Shown here: positions 1-64,000 of the stretch, in pieces
How the letters are laid out: every line of letters starts with the position of its first letter
Position numbering within the stretch: the stretch's first letter is position 1
Assembly: GCA_024679065.1 (NCBI GenBank)
Contig: JAGIQG010000009.1
Coordinates: forward strand, 81,034,001-81,098,000
Reading direction: 5' to 3'
Source: Sphyrna mokarran
Lineage: Eukaryota
DNA length: 64,000 nt
Notes under the pieces: generated by a model
The model's database searches: none
The model's input: the letters and a program-made list of their open reading frames with translations, nothing else
What the model was told of the DNA's origin: nothing
Translations under genes and position numbers: made by a program

Positions 1-1184
1 ATATACAGATTGCACAAAGAACCCTGTTAAAGGTTCCGTTGATTATGTGGATCTTCCTTTTCACCCCCAAAGGTGAGCAAACACTTCGAGATTCCACAAA
101 ATCCACTCATGTGAATCTAAATATTACTATGAAACTATTATGCGGCAAGTGTGACAGCATGCAACAAAAGTTCATGTGGTTATATGGAAAATGACATGAA
201 TTGACCGGGACTTTAGTGAAAGTAATCATTTGCCTGATTTCCTGGTTCTAGTATTCCAGTTTGGTGTTGTCAGGACTGCACTAATTGTTACTAAACATCT
301 ATATGACATGGACACATGTCAGAATGAAACTAATAAAGATCTGAGGCCCAAGAAAATTCTTAAATAATAGAATGCTTCAAAGCTATTTTCTTCTTTTCTG
401 GTTCTGATATTTGCTCTCATACTCTTTTGACTTTTGTACATGGAATGTAAGTGTATCTAACTTAAACAGGTTGTGAAGTACTGGATAAATAAGAACTGAA
501 TTAATAGTTACAGGGACGAGTACACTAGCATGATGAAATACACTCTGGGACATGATAGCACTGTTGGTACTGAGGAATTTCAATTTGCCTAAGCTCCTTA
601 GGCAGAACTATCTAAATCTGTGACCCCTAACAAACTGAAGGACAAAGGCAGCAGATGTATTGGGAGCACCACTATCTGCAAGCTCCCCTCCAAATCACTC
701 ACCCATCGTGACTTGGAAATATGTCACTATTCCTTTGCTGTTGCTGGGTCAAACTCCTGGAACTCCCTTCTTAATACGATGTTATGTCGACCCACGCCAG
801 TTAGATTTTGGCTGTTCAAGACGGCATACTGCCATCTTCCTGAGGGATGAAACAAATGTTGTCCTTGCCAGCAACAGTCGTATTCGATGTACAAATAAAA
901 AATTGTAACAGGAAACAATTAAGGAGGATTAATATGGAAATGACCGTGGGAGCTTGTTGGAAGGTGTACGAAGATTTGTTGGAAGACCTATGAGGATTTG
1001 TGGAAGGTCGAAGGTGCGTGGGCATTTCTTCAACAATTTTGAGTGTTGAGGTGAAATAAGAACGAAGAAAATTACAGTACAGGAACGGGCCTTTTGGGTC
1101 TCCAAGCCTGCACCAGCTACGCTGCTCGACTTAACAAAACCCCCAATCCTTCCAGGAACCATATCCCTCTATTCCCATCCTATT

Positions 1185-4100
1185 CAGAGAGAGGGAATGT
1201 TTGAACTCGTGGCTGCGGGGATGGTGCAGGAGGGAGGGGTTCAGGTTACTGAACAATTGGGACTCATTCTGGGATAGGTGGGAACTCTACAAGAGAGATA
1301 GTCTACACCTGAACCAGAGGGGAACCAATATCTTGGGGGGAAAATTTGCAAAGGCTTTAAACTGATTCAGAGGGGGGGTGGGATCCTGAGTAGTTGGGGT
1401 GCTAAGAGGGACGAGAATAGGGGGGTCATAGATGAGAACTGTAAAGCACAGCAGCGTACGGGTGGAGTAGGACATGGTTTGAAATGCGTATACTTTAATG
1501 CAAGAAGTATTGGCAATAAGGTGGAGGAACTTGCAGCTTGGACCAGTACCTGGAACTTTGATGTTGTGGCCATTTCAGAGACATGGATAGAGCAGGGACA
1601 GGAATGGTTGTTGCAGGTTCCGGGGTTCAAATGCTTCAGTCAGAGTAGAGAAGGAGGTAGAAGGGGGGGAGGAGTGGCATTATTAGTCAAAGACTGTATC
1701 ACAGTGACAGAAAGGAAGTTTGATGAGGACTTGTCTGTTGAGGTAGTATGGGCTGAGATTAGAAACAGGAGAGGAGAGGTCACCCTGTTGGGAGTCTTTT
1801 ATAGACCTCCTAAAAGTTCTAGAGAGGTAGAGGAAAGGATTGCAAAGTCGATTCTGGACAGGAGTGAAAGTAATAGGGTAATTGTTATGGGGGACTTTAA
1901 CTTTACTAATATTGATTGGAATAGCTATAGCTCTAGCTCGTTAGAGGGGTCAGTTTTTATACAAAGTGTGCAGGAAGGTTTTTTGACTCAATATGTAGAT
2001 AGGCCAACTAGAGGTGAGGCTACATTGGATTTGGTGCTGGACAATGAGCCAGACCAGGTGTTAGACTTGGAAGTTGGTAAACATTTTGGTGATAGTGACC
2101 ACAATTCGGTTACGTTCACCTTAGTGATGGATAGGGATAGGCATGAAGATGGGGGCAGTAGTTATAGCTGGGGGAATGGTAATTATGAGGCCATAAGGAG
2201 AGAATTAGGGTGCATAGGTTGGACTAGGAAACTACAGGGACTGGGAACATCTGAAATGTGGAGCTTATTCAAGGAGCAGCTGCTGCGAGTCCTTGATAAG
2301 TATGTCCCTGTCAGGCAAGGAGGAAATGGTCGAGTAAGGGAACCTTGGTGTACTAAAAAAGTTAATTTGCTGGTTAAAAGGAAAAAGGAGGCTTATGTCA
2401 GGATGAGGCTTGAAGGCTCAGTTAGTGCAATGGATAGCTATAGATTAGCCAGGAGGGAGCTAAAGAGTGAATTGAGGAGAGCTAAGAGGGGACATGAGAA
2501 GACTTTGGCTGATAGGATTAAGGAGAATCCTAAAGCTTTCTTTAGATATGTTAAGAATAGAAGATTGGTTAGGGCAAGATTAGGGCCAGTCAGAGACAGC
2601 AGTGGGAAGTTGTGCGTGGAGCCTGAAGAGATTGGAGAGGCACTGAACAAATATTTCTCTTCGGTATTCACGCAGGGAGATGTAAATGTAGTTGTGGAGA
2701 ACACTGGGATACAGGGTTGCAAACTGGAAAGTATTGAAGTAGATAAGGAGGATGTGCTAGATATTCTTGAGGGTTTGAAGTTAGATAAGTCCCCTGGGCC
2801 GGACGGGATTTACCCTAGGATTCTCTGGGAGGCAAGAGAGGAGATTGCAGAGCCTCTGGCTCTGATCTTCAGGTCGTCGTTGGTTACGGGTATAGTGCCG
2901 GAAGACTGGAGGATAGCGAATGTGGTCCCATTGTTCAAGAAGGAGAAGAGAGACTTTCCAGGGAATTATAGGCCAGTGAGTCTTACTTCTGTTGTGGGCA
3001 AAGTATTGGAGAGAATTATTAGGGATAGGATTTATAGATTTAGAGAGAAATGAATTGATTGGGGATAGTCAGCATGGTTTTGTGAAGGGTAGGTTGTGCC
3101 TTACTAACCTTATTGAGTTTTTTTGAAAAAGTGACCAAAGAGGTGGATGGGGGTAAGGCAGTTGATGTGGTATATATGGACTTTAGTAAGGTGTTCGATA
3201 AGGTGGCCCATGGAAGGCTTCTCAGAAAATGCAGATGTATGGGATAGAGGGTGATTTAGCTAATTGGATTAGGAATTGGCTAGCAGATAGAAGACAGAGG
3301 GTGGTAGTTGATGGGAGATATTCCTCGTGGAGTTCAGTGACAAGTGGTGTACCTCAGGGGTCTGTTTTGGGGCCCCTGCTGTTTGTAATTTTTATAAATG
3401 ATCTGGATGAGGGTATTGAAGAATGGATTAGTAAATTTGCGGATGACACCAAAGTCGGAGGAGTGGTAGATAGTGAAAAGGGGTGTTCTAGTTTGCAGAG
3501 AGACTTGGACAAGTTGCAGAGCTGGGCTGAGAGGTGGCAAATGGAGTTTAATGTGGAAAAGTGTGAGGTAATGCACTTTGGCAGGAATAACAAATGTTTA
3601 GAGTATAGGGCTAATGGTAGGATTCTTAATAGTGTTGATGAACAGAGGGATCTTGGTGTATCTGTGAATAGATCCCTGAAAGTAGGCAGTCAAGTCGAGA
3701 AGGTTGTTAAGAAGGCATACGGAGTCTTAGCTTTTATCGGTAGGGGGATTGAATTTCGGAACCGCAACGTCATGTTGCAATTGTACAAAACTCTAGTGCG
3801 GCCGCACTTGGAGTATTGTGTGCAGTTCTGGTCCCCGCATTATAAGAAAGGTGTGGAGGCATTGGAGAGGGTACAGAGGAGGTTTACCAGGATGTTGCCT
3901 GGTATGGAGGGCAGGTCTTATGAAGAGAGGCTGAGGGATTTGAGGTTGTTTTCGTTAGAAAGAAGGCGGCTAAGAGGAGACCTTATTGAAGCATATAAGA
4001 TGATTAGAGGTTTAGATAGGGTGGACAGTGATAGCCTTTTTCCTAGGATGGAGAAAGCTAGCACGAGGGGACACAGCTTTAAATTAAGGGGTGATAGTTA

Positions 4101-4333
4101 TAGGACGGATATCAGAGGTAGGTTCTTTACCCAGAGGGTGGTTAGGGAGTGGAATGCCCTGCCTGCGGCAGTTGTAGATGCGCCAAGTTTGGTGGCGTTT
4201 AAGAGGTTAGTTGATAAGCTTATGGAAGAGAAGGGAATGGTTTAGTTTGGAGGGTCATTGCTCTTTTCATAATTGGTTGGCGCAACATCGAAGGCCAAAG
4301 GGCCTGTTCTGCGCTGTAATGTTCTATGTTCTA
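1185..4333 (+). mobile_element. CR1 LINE, 5'-truncated (end of ORF1 plus ORF2 with APE endonuclease and RT, frameshifted)
   Basis: ORFs 1479-3053 (YFNARS, SETW, GDFN, SDH, NYRPVSLTS) and 3229-4245 (GVPQGSVLGP, FADD); (TTCTATG)n tail; CTATTC at both junctions. Confidence 0.95.
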
Positions 4334-5760
4334 TTCGTGTATTTGTCAAGACGGCCCTTAAAAGTCACTACAGCATTTGCTTTCACTACCTTCCCTGGCA
4401 ACGAGTTCCAGGCACCCAATACTCTCTATGAAAAAAAAAATCTGCCTCATACATCTCCATTAAATCTTGTCCCTTGCACCCAATAATTGACTCTTCCATC
4501 CTGGGAAAAAGTTCCTACAATCACTCTGTCCATGCTTCTCATAATCTTGTAGACTTCTCAACTTCCTTTGTTCCAGTGAGAACAAACCAAGTTTCTCCAA
4601 CCTCTCCTCATAGCTAATGCTCTCCATAACAGACAATATCCTGGTCAATCTTTTCTGTACCCTCTCCAAAGCCTCCACATCCTTCTGGTAGTGCGGCGAC
4701 CAGAATTGAATAATACTATATTCCAAGTGCAGTGTAACTAATGTTCTATAAAGCTGCAATATGACTTGCCAACTTTTAAACTCAAAACCCTGGCTGATGA
4801 AGACAAGCATGCAGTATGCCTTCTTGACTATCTTCTCCACCTGCATTGACATTTTCAGTGACCTGTATACCTGTACACCCAGGTCCCTTTGCTTATCAAT
4901 ACGCTTTAAGAGTTCTGCTATTTACTATATATTTCTTCTCTGTTTAGACCTTCCAAAATGCATTATCTTTCATTTGTCCGGATTAAACTTCATCTGCCAT
5001 TTCTCCGCCCAACTCTCCAACTGATTTATATCCTGCTGTATCCTCTGATGGTCCTCATTACTATGTGCCAAATCCACCAACCTTTGTGTTATCTGCAAAC
5101 TTACTAATCAAACCAGTTACGTTTTCCTCCAGATCATTTATATATATTACAAACAGCAAAGGTCCCAGCATTGATCCGTGAGGAATGCCACTTGTCACAG
5201 CACTCCATTCAGAAACAAGCCCTTCCACTGCTACCTTCTGTCTTCTTTGACTGAGCCAGTTTTGTATCCACCTTGCCAGCTCACCTCTGATCCCATGCAA
5301 CTTCACCACTTGCGCCAGTCTGCCATGAAGGATCTTGTTAAACTTCTTTCCTAAAGCCCATGTGGACAACATCCATTGCCCTACCGTCATCAATCATCTT
5401 CTTCACTTCCTCAAAAAATGCGATCAAGTTCGTGAGACCCAACCACCTTTTCACATGTTGCCTCTCACTAATACATCCACTTATTTCCAAGTGGAAATAA
5501 ATCCTGTTCAGAAGAATCCTCTCCAATAATTTCCCTATCACTGATGTAAGGCTCACCAGTAATTAGCTGAATTATTCTTGCTATCTTCTTAAATAAAGAC
5601 ACAACATTAGCTATCCTTCAGACTTCTCGGATCTCCCTTGTAGCAAGTGAGGATACGAAAATTTCTCTCAAGGCCCCAGCAGTTTCCTCCCCTGCCTCTC
5701 TTAGTATTCTGAGGTATATCCCTGGGGACTTGTCTACCTTAATGCTTCTCGAGAATCCCA
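4334..5760 (-). mobile_element. Older CR1 LINE fragment; its 3' tip at 1055-1185 is separated by the younger insertion
   Basis: RT-like ORF pieces on the minus strand (4460-4852, 5061-5393, 5338-5556); sequence is continuous across the insertion (cccatcctattc|gtgtatttg). Confidence 0.85.
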
Positions 5761-5973
5761 GTATTGGAGAACATCCCCTGAAGAAATTAGGTACTCAGTT
5801 GGAGAATCCTTGCAGACGCAATGGACCAAATGGCCTCCTTCTGCATTGTAGATATTCTATGTTTCTATGGGCTAGACGCTGGATGTTCTGAAATCAGTTT
5901 ATCCATTAACTTGCAAATATTCATTTGTTCTTTTTGCTAAATAGGGAAGAAGTTCAACTTCAACAAGAAAAGC

Positions 5974-7633
5974 ATGACAGAGCAAGAAAAGAAAAGATTG
6001 GTTGAAGCTCTTGATGGAACAAAACTTGGTGAAAAGCTGCGGGATATCTGTGAGTCTAGCAATCCTGATCTCTCACAATTCGAAAGATTAATCAAAGATG
6101 CACCCTTGGAGGATTTAGACACAGATACGTTTGGAGCAACTTTGTGTCTTGCTGCATCGAAAAATCAAGAAGATCTCGTCAGAATACTTTTGGATAACAA
6201 AGCAAATGTTAACTATCAGAGACCAGATTATGGTTGGACCCCGCTCTTTAATGCTGTTCAAGGAGACTATGAAAACATTGTTGACTTATTGTTGCAACAT
6301 GGGGCCGATCCACATCTTAGGAAGAAGAATGGAGCCACACCTTTCCTTGTTGCTGCGATAACTGGCAATGTGAATCTGCTCAAAAGGTTTCTAGACCTGG
6401 GTGCAGATGTCAATGAGACGGATGATAATGGTTTTACTGCATTTATGGAAGCAGCACAGTATGGGAATGAGGACGCTCTACAATTCCTCTTCGAGCAGAA
6501 TGCTGAGGTGAACAAGCACAGGGAAGTGTCTGATGCCAAAAAGAAGGTGGGAAGAGGTGGAAAGACTGCCCTGATTGACGCTGTGGTACAAGGCCATGAG
6601 CTCATTGTTGAGATCCTATTGGACAACATGCATGCCGATGTTAATGCGCTTGACAACCTCGGCAAAACAGCATTGCACCATGCCTTGCAGAAAGATAACC
6701 AGGAAATTGTGAAGACTCTGTTAGACCACGGAGCTCATGTTAACATCATAGACAAAAATAAAAACATACCTCTCAATATTGCATTGGCTAAAAATACCTT
6801 GCAATTCTCAATGCTGGAACTGCTGTTGCAACGTACACAGAATCTGAAAGTCCGGGATAGCGAGGGGAAAATGCCATTGATCCTTGCAGCAGAGAAGAGG
6901 AATTCAAAGGTGGTTAAACTGCTGCTAGGGGATCAAAGAGTTGAAATTGATGCACAGGATGATTTGGGGCGGACTGCCTTACTAGCAGCAGTCGAAAATA
7001 AAGATGCTTCGTTGACGGAAATATTGTGTAAGGGAGGGGCTGATGTCTCCTGTGGGGACCAGAGGGGGGATACACCGTTACTAATAGCCAAAAGGAACTA
7101 TGACAATAAAACAGCAAAGATATTGAATAAATATGGGGCAGAGATTACATCCAACAGAAAACCTCTTTCAAGATGGAAGAAGCATAGTGTGCGCTGGCAT
7201 GATACTCTGGGAAAACTGCAAGAGGTACAACGGGCTCCTATTGGAAAAGTGAAGCTATCCACAATGCCAGATTTTAAGATTAACAACAAGACGGAAGTCT
7301 ACCTTGGTTTCTATAACAATGAGAGTGAAGTTGCAGTGAAATGTCACAGGAAGGGCAGTGAAGAAGCCAAAAAGGAAATGGATTGCCTCAGAAGCCCTGC
7401 CATCAATGACAGCAGTCTGTTTGTTAATCTCTTGCATTGGGAAAATGACGAATGTTGTGATTACTTGTGTCTGGATCTCCACGAGTATAATCTCGAGGAA
7501 TGTATGGCCAACTGGCCTGAAGAAATTCAAAAGGAGGCTCCTAAAATAATGAGGCAGTTGGTTGAGGCCCTCCAGATTTTGCACGGCGTTGGGTATGCTC
7601 ATCGGGATTTGCATCCAACAAATATCCTCAGAG
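5974..7633 (+). CDS. RNASEL: RNase L (2-5A-dependent ribonuclease), first coding exon: ankyrin repeats and N-terminal part of the pseudokinase
   Basis: The ORF contains GWTPLFNAVQ, LRKKNGATPF, GFTAFMEAA, RNYD, YLGFY..EVAVK and HRDLHPTNIL, matching RNase L. Acceptor ttttgctaaatAG ends at 5944; donor AG|GTAATT at 7634; phase 1. Confidence 0.96.
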
Positions 7634-8419
7634 GTAATTCTTTGAGCATTTTCATATATTTTCGACTGCACTTAATTCTGAATTTCTCCTCGTGACGCTT
7701 TTGTGTTTTTTTCACTAATTGCTTTAAATCTGAGCCCATCATTCTCATTCCTTCCATGAGTGCCAACACTTTCTCCCTGTCTATTCTGTCTAAAACTTTT
7801 CAGGATTTTGAATGACACTTCAAAAAGATGTCATTGACTGTCACTTTCAGAGAGGTCTGCTTGTGAATGGAACTTCTTTCTTTAGTTTGTTGGTAAGGTC
7901 AAAACACACAGTGGTGCAATGGCTGCTGCCTTACAGTGCCGAGGACCTGGGTTCAGTTCCGGCCTCGGGTCAGTGTCTGTGCAAAGTTTGCACGTTCTCC
8001 CCGTGTCTGCGTGACTTCCCTCAGGGTGCTCTGGTTTCCTCCAAGATGTGCAGGTTAGGGGGTATTGCCATGATAAATGCATGGGGTTATAGGGATAAGG
8101 CAGGATGGGTGGGCCTGAACTGGAACCATGTGATTAATTTGTATTGCCAGAATGAAAAGATGCACAGTTTGCATTCGTTCAGCATAAATTTTAATTGCTA
8201 TCAAGTAGGAAATAACCAAACATGATCGCCACAGTGCTGCTGCCTCTGCACCAGCTGAAATGCTGGAAGCAATCTCAAGAGAAGGATTATGCCTCGCAAA
8301 AAGAAATGTGTTTCAGTTCAGTGCAAAACGAACACAAATTTCTCCTTGGAACCATAAAATGGTTACAGTACAGGAGGAGTCTCATTGTGCCTGCCATGCC
8401 TTTGAATGAGCAATTCACA

Positions 8420-9900
8420 TAATGCCATTGCCCCACTTTCTCCCCGTAACTCTGCACATTCTTCTTTTTCAGATCATTCCTTTTTAAATGCCTCAGTTGA
8501 ACCTGTCCCCACTACATTCTCAGACAGCGCATTCTCTTCCCTAACCACTCATTGTGTGGAAAAAGCCTCCCCTTGTGTCTCCATCGCTAAGAATCATAGA
8601 GTTGTGGAATTTTGCAGCACAGAAGGAGGCCATTTGACCTACTGTGAGTGCACTGGCTCCCAAAAGAACTACCCAGCTAGTTCCATTGTCCAGCCCTGTC
8701 TCCATAGCTCTAAATTCATCACGTTTAAATATGCGTCCTGCTCTCTTATACCTCTATCACTGTGTCCTCCAGCACATTCCAAATCCCAGCAACTCTCTGA
8801 GTAAAGCTTTTCCTCCTCATCGCAATCCTCGCTCTCTTGCTGGCCACCTTGAAGTTGTGGTGCTGAATCACTGACACACCAACTCGTGGAAACTGAATAT
8901 CCTTCTTTACCCTGTCAAAAGTGTTCATCGTTTTGGACACCTCAGTAAGGTCACCTCTTAATCTTCTCTGCTCCGAGGAGAATAAACCCAATTTCTCTAA
9001 TTTCCTTTGCACTCTCTCTAGGCCTTTAACATCCTTCCTTAAATAAGGTGCCCAGAACCGAAAATAATACACCACATGTGGTCTGACCACTGATTTGAAG
9101 AGATGCAGCATCACTTCCTTACTTTTGTACTTTATGCCTCTATTTATAAACCCAGGAATCCTATAACCAATTGCTTCAACTTGCCTGGGTACTGTCAGAA
9201 AAATTATGCACTTGAACTCTGATGCTCTTTTGTCACTGTACTCCTCTCAAAGTTGTATCGTTGAATCTGTATGTTTCTTCTACTGAATGCATTACCTCAC
9301 GTTTCGTTGCATTGGAATTCATCTGCCAGGTGCCTGCATGGCCAACTTGTCAAAGTTCATCTGAAGTCACTAAGCAGCATCCTCACAAGTCACTGTTCTC
9401 CCTAGCTTAGTATCATCTGCAATTTTAGACATTTTTGCCCTCAACACCAATTTCTAGATCAGTTATATAAATCAGAAAAAGCAACACTGATCCCAGGGGA
9501 GCACCTCTTCCAACTTATCTCCAATCTGAGAAATGTCCGTTAACACCTGGCCTCTATTCCTGTCTCTTAGCCAACATCAAATCCATGTTGCTAATCAATC
9601 CCAAATATTTCTAATATTCTAATGCTTTCTGAAAGTCCAAATATACAACATCCTCATCCACTCCCTGTGTCACCTCTTCAAAGAACTCAACAACGTTTGT
9701 AAGATATGATCTGCTCTTGACAAAGCATGTTGACTGTCTAGAATTAACTTATTTTTCTCTGTGTATATTTATCTTATCCTGTATTATGGCCTCCATCAGT
9801 TTTCCTACAGTTGATGTCAGGCTTACAGTTTCCTGGGTTATCCATTGCCCCTTTCTTTAACAACGGCTTCGTATCTGCAATCCTCCAGCTTTTTTTACTA
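8420..9900 (-). mobile_element. Decayed CR1 fragments
   Basis: ORF 8746-9114 (VRPH..WAPYL..LERVQR..LRGDL) and degenerate RT upstream of it. Confidence 0.75.
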
Positions 9901-10519
9901 ATGATTATAAATCTGTACTTTTTTTTTGTTCTCGATCCTTCCACGGATGAGAACAATCTCTCCTACCAATTCTGTTCAGACAACTTTGAACATCTCAATC
10001 AACTCTCGTCTCAGCCTTCTCTATGGAAAGCAATCCTAACTTCCCCAATAGAAACCCTACAGTACAGAAAGAGGCCATTTGGCCCATCAAGTCTGCACCG
10101 GCCACAATCCTACCCAGGCTATAGCCCCATATCCCAACATATTTATCCACTAATCCCTCTAAACTATGCATCTCAGGACACTAAGAGCAATTTTTTTTAG
10201 CATAGCCAATCAACCTAATCCGTACATCTTTGGACTGTGGAAGGAAACCAGAGCATCCAGAGGGAACACACACAAGGCACGGGAAGAATACTATAGATTT
10301 CCAGGCCTTTTTTGCGAAGATCAGGCGTCAGATGAAGCCCCAGAAAGAGTGCAATGTCTTTTCTTGTCAGCTTGGACCTTGTTTGTCTCCCTTGGGGACC
10401 ATGAACTAGATTCAATTTGAATTTGGTTTTTGGAACAAGCAGCGAATGGGTTTGGGTTTGCCTGGTCCACACTGCCACACAGGCTTTGTAACTTTAAGAA
10501 TGGAGTAAAATAAATTTTT

Positions 10520-10735
10520 TAAAAAATACTGCAGATATTGCAATCTGAAGGAAAAAAAAAAATGCTGGAAAACTAATCAGATCTGGCAGCACCTGTGGAA
10601 GAGAATCGGAGTTAATGTTTAGAGTCTGAAATGACTGAAGAATCATACAGACTTGAAACTTTAACTCTGTTTTTCTCTCCAGATATGCTGCCAGATCTGC
10701 TGAGTTTTTCCAGCACTTTCTGCTTTTGTTCCACA
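10520..10735. mobile_element. Palindromic Penelope-derived remnant, second family
   Basis: Arms GCTGGAAAACT..CAGATCTGGCAGCA / TGCTGCCAGATCTG..TTTTCCAGCA; degenerate CTGAAGA..GAAAC core. Confidence 0.6.
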
Positions 10736-11469
10736 TATAATGTGTTTGTTCTGTACTGTGTCTCTATCAATAAAGCCCAGGATACTGTTCTTTGTTAAGT
10801 GATCTTGCCACCTGTCCTGCCACCTTCAATGATTTATGCACATTTGTACCAAGCCTTTGTACTTTATTGCCTCTTTTAGAATTATATCCTTTTATTTTAT
10901 TTTGCCTCTTCATTTCCTTCACATCAAAATGAATCACTTCACGTTTTTGCACATTGAACTTCATACATCACTTGTGCAAATATTCCACCATCTTGCCTAT
11001 GCCCTTCTGAAGTTCTACATTATCCTCTTCACAATTCACACACTTTGTGTCATCCACATGTTTGGAAGCTATTACTGAGATCTAGCTAGTTATCATATCT
11101 GAGGAAGAGCAGATATCCCAACACCGATCTCAGGAGAATATCACTGGCAACCTCCCTCCAGTCCAAGACACAGCATTCATCACTACACTAGTTACTGAGA
11201 ATAATGTCACTCTGGGGAGAGCTCACACAACAGGCCTATGTTCCAAATGAACCTTCTTCCAGCCTATTACCAGAATATTCATTTCTCCCTCGCGTGTTTA
11301 CACAGCTCCTCCTGAAATGCTGAAAAAATGTTCGCATTTAAACAAATCTGCTCAACTTGATGAATTTAAAGAAACAAATTTTATTTGAAAGTAATTGGTT
11401 GTACTGAAAATTAATTTGGACTACTTTTGCACTGTGTCTGCTACAATACAATGCTTTACTTTTCCACAG

Positions 11470-11645
11470 ATGTCAAAAAAAACTTTCGTCTGGCAGATTT
11501 TGATAAGAGTGTGAATTGTGCTAAGGGTTCAACTGTGGCCAAATCCTGCAAAGCGACCTGGGAGGCATCCGAGATCCTTGAGAAACTGAAAGACTCAGAA
11601 ACAGCAACCTTCGAAGCAGCTGAACTTTTCAAGGCAGATGTACAG
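11470..11645 (+). CDS. RNASEL: RNase L coding exon 2 (LADFDKS motif and activation-segment region)
   Basis: Acceptor tttccacAG; joins in phase to give NILR-DVKKNFRLADFDKS; donor CAG|GTGCAC at 11646; phase 0. Confidence 0.92.
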
Positions 11646-12429
11646 GTGCACACTGCAGTTTCTCTCTCTCTCTCTGAGGCATCAAGAGTAAAGGGGGTCG
11701 TGCAGCTAATGTTGAGACGAGTAAAAGGTAAATGGGGTAAACAAAGAGCTGGTAGCAATTAGATCAGATGATGCCGAGTTCAAGTTTAAAGCTGTTGAGA
11801 GGAAGGTTGATTGAAGTAAGGAGCTCAACTGTTTTGGATCTATCTTTTTATTCCTTAGAGTTGGGAAGGTGTTGTTGAAGAAGCCTCAGTGAATTCTTGC
11901 AACGTTTCTTGTACACAGTACACATGTCTGCCACTATGTGTTTGTGATGGAGGGAGTGAATGTTGAAGATGTTGGACACAAACAAGTGGGGCAGCTTTGT
12001 CCTGGATCGTGTCCGGTTTTTTGAGTATTGTTGGAACCACGCTCATGCGAGTGGAGAGTGTTCCATCACACTCTGAAACGTGGACGCTGAGGTCTGAGAG
12101 GACACAACGAGGAGGGGGAAGTGTGGAGAAGTTGAAACCTGATTCACTAATGTCCTTTAGGGAAGGAAATCTGTTGTCTTTTACCCTACAATTGACTCCA
12201 GACCCACAGCTATGTGGTTGACTCATAGCTACCTTCTGAAATGGCCGATTGAGACACTCAAATCAAGTGCAATTAGAGATGGACAACAAATGGTGTTTAG
12301 GAAGGACTTGAAGCAATAGAAGCTGTTGAACTGTGTGACTATATGCCATTGTGTTGTAAAGGTAGTTGGCATGTGTGCTTTAACAGGGGACTGGAAATAA
12401 TGAAATATTACTCATGGTATGATGTATGG

Positions 12430-12589
12430 AGTAAACACAGTAAAGTCTCACAATACCAGGTTGAAGTCCAACCAATTTATTTGATAGTAAACCCACAAGC
12501 TTTACTATCAAATAAACTGGTTGGACTTTAACCTGGTGTTGTGAGACTTCTTATCGTGTTTACCCCAGTCCAACGCCCGCATCTCCATC
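12430..12589. mobile_element. Miniature Penelope-like hairpin element (opposite orientation, HHR deleted)
   Basis: Inverted arms; 11-bp TSD ATGATGTATGG (12419-12429, 12590-12600). A smaller copy lies at ~22642-22717. Confidence 0.72.
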
Positions 12590-14600
12590 ATGATGTATGG
12601 TGTCACAGAGTAATTTATTCTGAGAGTATACTCTGTAAGCAGCCTATCTGTGTTGCAGAAACACCCTTAATGCTGGTAACCTGGAATCTATAAATAGTGA
12701 AGACTAACAATAAGCGGTTCATATTGAAACATACCAATGTCAAGCTCCTCATACTTGAAACATCACTGCAGCACTGGGACAAGGTCAAAAGTGAAAAACG
12801 AGAAAGGATAGACACTATGCATAGTTCTTTAAATACAAATGTTGTGTTGTACTGAAATGGCAGCATCCTATATGTATGCAGCTGTCTGCTACTGGTCAAG
12901 CCTATCCAAAGAGAAGCTCAGATACAGATACACCACTTGGTTGAAGCAGATTCATATAATCTCAGGTGCGTGTAGCAGGCTTTGTCGCTAACTGAACTGA
13001 ACTGAAGTAGCAGTGATGTTGACTGCACTCTGCCCTTGACCTCAGTGCCCTGATGTAGGCTCCTGGGAAATGCCTGCTGAGTGCTGCTTGAAGTGGGACT
13101 GGAAGCAGAGAGGATTAGTTGTAAGGAGATCCATACTGAGAGTGACAACATGCTTAACAAGCAGCTCAGCTACTGAGCACTTAGAGGGAAATCTGAGGAC
13201 ACGCTCATTGGTTTCAAGTCTGGACTGCACACATGTATCTGCGGAAGCTGGAGTTGCAGACTGATCAAGGCGGAATAAATGTCATTTCCTCAATTTCAAG
13301 CTGACCAGTATCAGGGATTTCGCTGGTCTTTTTAATTAATTTGGCTCTTTCTAAAACGTATTCTTTCACGGGATGTGTGTGTCGCTGGCTGGGCCACATT
13401 TGTTGCCCAACCCTAAGTGCCCTTGAACTGGTTTGCTCGCCATCGCAGAAGGTAATTAAGAGTTACATTGCTGTGGGTAAGGACAGCAGATTTCCTTCCC
13501 TAAAGAACATTGGTGAAGCAGATGGGTTTTAACTATTCACAACGATTGCACGGTCACCATTTTTGAGATGATCTTTTAGTTCCAGATTTATGAATTGACT
13601 AGCACAGTGGGATTTGAACCTGTGACCCCAGAGCATTAGCCTGGGCCTCTGGATTACTAGCCCAGTGACGTTCCCAATACGGCCATAAGGAAGATAATGT
13701 TGCTTTTACTTTGGTGTTCCCTGTGTTATTAGATACCTTATTAATATTTATTAAAAACAGTATGTTGGGGAGGCAGTGGTATAGTGGTATTGTCACTGGA
13801 TGAGTAATCCAGTGGCCAAGGCTAATGTTCTGGGGTCACAGGTTCAGATCCCACGTGGCAGCTGGTGGAATTGAAACTCAATTCATAAATCTAAAAAAAA
13901 CATTATAATTAGCTTTGTCTCCCTTGGGAGTTTATTGTGCAAGCTTTCAGAAGATAGGAGGGAACCTGTGACAGGGCAGAGGTCAGTACAGGAATAGGCC
14001 CTGGACAGGAATGGGCGGGAGGATGGTTTGAGTAATGGACTGGGCTTCATTCACAACCCTTTGTAGTTTCTTGTGGTCTTGGGCAGAGCAGGAGAATACC
14101 AAGCTGTGATACATCCAGGAAGCCTCTGCTAATTATGAAAACATAATTAGGGATCCTTCCTTTCCCACCCTATCTTAGTATATGTCTAGCTGCCCCTAAG
14201 GTGCCGCTATCATACCTACTCCTGCTACCTGTTTGGGCTGCGCATTCCAGACATTCACCACCCTCTGTGTAAAAAAAAAAACTTGCCTCGCACATCTCCT
14301 CTAAACTTCTCCACATGCAACTTAAACCTATGTTCTGTAGTACTTTTCTACCCTAGCAAAGAGCATCTGATTATCCGCACTGTCCACGTTACTCATAATC
14401 TTGTAAAATCTCTCTCTGCATTGAAAATTAAAACATAATGAAATATAAAAAAACAAATATTTATAAAATGAATCTGAGGGGGTGGTAAAACAGAGTTGCA
14501 TTTTAATTGGTGTGTTGTATATTCATGGAGCTGGGATTTGACTGGCTTTCATGCCGCTTGTCAAAATGTTGAGTCTAAAGCAGTTTTTTTCACTGGACAG

Positions 14601-14818
14601 ACTCTTGGATGGCTGCTGCATTATGTTATGACTGGAGGGAAGGATCCATATAGCTCTGAGGAGGATGTGCGTGAGAATAAACCTTCTCTCGATCCGGATC
14701 TTTGCAAACCCCAGAATGCTGAAGCCAAAGATTTCATCGAGTGCTTGTTAGCACCAGCAGGGAAGAGAGCTACACTGAGCGAGATCAAACAACATCCACT
14801 GCTGTGGAAAGATGAAGG
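14601..14818 (+). CDS. RNASEL: RNase L coding exon 3 (pseudokinase C-lobe)
   Basis: Encodes TLGWLLHYVMTGG...EAKDFIECLL...HPLLW; acceptor ggacAG; donor GG|GTAAGT at 14819; phase 2. Confidence 0.93.
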
Positions 14819-15268
14819 GTAAGTCCAGCTGGCTTAGGCAATGTTCAGAAAGATCTGAGTATCCATAATTCCTAAATGTGCTGAGAAAGGGGTTGAGTGT
14901 TTAAAATTTCCTATCAAATTCTGGTGTGCGCTAAGAGTGGTATCAGCAGAGCTACTGATATCACTGGATTGTTCCTCATTATGGGTCATAGAATCACAGA
15001 GTTATAGAATTCCTGCACTGCAGAAGGAGGTCATTCAGTCTGTCGATCTGCATTGACCACAATCCCACCCAGGCCCTATTCCCGTAAACCCACATTGACT
15101 AGGCCAATCAACCTAACCTTTGGACTTTGGGAGGAAACAGAGCACTCAGTGGAAACACACCCAAACACGGGGAAAATGTACAAACTCCCCACAGACAGTG
15201 ACCTGAGGCTGTAATTGAACCCGGGTCTCTGGTGCTGTGAGATAGCAGTGCTAACCACTGTGCCACCA

Positions 15269-15505
15269 TGATGTAGAGATGCCGTCGTTGGACTGGGGTA
15301 AACACAGTAAGAAGTCTCATAACACCAGGTTAAAGTCCAACAGGTTTATTTGACAGTAATCCCACAAACTTTCGGAAATGGCGTTCCTTCGTAAGGTGTG
15401 TGTGACACACGCTTGACAAAGGAACACCGTTTCCAAAAGCTTGTGAGATTACTATCGAATAAACTAGTTGATTGGACTGTAACGTGGCGTTGTGAGACTT
15501 CTACA
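15269..15505. mobile_element. Miniature Penelope-like hairpin element inserted in a SINE head
   Basis: Same terminal sequence TGATGTAGAGATGCC..GGACTGGGGTAAAC; diverged inverted arms. Confidence 0.75.
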
Positions 15506-15944
15506 TTGTGCTGCCCCAGAGGGTGTGTTATTCTTTATAACAGTTTGAAAAGATTGTTCTGGACTGAGAGGAAATTTCTTGATTAGGATACTGAATGCAG
15601 TGCCTTCACTTACGTCAGGAGGAATTAATACACCACACATCTGATCCCAGCTACAATACAAGAAAACAATTACGATACAAGAAAATGCTTGCAGTCTCTA
15701 TTCTGAACATTGGATGTGATGTTGACAGAAACGGACTGTTAATGTTGTGACAGAGAATGTTCTCACAGCCATTCTTAGAATTGGATAATCTGCAAAGTTA
15801 CACAAATGAGAACAGGTTCTGTGGTAAAGCTTCTTTTTCTGTGAGAGAGCTAGGCTCAGCTCAATGGCAGCATACCAAACTCAAGCTGAGAAAGATTGTA
15901 GTTTCACTTTTCATTCAAACACATAAGTGTATAATCTACACTGC

Positions 15945-16090
15945 GTGCTGAGAGAGTGCTGCACTGTCAGAGGGTCAGTAGTGAAGGAGTGCTGCACTAT
16001 CAGAGAGTCAGTACAGTACAGTGGGAATACTGAGGGAATGCTGCACTGTGAGAGGGTCAGTACAGTGGGAATGCTGCACTGTGAGAAGGT
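15945..16090. repeat. ~33-bp tandem repeat (continues at 20336-20460 beyond the CR1 insertion)
   Basis: Unit approximately CAGTACTGAGGGAGTGCTGCACTGTCAGAGGGT. Confidence 0.8.
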
Positions 16091-19000
16091 CATAGAACAT
16101 AGAACATTACAGCGCAGAACAGGCCCTTCGGCCTTCGATGTTGCGCCGACCAATTAGGAACAAGCAGTGACCCTCTAACCGATATCATTCCCTTTTCATC
16201 CATAAACTTATCTACTAACCTCTTAAATGCCACCAAACTTGGCGCATCTACAACTGACGCAGGCAGGGCATTCCATACCCTTACCACCCTCTGGGTAAAG
16301 AACCTACCTCTGACATCTGTCCTAAAACCACAACCCCTTAATTTAAAGCTATGTCCCCTCGTGCTAGCTTTCTCCATCCTAGGAAAAAGGCTATCACTGT
16401 TCACCCTATCTAAACCTCTAATCATCTTGTATGTTTCAATAAGGTCTCCTCTTAGCCGCCTTCTTTCTAACAAAAACAACCTCAAATCCCTCAGCCTCTC
16501 TTCATAAGACCTGCCCTCCGTACCAGGCAACATCCTGGTAAACTCCTCTGTACCCTCTCCAATGCCTCCACATCTTTCTTATAATGTGGGGACCAGAACT
16601 GTACACAATACTCCAAGTGCGGCCGCACTAGAGTTTTGTACACTTGCAACATGACGTTGCAGCTCCGAAATTCAATCCCCCTACCAATAAAAGCTAAGAC
16701 TCCATATGCCTTCTTAACAACCTTATCGACTTGACTGCCTACTTTCAGGGATCTATGCACAAATACACCAAGATTCCTCTGTTCATCAACACTATTAAGA
16801 ATCCTACCATTAGCCCTATACTCTACACGTTTGTTATTCCTGCCAAAGTGCATTACCTCACACTTTTCCACATTAAACTCCATTTGCCACCTCTCGGCCC
16901 AGCTCTGCAACTTGTCCAAGTCTCTCTGCAAACGAGAACACCCCTCTTCACTATCTACCACTCCACCGACTTTAGTGTCATCTGCAAATTTACTAATCCA
17001 TCCTTCAATACCCTCATCCAGATCATTTATAAAAATTACAAACAGCCGGGGCCCCAAAACAGACCCCTGAGGTACACCACTTGTAACCGAACTCCACAAT
17101 GAATATCTCCCATCAACCACCACCCTCTGTCTTCTATCTGCTAGCCAATTCCTAATCCAATTAGCTAAATCACCCTCAATCCCATACATCTGCATTTTCT
17201 GCAGAAGCCTTCCATGGGCCACCTTATCGAACGCCTTACTAAAGTCCATATGTACCACATCAACTGCCTTACCCCCATCCACCTCTTTGGTCACTTTTTC
17301 AAAAAACTCAATAAGGTTAGTAAGGCACGACCTACCTTCACAAAACCATGCTGACTATCCCCAATCAATTCATTTCTCTCTAAATAACTATAAATACTAT
17401 CCCTAATAATTCTCTCCAATACTTTACCCACAACAGAAGTAAGACTCACTGGCCTATAATTCCCTGGAAGGTCTCTCTTCCCCTTCTTGAACAATGGGAC
17501 CACATTCGCTATACTCCAGTCCTCCGGAACCACACCCGTAACCAACGACGACCTGAAGATCAGAGCCAGAGGCTCTGCATTCTCCTCTCTTGCCTCCCAG
17601 AGAATCCTAGGGTAAATCCCGTCCGGCCCAGGGGACTTATCTAACTTCAAATCCTCAAGAATATCTAGCACATCCTCCCTATCTACTTCAATACTTTCCA
17701 GTTTGCAACCCTGTACCTCAGTGTTCTCCACACCTACATTTACATCTCCCTGCGTGAATACCGAAGAGAAATATTTATTCAGTGCCTCTCCAATCTCTTC
17801 AGGCTCCACGCACAACTTCCCACTGCTGTCAATGACTGGCCCTAATCTTGTCCTAACCAATCTTCTATTCTTAACATATCTAAAGAAAGCTTTAGGATTC
17901 TCCTTGATCCTATCAGCCAAAGTCTTCTCATGTCCCCTTTTAGCTCTCCTCAACTCACTCTTTAGCTCCCTCCTGGCTAATCTATAGCTATCCATTGCAC
18001 TAACTGACCCTTCAAGCCTCATCCTGTCATAAGCCTCCTTTTTCCTTTTAACCCGTGAATTAACTTTTTTAGTACACCATGGTTCCCTTACTTGACCATC
18101 TCCTCCTTGTCTGACAGGGACATACTTATCAAGGACTCGCAGCAGCTGCTCCTTGAATAAGCTCCACATTTCAGATGTTCCCAGTCCCTGTAGTTTCCTA
18201 GTCCAACCTATGCACCCTAATTCCCTCCTTATGGCCTCATAATTACCATTCCCCAGCTATAACTACTGCCCCCAGCTTCATGCCTATCCCTATCCATCAC
18301 TAAGGTGAACGTAACCGAATTGTGGTCACTATCACCAAAATGTTCACCAACTTCCAAGCCTAACACCTGGTCTGGATCATTGCCCAGCACCAAATCCAAT
18401 GTAGCCTCACCTCTAGTTGGCCTATCTACATATTGAGTCAAAAAACCTTCCTGCACACTTTGTACAAAAACTGACCCCTCTAACGTACTAGAGCTATAGC
18501 TATTCCAATCAATATTAGTAAAGTTAAAGTCCCCCATAACAATTACCCTATTACTTTCACTCCTGTCCAGGATTGACTTTGCAATCCTTTCCTCTACCTC
18601 TCTAGAACTTTAGGAGGTCTATAAAAGACTCCCAACAGGGTGACCTCTCCTCTCCTGTTTCTAATCTCAGCCCATATTACCTCAACAGACAAGTCCTCAT
18701 CAAACTTCCTTTCTGTCACTGTGATACAGTCTTTGACTAATAATGCCACTCCTCCCCCCCTTCTACCTCCTTCTTTACTCCGACTGAAGCATTTGAACCC
18801 TGGAACCTGCAACAACCATTCCTGTCCCTGCTCTATCCATGTCTCTGAAATGGCCACAACATTGAAGTTCCAGGTACTGATCCAAGCTGCAAGTTCCTCC
18901 ACCTTATTGCGAATACTTCTTGCATTAAAGTATACGCATTTCAAACCATGCCCTACTCCACCCGTACGCTGCTATGCTTTTCAGTTCTCATCTATGACCC

Positions 19001-20300
19001 CCCCTGTTCTCATCCCTCTTAACATCCAAACTACTCAGGATCCCACCCCACCTCTGAATCAGTTTAAAGCCGCCTGCATAGCCTTTGCAAATTTTCCCCC
19101 CAAGATATTGGTTCCCCTCTGGTTCAGGTGTAGACCATCTCTCTTGTAGAGGTCCCACCTACCCCAGAATGAGCCCCAATTGTTCAAGATCCTGAACCCC
19201 TCCCTCCTGCACCATCCCCGCAGCCACAAGTTCAAACATTCCCTCTCTCTGTTCTTCTCTAAACTATCCCGTGGCACAGGCAAGAGTCCAGAGATAACCG
19301 CTCTGTCTGTTTTGGCCCTAAGCTTCCACCCCAACTCCATAAATTTCTGTTTAATATCCCCTTCCCTTGTCCTACCTATATCATGTGTCCCTACATGAAC
19401 TATGACTTGGGGCTGACTCCCCTCTCCCTTAAGAATCTTAAAAACCTGCTCTGCGACATCCTGGACCCCGGCCCCTGGGAGGCAACACACCAGCCCTGAG
19501 TCCCGTTTATTACTATTTACTCTCCTATCTGTCCCCCCAACTATGGAGTCTCCAATTACCAGGCCCAATCTCTTATTCCCCCTACCCACCTGAGCATTCC
19601 CAGCAGGCTCACCCCCAGAGACCTGCTCCCTTTGGCCATCTCCAGTTGATTCCTCCTCAACTGTAGCCTCCAGGACAGAAAACTTCTTTTGGAGGGGAAC
19701 AGCCCCAGGGGATTGTCTCCCCGATTGCTTCTTACCCCTCTTCCTAATAGTTACCCAAGAATCGCTTTTAGGAGTGACTATCTGTTTGTAACTCCTGTCA
19801 ATATCCACCTCAACCTCCCGAATTATCCTGAGTTCCTCTAATTCCAGCTCCAGCTCCTTAACACGATCCTCAAGGAGCTGCAAATGGGCACACTTCCTGC
19901 AGGTGTAATCAGCAGGAACACCACTGGTGTCCCTCACCTCGTACATACCTCAGGAGGTGCAACGTACTGCCTGCACTGCCATCCCTGATACTTTAATTTC
20001 TAGGAGAGAAAAAAAAACTTCCCACACACTTTTATTATTAGGTTAGAGGAGGGGGGAGGGTGGGATACTCTACCTGTGTAGAGTATCGGGTTTCCTCTCT
20101 GCACCAATTTATAGAGTCAGAGAAAAACTACAACTACCGGCAAGCCTCCTAATGACGACTTCCGGTTTCCAGTTAGTTTAAAAAATGGCAAGAAACTACC
20201 ACCGCTCGCTACTTTAACTGAAAAGAAAATGTTAAAAATTACTTAACACTCGAACTTTACACTCTCCCAAATCGCTGCCTCTCCGTGCTGCTCCACAGGA
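16090..20300 (-). mobile_element. Near full-length CR1 LINE (5'UTR, ORF1 with Zn-finger, leucine zipper and SGNH esterase, ORF2 EN-RT), disabled
   Basis: ORF1 from ATG 19982 with premature TGA at 19950-19952, then CRKC, LEDRVKELELELEEL and GDSIV; ORF2 in five frameshifted pieces; (TTCTATG)n tail at 16090. Confidence 0.95.
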
Positions 20301-20654
20301 ACAATGGAACAATATAGACAGGAACAATACTCCCTCAGTACTGAGGGAGTGCTGCACTGTCAGAGGGTCAGTACAGCGGGAATGCTGCACTGTGAGAAAG
20401 TCAGTACTGAGGGAGTGCTGCACTATCAGAGCATCAGTACTGAGCGAGGCTATACTGTCTATTCAATGGAAGTATAAACTCAGTCCCTATGTACCCTCAA
20501 AAATGGATATAAAAGGTTATGGCAATGTTCAATGAAGACTAAGGGAGTTCACCAGTTGCCTTGGCCATTATTGATCTCATTTCTGTTTGTGGAGTGTGTG
20601 ATGTGGAAATTAGTTATTTCAAATGTTTCAATAGTGACTGTTCCATGAGCTGTA

Positions 20655-21180
20655 ATTTTGATTTTGATTTATTATTGTCATATGGATTAACATATAGTGA
20701 AAAATATTATTTCTTGCACACTATACAGACAAAATATACCGTTCATAGAAAAGGAAATGAGAGAGTACAGAATGAAGTGTTACAGTCATAGCTAGGGTAT
20801 AGAGAAATATCAACTTAATGCAAGATAGGTCCATTCAAACTTCTACAGCAGCAGGGAAAAGATTGTTTTTGACCTGTTGGTACATGACTTCAGACTTTGG
20901 TATCCTTTTCCCGAAGAAAGAAGGTAGAAGAAAGAATGTCCAGGGTGCATGGGGTCCTTAATTATGCTGGCTGCTTTGTCGAGGCAGCAGGAAGTGTAGA
21001 CAGAGTCAATGGATGGGAGGCTGGCTTGCATGATGGATTGGGCTGTTTCAGCACTTTTGTAGTTCCTTGTGGTCTTGGGCAGAGTAAGAGCCATAACAAG
21101 CTGTGATATAACCAGAAACAATGCTTTCTATGGTGCATCTGTAAAAGTTGGTGAGAATTGCTTTGGGACATATTGAACTT
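20655..21180 (-). mobile_element. 3' end of another LINE clade (L2/Rex-like) remnant
   Basis: Peptide ETAQSIMQASLPSIDSVYTSCCLDKAASIIKDPMHPGHSFF.. typical of fish LINE RT C-termini. Confidence 0.6.
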
Positions 21181-22999
21181 GTGAAAAATGCTATATAAAT
21201 GCACTTCTTTTATTATTCATTTCAACATTGAACCTGAAATCTGAATTCAGTACATTTCTGTGGTTTTCCTCAGAATGCTAATCACCATTTCAAAGGAAGG
21301 ATTGAAGCTCAGGCGTGAGTTTTTTTTAACTTCTTGTACTAAGCAGTCCTGGATGGCATGATGGCAGAGTAGTTAGCACTGTTGCCTCACAGCGCCGAGG
21401 ACTCAGGTTCAATTCCTGGCTTGGGCGTATGTCTGTGTGGAGTTTGCACATTTTCCCTGTATCTTCTTTCCCTGTTGCTTCTTCTCCAGTTTCCTCCCAC
21501 ACTCCAAAGATGTGTAGGTTAGGGGGATTGGCTATGGTAAATTTCCCCTTAGTGTTCCAAGATTAGTATGTTAGGTGGAGTAGTCATGCTAAATTGCCCT
21601 TTGGTTTGTCTGTAGGAGGGTTTAGCTTTTGCTTGATTATGGTGCAATGGCCCTCAACTACAAAGCCCCTGGCAAAAGATTTAGTGATCTGTTCCAGGAA
21701 TAATTAGCTGTAGAAATCGAGCTGAATACAGATGAAAGGTAGAGAGAGAGAGGTAGGCAGCACACAAATTTTCCCTGTTGAATAGTGTTAAGTCAGATTG
21801 CCAAGATGGTGCTAGTGGGTATTGAAACCACACACTGGGGACAAGAGGCTTATACATACAGCTCTTTTAATTGAATGGACCTTCAAACATCTCAACTCTC
21901 TCCAGTTGATATCAAAATGGCAGAATCACCCATTGGTTTCACTTTACAGTCTCTCAGTGCCACACAATGTGTTGTACCAGGAAGAAGGCCATTGCTTCAT
22001 TTGCTCTGTGTCTTTGGAGCTGATCAAAAGCTGAATCCTGATCAGCAGTTACTTTGCAACTCTGTCACGTTCAATCTGTATCACCCACTCGTCATCTCTG
22101 CATTCTGCTTTCCCAATTTCAACCTGTGCTCCGTTTTCAAATAGAACTCTCCTACCTCATCCAGGCTAAAGACAACTCCAGGAATGCATGGTAGCAAAGT
22201 GGTCAGCCCTGTCGCCTCACAATGCCTGGGACCCAGGTTCCATCCTAGCCTTGGGTGACTGCGTGGAGTTTGCACATTCTCCCCATGTCTGTGTGGGTTT
22301 CCTCCGGGTGCTGCAGTTCCCTTCCACACTTCAGTGATGTGCAGCTTGGGTGAATTGGCTGTGCTAAATTGATACTTAGGCTGGAATTTTACTGTCCTGC
22401 CAGCCACAAGAATTAGAGCATGTGGATGGTGAAAAGGTTCGTTGACCTCGAGTAGGATTTCAATTTCAGGACGAGCAGGGCCATAAGATATCGCCCTTAG
22501 TATTGGGGGGTTAGCAGGATAAATACACAGGGTTACGGGGATAGGCCCCTAGGTTGGTGTAGACTGGATGGGCTGAATGGCCTCTTTCTGCACTGTAGGG
22601 ATTCTATGATTCTATTCTAATATAATTGTGGCTTCTTTCTTGGTAAGAAGTCTGGCGTGGTGTTGTCAGACTTCTTACTGTGTTTACCCCAGTCCAACAC
22701 CGGCATCTCTATGTCATGGCTTCCTTCTTGTGTCAGACACTTTGATCCTCTGAGATTCTGAGCCTCGGCAACCACAAGGCATCTGAATATTGTACCTGTG
22801 AGTCTTCAAGCAACAGTCAGTTCTTCCTCTGATCCACAACTTTACCCAGCTCCCCCTCCATTGCTCTCCCCGTGGTCAGCTGCTTTCAATATTCACACTT
22901 TGCACCTTCTGAACTCCGAGGTCACGGACCTGCACAGTTTGCCCTGTCCCAAGTCCTCACTTGCATTATAAAACAGTGGTCGCAAACACTGTACACTTC

Positions 23000-23355
23000 A
23001 GAGTGATGTAGTTTTTGGAAATGGGAACTGTGGCAGTCAGTGAGTGCACAGCAAGATCCCACAACCAGCAATGTGCTAATGACCAGATAATTGGTTAATT
23101 GCAGTGTTGATTGAGGGATAAATATTGGCGGGGCGGGGGGGAGTGAAAACTTCCCCCTTCTCTTCAGAATAGCCATCATGGGATTTTTCACATCCATCCC
23201 AGACAGGACATCGCTTTAGAGTTTCATCCAAAAGTGACAGACTATATCACCGCTGTACTGGGATGTCAGCACTAGTGTGGGCGCTCAGATCCTGGAATGG
23301 GTCTTGACCCTGACTCCTAGGACCTCAGAGGCAGGAATGCTACTAACTGAGTGAC
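23000..23355 (-). mobile_element. Deu-domain SINE remnant (AmnSINE1/SacSINE1-like)
   Basis: TTGAGGGATAAATATTGGC..CATGGGAT..TCATCC motif recalled from Deu-SINEs. Related fragments at 20336-20650, 36550-36830, 45270-45515 and 50280-50360. Confidence 0.6.
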
Positions 23356-23622
23356 AGCAGACACTACACAGTGAGATGAAGACCGATTACAAATCCTAAT
23401 TACAAGGTCTCGAAAGAGGGAGCTCCTTCTTCTCTGCAGGTCACCTTACAATTGGAAGACATTTAAAATCTAATAATTGCTTCTTGATTGACCTTGATAC
23501 CGTCTTGGACAAAGGTCAGTGCTGGTAAAACTGGCCTAAACCAGCGACAGGCTTGCAGCTAACCAGCAGCTTGGTAATCACTCACAACTTTTCTTTTATG
23601 GACAGTGGACGGGACAGGAGCA

Positions 23623-24088
23623 ATAAGGTGCAGAGGAGGTTTACCAGGATGTTGCCTGGTATGGAGGGCAGGTCTTATGAGAAGAGGCCGAGGGATTTGA
23701 GGTTGTTTTCGTTAGAAAGAAGGCGGCTAAGAGGCGACCTTATTGAAACATACAAGATGATTAGAGGTTTAGATAGGATGAATAGTGATAGCCTTTTTCC
23801 TCGGATGGAGAAAGCTAGCACGAGGGGACATAGCTTTAAATTAAGGGGTGGTAGTTATAGGACGGATGTCAGCGGTAGGTTCTTTACCCAGAGGGTGGTA
23901 AGGGTATGAAATGCCCTGCCTGCTGCAGTTGTAGATGAGCCAAGTTTGGGGGCGTTTAAGAGGTCTGTGGATAGGTTTATGGATGAAAAGGGAATGGTTT
24001 AGGTTAGAGGGTCATTGCTTTTTCTTAATTGGTTGGCGCAATATCGAGGGCCGAAGGACCTGTACTGCGCTGTAATGTTCTATGTTCT
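23623..24088 (+). mobile_element. CR1 3' fragment (same young family)
   Basis: VQRRFTRMLPGMEGRSYE.. and 3' UTR and tail as in the 1185-4333 copy. Confidence 0.9.
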
Positions 24089-25386
24089 AATCATTCAACC
24101 CACCCAGGTTGTGCCAGTGTTTATGCCTCTCTCGAGCCTCCTCCTATCTTTCCTTATCTGCGTTTGCATTGGTTTCCTGCAGTTACTCCGGTTTCCTCCC
24201 ACAGTCAGAAGATGTGCAGATTAGGTGGATTGGCCGTGCAAAATTGATCCTTAGTGTCTCAAGATGTATAAGTTAGGGGATTAGCCATGATAAATGCATG
24301 AGGTGACAGGGATAGGGTGGAGGGAAGTGCCTGGGTTAAATGCTATTTCCGAGTGGCTTGATAGGCCAAATGGCCGCCTCCTTCACTGTAGCGATTTTTG
24401 TGCTCAGTAATTTATAAGCTCGCCGGCCTGAAGCTCGTGAGATCTCACCCGAGTCCAACGGAGAAAGTCATTCCGTGAACCTCCCCCGCCCCAGAATCGG
24501 GGCGGGTGAGGTCGTAATATACCCACCTACGCTTATTTGATTCATCTACTGTCTATTTCCTTCTCCTTCATGTATTTGTCCAGCTTCCATGTAAATACAT
24601 CCAGTCTATTTGCTTCAACCGGGCTGTGGGAGTGAGTTCCAAATTCTCCCCACTGTCTGGGCGAAGAAGTTTTTTTTCGAATTGCCTGTTGAATTTCTTG
24701 GTGATTATCTTATATAGATGTCCTTTAGTTGTTATACTCTATCAACTCAGGAAATGTTGCCAAGATTTTTGATTTATAACCAAGTGAAAATAAAAGTGAG
24801 ATTAGGACACAAATCTCTGAGAGTTTGAACTATTGTTCTTTGAAGTTCAGTGGAAAGAAGAATTGAGCAAGGTGAAAGGTCAGTTGCCTCTTCACCAAGT
24901 GGCCATTTTACATTGCTGGTACTACCAATATCGTTCCCTTATTTATTAGTTTCTTGAGAATTGAAGGAAGACCAGTATTTATTGTCCGTCCCTAATTGCC
25001 CTTGACAAGGTGGTGGTAAGATATCCCTTTGAGTTGCTGCATGTCGTCCAGGTATATCTACACTGCTATTAGGGAGGGAGTTCCAGGATATTGATCCAAC
25101 GACAGTAAAGGAACAGCCGATTATATTTCCAAGTCAGGATGGTGAGTGATTTGAAGGGAAATCTTCAAGTGGTGCTGTTCCCAGATACCTGCAACCCTGG
25201 TGGAGGTTGCAGGGTTGGAAAGTGTTGTCTGAGGAATGTTGGTGAGTTCCTGCAGTGCATTTTGTAGATGGTATGCAATGCTTCCACTATTCACTGGTGG
25301 TGGAAGGAGTGAATGGGGTGCTGATTAAACAATTCTTTTGTCCCGGATGGTCTTGATCGTCTTGAGTGTTGTTGCAGCTACACTCA

Positions 25387-25545
25387 TAGAACATAGAACA
25401 TAGAACATTACAGCACAGAACAGGCCCTTCGGCCTTCGATGTTGTGCCGACCAAAATAAAAAGCAATGCCCCTCCAAACTAAACCATTCCTTTCTCTTCC
25501 ATATACTTATCAATTAACCTCTTAAACGCCACCAAACTTGGCGTA
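25387..25545 (-). mobile_element. CR1 3' tip (same young family)
   Basis: (ATAGAAC)3 tail plus 3' UTR match to 4180-4333. Confidence 0.85.
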
Positions 25546-25956
25546 GAATCCACACTGCAGAAAGAAGTCATTTGGCCCATCAAAGCCTGCACCAACAACA
25601 ATCCCACCCAAGTCCTGTCCTATTCCCATAACCCCACATATTTACTCTACTAATCCCTCTATAGGATAAGATGGTGTTGGAAGTAGTACTGGCATGGATA
25701 GATAATTGACTGATGGGTAGGGAACAGCAAGTTGGAATAAGGGGTTCCACAGGGATGAGTGCTGGAATCATAACTATTTACAATAAATATTATGACATAG
25801 ACAAAGGGAGATATTATGACATAGACAAATCTGCACTGTAGCCAAATTTGCAGATGATACAAAGACAGATGGAAATGCAAATTACAAGAGGGATACAAAA
25901 TTTGCAAATGGATATTGATAGGTTAAGTGGGCAAAAAATTGGCAAATGGTGTATAA

Positions 25957-27630
25957 TAAAGAACAAAGAACAAAACAGCATGGGAAACAGACCCTTCGGC
26001 CCAACGAGCCCGCGCCGCCACCTCTACCCGCGATCCCTGTTATGTTTATAGATCTATAGATTAAAAACCAAATTTGAGACAATTTAGGGAGAATTTGTTT
26101 TGCCAATTAGCCTAAGAGCACATCTTTGGGATGTGGGAGGAAACCGGTGCGCCCGGAGAAAACCCACGCAAGCACGGGGAGAATGCACAAACTCCCACAG
26201 ACACAGGCCCAAATCCATGTATCTGCACAGCACAGCGATAGTCACTGAGCTGTCGTGTTGCCCATCAGATGGTCTAGGTCAAGCGTACACTAATGACGTG
26301 AAGCACTAGGATACTCTCGAAAAAGATCCAAGAGCAGCCCTCTCACGACCCATCGCGTGTATGCCCCTCGTTAGACAACAAGGTGGACCAAAGCACCTGT
26401 AGGATAAAAACAAGTACATCAATATCATCATCTATTTACACACTTCCCAGGAACTCCCAAGGCTCACAATCCCTATTTTAAATCAGTTTTCTATATCCCT
26501 CCATTCCCATTCTGTTCATGTGCCCATCTAAGTATTTCTTAAATAACTCTAGACTACCTGCCCCCACCACTTTATTTGGCAGTGCATTCCATACCCCCAC
26601 CACCCTCTGTGTGAAAAAACTCCCTCTAGCATCCAAATTATACCTTACCCCCCTCATCCTAAGCCCGTGATCCCTAGTGCTATTTGAGTCCATCCTAGGA
26701 AAAAGCTTACTTATCTACTGTTTACTCTATCTATCCCCTTCATAATCTTGTACACCTCTACCAGATCTCCTCTAAGTCTACGTCTTTCTAAGGAAAACAG
26801 TCCCAATTTGCCTAACCTCTCCTCGTAACTCAGACCTTCCATACCAGGCAGCATCCTGTAAACCTCCTCTGCACTCTCTCCAGAGTCTCCACGTCCTTCC
26901 GGTAGTAAGGCGACCAGAACTGGACGCAGTATTCCAAATGAGGTCTAACCAACGTTTTATACAACTGCAACATTAAAGGCCAGCTCTTGTACTCTATACC
27001 CCTTCCTATAAAGGCTAGCATACTATATGCTTTCTTCACAACCTTCTCCACTTTCTCTGCCACCTTCAGAGACTTGTTCACCTGCACCCCCAGGTCTCTC
27101 TGTGTTTCTACACTCTTAATAGGTCTACCCTTTATCATATACCTCCCCCCTACATTCTTTCTCCCGAAATGCATCACCTCACATTTATCAGGATTGAATT
27201 CCATCTGCCATCTGTCTGCCCAAGCTACCAGCCTATCTATGTCCTGCTGCATCGCCTGACAATGCTCCTCACTATCCGCAAGTCCAGCCATCTTTGTATC
27301 GTCTGCAAACTTGCTGATCACTCCACTTACTCCCTCTTCCAAGTCATTTATATATATTACAAATAGAAGAGGTCCCAGTACTGAGCCCTGTGGCACACCA
27401 CTAGTCACCGACCTCCAGCTAGAAAAACACCCTTCCACTATTACTCTCTGTCTCCTATTACCAAGCCAGTTACTTATCCATCTAGCTACCTGTCCTTGTA
27501 TCCCATTAGCCTTGACCTTCTCAACTAACCTCCTATGAGGGACTTTGTCAAACGCCTTACTAAAATCCATACAGGCGACATCAACGGCTTGCCCTTCGTC
27601 CACCGTTTTCGTGTCCCCCACCGTTTTCGT
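25957..27630 (-). mobile_element. CR1 subfamily with a long SINE-containing 3' UTR, 5'-truncated
   Basis: RT ORF 26830-27645 (GVPQGSVLGP, FADD) and 26478-26693; ~520-nt 3' UTR; (TTCTTTG)n tail; nested in an older + strand CR1. Confidence 0.88.
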
Positions 27631-27828
27631 AATGTGGGAAAACATGAAGTCTTTAATTTTGAAAGAAAGAACAAATGAGCAGAGTATTATTTAAATGGAG
27701 AAAAACTGTAAGAAGACAGAATGCCAAGAGACTGGAGGCTACTTGTGCACGGAACACAGAAAGATGGCACACAGACATGACAGGGAGGCTAATGGAATAT
27801 TAGCTCTTATTTCAAGGGGGTTGGAGTA

Positions 27829-28665
27829 TAAAGAACAAAACAGCACGGGAAACAGGCCCAACGAGCCTGTGCCGCCACCCCAATGTTCCCACTTCTACCT
27901 GTGATCCCTGTCTATGTTTATAGATCTATGGATTAAAAACCAAATTTGAGACAATTTAGGGAGAATTTGTTTTGCCAATTAGCCTAAGAGCACATCTTTG
28001 GGATGTGGGAGGAAACCGGAGCACCCGGAGAAAACCCTCGCAAGCATAGAGAGAATGCGTAAACTCCCCCACACACAGGCCCAAATACACGTATCTGCAC
28101 AGCACAGCGATAGTCACTGAGCTGTCGTGTTGCCCATCAAATGGTCCAGGTCAAGTGTATACTAACGACGTGAAGTACTAGGATACTCTCGAAAAATCCA
28201 AGAGCAGCCGTCTCACGACCCATTGCGCGTATGCCCCTTGTTAGACAACAAGGTGGACCAAAGTACCTGTAGGATAAAAACAAATGCATCAATATCTTTG
28301 TCTATTTACACACTTCCCAGAGACTCCCAAGGCTCATGATCGCTATTTTAAATCAGTTTTCTATACCCCTCCGTTCCCATTCTGTTCATGTGCCCATGTA
28401 AATATTTCTTAAATAACTCCAGAGTACCTGCCTCCACCACTTTACTTGGCAGTGCATTCCATACCCCCACCACCCTCTGTGTGAAAAAACTCCCTCTAGC
28501 ATCCAAATTATTACCTTACCCCCCTCACCCTAAGCCCATGACCCCTCGTGCTATTTGAGTCCATCCTAGGAAAAAGCTTAACCCTGTTTACTTTATATGT
28601 ACCCCTCATAATCTGGTACACCTCTATTAGATCTCCTTTAAGTCTACATCTTTCTAAGGCAAACA
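27829..28665 (-). mobile_element. Second copy of the long-3'UTR CR1 subfamily
   Basis: Colinear with 25957-26795; ORF 28511-28714. Confidence 0.88.
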
Positions 28666-29585
28666 GCAAGAGGATGTCTTGCTGCAAGCGTACAAGGTAC
28701 TGGTGAGACCACATCTGGAGAACTGTGAGCCGTTTTGTCCCTTTATTTGAGAAAAGATATTATTTAATTGGAAGCAATTTAGGGATGGTTCATTAGGGTG
28801 ATCTCTGGTATGGAGGGATTGTCTCATGAAGAAATATTAAGTAGGTTGGGACTTTACACATTGGAATTTAGAAGAATGAGAAGTGATCCCATTGAAACAT
28901 AGGATTTTTAAGCGGCTTGACAGGATAAATGCTGAGAGACAGTTTCCCGTCTTGATAAGTCTTGGACCAAAGGGTAGAGTGTCAGAATAAAGGGGCTCCA
29001 ATGTAAGACTGAAATGAGGCAGAATTTCTTCTCTTCGAGGTCTGAGAATCTTTGAGCTCCTGCCACAGAGAGCTATGGCGGCTGAGTCCTTGTGTATATT
29101 TAAGGCTGAGATAGAAAGATGTTTGATCAATAAAGGAATCAAGGGTTACGGACAAAGGGTGGTAAAGTGGACATGAGCAATCAGCCATGATCCTGTTGAA
29201 TAGTGGAGGGGCTGCATGGTCTGCTCCTGTTCCTATTTATTAAGATCTTTTAATCTTAAGTGTGTGTGTCTTTCAGTTGATATCTTTCTCCTCTCAGCAC
29301 CAAATTAATATTAAATTGCATTGTAGCTTCACAATGGAGAGGGAGATTGAGCAACTGCAATTAATCTGATTAATTCCCCATTTCATCAGAGCTTTGTATA
29401 TCTTACAAAATAACATTTATATAACTGAAGTTCCTTCTCCTATTGTTACCCTGCATTAAGCAGATGTTGATATTATTGTGGCACTGTCCTATCATCAAGA
29501 GACGATGGAACAAAAGACATTTATTGAAAAGATAAGAGAAATTAGGTACAGGAGTAGCCACAGTTGGCTGCTGTAGAGTTGTGCT

Positions 29586-29850
29586 GATGTAGAGATGCCA
29601 GCGTTGGACTGGGGTAAACTCAGTAAAGTTTTGCAACACCAATTTAAAATCCAACCAATTTATTTGATAGTAAATCCATGAGCTTTCGACACTATGTTGT
29701 GCCTTCGTCAGGCAAATGCAGTGTTCTCCATTTGCATTTGCATGAACACTGCATTTGCCTGACGAAGGCACAACATAGTGTCGAAAGCTCATGGATTTAC
29801 TATCAAATAAATTGGTTGGATTTTAAATTGGTGTTGCAAAACTTTACTGA
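29586..29850. mobile_element. Miniature Penelope-like hairpin element with hammerhead-ribozyme cores
   Basis: ~118-bp inverted arms; CTGACGA-stem-GAAAGCTC core; 13-bp TSD GTAGAGTTGTGCT (29573-29585, 29851-29863). Confidence 0.8.
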
Positions 29851-30303
29851 GTAGAGTTGTGCTCCAGTCTTTATGATGTTAACTGTATAGCTGCTGGATA
29901 TATTCTGCCCATGAGAGGACTTCACTCTCTGGGGTGATCACACAGTTTCTGTTCTCTATCTGTGCTGAAGTCAGGTGACTCTGTTCTGTCTTTAAGAGAC
30001 AGAGACTACATATGCAACTGTTGGTGACCAGGAACTTCCAATGGATTGATCCGTGATGATGATTTACTTTCTGCAGTATGGCTGACCAGGAAACTCTCTC
30101 TCTCTTACCTGCTGCTTCATGTTGGGAGGATGTACAGACTGGTAATCAACCTGTTTGACCCTGTTATGAATGTACCTTCCATGGCCATCAAGTCCTGGAG
30201 TGGGACCTGAAAGCGGACTCTCTAGCCCAGAGGCAGGGACACTACCCACTGTGCCACAGTATTACCTACCCCGTAAACTGTGTTTATTTTGTTTTCCTTC
30301 CAG

Positions 30304-30436
30304 AAAAAGCCAGTTTGTCCAAGACCTTGCTAATGAACATGATGTGACAAAACGGAATCAATCCAGTCAGATAGTCCGGATTCTCAACCAAGCAGGCAAG
30401 GACCAGGAAAGATCATTTCACAGGTGGACAGAGGAG
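30304..30436 (+). CDS. RNASEL: RNase L coding exon 4 (start of KEN/RNase domain)
   Basis: Encodes KSQFVQDLANEHDVTKR...SFHRWTEE; acceptor tttccttccAG; donor GAG|GTACAA; phases fit the neighbouring exons. Confidence 0.92.
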
Positions 30437-30564
30437 GTACAACTTCTAATCTGTAATTCCCAGAGCTTTCAGATACTGGGGTCTAATTAGCAAAGTTTGT
30501 CTAATTTAGATGCTTGAAGCTGCTAAAGACCTCGATAGAACAGATTTTTGAAAAATAATTCTTC

Positions 30565-31625
30565 CACAGGATGTGGGTGTCACTGATCAGACCAGCATTT
30601 ATTGCTCATCCCTAATTGTCCTTGAGAAGGTGATGGTGAGCTGCCTTTCTGAATCGCTGCAGTCCATGTGCTGTAGGTACACCCACAGAGTTGTTAGGGG
30701 GGGGAGTTCCAGGATTTTGACCCAGCGATAGTTAAGGAATGGTGATATATTTCCAGGACAGGATGGTGAGTGACTTGGAGGAGAACCTCTCCCAGGTATT
30801 CCCAGGCATCTGCTTCCGTTGTCCTTCCACATGGTAATAGTTGTGGTGAGTTCCTGCAGTTCATCTTGTAGATGGTACACATTGCTGCTGCTGTTGGATG
30901 GTGGTGGAAGGAATGAATGCTGTAGGTTGTGGACGGGGTATCAATCAAGCAGCTCTTAAACTTGGATAGTGTCAAGTTTCTTGAGTGTTGTTGGAGCTGC
31001 ACTCAGCCAGACAAGTGGAGAGTATTCCATCACGCTCCTGACTTGTGCCTTGTAGATGGTGGACAGGGTTTGGGGAGTCCAGACGTGAGTTCCTTGCTAA
31101 AGAATTCCCAGCCACTGACTTGCTCTTGTAGCCACAGGATGTATATGATTGGTCTGGTTCAGTTTCTGGTCAATGGTAACCCTCAGGATATTGATTGTGA
31201 GAGATTCAGCGAAGGTAATGCCATCGAATGTCAAGGGGTTTTGGTTTAATCCTCCTTAGTTGGATATGATCATTGGCTGACATTTGTGTGGCATGAATGT
31301 TATTTGGCACTTGTCAGCCCAAGTCTGGATGTTATCCAGATCTTGCTGCATTTGGACATGGACTGCTTCAGTGTCTGAAGAGACACGAGTGGTGTTGAAC
31401 GTTGTGCAATCATTGGTGAACATCCCTGCTTCAGACCTTATGATGGAAGTCATTGATGAAGCAGCTGAAGATGGTTGGAACAAGGACATTACCTTGATGA
31501 ACTCCTGCAGTGCCTTGGAGCTGAGGTAATTGACCTCTAGCCACCACAATCATCTTCCTTTGTCTTGAACCAGTGAGCATTTTCCTTTTGATTCCCAGTT
31601 GTTACAACTCCTTGATACCACACTC
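30565..31625 (-). mobile_element. Old non-LTR retrotransposon remnant (same family as 34545-36550)
   Basis: Reverse-complement similarity. Related fragments at 591-905(+), 11830-12080(-), 24975-25385(-), 45750-46590(+) and 57545-58500(-). Confidence 0.7.
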
Positions 31626-32113
31626 AGATAATAGGTAGTTCTATGAGCAGATTGGTACGAGGAATTCGTAGGTGTGTTGAAGGAGAAGGTGAGCATACAA
31701 ATTTCCCATTCTCCTGTGTTGCTAATATTAGCTCTGACATGGTGGGAGATGCCAGAAAAGGCAAGGGGAAGAAATGATTCTGTAAATGGTATTTCAATAT
31801 ACAGCGTACATTAATAAAAATAATTTCACCCAATTTCTCATCAATGTGTTTGAGTCTGTTATCCATCAACAGGTCCTTCGGTTGGTGAAGGCAATGACCA
31901 TAACTCAGGTGGAGGGGTGAGGAGTAGCATACGCCAGAAGGACTAGTCATACTATTTGCATTTGTGCTGCCTCTCTAATAGAAATCCTTAGGCAAGATCG
32001 CCTTCTCCTGGGCTGGAGGAGGAAGAACGTGCACAACAGGTAGCTGTGGTTCGAATATGAGTAACAAAGCCAGTTTAATTTAACAGGAAAGTCTGCTATT
32101 CGTTTTCTTTTAG

Positions 32114-32232
32114 ATTCGCCCAGAAGTACTGAGTGACATGAATAAGAGACAAAAGAATCCATATACGGACACCACCAGTGATCTCCTGAAATTCATCAGA
32201 AACCTAATCCAGCATTTTCCTGAAAAGAAAAA
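32114..32232 (+). CDS. RNASEL: RNase L coding exon 5 (RNase catalytic motif)
   Basis: Hand translation gives IRPEVLSDMNKRQKNPYTDTTSDLLKFIRNLIQHFPEKK, containing the KEN motif DLLKFIRNLxxH. Acceptor ttttcttttAG; donor AA|GTACGT. Not in the supplied ORF track. Confidence 0.93.
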
Positions 32233-33307
32233 GTACGTAAATTGGGTGCTGTTACCTCATTTCCTTACCTCAATTCTATATTTACTATGGATTTAAAACA
32301 AAAAGATGCAGGTTTCCATGTTTCCTTCCCTCCTAATAGCTCTTAATGAAACCCAGAGAGACCAATGAAGATTCACTTGATTGATTAATGGCACTCTTTC
32401 ATAGGAGGAGTCCATTCAGCCCCTCAAAGCTGCTCTACCATGCAGTGAAATGACAGCTGAACCCAGTTCTAACACCACCACGTACCTGCCTTAGCTTCAT
32501 AACTTTTAACTCCCTGGCTAGCAGAAAAAAACAATCTGTCAGCATTGGATTGAGCTGGCTTTTTGCGAGAGAGATTTCCATCCTTTTTCCCAAAAAAGAT
32601 ACACATCTCCCTTCCTGGTTATGAAGAAATGTTTCTAATGCTTCCCCTGAATGACATGTTATCTGATCTTGTTTTCTTCCCTCCTAATAGCTCTGTACAA
32701 GGATGGCAGGGTGACACAGTTGTTAGCACCTTTGCCTCATAGTGCCAGGGATCTGAATTCGATTCCTGGCTTGGGTCATTGTCTGTATGGAGTTTGCACA
32801 TTCTCCCTGTATCTGCATGCATTTCCTCCAGGTGCTTCAGTTTCCTCCCTCACATCAAAGATGTGCGGATTAGGTAGATTGGCCATGCTAAATTGTCCCT
32901 TAGTGTCAGCGAGACTAGCTAGAGTAAATGCATGCGGTTATGGCCCTGTAATCAGTGTAACCTCAATGGGCCAAATGGCCGCCTTCCACACTTCTATCAT
33001 TCTATAATCTAATCTATATAGAGGTAACATGACTTTGTTCCTTCGAAGTCCTGGCCTTCTTGATTAAAAGGCTTCTTGACTATTATTGTGCCTGACTACT
33101 TTATTTGAGTTGTATGCATGAGTCCTCTTAAGTTCAGTGTTCCTAGCTTTGCACCATTTAAGAAATGGGAAAATGGTGATCTAATAGTAATGTCACTGGT
33201 AATCTAGTGACCCATGTTAATGTTCAAGGCTCTGAATATTCCCTCTCTCTTCCTGAGGGGCACTCCATGCTGGGATACAGTTCTACAGAGTCCCACAGCA
33301 CAATGTG

Positions 33308-33640
33308 GGGAGGCTGTAGTGTAGTGGGAATGTCACTGGGCTAGTAATCCAGAGGCCCAGTCTAATGCTCTGGGGTCGCAGGTTCAAATCCCATCAATTC
33401 ATAAATCTGGAATTAAAAGCTCATCTCAGTCATGGTGACCATGAATCTCATTGTGGATTGTTGTAAAAATTCATCTGGTTCACTAATGTCCCCTTTTGGG
33501 AAGGAAATCTGCTGGCCTTATCTGGTCTGGCCTACGTGCGACTCCCGGTCCATCACTATATGACTGTTTTGGAAATGGCATAGTAAGTTCAAAGGATGAC
33601 TGCAATTGGCCAACAGATGGCCAACCATATCCCATGGTAA
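33308..33640 (+). mobile_element. Second tRNA-derived SINE family
   Basis: GTGTAGTGG A box and GGTTCAAATCC B box. Copies at 13360-13680(-), 13770-13895(+) and 41030-41225(+). Confidence 0.65.
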
Positions 33641-34210
33641 AATAAAAGGTAAAAAAAAATGCCACTATTTACTAATCTTTGTAAATGGGGACATTTGACT
33701 CTTTATTGTATTAACAAAGTCATCAATAAATACATACATAGTTACAACACTGACACAGATCCTTGTGGGACGTCACTGGTTGTTTTCGAGAACTTAGCCA
33801 TTGTGCCACAGTGGCACAGTGCCTCGCGGCACCACGGACCCAGGTTCAATTATGTCCTCCGGTGACTGTGTGGAATCTGTACATTCTCTCTGTGGCTGCG
33901 TGGGTTTCCTCCAAGTGATCCGGTTTCCTCCCACAGTCCAAAGACAGGCAGGTTTGGTGGATTGGCCATGCTAAATTGCCCTTAGTGTGAGGGGGGATGA
34001 GTAGCAAATATGTGGGACCACAGGAATAGAGCCTGGGGGTAGGATCGTTGTCAGTACGATCTCGATGGGGTCAATGGCCCCCTCCTGCACTGTAGGGATT
34101 CAGTGCAAAGCCCTTAATGTTAATATTTAGATTTCTCGTGAGCAGTGAATTGCAAAACAGCACATGTATGGCTTGGTGAGAAAAACATATCTAATTGCTT
34201 CTTTTTTCAG

Positions 34211-34337
34211 TTCACATGTTTACAGTTTCATGGAAAGCGCAGAGAGTTATTGCTTTGGATCATTTCCGGATCTTGTCATCGCTATCTACAACGCTGTGAA
34301 GAATACCGAGTGGAAGAAGCACTTTCCAAAAGAATAG
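34211..34337 (+). CDS. RNASEL: RNase L last coding exon
   Basis: Hand translation gives (N)SHVYSFMESAESYCFGSFPDLVIAIYNAVKNTEWKKHFPKE*, matching the RNase L C-terminal FPDLVI..NTExxKHFP. Acceptor cttttttcAG; TAG at 34335-34337. Confidence 0.92.
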
Positions 34338-34544
34338 AGATCATTCCTGCCTTCAAAGGATTGGAATCTCTGGGCTGGCCTTTCAGAGATTAACCACAAT
34401 CACATGTTTGCTTCAGTGATAGGGAAAGAAATGAGGAACTCGCATTTATGTAGCACCATTCATTCTCCTTCTCACATCCTAAGTTGCTTTACAGTCAATG
34501 ATGTATTTCTGAGGTGTGGTAAGTGATGTAACATTTACGCCACA

Positions 34545-36550
34545 CGTGTGTCAGGCAATGACCATCTCCAACGAGACAAATTCTAATAATTTACCTGTAA
34601 CTTTCTATAGCTTTACTGTCACTGAATCCTCCACTATTGACATCCTGGGGTTACCATTAGTCAGAACCTTAACTGGGTCAGCCAAATAAATATTTGTCAT
34701 CAACAATGTCAGCAAGCAGACCTGCTGAGCAATAACATGCTCAGTGACATCTAGTTGGGTTTCACCAGGTCAGCTTCTGACCTCATTACAGCCTTGATTC
34801 AAACATGGATAAAAGAGCTGAATTCCAGGGATGAAGTGAGAGTGACAGCCCTTGACATCAAGGCTGCATTCAAATGATTGTGGCATCAAGGAGCCCCAGC
34901 GAAACTGGAATCACTGGACGTCAGGGGACAAACTCTTCGCTGGTTGGAGGCATACCTGGTACGTAGGAAAATGGTTGTAGTTGTGGAAGGTCAGTCATTT
35001 CAGCTTCAGGACACCCCTGCAGGAGTCCCTCAGGATAGTGCCCTAAGCCCAACAGTCTTCAACACCTTCCCTCCGTCATCAGATCAGAAGTGGAGATGTG
35101 CAATCATTGGCGAACAATGGTCGGCACCATTTGTGATTCCTCAGTTACTGAAACAGTCCATGCAACAAGATCGAAAATATCCAGGCTTGAGCTGACAAGT
35201 GGCAAGTAACATTCACACCCCACAAATGCCAGGCAATGACCATCACCGATAAGAGACACTCTAATGTCCCTTGACATTCAATTGTGTAACTGTCACTGAA
35301 TCCCGCACTGTCAACATCCTTGGGATTACCATTGATCAGAAACTCAACTGGACTCGCCATATAAACACAGTGGCTACAAGAGCAGATCAGAGGCTAGGAA
35401 TACTGTGGCGAGTAACTCATCTCCTGACTCCCCAAAGCCTATCTGCCATTTATGAGACACAAGTCAGATGGAATACTCCCCACTTGCCTGGATGGGTGCA
35501 GCTCCAACACTCAAGAAGCTTGACACCATCCAGGACAAAGCAGCCCACTTAATTAGCACCATATCCACAAATATTCAATTCTTCCACCACCGACACTCTG
35601 TAGCAGCAGTGTGTACTATCTATAAGATGCGCTGCAGCAATTCAGCAAAGATCCTTAGACAGCACCTTCCATCTAGAAGGAACAAGGGCAGCATACAAAT
35701 GAGAACACCATCATTTGCAAGTTCCCCTCCAAGCCACTCAGCATCTTGACTTGAAAATACATCATTGTTCCTTCACAGTCGCTGGGTCAAAACCTTGTAA
35801 TTCCCTTCCTAATGGCATTGTGAGTCAACCTACAGCACGTGGATTGCAGCAATTCAAAAAGGCAGCTCACCAGCACCTTCTCAAAGGCCACTAGGGATGG
35901 ACAATAAATGCTGGCAAGCCAGTGACACCCATGTCACACTAATGAGTAAAAAAGACGACTAGAGCAGGTCAGAGGCTGAGAATCCTGCAGTAAATAACTT
36001 CGGACTCCACAAACACTCTAGACCATCTACCAGGCACAGTTCAAGAGGGTGATGGAATGCTTCCCACTTGCCTGGGGTGAGTACAGCTTCAACAGCATTC
36101 GAGATGTTCAACAACACCCAGGACAAAACAGCCCTGCTTGATTGATACCCTTTCCACAAACATTCAATTCCTCCACCACTAATGAACAGTGGCAACAGTG
36201 TGTAACATCTATAAGATGCACGGTAGGAACTCAGCAAGGTTCCTTCACCAGCACCTTCCAAATCCATGACCACTGTCATCTGGAAGGACAAGGTCAGCAG
36301 ATGCATAGGAACACCACCACCTGGGAGGCTTCCTTTCAAGTCATCCAACATCCTGACTTGGAAATGCATTGCCATTCCTTCACTGTCACTGGGTCAAAAT
36401 CCCTCTCTAACAGTACTGTGGGTTTACCTACATCACTTGGACTGCAGGGACTCAAGAAAGCAGCTCACCACCACCTTCTGAAGGACAACTAGGCATGAGC
36501 AGTAAATACTGACCCAGTCAGCAACGCCCACATCCCTGAATGAAAAAAAG
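34545..36550 (+). mobile_element. Old non-LTR retrotransposon remnants (CR1/L2 group), tandem fragments in the RNASEL 3' region
   Basis: Peptides LDIKAAF..WHQG, GVPQDSALSP, ILGITIDQKLNW and MEYSPLAW; 3' end CACCTTCTCAAGG..TAGGGATGG..AATAAATG. Confidence 0.75.
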
Positions 36551-37842
36551 ATAGCAACCAATTTATGTACAGCCAGATCCAACAAACAGCAGTGACCAAA
36601 TAATATATGCTAATGAGGGATTAATATTGTCCAAGGAAAATTCCTGCGCTCTTCAAATAATATTATGGAGTTTTTTTATATCCACCTGAGGTATCTAAAA
36701 GAGGGCATTTTCAACAATGCAGCACTCCATTGGCACTGAGCAGGAAGTGTCAACCTAGATTTGGGGCTCTCTGCAAGGCACTTTGAAGCCACACTTCTTG
36801 GTTCACTGGCCACAGAGCGATGCACTGAGCCGTGTAATGGTGATCAGAAGCAGGAAATTGAGGAGTTCACGTGGCACTTGAATAGTTTCCTGTCCATCTG
36901 AAGTCCAAAATAATCTTGGACTCTCAGTGCTATTCTGCCCTCTATCTATCATTGATAATATTGTTACCGATGTTGGGTGGGGGGGACGTGATTAATTTAG
37001 AACAGTCCTCATTTCTCCACTCTGTTTGTAAATAGAAAGGTATCTTCGATTTACGATTTCCCCATTTTCAGTGGTAGTATATTTTCCCCAGAACCCTCAG
37101 ATTTGTAGTGATCCAATCCTCTGTTAACCCCAGCAGCAGATGTAAATAAATTTCAAAATACATCTATATCCTATACAGCATCTATTTCTAAACCAAGTCT
37201 GTTTGTAACGTGAGTCTTGGCTTTTAAAAGTATGGAATTTAAACAAGAAACTATGGAAGAGAAACAAATTTTTTTTAGATCTTTTGCCTTTTTGGCATGA
37301 TAATATGCACTTTGGGAATGGTGTACAGTTTTATTTCATCCTCTTTGATTTCTTGCAGTAGGGACTATGAGTTACCTCTTGACAACACTTGTCGTGTTTA
37401 GTTAAGTTTGGGGAATTATTATTGAAGGGCCTTTTGCATTTTTATCTGTGATTTATTGCCATCATGTGGTCAGATGGGGTAAACTCAGAAGGCTAGTTTA
37501 TTTTCCACACACTCAAAACTTAAGGGAAGTGGGTTCACACAGTTGACCCACTTTAGTATTTTTAGAATAAAAGAAGGATAAGGGAAAGCAAGGGTCAAGG
37601 TGACAGACAAAAATGAGATTTATGATTTCACATGAGTTCAGAGTCCAGAATCAAAAGTCCAACCGTAATTATCTTTAGAAGTTAGCAAGCCGAAACTATT
37701 GCAGAGTGACCCACTTTTTCAGAAACAATGACTTTCATAGTGGGAGAAGGCAGGAAGAGATTAATTTGTTTTACAGTCAAAGTTATGATGCTCCAGTAGT
37801 ACACAATATGGCTGGGCTGGGAGGAGGGAGACAATTTAAACT

Positions 37843-38180
37843 GGGGCGGCACGGTAGCACAGTGGTTTGACTGCTGCTTCACAGGGACCTGGGTTCGATT
37901 CCTGGCTTGGGTGACTATCTTTGTGGAGTTTGCACATTCTCCTTGTGCCTGCATGGGTTTCCTGCAGATGCTCCAGTTTCCTCCCATGGTCCAAAGATGT
38001 GCGGGTTAGGTTGATTGGTCATGCTGAAGTGCTCCTTAGTGTCCTGGGAGATGTAGATTGGAGGGATTCATGGGTAAATATGTAGGGATATAGGGATGGG
38101 GCCTGGGTGGGATTGTGGTCGGTGTGGACTTGATGGGCCAAATGGCCTCCTCCTGCACTGTAGGGTTTCTATGATTTCTA
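37843..38180 (+). mobile_element. tRNA-derived HE1/V-SINE-type SINE with CR1-derived tail (best-preserved copy)
   Basis: A box GGTAGCACAGTGG, B box GGTTCGATTCC, core GTGGAGTTTGCACATTCTCC. Other copies near 7905, 10045(-), 14985(-), 21353, 22185, 32703, 33805, 39870, 42375(-), 47580 and 62055. Confidence 0.85.
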
Positions 38181-38508
38181 TGGCAGCTCTTTCTGCTGCT
38201 GCTTGTTAGATGGTAAATGATAGGCAGAGGCAGCCTGCTGGCCTGTAATCCTGGCTCTCTTCAGAGGTTAAACAACGCAGAGGTTAAACTGCAGATAATA
38301 TCCAAAAGCTGTGTCATTAAAGCAATTCCAAAGAGCTCAAGTCTCAGTCCTGTGAGCGAATTGAGCTGTTCAGCTGATGAGGCTCCCTTGTTAAAACCCA
38401 GTGTGTTTGGGCATTACCCAATTAAGGACCATTTGCACAACTTTGGGAGATGAGTCACAACATTTCTCCCTTTGCCCGTAACTGGTTGGCATAGGCAGTC
38501 CTTTATCT

Positions 38509-39372
38509 TAGAACATAGAACATTACAGCACAGAACAGGCCCTTCGGCCTTCGATGTTGCGCCGACCAATATAAAAAGCAATGCCCCTCCAAACTAAACC
38601 ATTTCCCTTCTCTTCCATATACTTATCAACTAACCTCTTAAACGCCACCAAACTTGGCGCATCTACAACTGCTGCAGGCAGGGCATTCCACTCCCGAACC
38701 ACCCTTTGGGTAAAGAACCTTCCTCTGATATCCGTCCTATAACTATCACCCCTTAATTTAAAGCTGTGTCCCCTCGTGCTAGCTTTTTTCCATCCTAGGA
38801 AAAAGGCTATCACTGTCCACCCTATCTAAACCTCTAATCATCTTATATGTTTCGATAAGGTCCCCTCTTAGCCGCCTCCTTTCTAACGAAAACAACCTCA
38901 AATCCCTCAGCTTCTCTTCATAAGACCTGCCCTCCATACCAGGCAACATCCTGGTAAACCTCCTCTGTACCCTCTCCAAAGCCTCCACATCTTTCTTATA
39001 ATGCGGGACCAGAACTGCACACAATACTCCAAGTGCGGCCGCACTAGAGTTTTGTACAGTTGCAACATGACGTTGCGGCTCCGAAATTCAATCCCTCTAC
39101 CAATAAAAGCCAAGACTCCATATGCCTTCCTAACAACCTTCTCGACCGGACTGCCTACTTTCAGGGATCTATGCACATACACACCAAGATCCCTCTGTTC
39201 ATCTAGACTACTAAGAATCCTACCATTTGCCCTATACTCTACACATTTATTATTTCTGCCATAGTGCATTACCTCACACCTTTCCACATTAAACTCCATT
39301 TGCCACCTCTCGGCCCAGCTCTGCAACTTGTCTAAGTCCCTCTGCAAACTATAACACCCCTCTTCACTATCT
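38509..39372 (-). mobile_element. CR1 3' fragment (same young family)
   Basis: RT C-terminal ORFs within 38523-39482; tail at 38509. Confidence 0.9.
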
Positions 39373-40562
39373 TCATTTATCTTGTCCACTGCCCTTTCTG
39401 TTGGCTTGGCTGGGATGTTTACATAATGCAAGGAATGTTGCATTCCAGGGGTTTGATGCGTTAGCCTTTGTCCGCTCTTCAACTGCTCAGAAACTTCCAG
39501 AAAAAACAGTTAGCGGCGGCCATTTTATCAGGCCAGCCACTTATCTGCTTTTCAAAAATATAGAATTTAAACAAGAGACTAAAGAAGACAAACAAATTTC
39601 TTTTAGGTCTTCTGCCTTCTCAGCAGGATAATATGTACTTTGGGAATGGTGTTTAGTTTTATTTCGTGCACTTTGATTTCTTGCAGCAGGAGAGCTATGA
39701 ATTACCTCTTGACAACACTTGTAGTATTTAAGTTTAGGGAATTATCATTGAAGGGTGCAGGCTACACTGAAGTGGCAGCACGGGGCCTCGTTTGCTGAAT
39801 AGCTCAACTCAAAACCCCCCCTGTCACAGGACTGAGACTTCAGTTCTTTGAATTGCTTTAATTACACTACTACCTCACAGCGTCAGGAACCTGGATTCAA
39901 TTCTGGCTCTGGATCACCGTCTATGTAGAGTTTGCACGTTCTCCTCATGTCTGCATGGGTTTCCCCCGTGTGCTCTGCTTTCCTCCCACAATCCAGAGAT
40001 GAGTGGGTTAGGTTGATTGGCTGTGCTAAATTGACCCTCGGGTCAGGGGAATTAGCAGGGTAAATATGGGGATAGGGTTGGGTGGGATTGTGGTCAGTGC
40101 AGATTGGATGGGCCAAATGGCTTCCTGCACTCTAGGGATTCTCTGCTTATTGTGTTTTTATCTGCGGTTTATTGTTGAATAATAGCGCTTTATCTCAGAA
40201 TGTGATTTTGTTGTATTGGAATGGCAGCAAGGAGGAACCTTTCTTACAAAACAGTAGAATACTACCACCTACCTGACAGAGGTCCATCCAAGCGGCATGA
40301 TACTTTTTTGTGACAAATTGCACATTTACTGATTCAATACTGATTACTGAGTCATGATGGAATCCTATTGCAGTGGCAAGTGTTCTGACAGCGGGACAGG
40401 AAATATCCCACAAGGAGGTTGGTTACACACATTCACAGATGTATTTTATGTATTCCAGCCAGTTAGCTATGTGCGGCCTGCTGTGTGTGGCAGAAGTGGA
40501 CAGGTTTTCACCTGCCTAGCCGTTTCCTCATTTTCGAACGTCCAGGGCACTATATTTGAATG

Positions 40563-40781
40563 ATGTAGAGATGCCAGCGTTGGACTGGGGTAAACTCAGT
40601 AAAGTCTAGCAACACCAATTTTAAATCCAATCGATTTATTTGATAGTAAATCTGCGAGCTTTCGGCCTTTGTGGCCTTCGTTAGGCCATTCGCCTGACAA
40701 AGGCCACAAAGGCCGAAAGCTCGCAGATTTACTATCAAATAAGTCGGTTGGATTTAAAATTGGTGTTGCCAGACTTTACTG
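40563..40781. mobile_element. Miniature Penelope-like hairpin element
   Basis: Inverted arms with HHR-like cores; 14-bp TSD ACTATATTTGAATG (40549-40562, 40782-40795). Confidence 0.8.
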
Positions 40782-40916
40782 ACTATATTTGAATGCCAGG
40801 CATCTGCTCCTCTGGCCTATCTGAGAGGAGCGTTTTGAATTTAAACTACTGCTACCCCTTCCCCAGCTGACATCCTCTGATTTCTGGAATTCCAGCCAAG
40901 AACTGCACACCCACTA

Positions 40917-40945
<29 letters not shown>
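40917..40945. repeat. Poly-C run (~29 nt)
   Basis: Direct reading. Confidence 0.9.
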
Positions 40946-40947
<2 letters not shown>

Positions 40948-43118
40948 CAACACCCACCCCTCCTTTCCCTCACCATCCCAACCTCCTCTGTCACCTTTGA
41001 CCTCTCTGCTTACGAAGCCAGCCTCAGTGGTGGCATTTATCAACGGTTGTACAAACCCATCTGATTCACTGATGTCCTTCAGGAAAGGAAATCTGCCATC
41101 CTTACCTGGTCTGGCCTACATGTGACTGCAGACCATAACAATGTCGTTGACTGTGGATGGCTCTCAAGGGCAATAAGGGATGAGCAACAGAACTTGCCAG
41201 TGACACCCACATTCTGGAAATTAAAGAAAATAAATCTCTCTGGAAGTTACTTGAATGATCTAAGGTTGCCTCCAGCAGTGAGAGACCCATAAAAGATAAT
41301 GAAATAAGAGAGATGTTTTCAAAGATTTCTGCAGCATTTGCTAACAAGGGAAACTTGCTTCATAGGTCCTCAGTAGATATGGTACAGTTTTGATCTGTGG
41401 GTCCAAGGTATATTGTTCTGCACAGTTTGGTTAGAATGGTAAGGAGGCTTCTATCTGCCATATTCTGGGGAGGTGGAACTGGGTTGGTATCGGGTTTGCT
41501 GCATCTAGGGGTAGACCAGATGCGATAGAGATGGATGATTAACAATGTAAGCAGACAAGAAAACCTACCTTCGTTTACTGAGACATCAATCCAGTTGTAA
41601 CAAGGAATGCCAGCCACTCGGCCCTCACCTCCACCCTTCCCCCCCCATTCCTGCCAGGTCCCTTCACAATCCCTACTGCTCCTCACACCCAAGGTTTGGA
41701 TTTTATTTTTGTAGGTGTTGTAGGCTTTAGTGTGCTTAGTTGAATTGTCCGATCTATGTTAGCACGTTTGCCCTCGGTTACTGACCACAACTTCAGGATT
41801 ACAATCGTGGGCAGGTTGCCATGGAAATCTGAGAGCTAAAATCCTGTCCTTTTGGTTTTCAGAGGTGGACCAACATGTGGTAAACCACCCCCCTCCCCCC
41901 CACCACACCTCCCCCCCCTCCCCTCGCTACAACCCCCACCCCCCTTCAACTCCACAAACCACTCCACCAGCATCCCCTGAGATCTAACACTGATTGAAAG
42001 CAGTCAGAGCCTCAACATTCCCGATCCCACACTGTTGTTAGAAATTTCTTAAATGAGTACACCCTGTACAATCGAGTATAGCTAGGTTTTTAATGGCAAT
42101 ACGATTCATTCTTAATGCACAACAGAACTCATCTTAAAAGATGTCACAATTTTGCTGTATCATTTGACAATTGCTCCATTAAACTGATTTTTTTTTTCTG
42201 AATTTTGTGAACAGGAAGTTGTTTCAGAATATTTTAGCTTCTATCTTCACACTCTATGTGTATCCCAATGTTTTACTTCCATCGATTTAAATAGTTTTCA
42301 GGGGATCATTCTATTGTTGTTTTGTTTCCTCTTTTTGTGTCAGACCTGATTTGGTTGACAATGCTGACCGAATAGAATGCAGAAGGAGTCCCTTTGGCCC
42401 ATCGAGTCTGCATTGACCCTTTGAAAGAGCATCTCATCCAGTACCACTGCCCCAGCACAGATCCCCATCTCCGTTATACTGCGCAATTAGCATGGCCAGT
42501 CCATTTAACCTGCATATCTTTGGAGTGTACGAGGAACGCTGCAAAGACATGGGGAGAACATACAAAGTCCACACAGACAGTGACCAAAGGTCAGAATTGA
42601 ACCTGGGTCCCTAGCACTGTAAGGCAGTAGTGCTAACCACTGTGTCACCAATCAATGTTCTAGTCTCAATTTCCATGCAAAGGCCAAAGTGCAAAAATCA
42701 ATGCTAGTGTTGGAGCTGCACTGTTGGAGGTGTTTTGAATGCAAGACTGTGGGATGGAGAATTGTGATTGTGATGGTTTAATCCCAGCAACTTTCAGTTT
42801 CTTTTTTATTTTCAATCTGGTCACTCGAGAGATTCCAGATCAAAGTAATTATTTTCAAATGATTGGATTCAAAGCCAATGATCAATCTTCTGCTGATGTG
42901 TCATTGATTGGTTGCTTGGAGTGTCAATCAGGACAATCACTTGGTGAAATGCAGCCAATCAGCTGATGGGGAGGTGGGACATTTCCAAAGCACTCACCAG
43001 ACATATACTGAATATTCTTAATGTTTATTACCTTTTACACATTGACATTGACAGAAAAAAGACTTGAACAAACAGCCCAGTCAGAGGAAGCTGGAGAAAT
43101 TCACAGGGAGAATGGAGG

Positions 43119-43124
43119 TTTATT
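43119..43124 (-). terminator. Probable polyadenylation signal of the Ig light chain transcript
   Basis: AATAAA on the minus strand ~500 nt after the C stop, followed by a GU/U-rich tract. Confidence 0.6.
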
Positions 43125-43622
43125 AAAACACTTGTGGAGATTTTCTCATGAACATGAAAATCCTGTCCCTTCAAACAGTGACTAAAGCTTCAATTGTAAC
43201 TGCAGGGTGAGCAGGAGGTCTGGTTTACTGCAGCAGATACTTCACAGAGTCACATTATTTTTGTACAACTGACAATCTTCAGCATCTTTGAGAGGTTTTA
43301 CTTGTTGTTAGGTGTCTGCACTGCCTCCATTACACTCTCCCAGGACAGGAACAGCACTAGGTTAGACACAGAATAAAGCTCTCTCTACACTGTCCCCATC
43401 AAATACTTCCCAGCGCAGGAACACTATGGGGATAGATATAGACTAAAACTCCCTTTACACTATCCCAATAATGTACTTTAACCCCTGATACTCAGAAGTG
43501 TCTCAGACCCAGTCCAGAGAAGGAAGAGGGTTGTAATTCAATGCTGACAGTGATTTTTGTCCCCCCAGCTCACCCCTGTTCTATTCCAAGTTGTGTCTCC
43601 TCTGTGGACTGTCTCTAACACT

Positions 43623-43951
43623 CTAGGCACATTCTGAACTCCTGATGCTCTTGCTGAGGGGAGAGGAGAGGCTCACGTGGGTGAGGGCACAGGAGAAGCG
43701 AGCGTTGCACTCCCAGTCGGAGCCAGAGAGGGTCAGCAGGCTGCTGACGCTGTAGGTGTTGTCCGAAGCTCGCAGGTAGTTGCTGGTCTGAATCCCGTTG
43801 GAAATGGCTGCACCGTCCTTCTTCCACTTCACCTCCACCTCATCGGGATAGAAGTGATTGGCAAGGCACACCAGGGTGGCAGTGCCCTTGGTCTTGACCT
43901 CCTCCGGGGAGGGGGGCAGCAGGGTCAGCGTGGGTTGTGAATTCTCACGAG
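43623..43951 (-). CDS. IGKC: Ig light chain constant exon (kappa/NS4-like)
   Basis: (T)RENSQPTLTLLPPSPEEVKTKGTATLVCLANHFYP..VKWKKDG..YSVSSLLTLS..FSCALTH..RSSECA*; acceptor tctctttcAG. Confidence 0.95.
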
Positions 43952-46900
43952 CTGAAAGAGAAGAGAAGGAATTTTAATCACTGCCATTTTCAGCCTTTCA
44001 ACAACCCGAATATTAACTGGGATCAAATCAGTGTCAATGATTTGATGTTGCAGAATTCTGAAAATCCATTCGAGGGGAACGTTTTTAACCAGTACGGAGC
44101 AATCCCAACAAGAGAAGGGTCAGTTTTAGAGAATGAAACTCAGCATGTGGAAGGTGTATCAGTGAGAGAGCATTTGGGTAATAATGATCATAATAGATTT
44201 AGAGTAGCTACGGAAAAGGGGAAAGATCGATCAAGAGTAAACGTTTTAAATGGGAAAAGGCCAATTTCACTAAACTGGAATTTGCCAAAATGGAAAGGAA
44301 ACAGTGACTTGAAGGTAAATCAGTGTCAGAGCAGTGGGAGGATATTCGAGCTGGAGATAGAGTTCAGGACATATATGTTCATCAAGCAATAGTGTGGGAC
44401 ATTGCAAAGAGAATAACTAAGGATTAAATAGGGCTGATTAGAGAGCAAAAAGGTAACTTGTGTGTGGAAGGACAAAGTTGACATTGTGGTTCAGGAGAGG
44501 AGGGATTGTGAAATAATTAATGGGATAATGATGGTGAGCGAGGAGATATTAATGTGTTTATCACCATTTAAAATGGAGAAATTCCCAGGGCCGGGTGAAA
44601 TGTATCCCAGGATGTGAAGGGAAGAACAGGAAGAAATAACAGAGACTCTGACCATTATTTTCCAATCCTCTCTGAGTACAGGTGTGGTATGGGTGGACTG
44701 GAGGATAGATCACGCTTTTTAAAACTAAAAGCTGATGGAACCCAAGGGAAAGTGGCACATTTGAATTCAAATTAGTTCCGTGTCTGAAGGTAAAGGTTTG
44801 ATTTGAAGCTGGTTAAATCATTTTGCAATCTTACTGAAACTGTAAAGAAGATTATTGCAAATTCAGCACTGAAATGGTTAATTTTGAGAGTATTTAAAGA
44901 CACAGTGTCCCTTTAAGAGACTGTTAACCAATCAGGAAGCTGGAACTATTGCTCAGTGTGTCTGGGGGAAACAAGTTGAGCTTCAAGAAACCTCAGATCA
45001 CACACAGATCAGGAGAATTTTATCCCAGAACATTGGAGCAGACTTGGATCAACACACTTCACACAGGATTCCCATTGGCTGGTGTAGAAACTTTGAGATT
45101 TCATTGCAAACCTTACTGTCCAGCACTGGGCTGAGGTCAAGGGTGAGGCTAGAATTAGTCTCAGTGTCCAGGGGTCAGACAGGGTCACTGCTCCGAATGA
45201 CCCCATGAACTCTGGAGGGTATGAGTATGTGGAGAATGGGTGAGAATCTTCAATCTCAAAGACAGAATTACATTTCTATAGCACCTGTCACCACCTCAGA
45301 ATGTCCTAATGTGTTTTACAGCTCATTGCGCACAGCCAGATCCCAGGGAACAGAGTGAAAAAGAACAGATAAGCAGATTTGTAGTGATGTTGATTGAGGG
45401 ATGAATATTGACCAGTTCACCGGGGTGAACTCCCCTGCTCTTCTTCCAATAGGGCCATGGGATCTTTCACACCCTCTGAGAGGGCAGATATCTGATTGTC
45501 TCATCTGAAAGATGGGAGGCCTGTAGTTTAAGGGGGGATATGACAGGTGCTGGCCCTTTCCCCATGAAGATTTTGGAAGTGGATGGGGAAAGTAGGAAGT
45601 GAACTAGAGAAACATCTTTGTTGCTACTGAAACTCTTGCTATCTGCTCAGTCACATCTAATAAACACACAGACACATCATAGAACATAGAACATAGAACA
45701 TCAGACAAACATCAGTCTGTTTCTGTGGATTCTCTGCTGCTTTCAGTTCAATGAAGAGTGCAGGAGGACATGCCAGGAGCAACAACAGACAGACTTAAAA
45801 ATGAGGTGTTAACCTGGTGAAGCTACAACAGAGACTGTGTGCCAAACAGCAGAAGCAGCAAGTGATAGACAGAGTTAAACCATCCCACAACCTATGGATC
45901 AAATCTAAGCTCTGCAGTCCTGCCACATCCAGCCGTGAATGGTGGTGGACAATTAAACAACTCACTGGAGGAGGCACCACAAATATTCCCATCTTCAATG
46001 ATGGAAAAACCCAGCACATCAGGAGAAAAGATAAGGCTGAAGTATTTGCAGGAATCTTCAGCCAGAAGTTCTTAGTGTATGATCCATCTTGACCTTCCCC
46101 GGAGGTCCTGAAGACTTGTACTCCAGAACTTCCCGTGTCCGTAACCAAGCTGTTCCAGTACATCTACAACACTGGCATCAACACAACATTGTAACAAATT
46201 ACCCGATTATGAACTGCACAAAAAACAGGATAAATCCAAACCACACAATACCCACCCCATCAGTCTACTCTCGATCATCAGCAATGTGATCTGAACATAT
46301 CCAGAGCGATACCAAGCAGCACTTACTCAGCAATAATCTGCTCACTGACACTCAGTTTGTGTTCACCAGGATCACTCAACTCCTGACCTCATTACAGTCT
46401 TGGTTCAAACATGGACAAAAGAGCTGAACTCCAGAGGTGAGGTGAGAGAGACAGTCCTTAACATCAAGGTAGCATTTCAGCAAGTGTGGCATCAAGGAGC
46501 CCTCACAAAACTGGAGCCAATGGGAAAACACTCCACTGGTTGGAGTTGTACCCGGCACAAAGGAAGATGGTTGTTGTTTGGAGTTTAACTCTACAATCTA
46601 TATTAATGAGCTGAATGAAGGGAATGAGAGGAATGTCACTAAACTTGCTGATGATAAAATGAAAAATAGAAATGCATGTTGTGAGGAGGATCCAGAGTCT
46701 GAAAAGGGATAGAGATCGGTTCAGTGAGTGGGGAAACATCGACAGATGGGGAATAATGTGGGAAAATGTGAAGTTGTCCACTTTGGCAGGAGAATAGAGC
46801 AGGGTACTAGTAAACTGGGGAAATTTTATCGAGTGATCTGGGTGTCTTTGCATCCAGGAACAGCAAAAAATTAAGAAGGCGAATGGAATGTTGCTCTTCA

Positions 46901-48873
46901 TTCCAATGAGGATGAGTATAAAAGGAGGGATGTTTTGCTACAGTACATTGGGAAAATCACACTGAGAATATTGTGGATACTTAGGGTCTCCTTACTTAAG
47001 GAAAGAGTTCAGAGATGGTTCACTGGGCTGATTCCACCGAGTAAGGGATTGTCTTATGAGAAAAGCTTGAGCAGGTTGGGCCGATACTCATTGGAGTAGA
47101 ACTTATTCCATCACCTCAGCACCATCTTCACCAGGGCAATTAGGGATGGGTGATAAATACTGGTCTGCAGAGAATCACAGGAAATAGGAACAGGAATAGG
47201 CCATTTGGCCCTTTGAGCCTGTTCCACTATTCATCATGGTCATGGCTGATCATCCAATCAGTAGCCAGATCCTGCCTTCTCCAACAAATCCTTTCATCCT
47301 ATTCACCCCAAGAGATAAATCTAACTCCTTCTTGGAAATGTACAATATTTTGTCCTCAACTGCTTTCTGTGATAGTGAATTCCACAGGTTTACCCCTCTC
47401 TGGGTGAAGGAATTTCTCTTCACCTCAGTCCTAAAAGGTTTATCCCATATTCTCAGACTGTGATGCCTCAAACTGGACGCTACCAGCATTCGGAACATAC
47501 TTCCTGTATTTATCCTGACTGGTCCTATTGGAATTTTATAAGTTTATATGTGAACCTCTTCATTCTTCTGGACTGCAGTGGGAGCAGCACAGTGACACAG
47601 TGGTTGGCACTGCTGCCTCACAGTGCCAGAGACCCAGGTTCAATTTCCAGCTTGGCTCACTGTCTGTAAGGAGTTTGCACATTCTCCCCATGTCTGTGTG
47701 GATTTCCTCCCACAATCCAAAAGTTGTGCAGGTTAGGTGAATTGGCCAAGTTAAATTCTCCCTCAGAATACTTGAAGAGGCGTGGGAATGTGGCCACGTG
47801 GGGATTTTCACAGTGACTTCATTGCAGTGCGAATGTATGTCGACTTGTGGCTAATAAGTAAACTTTAAAAAAAATCTTAACCAATGCAATCTCTCCTCCT
47901 ACATCAAATCCACTATCGCATAAATCATTCCAACAAACATTTGCTGCACTTCTTCTGTCGCAAAAACACCTTCCTCAGATAAGGAGATAAAACTGTACAC
48001 ATTATTCCCAGTGTGGTCTCACCAAGGCCCTGTATAACTGCAGAAAGCCAGAATTACAAGGGACAGGGATAGGGGAGATATGAGGAAACTTTTCCCCTTA
48101 ATCACAGCGGCAGCAGATTCTGAGGGAATTGAGGGAAATCTTTTCACCCAGAGGGTGCTGGGAATCTGGAACTCACTGCCTGAAAGGATGGCGGAGGTGG
48201 GAACCTTCACAACATTTAAGAAGCATTTAGATGAGCACTTGAAATTCCAAAGCAAACAAAGCAACGGACCAAATGCTGGAAAATGGGATTAGAATCGATA
48301 GATGCTTAATGGCCGGCACAGACATGGACAGTGGAATCTCTAAAGTGCAGACGGAGACCATTCGGCCCATCGAGTCTGCATCAACTCTTGCCCCATAAAC
48401 CCCATGTATTTACCTCACTATTCCCCCTAACCTGTTTGAATTTTATAAGTCTCCATGAGTTGTTTCCTCATTCCTCTGAACTCCAGTGAATATAAGTCTT
48501 AACCACTCAATCTCTCCTCGTACATCTATCCCGTTATAACAGGAATCAGTCTGGGATACATTCTCTGCATTCCCTGTAGAGCAAAAATATCCTTCCTGAG
48601 ATAGGGAGACAAAACTGTGTACAATATTCCCAGTGCTGCCTCACCAAAGCCCTGTATAACTGCAGCAGGTCCGAATTATGAAGACATAGAGCAGATACAA
48701 AGGAACTTTTCCCCTGTTAGCAGTAGATTCAAAAACCAGGGAGCATAGATTTAATTGCAAAAGCGGAAGATTTTGAGGGATTGGAGGAAAAACCTTTTCA
48801 CTCAGAGAGTGTTGGGAATCTGGAACTCACTGCCTGGAAGGGTGGTGGAGGCAGGAACCCTCACAACATTTCA

Positions 48874-49340
48874 AAGAACAAGGAACAAAACAGCATGGGA
48901 AACAGGCCCTTCGGCCCAACGAGCCCGCGCCGCCACCCCGATGTTCCCACCTCTACCCGTGATCCCTGTCTATGTTTATAGATCTATGGATTAAAAACCA
49001 AATTTGAGACAATTTAGGGAGAATTTGTTTTGCCAATTAGCCTAAGAGCACATCTTTGGGATGTGGGAGGAAACCGGAGCACCCGGAGAAAACCCATGCA
49101 AGCACGGGGAGAATGCGCAAACTCCCACAGACACAGGTCCAAATCCATGTATCAGCACAGCACAGCGATAGTCACTGAGCTGTCATGTTGATAATCAAAT
49201 AGTCCAGGTCAAGTGTACACTAACGACGTGAAGCACTAGGATACTCTCGAAAAAAATTCAAGAGCAGCCCTCTCACGACCCATCGCGTGTATGCCCCTTG
49301 TCAGACAACAAGGTGGACCAAAGCATCTGTAGGATAAAAA
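48874..49340 (-). mobile_element. Third copy (3' UTR only) of the long-3'UTR CR1 subfamily
   Basis: Colinear with 25957-26410; interrupts an older CR1 3' end (48690-48873 and 49405-49555). Confidence 0.85.
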
Positions 49341-50900
49341 CCCATGCTTTGCCAAGTGAGAAATAATTCCATCCTTGACAATGGCCTCCTGAGGTTTTCC
49401 TGCCTTTCAGAAGCATTTAGATGAGAATTTGAAATTCCAAAGCATACAAGGCTCCGGATCAAGTGCTGGAAAATGTGATTAGAATAGTTAGGAGCTTGAT
49501 GGCCAGCAGAGACAGGATGGGCTGAAGGGGTTCTTTCTGTGCTGTAAATTCCTATGGCACTCTGACTGAGCTAAAATGGCCGAGAATGTAACATTGCCAT
49601 TTTCTGGAAAATTCTGATGTGCATAGAACATAGAACATTACAGCACAGTACAGGCCCTTGATATTGTGCTGACCAGTGTAACCAATGTAATGACCCTCTA
49701 ACCTAAACTATTCCAATATTACTCATCTGCCTATCCAATGTCCATTTGAATGCTCTTAAAGTTGGCGAGTCCACAACTGCTAAGGCAGAGCATTCCAGGC
49801 CCTTATTGCCCTCTGAGTAATTGCAAAAATCTGCAGGTTAGATGGATTGGCCATGCTAAATTGCCCCTAGTGTGTTCTTTAGGTGGGTTAGCAATGGTAA
49901 GTGTGCAGGGTTACAGGGAGCCTGGGTAAGAAGCTCTTTTGGAGAATCGGGTGAAAAGATTTCCCTCACGTCTCTCAAAATCTGCTGCCTCTGTGATTAA
50001 CGAGAAAAGTTTCCTCATATCTACCCTATCTCTGTCTCTCATAATTCTGTCGATGGACTGAATAGCCTCTTACTGCACGGTACGGATTCAGTGGCTAATA
50101 AAAAACTACACGGACTGTGTAAGATTTCCAAGGGTGAAGGGATCCATTTTAAATGAACCCTGTTGTGACCAATCGAGGGCGGGATTCCAGCTGATTATTC
50201 CTCACCCAGAGGAAAACAAAATTGGGATCCTGTTGAGGAAGTTAACAAATGAGGGACCCTGTCTGAGGACTGGTCACAACATGTACACAGCAAGATCCCA
50301 CACACAGCAATGAGAACAATCAGCATTTCCAGTGATGTTGGATCCGGGATAAATATCGGATTGAAGTCATCCCAAAGAGAAAGTAACAAAAGACTGGAAC
50401 ACTGAAGCCACTGGATTGTGAGCCCTGCTGTGGCTGTCTGTCATCAGAACTTCAGCAAGAGATAAGCAGGGAGTGGAGAGAGCAGAGTGAAAGCTGGGGT
50501 AGGTGGCACCTCGGTGTCTCACTGTGCTGCTGCTGTGATCAGTTATATCAGAGAGTGAGACAGAGAGTTCAACTTCACATCAAACTCTGCCTGTGTGTGT
50601 CACACTGAGACCGACAGGAGTCTAGAGAGTGATTTCACTCCATGCTGCAGGAATGTGAACACAGTCTGCAAACGTCCAGATCTCCTCCACACGGTGGGTA
50701 AAAGCTGCTTACTGAAATCTTGCTGTTTAAAGAGGGAATGGAAGGAAAGAAATACAGCTGGACTCCCTGTTCTACACAATGTTCTTCAATCAACCATTTC
50801 ATTGACTGCAACTTCCTCACTAACACCTTCAACTATTCAGTATTTGTGTTTGAGGAAGTTTCAGCATTGAAAGGGTTAATAACGGAGGATTGGGCTTTAC

Positions 50901-50935
50901 TTAGTCTGAGTTTGGTTCCTTTAGCAAACGTAAGG
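50901..50935 (-). CDS. IGKJ: Ig light chain J segment
   Basis: LTFAKGTKLRL followed by an A|GTAAAG donor; phase 1 matches the C exon. Confidence 0.9.
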
Positions 50936-50974
50936 CACACTGACAGCTTCCAGTGCAGGAGCTGAACAAAAACC
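50936..50974 (+). other. J recombination signal sequence, 23-bp spacer
   Basis: CACACTG (1 mismatch) at 50936-50942, 23-nt spacer, ACAAAAACC at 50966-50974, facing the V RSS (deletional joining). Confidence 0.94.
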
Positions 50975-51187
50975 TCTGTCTCTGGCTCACTGACTCGCTC
51001 ATCTCTTTCACTCTCACTCTTTCTCTCTCCCTGTTTCTCCCTCTCTGTTTCTCTCAGTATCCCTGTGTATTATTGGGAGTGTTGAGAATTCTAATGTGAG
51101 ATGATAAATCTTTCAGCTGCTCTTCACATGTGAACATGGAGAATAAGGGAGAAACACGAGGCCTTCAGTGAGCATTGGACACCACAG

Positions 51188-51957
51188 TGTGTCCATTATT
51201 ATATATTATCTAAAACTGTGGGATGTGTCAGTACAGGAGGTGGGACTGTGTGTCCATTATTATATATTATCTAAAACTGTGGGATGTGTCAGTACAGGAG
51301 GTGGGACTGTGTGTCCATTATTATATATTATATAAAACTGTGGGATGTGTCAGTACAGGAGGTGGGACTGTGTGTCCATTATTATATATTATATAAAACT
51401 GTGGGATGTGTCAGTACAGGAGGTGGGACTGTGTGTCCATTATTATATATTATATAAAACTGTGGGATGTGTCAGTACAGGAGGTGGGACTGTGTGTCCA
51501 TTATTATATATTATATAAAACTGTGGGATGTGTCCATTATTATATATTATATAAAACTGTGGGATGTGTCAGTACAGGAGGTGGGACTGTGTGTCCATTA
51601 TTATATATTATATAAAACTGGGATGTGTCAGTACAGGAGGTGGGACTGTGTGTCCATTATTATATATTATATAAAACTGTGGGATGAGTCAGTACAGGAG
51701 GTGGGACTGTGTGTCCATTATTATATATTATATAAAACTGTGGGATGAGTCAGTACAGGAGGTGGGACTGTGTGTCCATTATTACATATTATATAAAACT
51801 GTGGGATGAGTCAGTACAGGAGGTGGGACTGTGTGTCCATTATTATATATTATATAAAACTGGGATGTGTCAGTACAGGAGGTGGGACTGTGTGTCCATT
51901 ATTATATATTATATAAAACTGTGGGATGTATCAGTACAGGAGGTGGGACTGTGTGTG
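51188..51957. repeat. 61-bp minisatellite (~13 units) between the V and J RSSs
   Basis: Unit GTGTGTCCATTATTATATATTATATAAAACTGTGGGATGTGTCAGTACAGGAGGTGGGACT. Confidence 0.95.
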
Positions 51958-51961
51958 TTGG

Positions 51962-51989
51962 GGTTTTTGTAAGGCTCTGTATCACTGTG
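51962..51989 (-). other. V recombination signal sequence, 12-bp spacer
   Basis: Minus strand CACAGTG + 12 nt + ACAAAAACC, a perfect consensus. V-12/J-23 is the kappa-type configuration. Confidence 0.97.
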
Positions 51990-52287
51990 CAGGACCAGCT
52001 GTTCCATTGCTGACAGTAATAATCAGCGACATCCTCATTCTGAACATTGCTGATTGTCAGGGTGAAACTTGTCCCAGATCCACTGCCGCTGAATCGGTCG
52101 GATACTCCTGATGCAGCATTTGATGCATAGTAGATCAGCAGAGCCGGTTTCTGTCCTTCTCGCTGTTGGTACCAATTCACATTGCTGCTAACAGATTGAC
52201 TGGCCGTACAGGTGATGGTGGCGGTCTGGCCCAGGCTCACTGACAGCACCGCGGGGGTCTGGGTCATGATGATATCTCCATTGATAC
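51990..52287 (-). CDS. IGKV: Ig light chain V segment (kappa/type III-like), germline unrearranged
   Basis: [55 protein letters not shown], followed directly by a 12-RSS. Confidence 0.96.
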
Positions 52288-52473
52288 CTGAGGGGTAATA
52301 GAGAAACAGAGTGAAGTCAGAACTGTCACAGAAAGAGGCTGTACAATGAGATATTGTTGGAGACACTGACTGTTCCTCTCCTTTCAGCATTTTCCCTTCA
52401 ATCACAAGTCAGGAGAATTGGATTGAAATGGATAGCAGGAAAATATTCAAGGTGGAAGGAGAGAGATTAGTAC

Positions 52474-52522
52474 CTGCGATGCAGAATGCCAGAGGCCAGA
52501 GCAGCTGGATGGCTGAAATCAT
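52474..52522 (-). CDS. IGK: Ig light chain leader exon (kappa/NS4-like)
   Basis: ATG at 52522 gives the signal peptide MISAIQLLWPLAFCIAG; G|GT donor, phase 1, matching the V exon acceptor. Confidence 0.9.
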
Positions 52523-52582
52523 GGTGTGTGCTCGTGTCCCTGTTCCTGGTTACTGATAAACTCTCCCTTCACTGGGCTCTGC

Positions 52583-52676
52583 TTTATAAAGCTGCAGCCT
52601 GTGAGAGTCTCACTGCCTGTTCCTCAGTTTGTAAATGGTCTGACCCAGAGAAACCACGTCAGCACCTTTCACTTCC
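52583..52676 (-). promoter_or_regulatory. Ig V promoter: TATA box, degenerate octamer, CRE-like site, Ets-IRF composite element
   Basis: TTTATAAA at 52583-52590; ATTTACAA at 52629-52636 in the octamer position; TGACGTGG near 52654-52661; GGAAGTGAAA at 52667-52676. Confidence 0.6.
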
Positions 52677-52694
52677 TCTTCTTCTCTCTCTGTT

Positions 52695-53100
52695 CCTCAG
52701 AATCTTTCCCTCAGAATCTTTCCCTCAGAATCTGTCCCTCAGAATCTGTCCCTCACTCTTTTGATATCTCTCTCAGTCGCCATTTGTCTCTCTTTCTCTT
52801 TCTCTCTCTCTCTCTCTATATTTGTCCCTCAGTTTCTCTCTCTCTCATTCTCAGTCTTTCTCTCTCGATATCTGTCCCTCAGTCTCTGTCTCCCTCACTC
52901 TATCACTCCCTCAATTGCTGTCTCTTTCAATCTCTGAGTAACTCTTCATTTGTCTCTCTTTCTATCCACCACACTCTTGCTGTCTTTTTTTTTGTCCTTC
53001 CTGTCTCACTCTCTTTGTTTATCCTCTCAATGAGTCTTTCTTTCTCTCTTCTCATTCTCCCTCTCTCTATTCCTCTTAGTTTTTCCCTCACCTTATCTCA
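52695..53100. repeat. 14-bp tandem repeat x4 followed by a CT-rich low-complexity tract
   Basis: (CCTCAGAATCTKTC)4 at 52695-52755, then a polypyrimidine stretch. Confidence 0.8.
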
Positions 53101-53104
53101 TAAA

Positions 53105-55160
53105 GTTATAGAGTCCGAGAGGTTTACAGGGAAGAAACAGGCCCTTCAGCCCAACATGTCCATGCTGCCAGTTTTTTTAAACCCGTAACCATAATTGCCC
53201 ATGTTTGGCCCATATCCCTCTATACCCATCTTACCCAGAGTGAAGTCAGAACTGTCATAGAAAGAGGCTGTACAATGAGATATTGTTGGAGACACTGACT
53301 GTTCCTCTCCTTTCAACATTTTCCCTTCAATCACAAGTCAGGAGAATTGGATTGAAATGGAGAGCAGGAAAATATTCAAGGTGTCTTTTTAAAAGTCAAA
53401 ATTGTTCCTGTCTCTATTACTATCTTTGGCAGATTGTTCCAGACACTCACCACGCTCAGTGTGAAAAAATTGCCCTTTTGTGCAGTTTTGTATCTGTCCC
53501 CTGTCTTCTTAAACTTATGTCCTCTAGTTTTAGACTCCGCTACTTTTGGGAAAAGATATTGAATATCTAGCTGATCTATGCCCCTCATTATTTTATAAAC
53601 ATCTGTAAGATCACCCCTCAGCCTTCTATGCTCCAGGGAAAAATTTCCAGCCTCTCCTTATAACCTAAACCATTAAGTCCCGGTACCATTCTCGATAAAT
53701 CTTTTCAGCACTCGTTCTAATGTAATAATATCCTTGCTATAACAGGGTGACCAAAAGTAGATACAGTATTCAAAGTGTGGCCTTACTAATGTCTTCTATA
53801 AGTTCAACAAAATGTCTCGATTTCTGTATTCAATGTTCTAACCAATGAAACCAAGCATGCTGAATGCCTTCTTCACCACCCTGTCCACCTGTGACTCCAC
53901 TTTCAAGGAGTTATGAACATGTACCCTTAGATTTTTTTGTTCTGTAACTCTCCTCAATGCCCGAACATTAACTGAGTAAGTCCTGCCCCGATTCAATCTA
54001 CCAAAATATATCACCTCGCATTTATCTAAATTAAACTCCAGTTGTCATTCATCAGCCCACTGATCCAATTCAGGTTGCAATTGGAGATAACTTTCTTCAC
54101 TGTCCACTATACCACCAATCTTGGTGTCATCTGTAAAACTACTAACCATATCTTCTATATTCTCATCCAAATCATTGATATAAATGACAAATAACAATGG
54201 ACCCTTCATCGATCACTGTGACACATCACTCATTCTCTTTGTTCCTCTGTATTCATATCTCACTCTGTACCAGAAGAGGCGCCATCCTCCTGGGATCCAC
54301 TCTGTCAATCCCCTCACAATCTGATACGTTTCAATAAGATCACCTCTCATTCTTCTAAACTCCAATGGGTTCAGGCCCAACCTGTCCAATTTTTCTTCAA
54401 ATGATAACCCCTCAACCCAGAAATGTGTTGTGTGAATCTTCTCTGAACTGCTTCTAACACAATGAAATCCTTTTTCAAGTAAGGAGAGCTAAACTGTACA
54501 TAGTATTCCAGATGTGGTCTCACTGAGACCCTGTACAACTGCAATAAACTTCCGTATTTTTATATTCCATTCTCCTTGTAATAAACACCAACATTCCATT
54601 TGTTTTCCTAATCACTTGCTGTAGCTGCAGACTAACTTGTTGTGATTCATGTCCCAGGACAGCCAGATCCCTCTGCAGCACCGAGTTGTGCAAACTCTCT
54701 CCATTTCATTGCTTTTCTATTCTTCCCGTTAAAATGGACACCTTCACATTTACACAGGTTGAACTCCACATGTTTAGCCACTCATTTCGCCTGTCTCTAC
54801 CCTTTATAGATTCTCTACCTCATCTTGATAACTTACTTTTCCCACCTATCTCAGTGTCATTGGAACATTAGTTCAAGTCATTCCCTTCATCCAAGTCATT
54901 GATATGGATTGTGAATAGTTGTGGTCCCAGCACTGATTGTTCCAGAATTCCACTAATCACAGCTTCACAACCCCAAATAAATCATTTATCCCTCTCTCTC
55001 ATTTTTGTGAGCTAACCAATCATCTATCAATGCTAATATGTTACCCACACACCACCATATCTTGTACAGTAACATTTGATGTGATAATTTATCAAATACC
55101 TTTTCAAATTCCCTGTACATTCAAGGTATAAGTTCCCCTTTATCCATTTTGTGACCTCCA
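53105..55160 (-). mobile_element. Decayed CR1 fragments (at least two)
   Basis: ORF 53376-53588 (RGH..GNFFT..VWNNLP) and RT-like degenerate sequence to ~55150. Confidence 0.75.
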
Positions 55161-55227
55161 CAAAGGTGAACAATGACATATGTATAACAGAAAGAAACTG
55201 CTCCACATCGATCATGATGTCCATGTC

Positions 55228-56782
55228 CCAGTGGAGCCTCCAATAGGGAGCAGTAAACATGGGACTCCTTCCCACTGGAGCCTCCAATAGGGACCACTAA
55301 ACATGGTCTTCCTTCTCACTGGAGCCTCCAATGGGGACCAGTAAACATGGGCCTCCTTCCCACTGGAGCCTCCAGTAGGGACCAGTAAATATGGGCCTGC
55401 TTCCCACTGGAGCCTCCAATAGGGACCAGTAAACATGGGCCTCCTTCCCACTGGAGCCTCCAGTAGGGACCAGTAAATATGGGCCTGCTTCCCACTGGAG
55501 CCTCCAATAGGGACCAGTAAACATGGGCCTCCTTCTGACTGGAACCTCCAATAGGGACCAGTAAACATGGGCCTCCTTCCCACTGGGGCCTCCAATAGGG
55601 ACCAGTAAACTTGGGCATTCTTCCCACCGCAGCTTCCAATGGGGACTAGTAAACATGGGCCTCCTTTTCACTGGAGCCACCAATAGGGACCAGTAAACAT
55701 GGGCCTCCTTCCCACTGGAGTCTCCAATAGGGACCAGTAAACATGGGCCTCCTTCCCACTGGAGCCTCCAATAGGGATAAGTAAACGTGGGCCTCCTTCC
55801 TGCTAGAGCCTCAAATAGGGACCAGTAAACATGGGCTCCTTTTCACTGGAGCCACCAATACGGACCAGTAAACATGGGCCTCCTTCCCAGTGGAGTCTCC
55901 AATGTGGACCAGTAAACATGGGCCTCCTTCCCACTGGAGCCTGCAATAGGGACCAGTAAACATCGGCCTCCTTCCCACTGGAGTCTCCAATAGGGACCAG
56001 TAAACATGGGCCTCCTTCCCACTGGAGTCTCCAATAGGGACCAGTAAACATGGGCCTCCTTCCCACTGGAGCCTCCAATAGGGACAAGTAAACATGGGCC
56101 TCCTTCCTGCTAGAGCCTCCAATAGGGACCAGTAAACATGGTCCTCCTTCCCACTGGAGCCTCCAATAGGGACCAGTAAACATGGGCCTCTTTCCCACTG
56201 GAGCCTCCAATAGGGACCAGTAAACATGGGCCTCCTTCCCACTGGAGCCTCCAATAGGGACCAGTAAACATGGGCCTCCTTCCCACTGGAGCCTCCAATA
56301 GGGACCAGTAAACATGGGCCTCCTTCCCACTGGGCCTCCAATAGGGGCCAGTAAACACGGGCCTCCTTCCCACTGGAGTCTCCAATAGCAACCAGTAAAC
56401 ATGGGCCTTCTTCCCACTGCAGTTTCTAATGGGGACCAGTAAACATTGTCCTCCTTCTCACTGGAACCTCCAATAGGGACCAGTAAACATGGGCCACTTT
56501 CCCACTCTAGCCTCCAATAGGGGCCAGTAAACATGGACCTCCTTTCCACTGGAGCCTCCAATAGGGACCAGTAAACATGGGCCTTCTTCCCACTGCAGCT
56601 TCCAATGGGGACCAGTAAACATGGGCCTCCTTCCCACTGGAGCCTCCAATAGGGACCAGTAAACATGGGCCTCTTTCCCAGTGCAGCCTCCAATATGGAC
56701 CAGTAAACATGGGCCTTCTTCCCACTGCAGCTTCCAATGGGGACCAGTAAACATGAGCCTCCTTCCCACTGGAGCATCCAGT
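55228..56782. repeat. 44-bp minisatellite (~35 units)
   Basis: Unit GGAGCCTCCAATAGGGACCAGTAAACATGGGCCTCCTTCCCACT. Confidence 0.95.
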
Positions 56783-59700
56783 AGCTGAGCTTCAAACTCA
56801 TCCTCTCCATCTCTTCAGCCTCTTATTTCCACATCATTATCCGTCTCGACACTACATCGTTCCCTTAAGCACAGTAACCCTTATCCCTGCATGTCCCACC
56901 TACTCACTCTGTTATTCTGATAACCTCTCCCAACTCCCCTCAGCCACACTCCATAAACCCCAGCTTGTCCCAAATGCAGTGGGTCCAGACTCTGTCTCAC
57001 ACCAAGTGTCGTTCCAACACCACTCCTGATCTCTATGATCTAGCCCTGACCTCACTGACCTGTTACCTCTGACCTTACTGTCCTCCAATTCCCTCCATGG
57101 CCTCACTCCTCCCCACCCCTGTATTCCTGCTCCAGATTCACATTTCTCCCTCACCTTCCATCTGCTGATTCTGCTCCCTGGCCCATCGCTGCTTCCTTCA
57201 TCCCATCATTGACAGATGCCCAGGTCCTGCTTTTTGTTCTCCCACCCTTAATCCCTCCCCCTCTCCAAATCTTTCTCCCCATCAAATTCTTTCACCCAAG
57301 TCTTCGATCTCTCTTCCTAAACTACCCACAGCCCCTCCCCCATTCCTCTTATGCTGCTCTGTGAAACATAATGGGCGATGTTGTACACTACGGTGCTATA
57401 TAAATTCAGGTTCTGTGTGGGTTTTGGTTGGGGACAGAATTAGACACAGTGGTGAAGGATCTTGCAGTCAAATATCCTGCTGACAGGATCCAGACTTCAA
57501 CACACAGAATGGGACATTGTGTAAAGTAGGAATTATTAAAAATGTATTCATTGACGGGATGTGGGTGTCACTGGCTATCCCAACATTTATTGTCCATCCC
57601 TAATTGTCCTTGAGAAGGTGGTGATGAACTGCCTTCTTGAACTCCTGCAGTCCATGAGGTGTACACACACCCACAGTGCCGTTAGGGAGGGATTTCCAGG
57701 ATTCTGACCCAGCGACAGTGCATGAACAGAGATGTATTTCCACTTCAGAATGGCATGTGTCTTGGAGGAGAATCTCCTGGTGATGTTGATTCCAGGGATC
57801 TGGTACACTTGTCTTTCCAGATGATAGTGGTCGTGGTATTTGAAGGTGCTGCATCAGGAACCTTGGTGAGTTCATGCAGGGCATCTTATAGATGGCACAC
57901 ACTGCTGCCACTGTTTGACAGTGGTGGAGGGATTTAATGGTTGTGAATGGGGTGACAATCGAGTGGGGCTGCTTTGTTCTGGATGATGTTGAGCTTCTTG
58001 ACTGTTGCTGGAGCTCTACTCATCCAGACAAGTGGAGAGTATTCCATCACACTCCAGACTTGTGCCTTGTAGATGAGGCTTTGAAGAGTCAGGAAGTGAG
58101 TTACTCACTGCAGGATTCCTATCCACTGACCTTCTCTTGTAGCCACAGTATTTATAGGCTGGTCCAGTTCAGTTTCTGGTCAATCATAACCAACAGGATT
58201 TTACAGTGGGGGATTCAGCGATGGTAATGACATTGAATGTCAAGGGGAGATGTTAAAATTCTCTCTTGTTGGGGATGGTGATTCCGTGGTACTGATGTGG
58301 CATGAATGTTACTGCTTCAATATCTGAGGAGTTGTGAATGGTGCTGAGCATTGTGCAATCATCAGTGAACATCCCCACTTCTGAAGGTCATTACTGAAGC
58401 AGCTGAAGATGGTTGTGTCTCAGACACGACCCTGAGGAACTCCTGCAGTGATGTCCCAGGATAACTCCCTCCTGACTGTATCCCACTGTGCCTTCTGTGC
58501 TGGGAGATTGGAGATAGTGAACACGGTTCACCATTTTCTCCCGTCTCAGTAACAAACATCCAGCTGCTCTGAGCTCCTTCTTTCACTTCCTCTGTCGGTT
58601 ACGTTTCAATCTTCCGATCTGACAGTCTTTGCAGTTATTTTTGACACTGGGGATTTGTGCTGTGGTCTGAATCTCTAACAATAACTGTCCAATCAGTGTA
58701 AAGAACAACAGCTCAGAGCAGTCAGGACTGAGGAGCCAGGCTCACTGGGAAACACATTGGGAAGATCAAAGCCATGGTCTTCAGCTCCCGATACAAACTC
58801 CATCCCTCCCCCTGAGCACTGTCTGCTGCTCAACCACACTCTCTACAACATTGGCCTCAACTTTAACCCTGATCTGACCTGCCCCAAATTCTCCACATCA
58901 CAAAGTTTACTCTGCTCACTCGTTCCTCGGTCCAAACTGGATGTTTTCACACTCTCCAATTGAATTCCATCTGCCATTGTCTTCAGACCCCATCCAAACT
59001 CTGTTCCCTCAACACTGATTCCATCCCTTCCCCTTTGGAGTGTCTGACACTGAACCACACAGTCCACAGCCATGGTGTCCTATTTAACCCTGAGATGACT
59101 TTCCCACCACATCATCCACTCCATCACTAAGAACACCTATTTCCACCTGGGTAACATCTCCCGAGTCCTTCCTACCTCACATCATCTTCTGCTGAAAATC
59201 TCATCTGTATCTTTGTTACCCTCTGAACATTACTATTCCAATGCTTTCCTGGTCGACCTCACACCTACCACCCTCTGTAATCACCAGCTCACCCAGAACT
59301 CACACCAAATCCCGTTCACCCGTCACCCCCTGTTCTCACTGACCTACACTGATCCCTGGTCCAGCAATGCCCTGATTTTAACATTCTCATTCTGTCTCTC
59401 AAATCCCTCCCTATCCTGCACCCTCCCTATCTCTGTAACCTCCTCCAAGCTGCCTCATTTAGTGTGCTCAGTAATCTTGGATATGTGACTCTCTATTCCT
59501 TCGTCCAAGTCATTGACAAATATAGTGAAAAACTGAGGCTTCAGCACAGTTCCCTGGGGACATCACTATTCACAGCTTGCTGATTGGAAAATACACACAC
59601 ATTATCCCTACTCTCTGTCTCCTATCTCCGAACCACTTCCTTATTCATGGCAAAAGCGTTCTTCAAATTCCACATGCTTCCATTTTTATTCACAGACTCT

Positions 59701-60679
59701 CATGTGGAACCTTCCCAAATATTTTCTGGAAATACAAAGAAATAGCATCCAGAACAATTATAACCAGCTTAGTTGAACATGTCTGAATCTTTTAAAATTC
59801 ATGTTGACTCTTTCTGACCAGTTCCTGTTTCTCACTCGTTCTGTCTCTAATAAAACATTTCAGTCAGTTTTCCCACAACACACATTAAACTGAGCTGTTA
59901 GCTGTGAATGACTCTAGTAAAACAGCTAGTACAGACATGAGGGACTGAATGGTCTCTTCCTGTGTTGTAGATCTATCTGACTCCTTGACTGAAACATCTG
60001 GATTGGAACAGGAGATGGGCTGGAGGTGAAACAATGAGTTGAAGTTAGACAGAGTGTTATTAGTAGGTCATGTCCAATGTATAGTTTGTCCATTACTTCC
60101 TCGAAAAGATGTAGTCAAATTTTCTGAAAAACTAAGCGCCCATTGCGGCTGGAAAACAGGACATTTTCCCACCATTTTCTGGGCATATTTACTCAGTTGA
60201 ATTTCCAGCACTGGGCGTTTAACAAAATCTGCCAGGGATTTACACCAGTGGATGGGGTTAATCCCATCCGTGAGGCCAGGATTAACACTCCCTCATCCCT
60301 GCCTTGCGATATCTTCCCCAATCTAATTCCCCATCCCCTGATCACAGGCCCTGACACCCCCAACCCCGATCTCACTTTCCCGAATCGACTGGCCTCCCAA
60401 CCTCCCCCCTAGTCACCGGCCTGACTCCCCACGCCTAACACCATCCCTCTTTGCCCAGTTGCCAGCCCCCTTCAACAACCCTACATCCAATCACCGATAC
60501 CAACCCCCACCCCTACACCCCTTCCCCATCCAAATGCCTCCCCAATGGCTCCCACCTCCTCATCCCCCAGTTGTCGGCCCCCTCCCTGATCGCCGGGTTC
60601 CCAATGGCTTCCTCAATTAGAAGGTTCCTGCTGAACTCAGCAACAATTCTGCATTGCCCCCCCACCCCCCACCACCCTG

Positions 60680-63600
60680 AGCTTTTAAACAAACATCAGC
60701 GATGGAATTGTGGAGAGACACAGAAAGAAACTTTAGTAAAAGTCAAACCAGCTTTCCCGTCATCGTCATTGCTTGTGCACTTTGATCCGAGCAAACCGTT
60801 CGGAATCATTTGTAGCTTCGCCGTACCTTGTGGGGGATGAACACACAGTAGATGGACAGTTGGGAGTGAGGTTCAGTCAGATATAGAAGGAAAAGTCGGT
60901 GAGTCCAGCAGGCAGAGAAGACTTGGGCTTGATAAGGCACATGGGAGGATTGGAAGACTAAACAGCATCTATTTTAATACAAGGAGCCTGTCTGGTCAGG
61001 CAGATGAACTTAGAGAGTTGGTCAGCATGGGGAAATATGAGATTGTTGTAATCACTGAGATATGATTGAAAGAAGGACAGAACTGGAATCTTGACATTCC
61101 AGGATATAGAAGTTCCAGGCATGATGGTGCTGGAGATGTAAGAGAGGATGTAAGAGATTAAAGAGACCATCACTGCAATAATAGAACATAGAACATAGAA
61201 CACTACAGCACAAATAGGACCTTCGGCCCGCATGTTGTGCCGATCATATCAGTACCTACCAGGCCATAGAACTATCTGTAACACCCAATCCCATTAACTA
61301 CCATGTACTCACCCAGAAGTCTCTTAAAAGAGCCCAGTGAGTTCGCCTCTACCACCGCTGACGACAGCCGATTCCATTCACTCACCACCCTCTGAGTGAA
61401 AAACATACCTCTAACATCTCCTCTGTACTTGCCCCCCAGCACCTTAAACTTGTGTCTTCTCGTAGCGACCATTTCAGCCCTGGGAAATAGCCTCTGAGAA
61501 TCCACTCTATCAATTCCTCTCAACATCTTATAAACCTCTATCAGGTCGCCTCTCAACCTTCGTCTCTCCAGGGAGAAGAGACTTAGCTCTCTCAACCTAT
61601 CTTCATAAGGCATGCCCCCCAAACCAGGCAACATCCTTGTAAATCTCCTCTGCCCCCTCTCAATAGCTTCCACATCCTTCTTACAGTGAGGCGATCAGAA
61701 CTGCACACAATACTCCAAGTGGGGTCTGACAAGTGTCTTATAAAGTTGCAGCATTGCCTCCCGACTCCTAAACTCAATTCCTCTATTAATGAAGGCCAGT
61801 ATACCATATGCCTTCTTGGATAATGTGGCAGGATATGTTGGAACGCTCTTCAAATATGGCCATATGGGTGGAGCTGAGAAATATAAAGAGCGATCATTGT
61901 ATGGGATTATACCACAGCCCTCCCAACACTCAGAGGGAGATAGAGGAGCAGATATGTAGGCAAATCACAGAGAGAGGTGTGAGAGGAATAGGGATATAGT
62001 ACTCGTGGATTTCAACCTCTCCAATATTCAGAGAATCACCTCAGTGTGAAAGGGCTGGCACGGTGGCACAGTGGTTAACGCTGCTGCCTCACAACGCCAG
62101 AGACCCAGGGTCAATTCCAGCATCGGGTCACTGTCTGTGTGGAGTTTGCATGTTCTCCCCATGTTTGTGTGAGTTTCCTCTGGGTGCTCTGGTTTCCTCC
62201 CATAGTCCAATGATGTGCAGTTAGGCTGATTGGCCATGCTAAATTTCTCCTTAGTGTCAGAGTGACTAACAAGGTCAAAACAAAGAACAAAGAACAAAAC
62301 AGCACAGGAAACAGGCCCTTCGACCCAACGAGCCTGCGCCGCCACATCGATGTTCCCACTTCTCCCTTGATCCCTGTCATCCCTGTTTCTGTTGGACCAA
62401 TTCTGTCCCATAGAATGGCAGATGGGATGGAGAGGCTAAATTCATTTTCTTTGAGGACTTTGTGAAATGTTGACAAAATGTACTCACAAATTGACATAGA
62501 AAGTCGAGCAGTAATCCACACAGTGAAAAATTTCACCAATATGTCTATAGGCGGCATTTCACCATCGTGTCAGACCATAAGCCATTGTTGGGATTTTTCC
62601 AGGACATTAAGCCAGTGCCACCTATTGCCTCTGCCAGGGTGCAGAGATGGGCACTGCTGCTGGCACTAAACAGCTAAACCTTCCAGTATAGGCCCAGGAA
62701 CACAGATCTCAAATGCAGATGCATTGAGCTGCCTGCCGCTACCACAGACCATACCGTCACCGCCTGTTCCACAGGAGATAGTATTGACTCTGCATTATTT
62801 GGACACCCTGCCTGTCTCAGCAGCCCACATTCAGATGTGGATAGATAGGGAGCTGAAGTTAGCAAAGGACAAGAAAATGGTACTGACCGGGTGGCACTTT
62901 GACAAGGCAGAGCAAATGAAGTTGTATTTACATTGCAGGGACCAGATACCCTGTGAAGAGGGGGTGCTATTGTGGGAGAGGTCTGTGTCAGCATGCAACC
63001 CCCTGGGCATGGCCATTGCTCCAAGAGTTACATGATGCCCATCCTGGTCAGAGCAGAATGAAAGTGTTGGCCAGAAGTTATGGTATTGACAGAGACATTG
63101 AACAAATGGTTGGGCAGTGTGAGAGTTGTCCGACTCAGCAAGTGTTACCTCCATCAGTGAACATGCTCCCTTGGTCACGGCTTCATGTCGGTTTTGGACA
63201 GATGTTCCTGGTGTTAGTCGAAGCCCATTCCAAGTGACTGGACAATCAGCTCATGAGACCCATCACATCCTCCATTTACCATCGATAAACTGAGGGAGAT
63301 CTTTGTGATCCATGGTCTTCCTGAAGTGTTGCTATCAGACAACGGAGCAGCATTCACGCTGATGAATTTCAGACTTTGATCAAGTCTAATGACATTGGTC
63401 ATGTCAGGCCAGCCCCCGACCATCCTGCCTCGAATGGGTTGGTGGAGCGAGCCATACTGATGTTGAAGGCTCCATGTGAAGCAAGTTCATGGATTGCTGA
63501 CATTGCGATTGGCCAGTTATTTGCTGTCCTACAACACTACACCTCACACCATCACTGGGGTCATGTCGGGGTCACACCCGCAGAGTTGTTAATGGATCGG

Positions 63601-63900
63601 TGCCTGTATACCTGCTGAGATTTATTGTTCCCAAATTTGTCGGGGAGGGTGGAGGCTCAGCGAGCCTCTCAGAAAGGGTATCGTGACTCTCAGAAAGGGG
63701 ACAGATTGTTTAATGATGGCAATCTCATGTTGAGTGGGAATTTGGATGGTGGACCCAGTTGTGGAGAAGACAGGACCAGTCTCATATTTGGGGGAGACAC
63801 AGGGCTGTGGAGTTAAGGAACATATTGGTTACCTACGCAAGAGACTAGAGCAAGCTCCAGGAGATGAGCAATTGGGCCTCGTAACCAGTTTGTGTGTACC
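60680..63900 (+). mobile_element. Decayed Gypsy/Ty3 LTR-retrotransposon pol (RT-RNase H linker, RNase H, integrase), interrupted by CR1 and SINE insertions
   Basis: LLVHFDPSKP; FHQYVY..FTIVSDHKPLLG near 62530-62595; HHCC integrase ELHDAHPG..MKVLARSY..CESC; HGLPEVLLSDNGAAF; PDHPASNGLVERA; TPAELLM. Confidence 0.85.
61180..61818 (-). mobile_element. CR1 3' fragment
   Basis: ORF 61272-61673 encodes the RT C-terminus; (ATAGAAC)3 tail. Confidence 0.88.
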
Positions 63901-64000
63901 AGCCTCTGAACAAGACAATTCCATGTCCGTTGTGTGGCCAAGGCAGTGTCTGGCTTGGGTGGGTGAGGCAGAGAAAAGGAGCTGCCCAGGGCCTAGCTCC

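Follow-up and report, generated by a model that had tools for sequence, protein, structure and literature searches.

RNase L is a textbook pseudokinase. The human and pig proteins (PDB entries 4OAU, 4OAV, 4O1O and 4O1P) consist of ankyrin repeats, a pseudokinase and a KEN ribonuclease domain, in this order. Mammalian RNase L is inactive as a kinase, which has been attributed to the lack of an activation loop and of a substrate site (PMC4718504). The human chain reads HQDLQPQN in its catalytic loop and has 14 residues between DFD and the αF Asp, as an earlier sequence-only reading of this DNA had correctly stated. Human IRE1, for which the motifs given there were likewise right, spans the same interval with 42 residues and carries HRDLKP.N, DFG and GTEGWIAPE. 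In IRE1 the kinase is preceded by a lumenal sensor domain and a membrane helix. Animal 'IRE1-like' kinase-KEN families, found in ray-finned fish, lungfish, amphioxus, a brachiopod and corals, have HRD-x-Lys, DFG, Gly-loop glycines and GT in register, and look like active kinases. A retained kinase segment in RNase L of cartilaginous fish was not found described in the literature searched.

The DNA analysed here (the window, 64,000 nucleotides) encodes a protein whose best sequence and fold match is human/pig RNase L. The domain order, DFD, the β3 Lys, the αC Glu, the catalytic Asp and Asn, and the conserved ankyrin and KEN residues are shared. The window differs in having 30 extra residues between DFD and αF, with WEASE and an αEF helix, HRD for HQD, a subdomain XI Arg that is fixed, no Gly-loop glycines and one additional ankyrin repeat (∼32 residues). 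With IRE1 (human, mouse, yeast) it shares the kinase-KEN fold and a similar total length from DFx to αF (44 versus 42 residues). The two portions of this interval are, however, divided differently (26 versus 31 from DFx to Glu, 21 versus 14 from Glu to αF), and on its N-terminal side the window protein has ankyrin repeats instead of the lumenal domain and membrane helix of IRE1. HRDLKP.N, DFG, a Gly-rich loop, basic β9 residues and GTxGWxAPE in canonical register are particular to IRE1 in this comparison. The IRE1-like families, the best matches outside RNase L, share the linker region, TEVY in β2 and DxQ at αF; the WEA motif is present in 14/113 outgroup sequences. Some have ankyrin repeats, and other N-terminal domains (CARD, Pyrin) also occur.

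Gene structure and splicing

The gene is RNase L, with six coding exons, GT–AG joins throughout and an open frame of 810 residues, in agreement with the product proposed from sequence only (Table 1). Identity to Mustelus RNase L is 79–85% on five of the six coding exons; in the exon-5 region it is 51%, with the alignment continuing into the intron. Pfam identified ankyrin repeats, a kinase-like domain and Ribonuc_2-5A (KEN) in the Mustelus orthologue, and every part maps to exons of the window. At the ankyrin positions that we take to be 2-5A contacts, Trp88, Asn93, Gln96, Lys117, Phe154, Glu159, Tyr163 and Arg183 are the majority residues of 111 bony-line sequences, and Arg194 replaces the majority Lys at the remaining one. 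In the KEN domain, Arg758, Asn759 and His763 are present in 17/17 cartilaginous-fish sequences and Tyr746 in 16/17; His763 corresponds to human H672, and H672A RNase L is inactive (PMC10400998).

Table 1. Features of the RNase L gene in the window.
Feature	Position	Strand	Remarks
Start of coding exon 1	ATG at 5974, acceptor at 5945	+	Contigs begin at 5944/5945
Coding exon 1	5974..7633	+	Ankyrin repeats, ANK–kinase linker, kinase N-lobe, catalytic loop; 85% to Mustelus RNase L
Gly-rich loop position	7276..7308	+	No glycine before the β2 Tyr in the window
β3 Lys456 (VAVK); αC Glu468 (KKEM)	7330-7341; 7369-7380	+	Both in 17/17 cartilaginous fish
Catalytic loop HRDLHPTN, residues 543–550	7600..7623	+	His547 in place of the catalytic-loop Lys
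Coding exon 2	11470..11645	+	DFD, activation segment, shortened P+1 loop, αEF, αEF–αF loop, αF Asp610; 81% to Mustelus
DFD	11496-11504	+	Third-position Asp instead of the DFG Gly in the window and 16/17; DFG in Narcine
GSTVAKS	11526-11546	+	Contains Ser574/Thr575
ATWEASE, residues 582–588	11553..11573	+	GTxxWxAPE homologue that lacks two residues from Thr to Trp; Glu588 as APE-type Glu
DVQ/TLG, split by junction	11645/14601	+	αF Asp610
Coding exon 3	14601..14818	+	αF to αI including subdomain XI Arg668 (14766-14768); Mustelus match, contigs
Coding exon 4	30304..30436	+	KEN ribonuclease domain begins; Mustelus match and open frame
Coding exon 5	32114..32232	+	KEN with Tyr746, Arg758, Asn759, His763; Mustelus match and open frame
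Coding exon 6 to stop codon	34211..34337	+	Acceptor 34211 inferred; 34226 also in frame

Splicing was checked for exons 1–3 in four runs of contigs judged to be RNA by guess, with the joints taken from the aligned parts of each contig. In run X1, which shows 0 differences from the window, 7633 is joined to 11470 and the contig extends to 11615, beyond the TWEASE codons. The junction 11645/14601, which the sequence-only reading had left for RNA to confirm, does not appear for X1 and is bridged in register by contigs of X2, X4 and X8 (related organisms, three studies). Both junctions are thus supported by transcript-type contigs. Earlier in-phase donors in exon 2 (11472, 11511 and 11535) were ruled out, since X1 reads through them, and X2, X4 and X8 are in a register that speaks against an in-phase GT donor at 11640. 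The donor at 11646 has no strong consensus.

Kinase core and activation segment

All of the motifs and the 44-residue spacing from DFD to the αF Asp were found where the sequence-only reading had placed them. Lys456, Glu468, Asp545, Asn550 and Asp563 are all present in the window and invariant in 16/16 elasmobranch sequences. Retention of these five residues is probably accounted for by nucleotide binding, because inactive mammalian RNase L keeps them too; among the 111 short-loop RNase L sequences the β3 Lys is found in 107, the αC Glu in all 111 and the catalytic Asp in 108. The catalytic loop of cartilaginous fish has the HRD Arg in 17/17, the Asp in 16/17 (Asn in Callorhinchus) and His547 in 17/17, at a position where 103/113 outgroup kinases have Lys. 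The HRD Arg as a mark of sharks was discarded, the same residue being present in 6/111 short-loop sequences, including caecilians and two mammals. Gly-loop glycines are absent from 12/17 cartilaginous-fish sequences and reduced to one in 5/17, whereas 100/111 lobe-finned-fish and tetrapod RNase L sequences have two or more; the third Gly is present in 1/17, compared with 13/15 measurable fish kinase-KEN proteins. The kinase-like residues pointed out earlier (HRD, Lys and Glu) are present but carry little distinction, as HRD recurs outside sharks and the others are kept in inactive mammals. The features cited earlier against full kinase activity, namely DFD, the Lys-to-His change and the degraded Gly loop, all hold.

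The segment had also been described as full-length, which it is not. From DFD to the APE-type Glu it measures 26 residues (25–26 in cartilaginous fish), compared with 31 in human IRE1 and 27–37 in 113 relatives, and the P+1 loop is two residues short in 17/17 sequences. Gly-Thr lies four and three residues before the Trp in 101/113 outgroup kinases and directly before it in 0/113; in 16/17 cartilaginous fish [GA]T immediately precedes the Trp, so that the P+1 Gly-Thr is out of canonical register.

Against a profile of 95 non-RNase L activation segments the window segment beat 1000/1000 shuffles, with WEASE falling on W-x-APE; absolute scores were low (4–12 bits), and for two orthologues the score was reached by 6 and 2 of 1000 shuffles. 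In kinases the APE Glu normally forms a salt bridge with the subdomain XI Arg. The corresponding Glu588 and Arg668 are each retained in 17/17 cartilaginous fish; where the segment has been lost the Arg position is free, with Arg in only 13/111 short-loop sequences. An AlphaFold model of the Mustelus orthologue has pLDDT values of 91–97 over residues 561–610, a helix at 589–597 and strands at 577–580 and 601–604, and its kinase-KEN part superimposes on human IRE1 with a Z-score of 35.8 and an r.m.s.d. of 2.7 for 373 aligned residues. This model was built from a 150-row alignment in which 93/150 rows are non-RNase L kinases; with only 14 shark and ray rows, pLDDT fell below 50 at 523–589 and the kinase had no confident fold. 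A search of the ESM Atlas returned kinase and kinase-KEN clusters only. Because WEASE aligns with W-x-APE, the model folds αEF and the partner Arg is retained, the long segment is homologous to the kinase activation segment, including the APE region.

Distribution and relationships

The long segment is present in 17/17 cartilaginous-fish sequences (sharks, rays and chimaera), in none of 111 lobe-finned-fish and tetrapod sequences and in none of 19 additional reptile and bird sequences. The number of residues before αF is 27 in coelacanth, 17–19 in lungfish, amphibians and lizards, 15 in turtles, a crocodilian and birds, and 14 in mammals. A coelacanth paralogue has a loop of 145 residues, i.e. 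the loop is able to expand anew. As all sampled cartilaginous fish have the segment and all sampled lobe-finned fish and tetrapods are without it, it is likely to be the ancestral state of RNase L, partly eroded. Of the three outcomes that the sequence-only reading had named as refuting, none was seen: an earlier donor in exon 2 (X1 runs beyond every earlier GT), a segment unrelated to the APE motif (it aligns as a homologue) and a long segment shared by most non-mammalian RNase L (0/111 and 0/19). The mean modal identity is 0.95 for residues 582–592, 0.62 for 566–581 and 0.74–0.79 for the rest of the protein; conservation is focused on the packing motif rather than on the loop.

With activation-segment columns excluded, the 22 RNase L rows grouped together (100/100), with the window sister to Mustelus and Callorhinchus milii sister to all elasmobranch sequences (100/100). 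RNase L was nested among animal kinase-KEN families (99/96; one row grouped with the fish is a brachiopod protein) and set apart by starred branches from nine IRE1-like rows, the tree including no vertebrate IRE1 row. A sister relationship to the bony-fish kinase-KEN family in particular had a p-AU of 0.363 and is neither demonstrated nor rejected; a joint clade of RNase L and IRE1 had a p-AU of 0.057 and is formally not rejected. As the closest long-loop relatives, animal kinase-KEN families are thus favoured, though not proven, over IRE1 itself, which the sequence-only reading had named as the ancestor. Its description of the shark protein as a structural intermediate survives in part: the segment appears ancestral and partly eroded, but the protein is a mosaic, with a Gly loop more eroded in sharks than in mammals.

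In Callorhinchus all 4/4 records covering the kinase have an intact long segment together with the catalytic loop HRNLHPTH, in which the catalytic Asp is replaced by Asn and the metal-binding Asn by His. The long segment (GTWEASEV), DFD and the extra ankyrin repeat are shared with the window; the Gly loop is even shorter. C. milii RNase L together with OASa slowed yeast growth in an RNase-dependent manner, an indirect report of 2-5A-dependent cleavage (PMC10400998). As evidence against catalysis, the chimaera case assumes that the protein tested in yeast (PMC10400998) is that of the records read here, and this is one species, in which activity may have been lost independently.

Proposed role and alternatives

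We regard the shark RNase L kinase as a probable nucleotide-binding pseudokinase in which the αEF module would brace the C-lobe, neither catalysing nor sensing phosphorylation; we put the probability of this reading at about three in four. The ankyrin repeats would bind 2-5A, and a back-to-back dimer with ATP/ADP–Mg in the kinase pocket would allow KEN to cut RNA, both as in mammalian RNase L. Trp584, Glu588, Ile589, Leu590 and Phe601 would pack against the C-lobe, and Arg668 would hold Glu588 in place. DFD and a His instead of the catalytic Lys would date back to the RNase L ancestor. Cartilaginous fish would then have kept the αEF module while losing two P+1 residues and eroding the Gly loop, and the bony line would have deleted the module.

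The Ser/Thr of GSTVAKS had been suggested as regulatory sites, a proposal that is not supported by Ser574 and Thr575, which vary freely among cartilaginous fish, nor by β9, where Lys/Arg at DFG Asp +5 or +6 occurs in 0/17 compared with 97/112 outgroup kinases. It is unlikely, too, that the domain transfers no phosphate itself but is phosphorylated by another kinase on a different loop Ser (Ser579) and that the phosphate, on the HRD Arg, shifts 2-5A-dependent RNase activity up or down as in IRE1. The invariance of the HRD Arg in long-segment proteins fits such a switch, as does a Ser/Thr that precedes the Trp by four or five positions in 16/17, but this residue has no single fixed column, and Chiloscyllium lacks the Ser. 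In 13/17 the residue directly preceding the αC Glu is basic. Its counterpart in IRE1 is Arg611; together with the HRD Arg, Arg611 binds a sulfate that mimics the loop phosphate (PMC4536996). A basic residue is also found there in 54/111 short-loop sequences, and the chimaera enzyme was active in yeast, where no vertebrate kinase was present (PMC10400998). That the long segment is a gene-model error, or was inserted later in cartilaginous fish and is unrelated, is largely refuted and deserves almost no weight. A search of solved structures with exon 2 alone gave no match up to an E-value of 10, and this, the low profile scores, the donor at 11646 and the expanded coelacanth paralogue could be read in this way; the contigs nevertheless show the segment spliced in, every cartilaginous-fish sequence has it, WEASE lies where it should on W-x-APE and the partner Arg has been kept with it.

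A true dual kinase-ribonuclease in elasmobranchs, like IRE1, with catalysis lost only in the chimaera and bony-vertebrate lines, we consider very improbable. The five core residues are complete in elasmobranchs, the Arg partner is retained along with the APE-type Glu, 16/17 have the Thr that precedes the Trp and Narcine has DFG; activity is reportedly possible in kinases lacking a Gly loop (PMC6442604). Inactive mammalian RNase L, however, retains those five residues equally, Scyliorhinus canicula has Ala in place of Thr583, and the short P+1 loop, His547, DFD and the missing glycines all count against catalysis, as does the need for two or more independent losses. As a counterpoint, the 16 elasmobranch sequences pair Lys, Glu, the HRD Asp, Asn and the DF-Asp with a segment that is ordered in the model. 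The C-lobe parts blamed for mammalian inactivity in PMC4718504 are exactly those that sharks keep. Overall, it is doubtful that elasmobranch RNase L, alone among those now living, still has a working or phosphorylation-switched kinase domain. If it had, the step from kinase to pseudokinase could be assayed with an active elasmobranch protein, a chimaera protein dead with the loop and bony-vertebrate proteins dead without it.

Cartilaginous fish offer a natural version of RNase L with most of the region that is missing in mammals. The sequence evidence suggests that catalysis was lost before the segment, and the series of 44, 27, 17–19, 15 and 14 residues, together with the chimaera Asp-to-Asn change, supplies ready proteins for working out the order of losses. 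The finding is a useful and testable piece of pseudokinase evolution rather than a new system; it would carry much greater weight if any shark RNase L had kinase activity.

Gene structure, splicing and neighbourhood

The RNase L coding sequence of the window comprises six exons with GT-AG introns throughout and an open frame of 810 residues. The nearest database protein was RNase L of Mustelus asterias, with 89% identity over the part searched; exons 1–4 and 6 match it at 79–85%, and Pfam identified ankyrin repeats, a kinase domain and the Ribonuc_2-5A (KEN) ribonuclease domain in the Mustelus protein. A tree of 57 kinase-KEN domains was computed with the activation-segment columns excluded. 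The 22 RNase L rows formed a single clade (support 100/100), in which the window's protein was sister to that of Mustelus. The names 'shark' and 'RNase L' used in the sequence-only reading are therefore correct.

Splicing was checked over 5900–15000 in contigs from four public sequencing runs, taken by guess to be RNA. In run X1, whose listed exon pieces show no difference from the window, a single contig links exon 1 with exon 2 and extends to 11615, through the WEASE codons. The exon 2–exon 3 junction proposed earlier, 11645/14601, was bridged within single, presumably RNA, contigs of X2, X4 and X8 (related organisms, three studies) with exactly fitting coordinates, and was not listed among the X1 contig pieces over this range. 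Use of the in-phase GT at 11658 as donor would lengthen the start of αF by four residues (11646–11657); a four-residue insertion at the exon 2/exon 3 junction is present in two annotated Chiloscyllium isoforms.

Relative to coelacanth, lungfish and tetrapod RNase L, the cartilaginous-fish proteins have one extra ankyrin repeat of about 32 residues, which may change the dimer geometry. Immunoglobulin V and C1 exons stand tail to tail with RNase L, and no J segment between these two exons was found by a simple motif search. A weak integrase zinc-binding match lies close to the window end.

Features of the window and their coordinates
Feature	Position	Strand	Remarks
RNase L coding exons	5974-7633, 11470-11645, 14601-14818, 30304-30436, 32114-32232, 34211-34334 + stop	+	GT-AG joins, open frame
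Extra ankyrin repeat	about 6680-6800 (residues about 240-275)	+	inside 2-5A sensor
Immunoglobulin light-chain-like V exon	51989-52280	-	ends in heptamer-12-nonamer recombination signal at 51989
Immunoglobulin C1 exon	43626-43973	-	about 8 kb beyond V exon
LINE-like endonuclease/reverse-transcriptase frames	1302-4245, 16491-19949, 26833-27690, 62920-63234		flank and interrupt the RNase L gene; Pfam RVT_1 match for 26833-27690

Homology and distribution of the activation segment

The motif positions noted earlier were confirmed, with 44 residues from DFD to the αF Asp, and the state given earlier for human RNase L (HQDLQPQN, 14 residues in the human chain) was also accurate; human IRE1 has 42 residues in the DFx-to-αF stretch. 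In a 150-row MAFFT alignment WEASE falls on the W-x-APE of relatives. A profile of 95 non-RNase L segments gave the same placement, and the window's segment outscored 1000 of 1000 shuffles; the scores of two orthologues were reached by 6/1000 and 2/1000 shuffles. By both measures the long segment is related to the APE motif. In kinases the APE Glu pairs with an Arg of subdomain XI, which is present in 17/17 cartilaginous-fish sequences and in all 15 of 22 fish kinase-KEN proteins in which this position could be measured, whereas short-loop RNase L has it in only 13/111. The AlphaFold model of the Mustelus protein, for which 93 of the 150 alignment rows were other kinases, reaches pLDDT values of 91–97 across the segment and shows a helix (589–597) and two strands (577–580 and 601–604); superposed on human IRE1, its kinase-KEN part gives a Z of 35.8 and an r.m.s.d. 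of 2.7 over 373 residues. With shark and ray rows alone, AlphaFold left the segment region unresolved.

The segment measures 43–44 residues in all 17 cartilaginous-fish sequences (the window's and 16 database proteins; 14 named species, one contributing two proteins). The 111 lobe-finned-fish and tetrapod RNase L, taken from the best 120 of 1079 matches and from further searches, are mainly mammalian, with 17 named non-mammalian proteins; 109 have 13–19 residues, one coelacanth protein has 27 and a coelacanth paralogue has 145, of repeated sequence. This paralogue, the second RNase L of Latimeria (P0289), keeps HRD and lacks W-x-x-x-E. That motif was found in 0/111, and further reptile and bird RNase L were short in 19/19, so the long segment is not general in non-mammalian RNase L, a possibility that had been raised earlier. 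Because the outgroups all have the segment, the simplest history suggested by these sequences would be that cartilaginous fish retained it and the bony line lost it. In the tree the bony-line rows did not come out as a single clade, although such a clade was not rejected (p-AU 0.317), and therefore no single loss is claimed.

Among 1.84 billion representatives searched, the best non-RNase L matches were animal kinase-KEN proteins of ray-finned fish, lungfish, corals, amphioxus and a brachiopod, which differ from RNase L in their intact-looking kinase motifs; WEA occurs in 14/113. RNase L nests among them (99/96), apart from nine IRE1-like rows that include plants, fungi and a beetle in a tree holding no vertebrate IRE1, and an RNase L + IRE1 clade was not formally rejected (p-AU 0.057). 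Chu et al. (PMC10400998) likewise trace RNase L back to a kinase-RNase protein that already existed, without naming IRE1.

Five ray-finned-fish and lungfish kinase(-KEN) proteins (P0023, P0026, P0294, P0029 and P0032) have intact-looking catalytic motifs and N-terminal ankyrin, CARD or Pyrin domains; such proteins are candidate immune kinase-ribonucleases, and ray-finned fish are reported to lack RNase L. The annotated RNase L-like proteins of Ambystoma (axolotl; P0022, P0176 and P0177) contrast with the pathway loss inferred for the frog and salamander ancestor in PMC10400998.

Catalytic state and phosphorylation of the loop

Cartilaginous-fish RNase L is probably not a kinase. The distance from DFD to the APE-type Glu is 25–26 residues in 17/17, compared with 27–37 (most often 29) in the outgroup matches where it was measurable (113 of 140). 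In 101/113 outgroup proteins Gly-Thr/Ser occupies positions −4 and −3 relative to the Trp, and in 0/113 it stands directly before the Trp; in cartilaginous fish the Gly-Thr-type pair immediately precedes the Trp. From this register shift and the shorter spacing, the P+1 loop, the substrate platform of kinases, is two residues short. The catalytic-loop Lys is replaced by His in 17/17 (Lys in 103/113 outgroup proteins), the DFG Gly by Asp in 16/17, and glycine is missing altogether from the Gly-rich loop in 12/17 (two or more glycines in 100/111 bony-line RNase L). The set of 111 keeps catalytic-looking residues (Lys in 107, Glu in 111, Asp in 108, Asn in 111 and DF-Asp in 111), and mammalian RNase L, as stated in PMC4718504, is inactive as a kinase yet binds ATP with two cations. 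In the chimaera Callorhinchus milii, all four records covering the kinase have HRNLHPTH with an intact long segment (a fifth is a fragment). Chu et al. (PMC10400998) report that yeast grew more slowly and had shortened mRNA when C. milii RNase L was combined with OASa; growth was not slowed by an RNase-dead variant. If the construct was identical to these records, as we assume, the segment can persist and the enzyme can work without a catalytic base. We consider residual catalysis very improbable.

Tuning of RNase L by phosphorylation of loop Ser/Thr is also unlikely, if somewhat less so. It would fit the HRD Arg, fixed in 17/17 against 6/111 short-loop RNase L (HRD occurs elsewhere in two caecilians, the coelacanth paralogue, musk deer, chinchilla and toucan), a Ser/Thr at position −4 or −5 relative to the Trp in 16/17 (Ser579 in the window) and a basic residue before the αC Glu in 13/17, as in the IRE1 pocket described in PMC4536996. 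However, a β9 Lys/Arg is found in 0/17, compared with 97/112 outgroup kinases. Of the GSTVAKS sites proposed in the sequence-only reading, Ser574 and Thr575 vary freely among orthologues. Conservation of 566–581 was the lowest of the parts measured (0.62) and that of 582–592 among the highest (0.95). Residue 578 (11541–11543) is Lys in the window and Ile or Leu in 16/16 orthologues; the X1 contig matches this codon without difference.

The feature was absent from the titles and abstract starts of the literature searched, a scope outside which alignments in two structure papers might show the segment; in the fish RNase L paper 'activation loop' and 'phosphoryl' never occur. The long-segment protein is a real form of a known protein, likely ancestral and apparently undescribed, and cartilaginous-fish RNase L is most likely still a pseudokinase.
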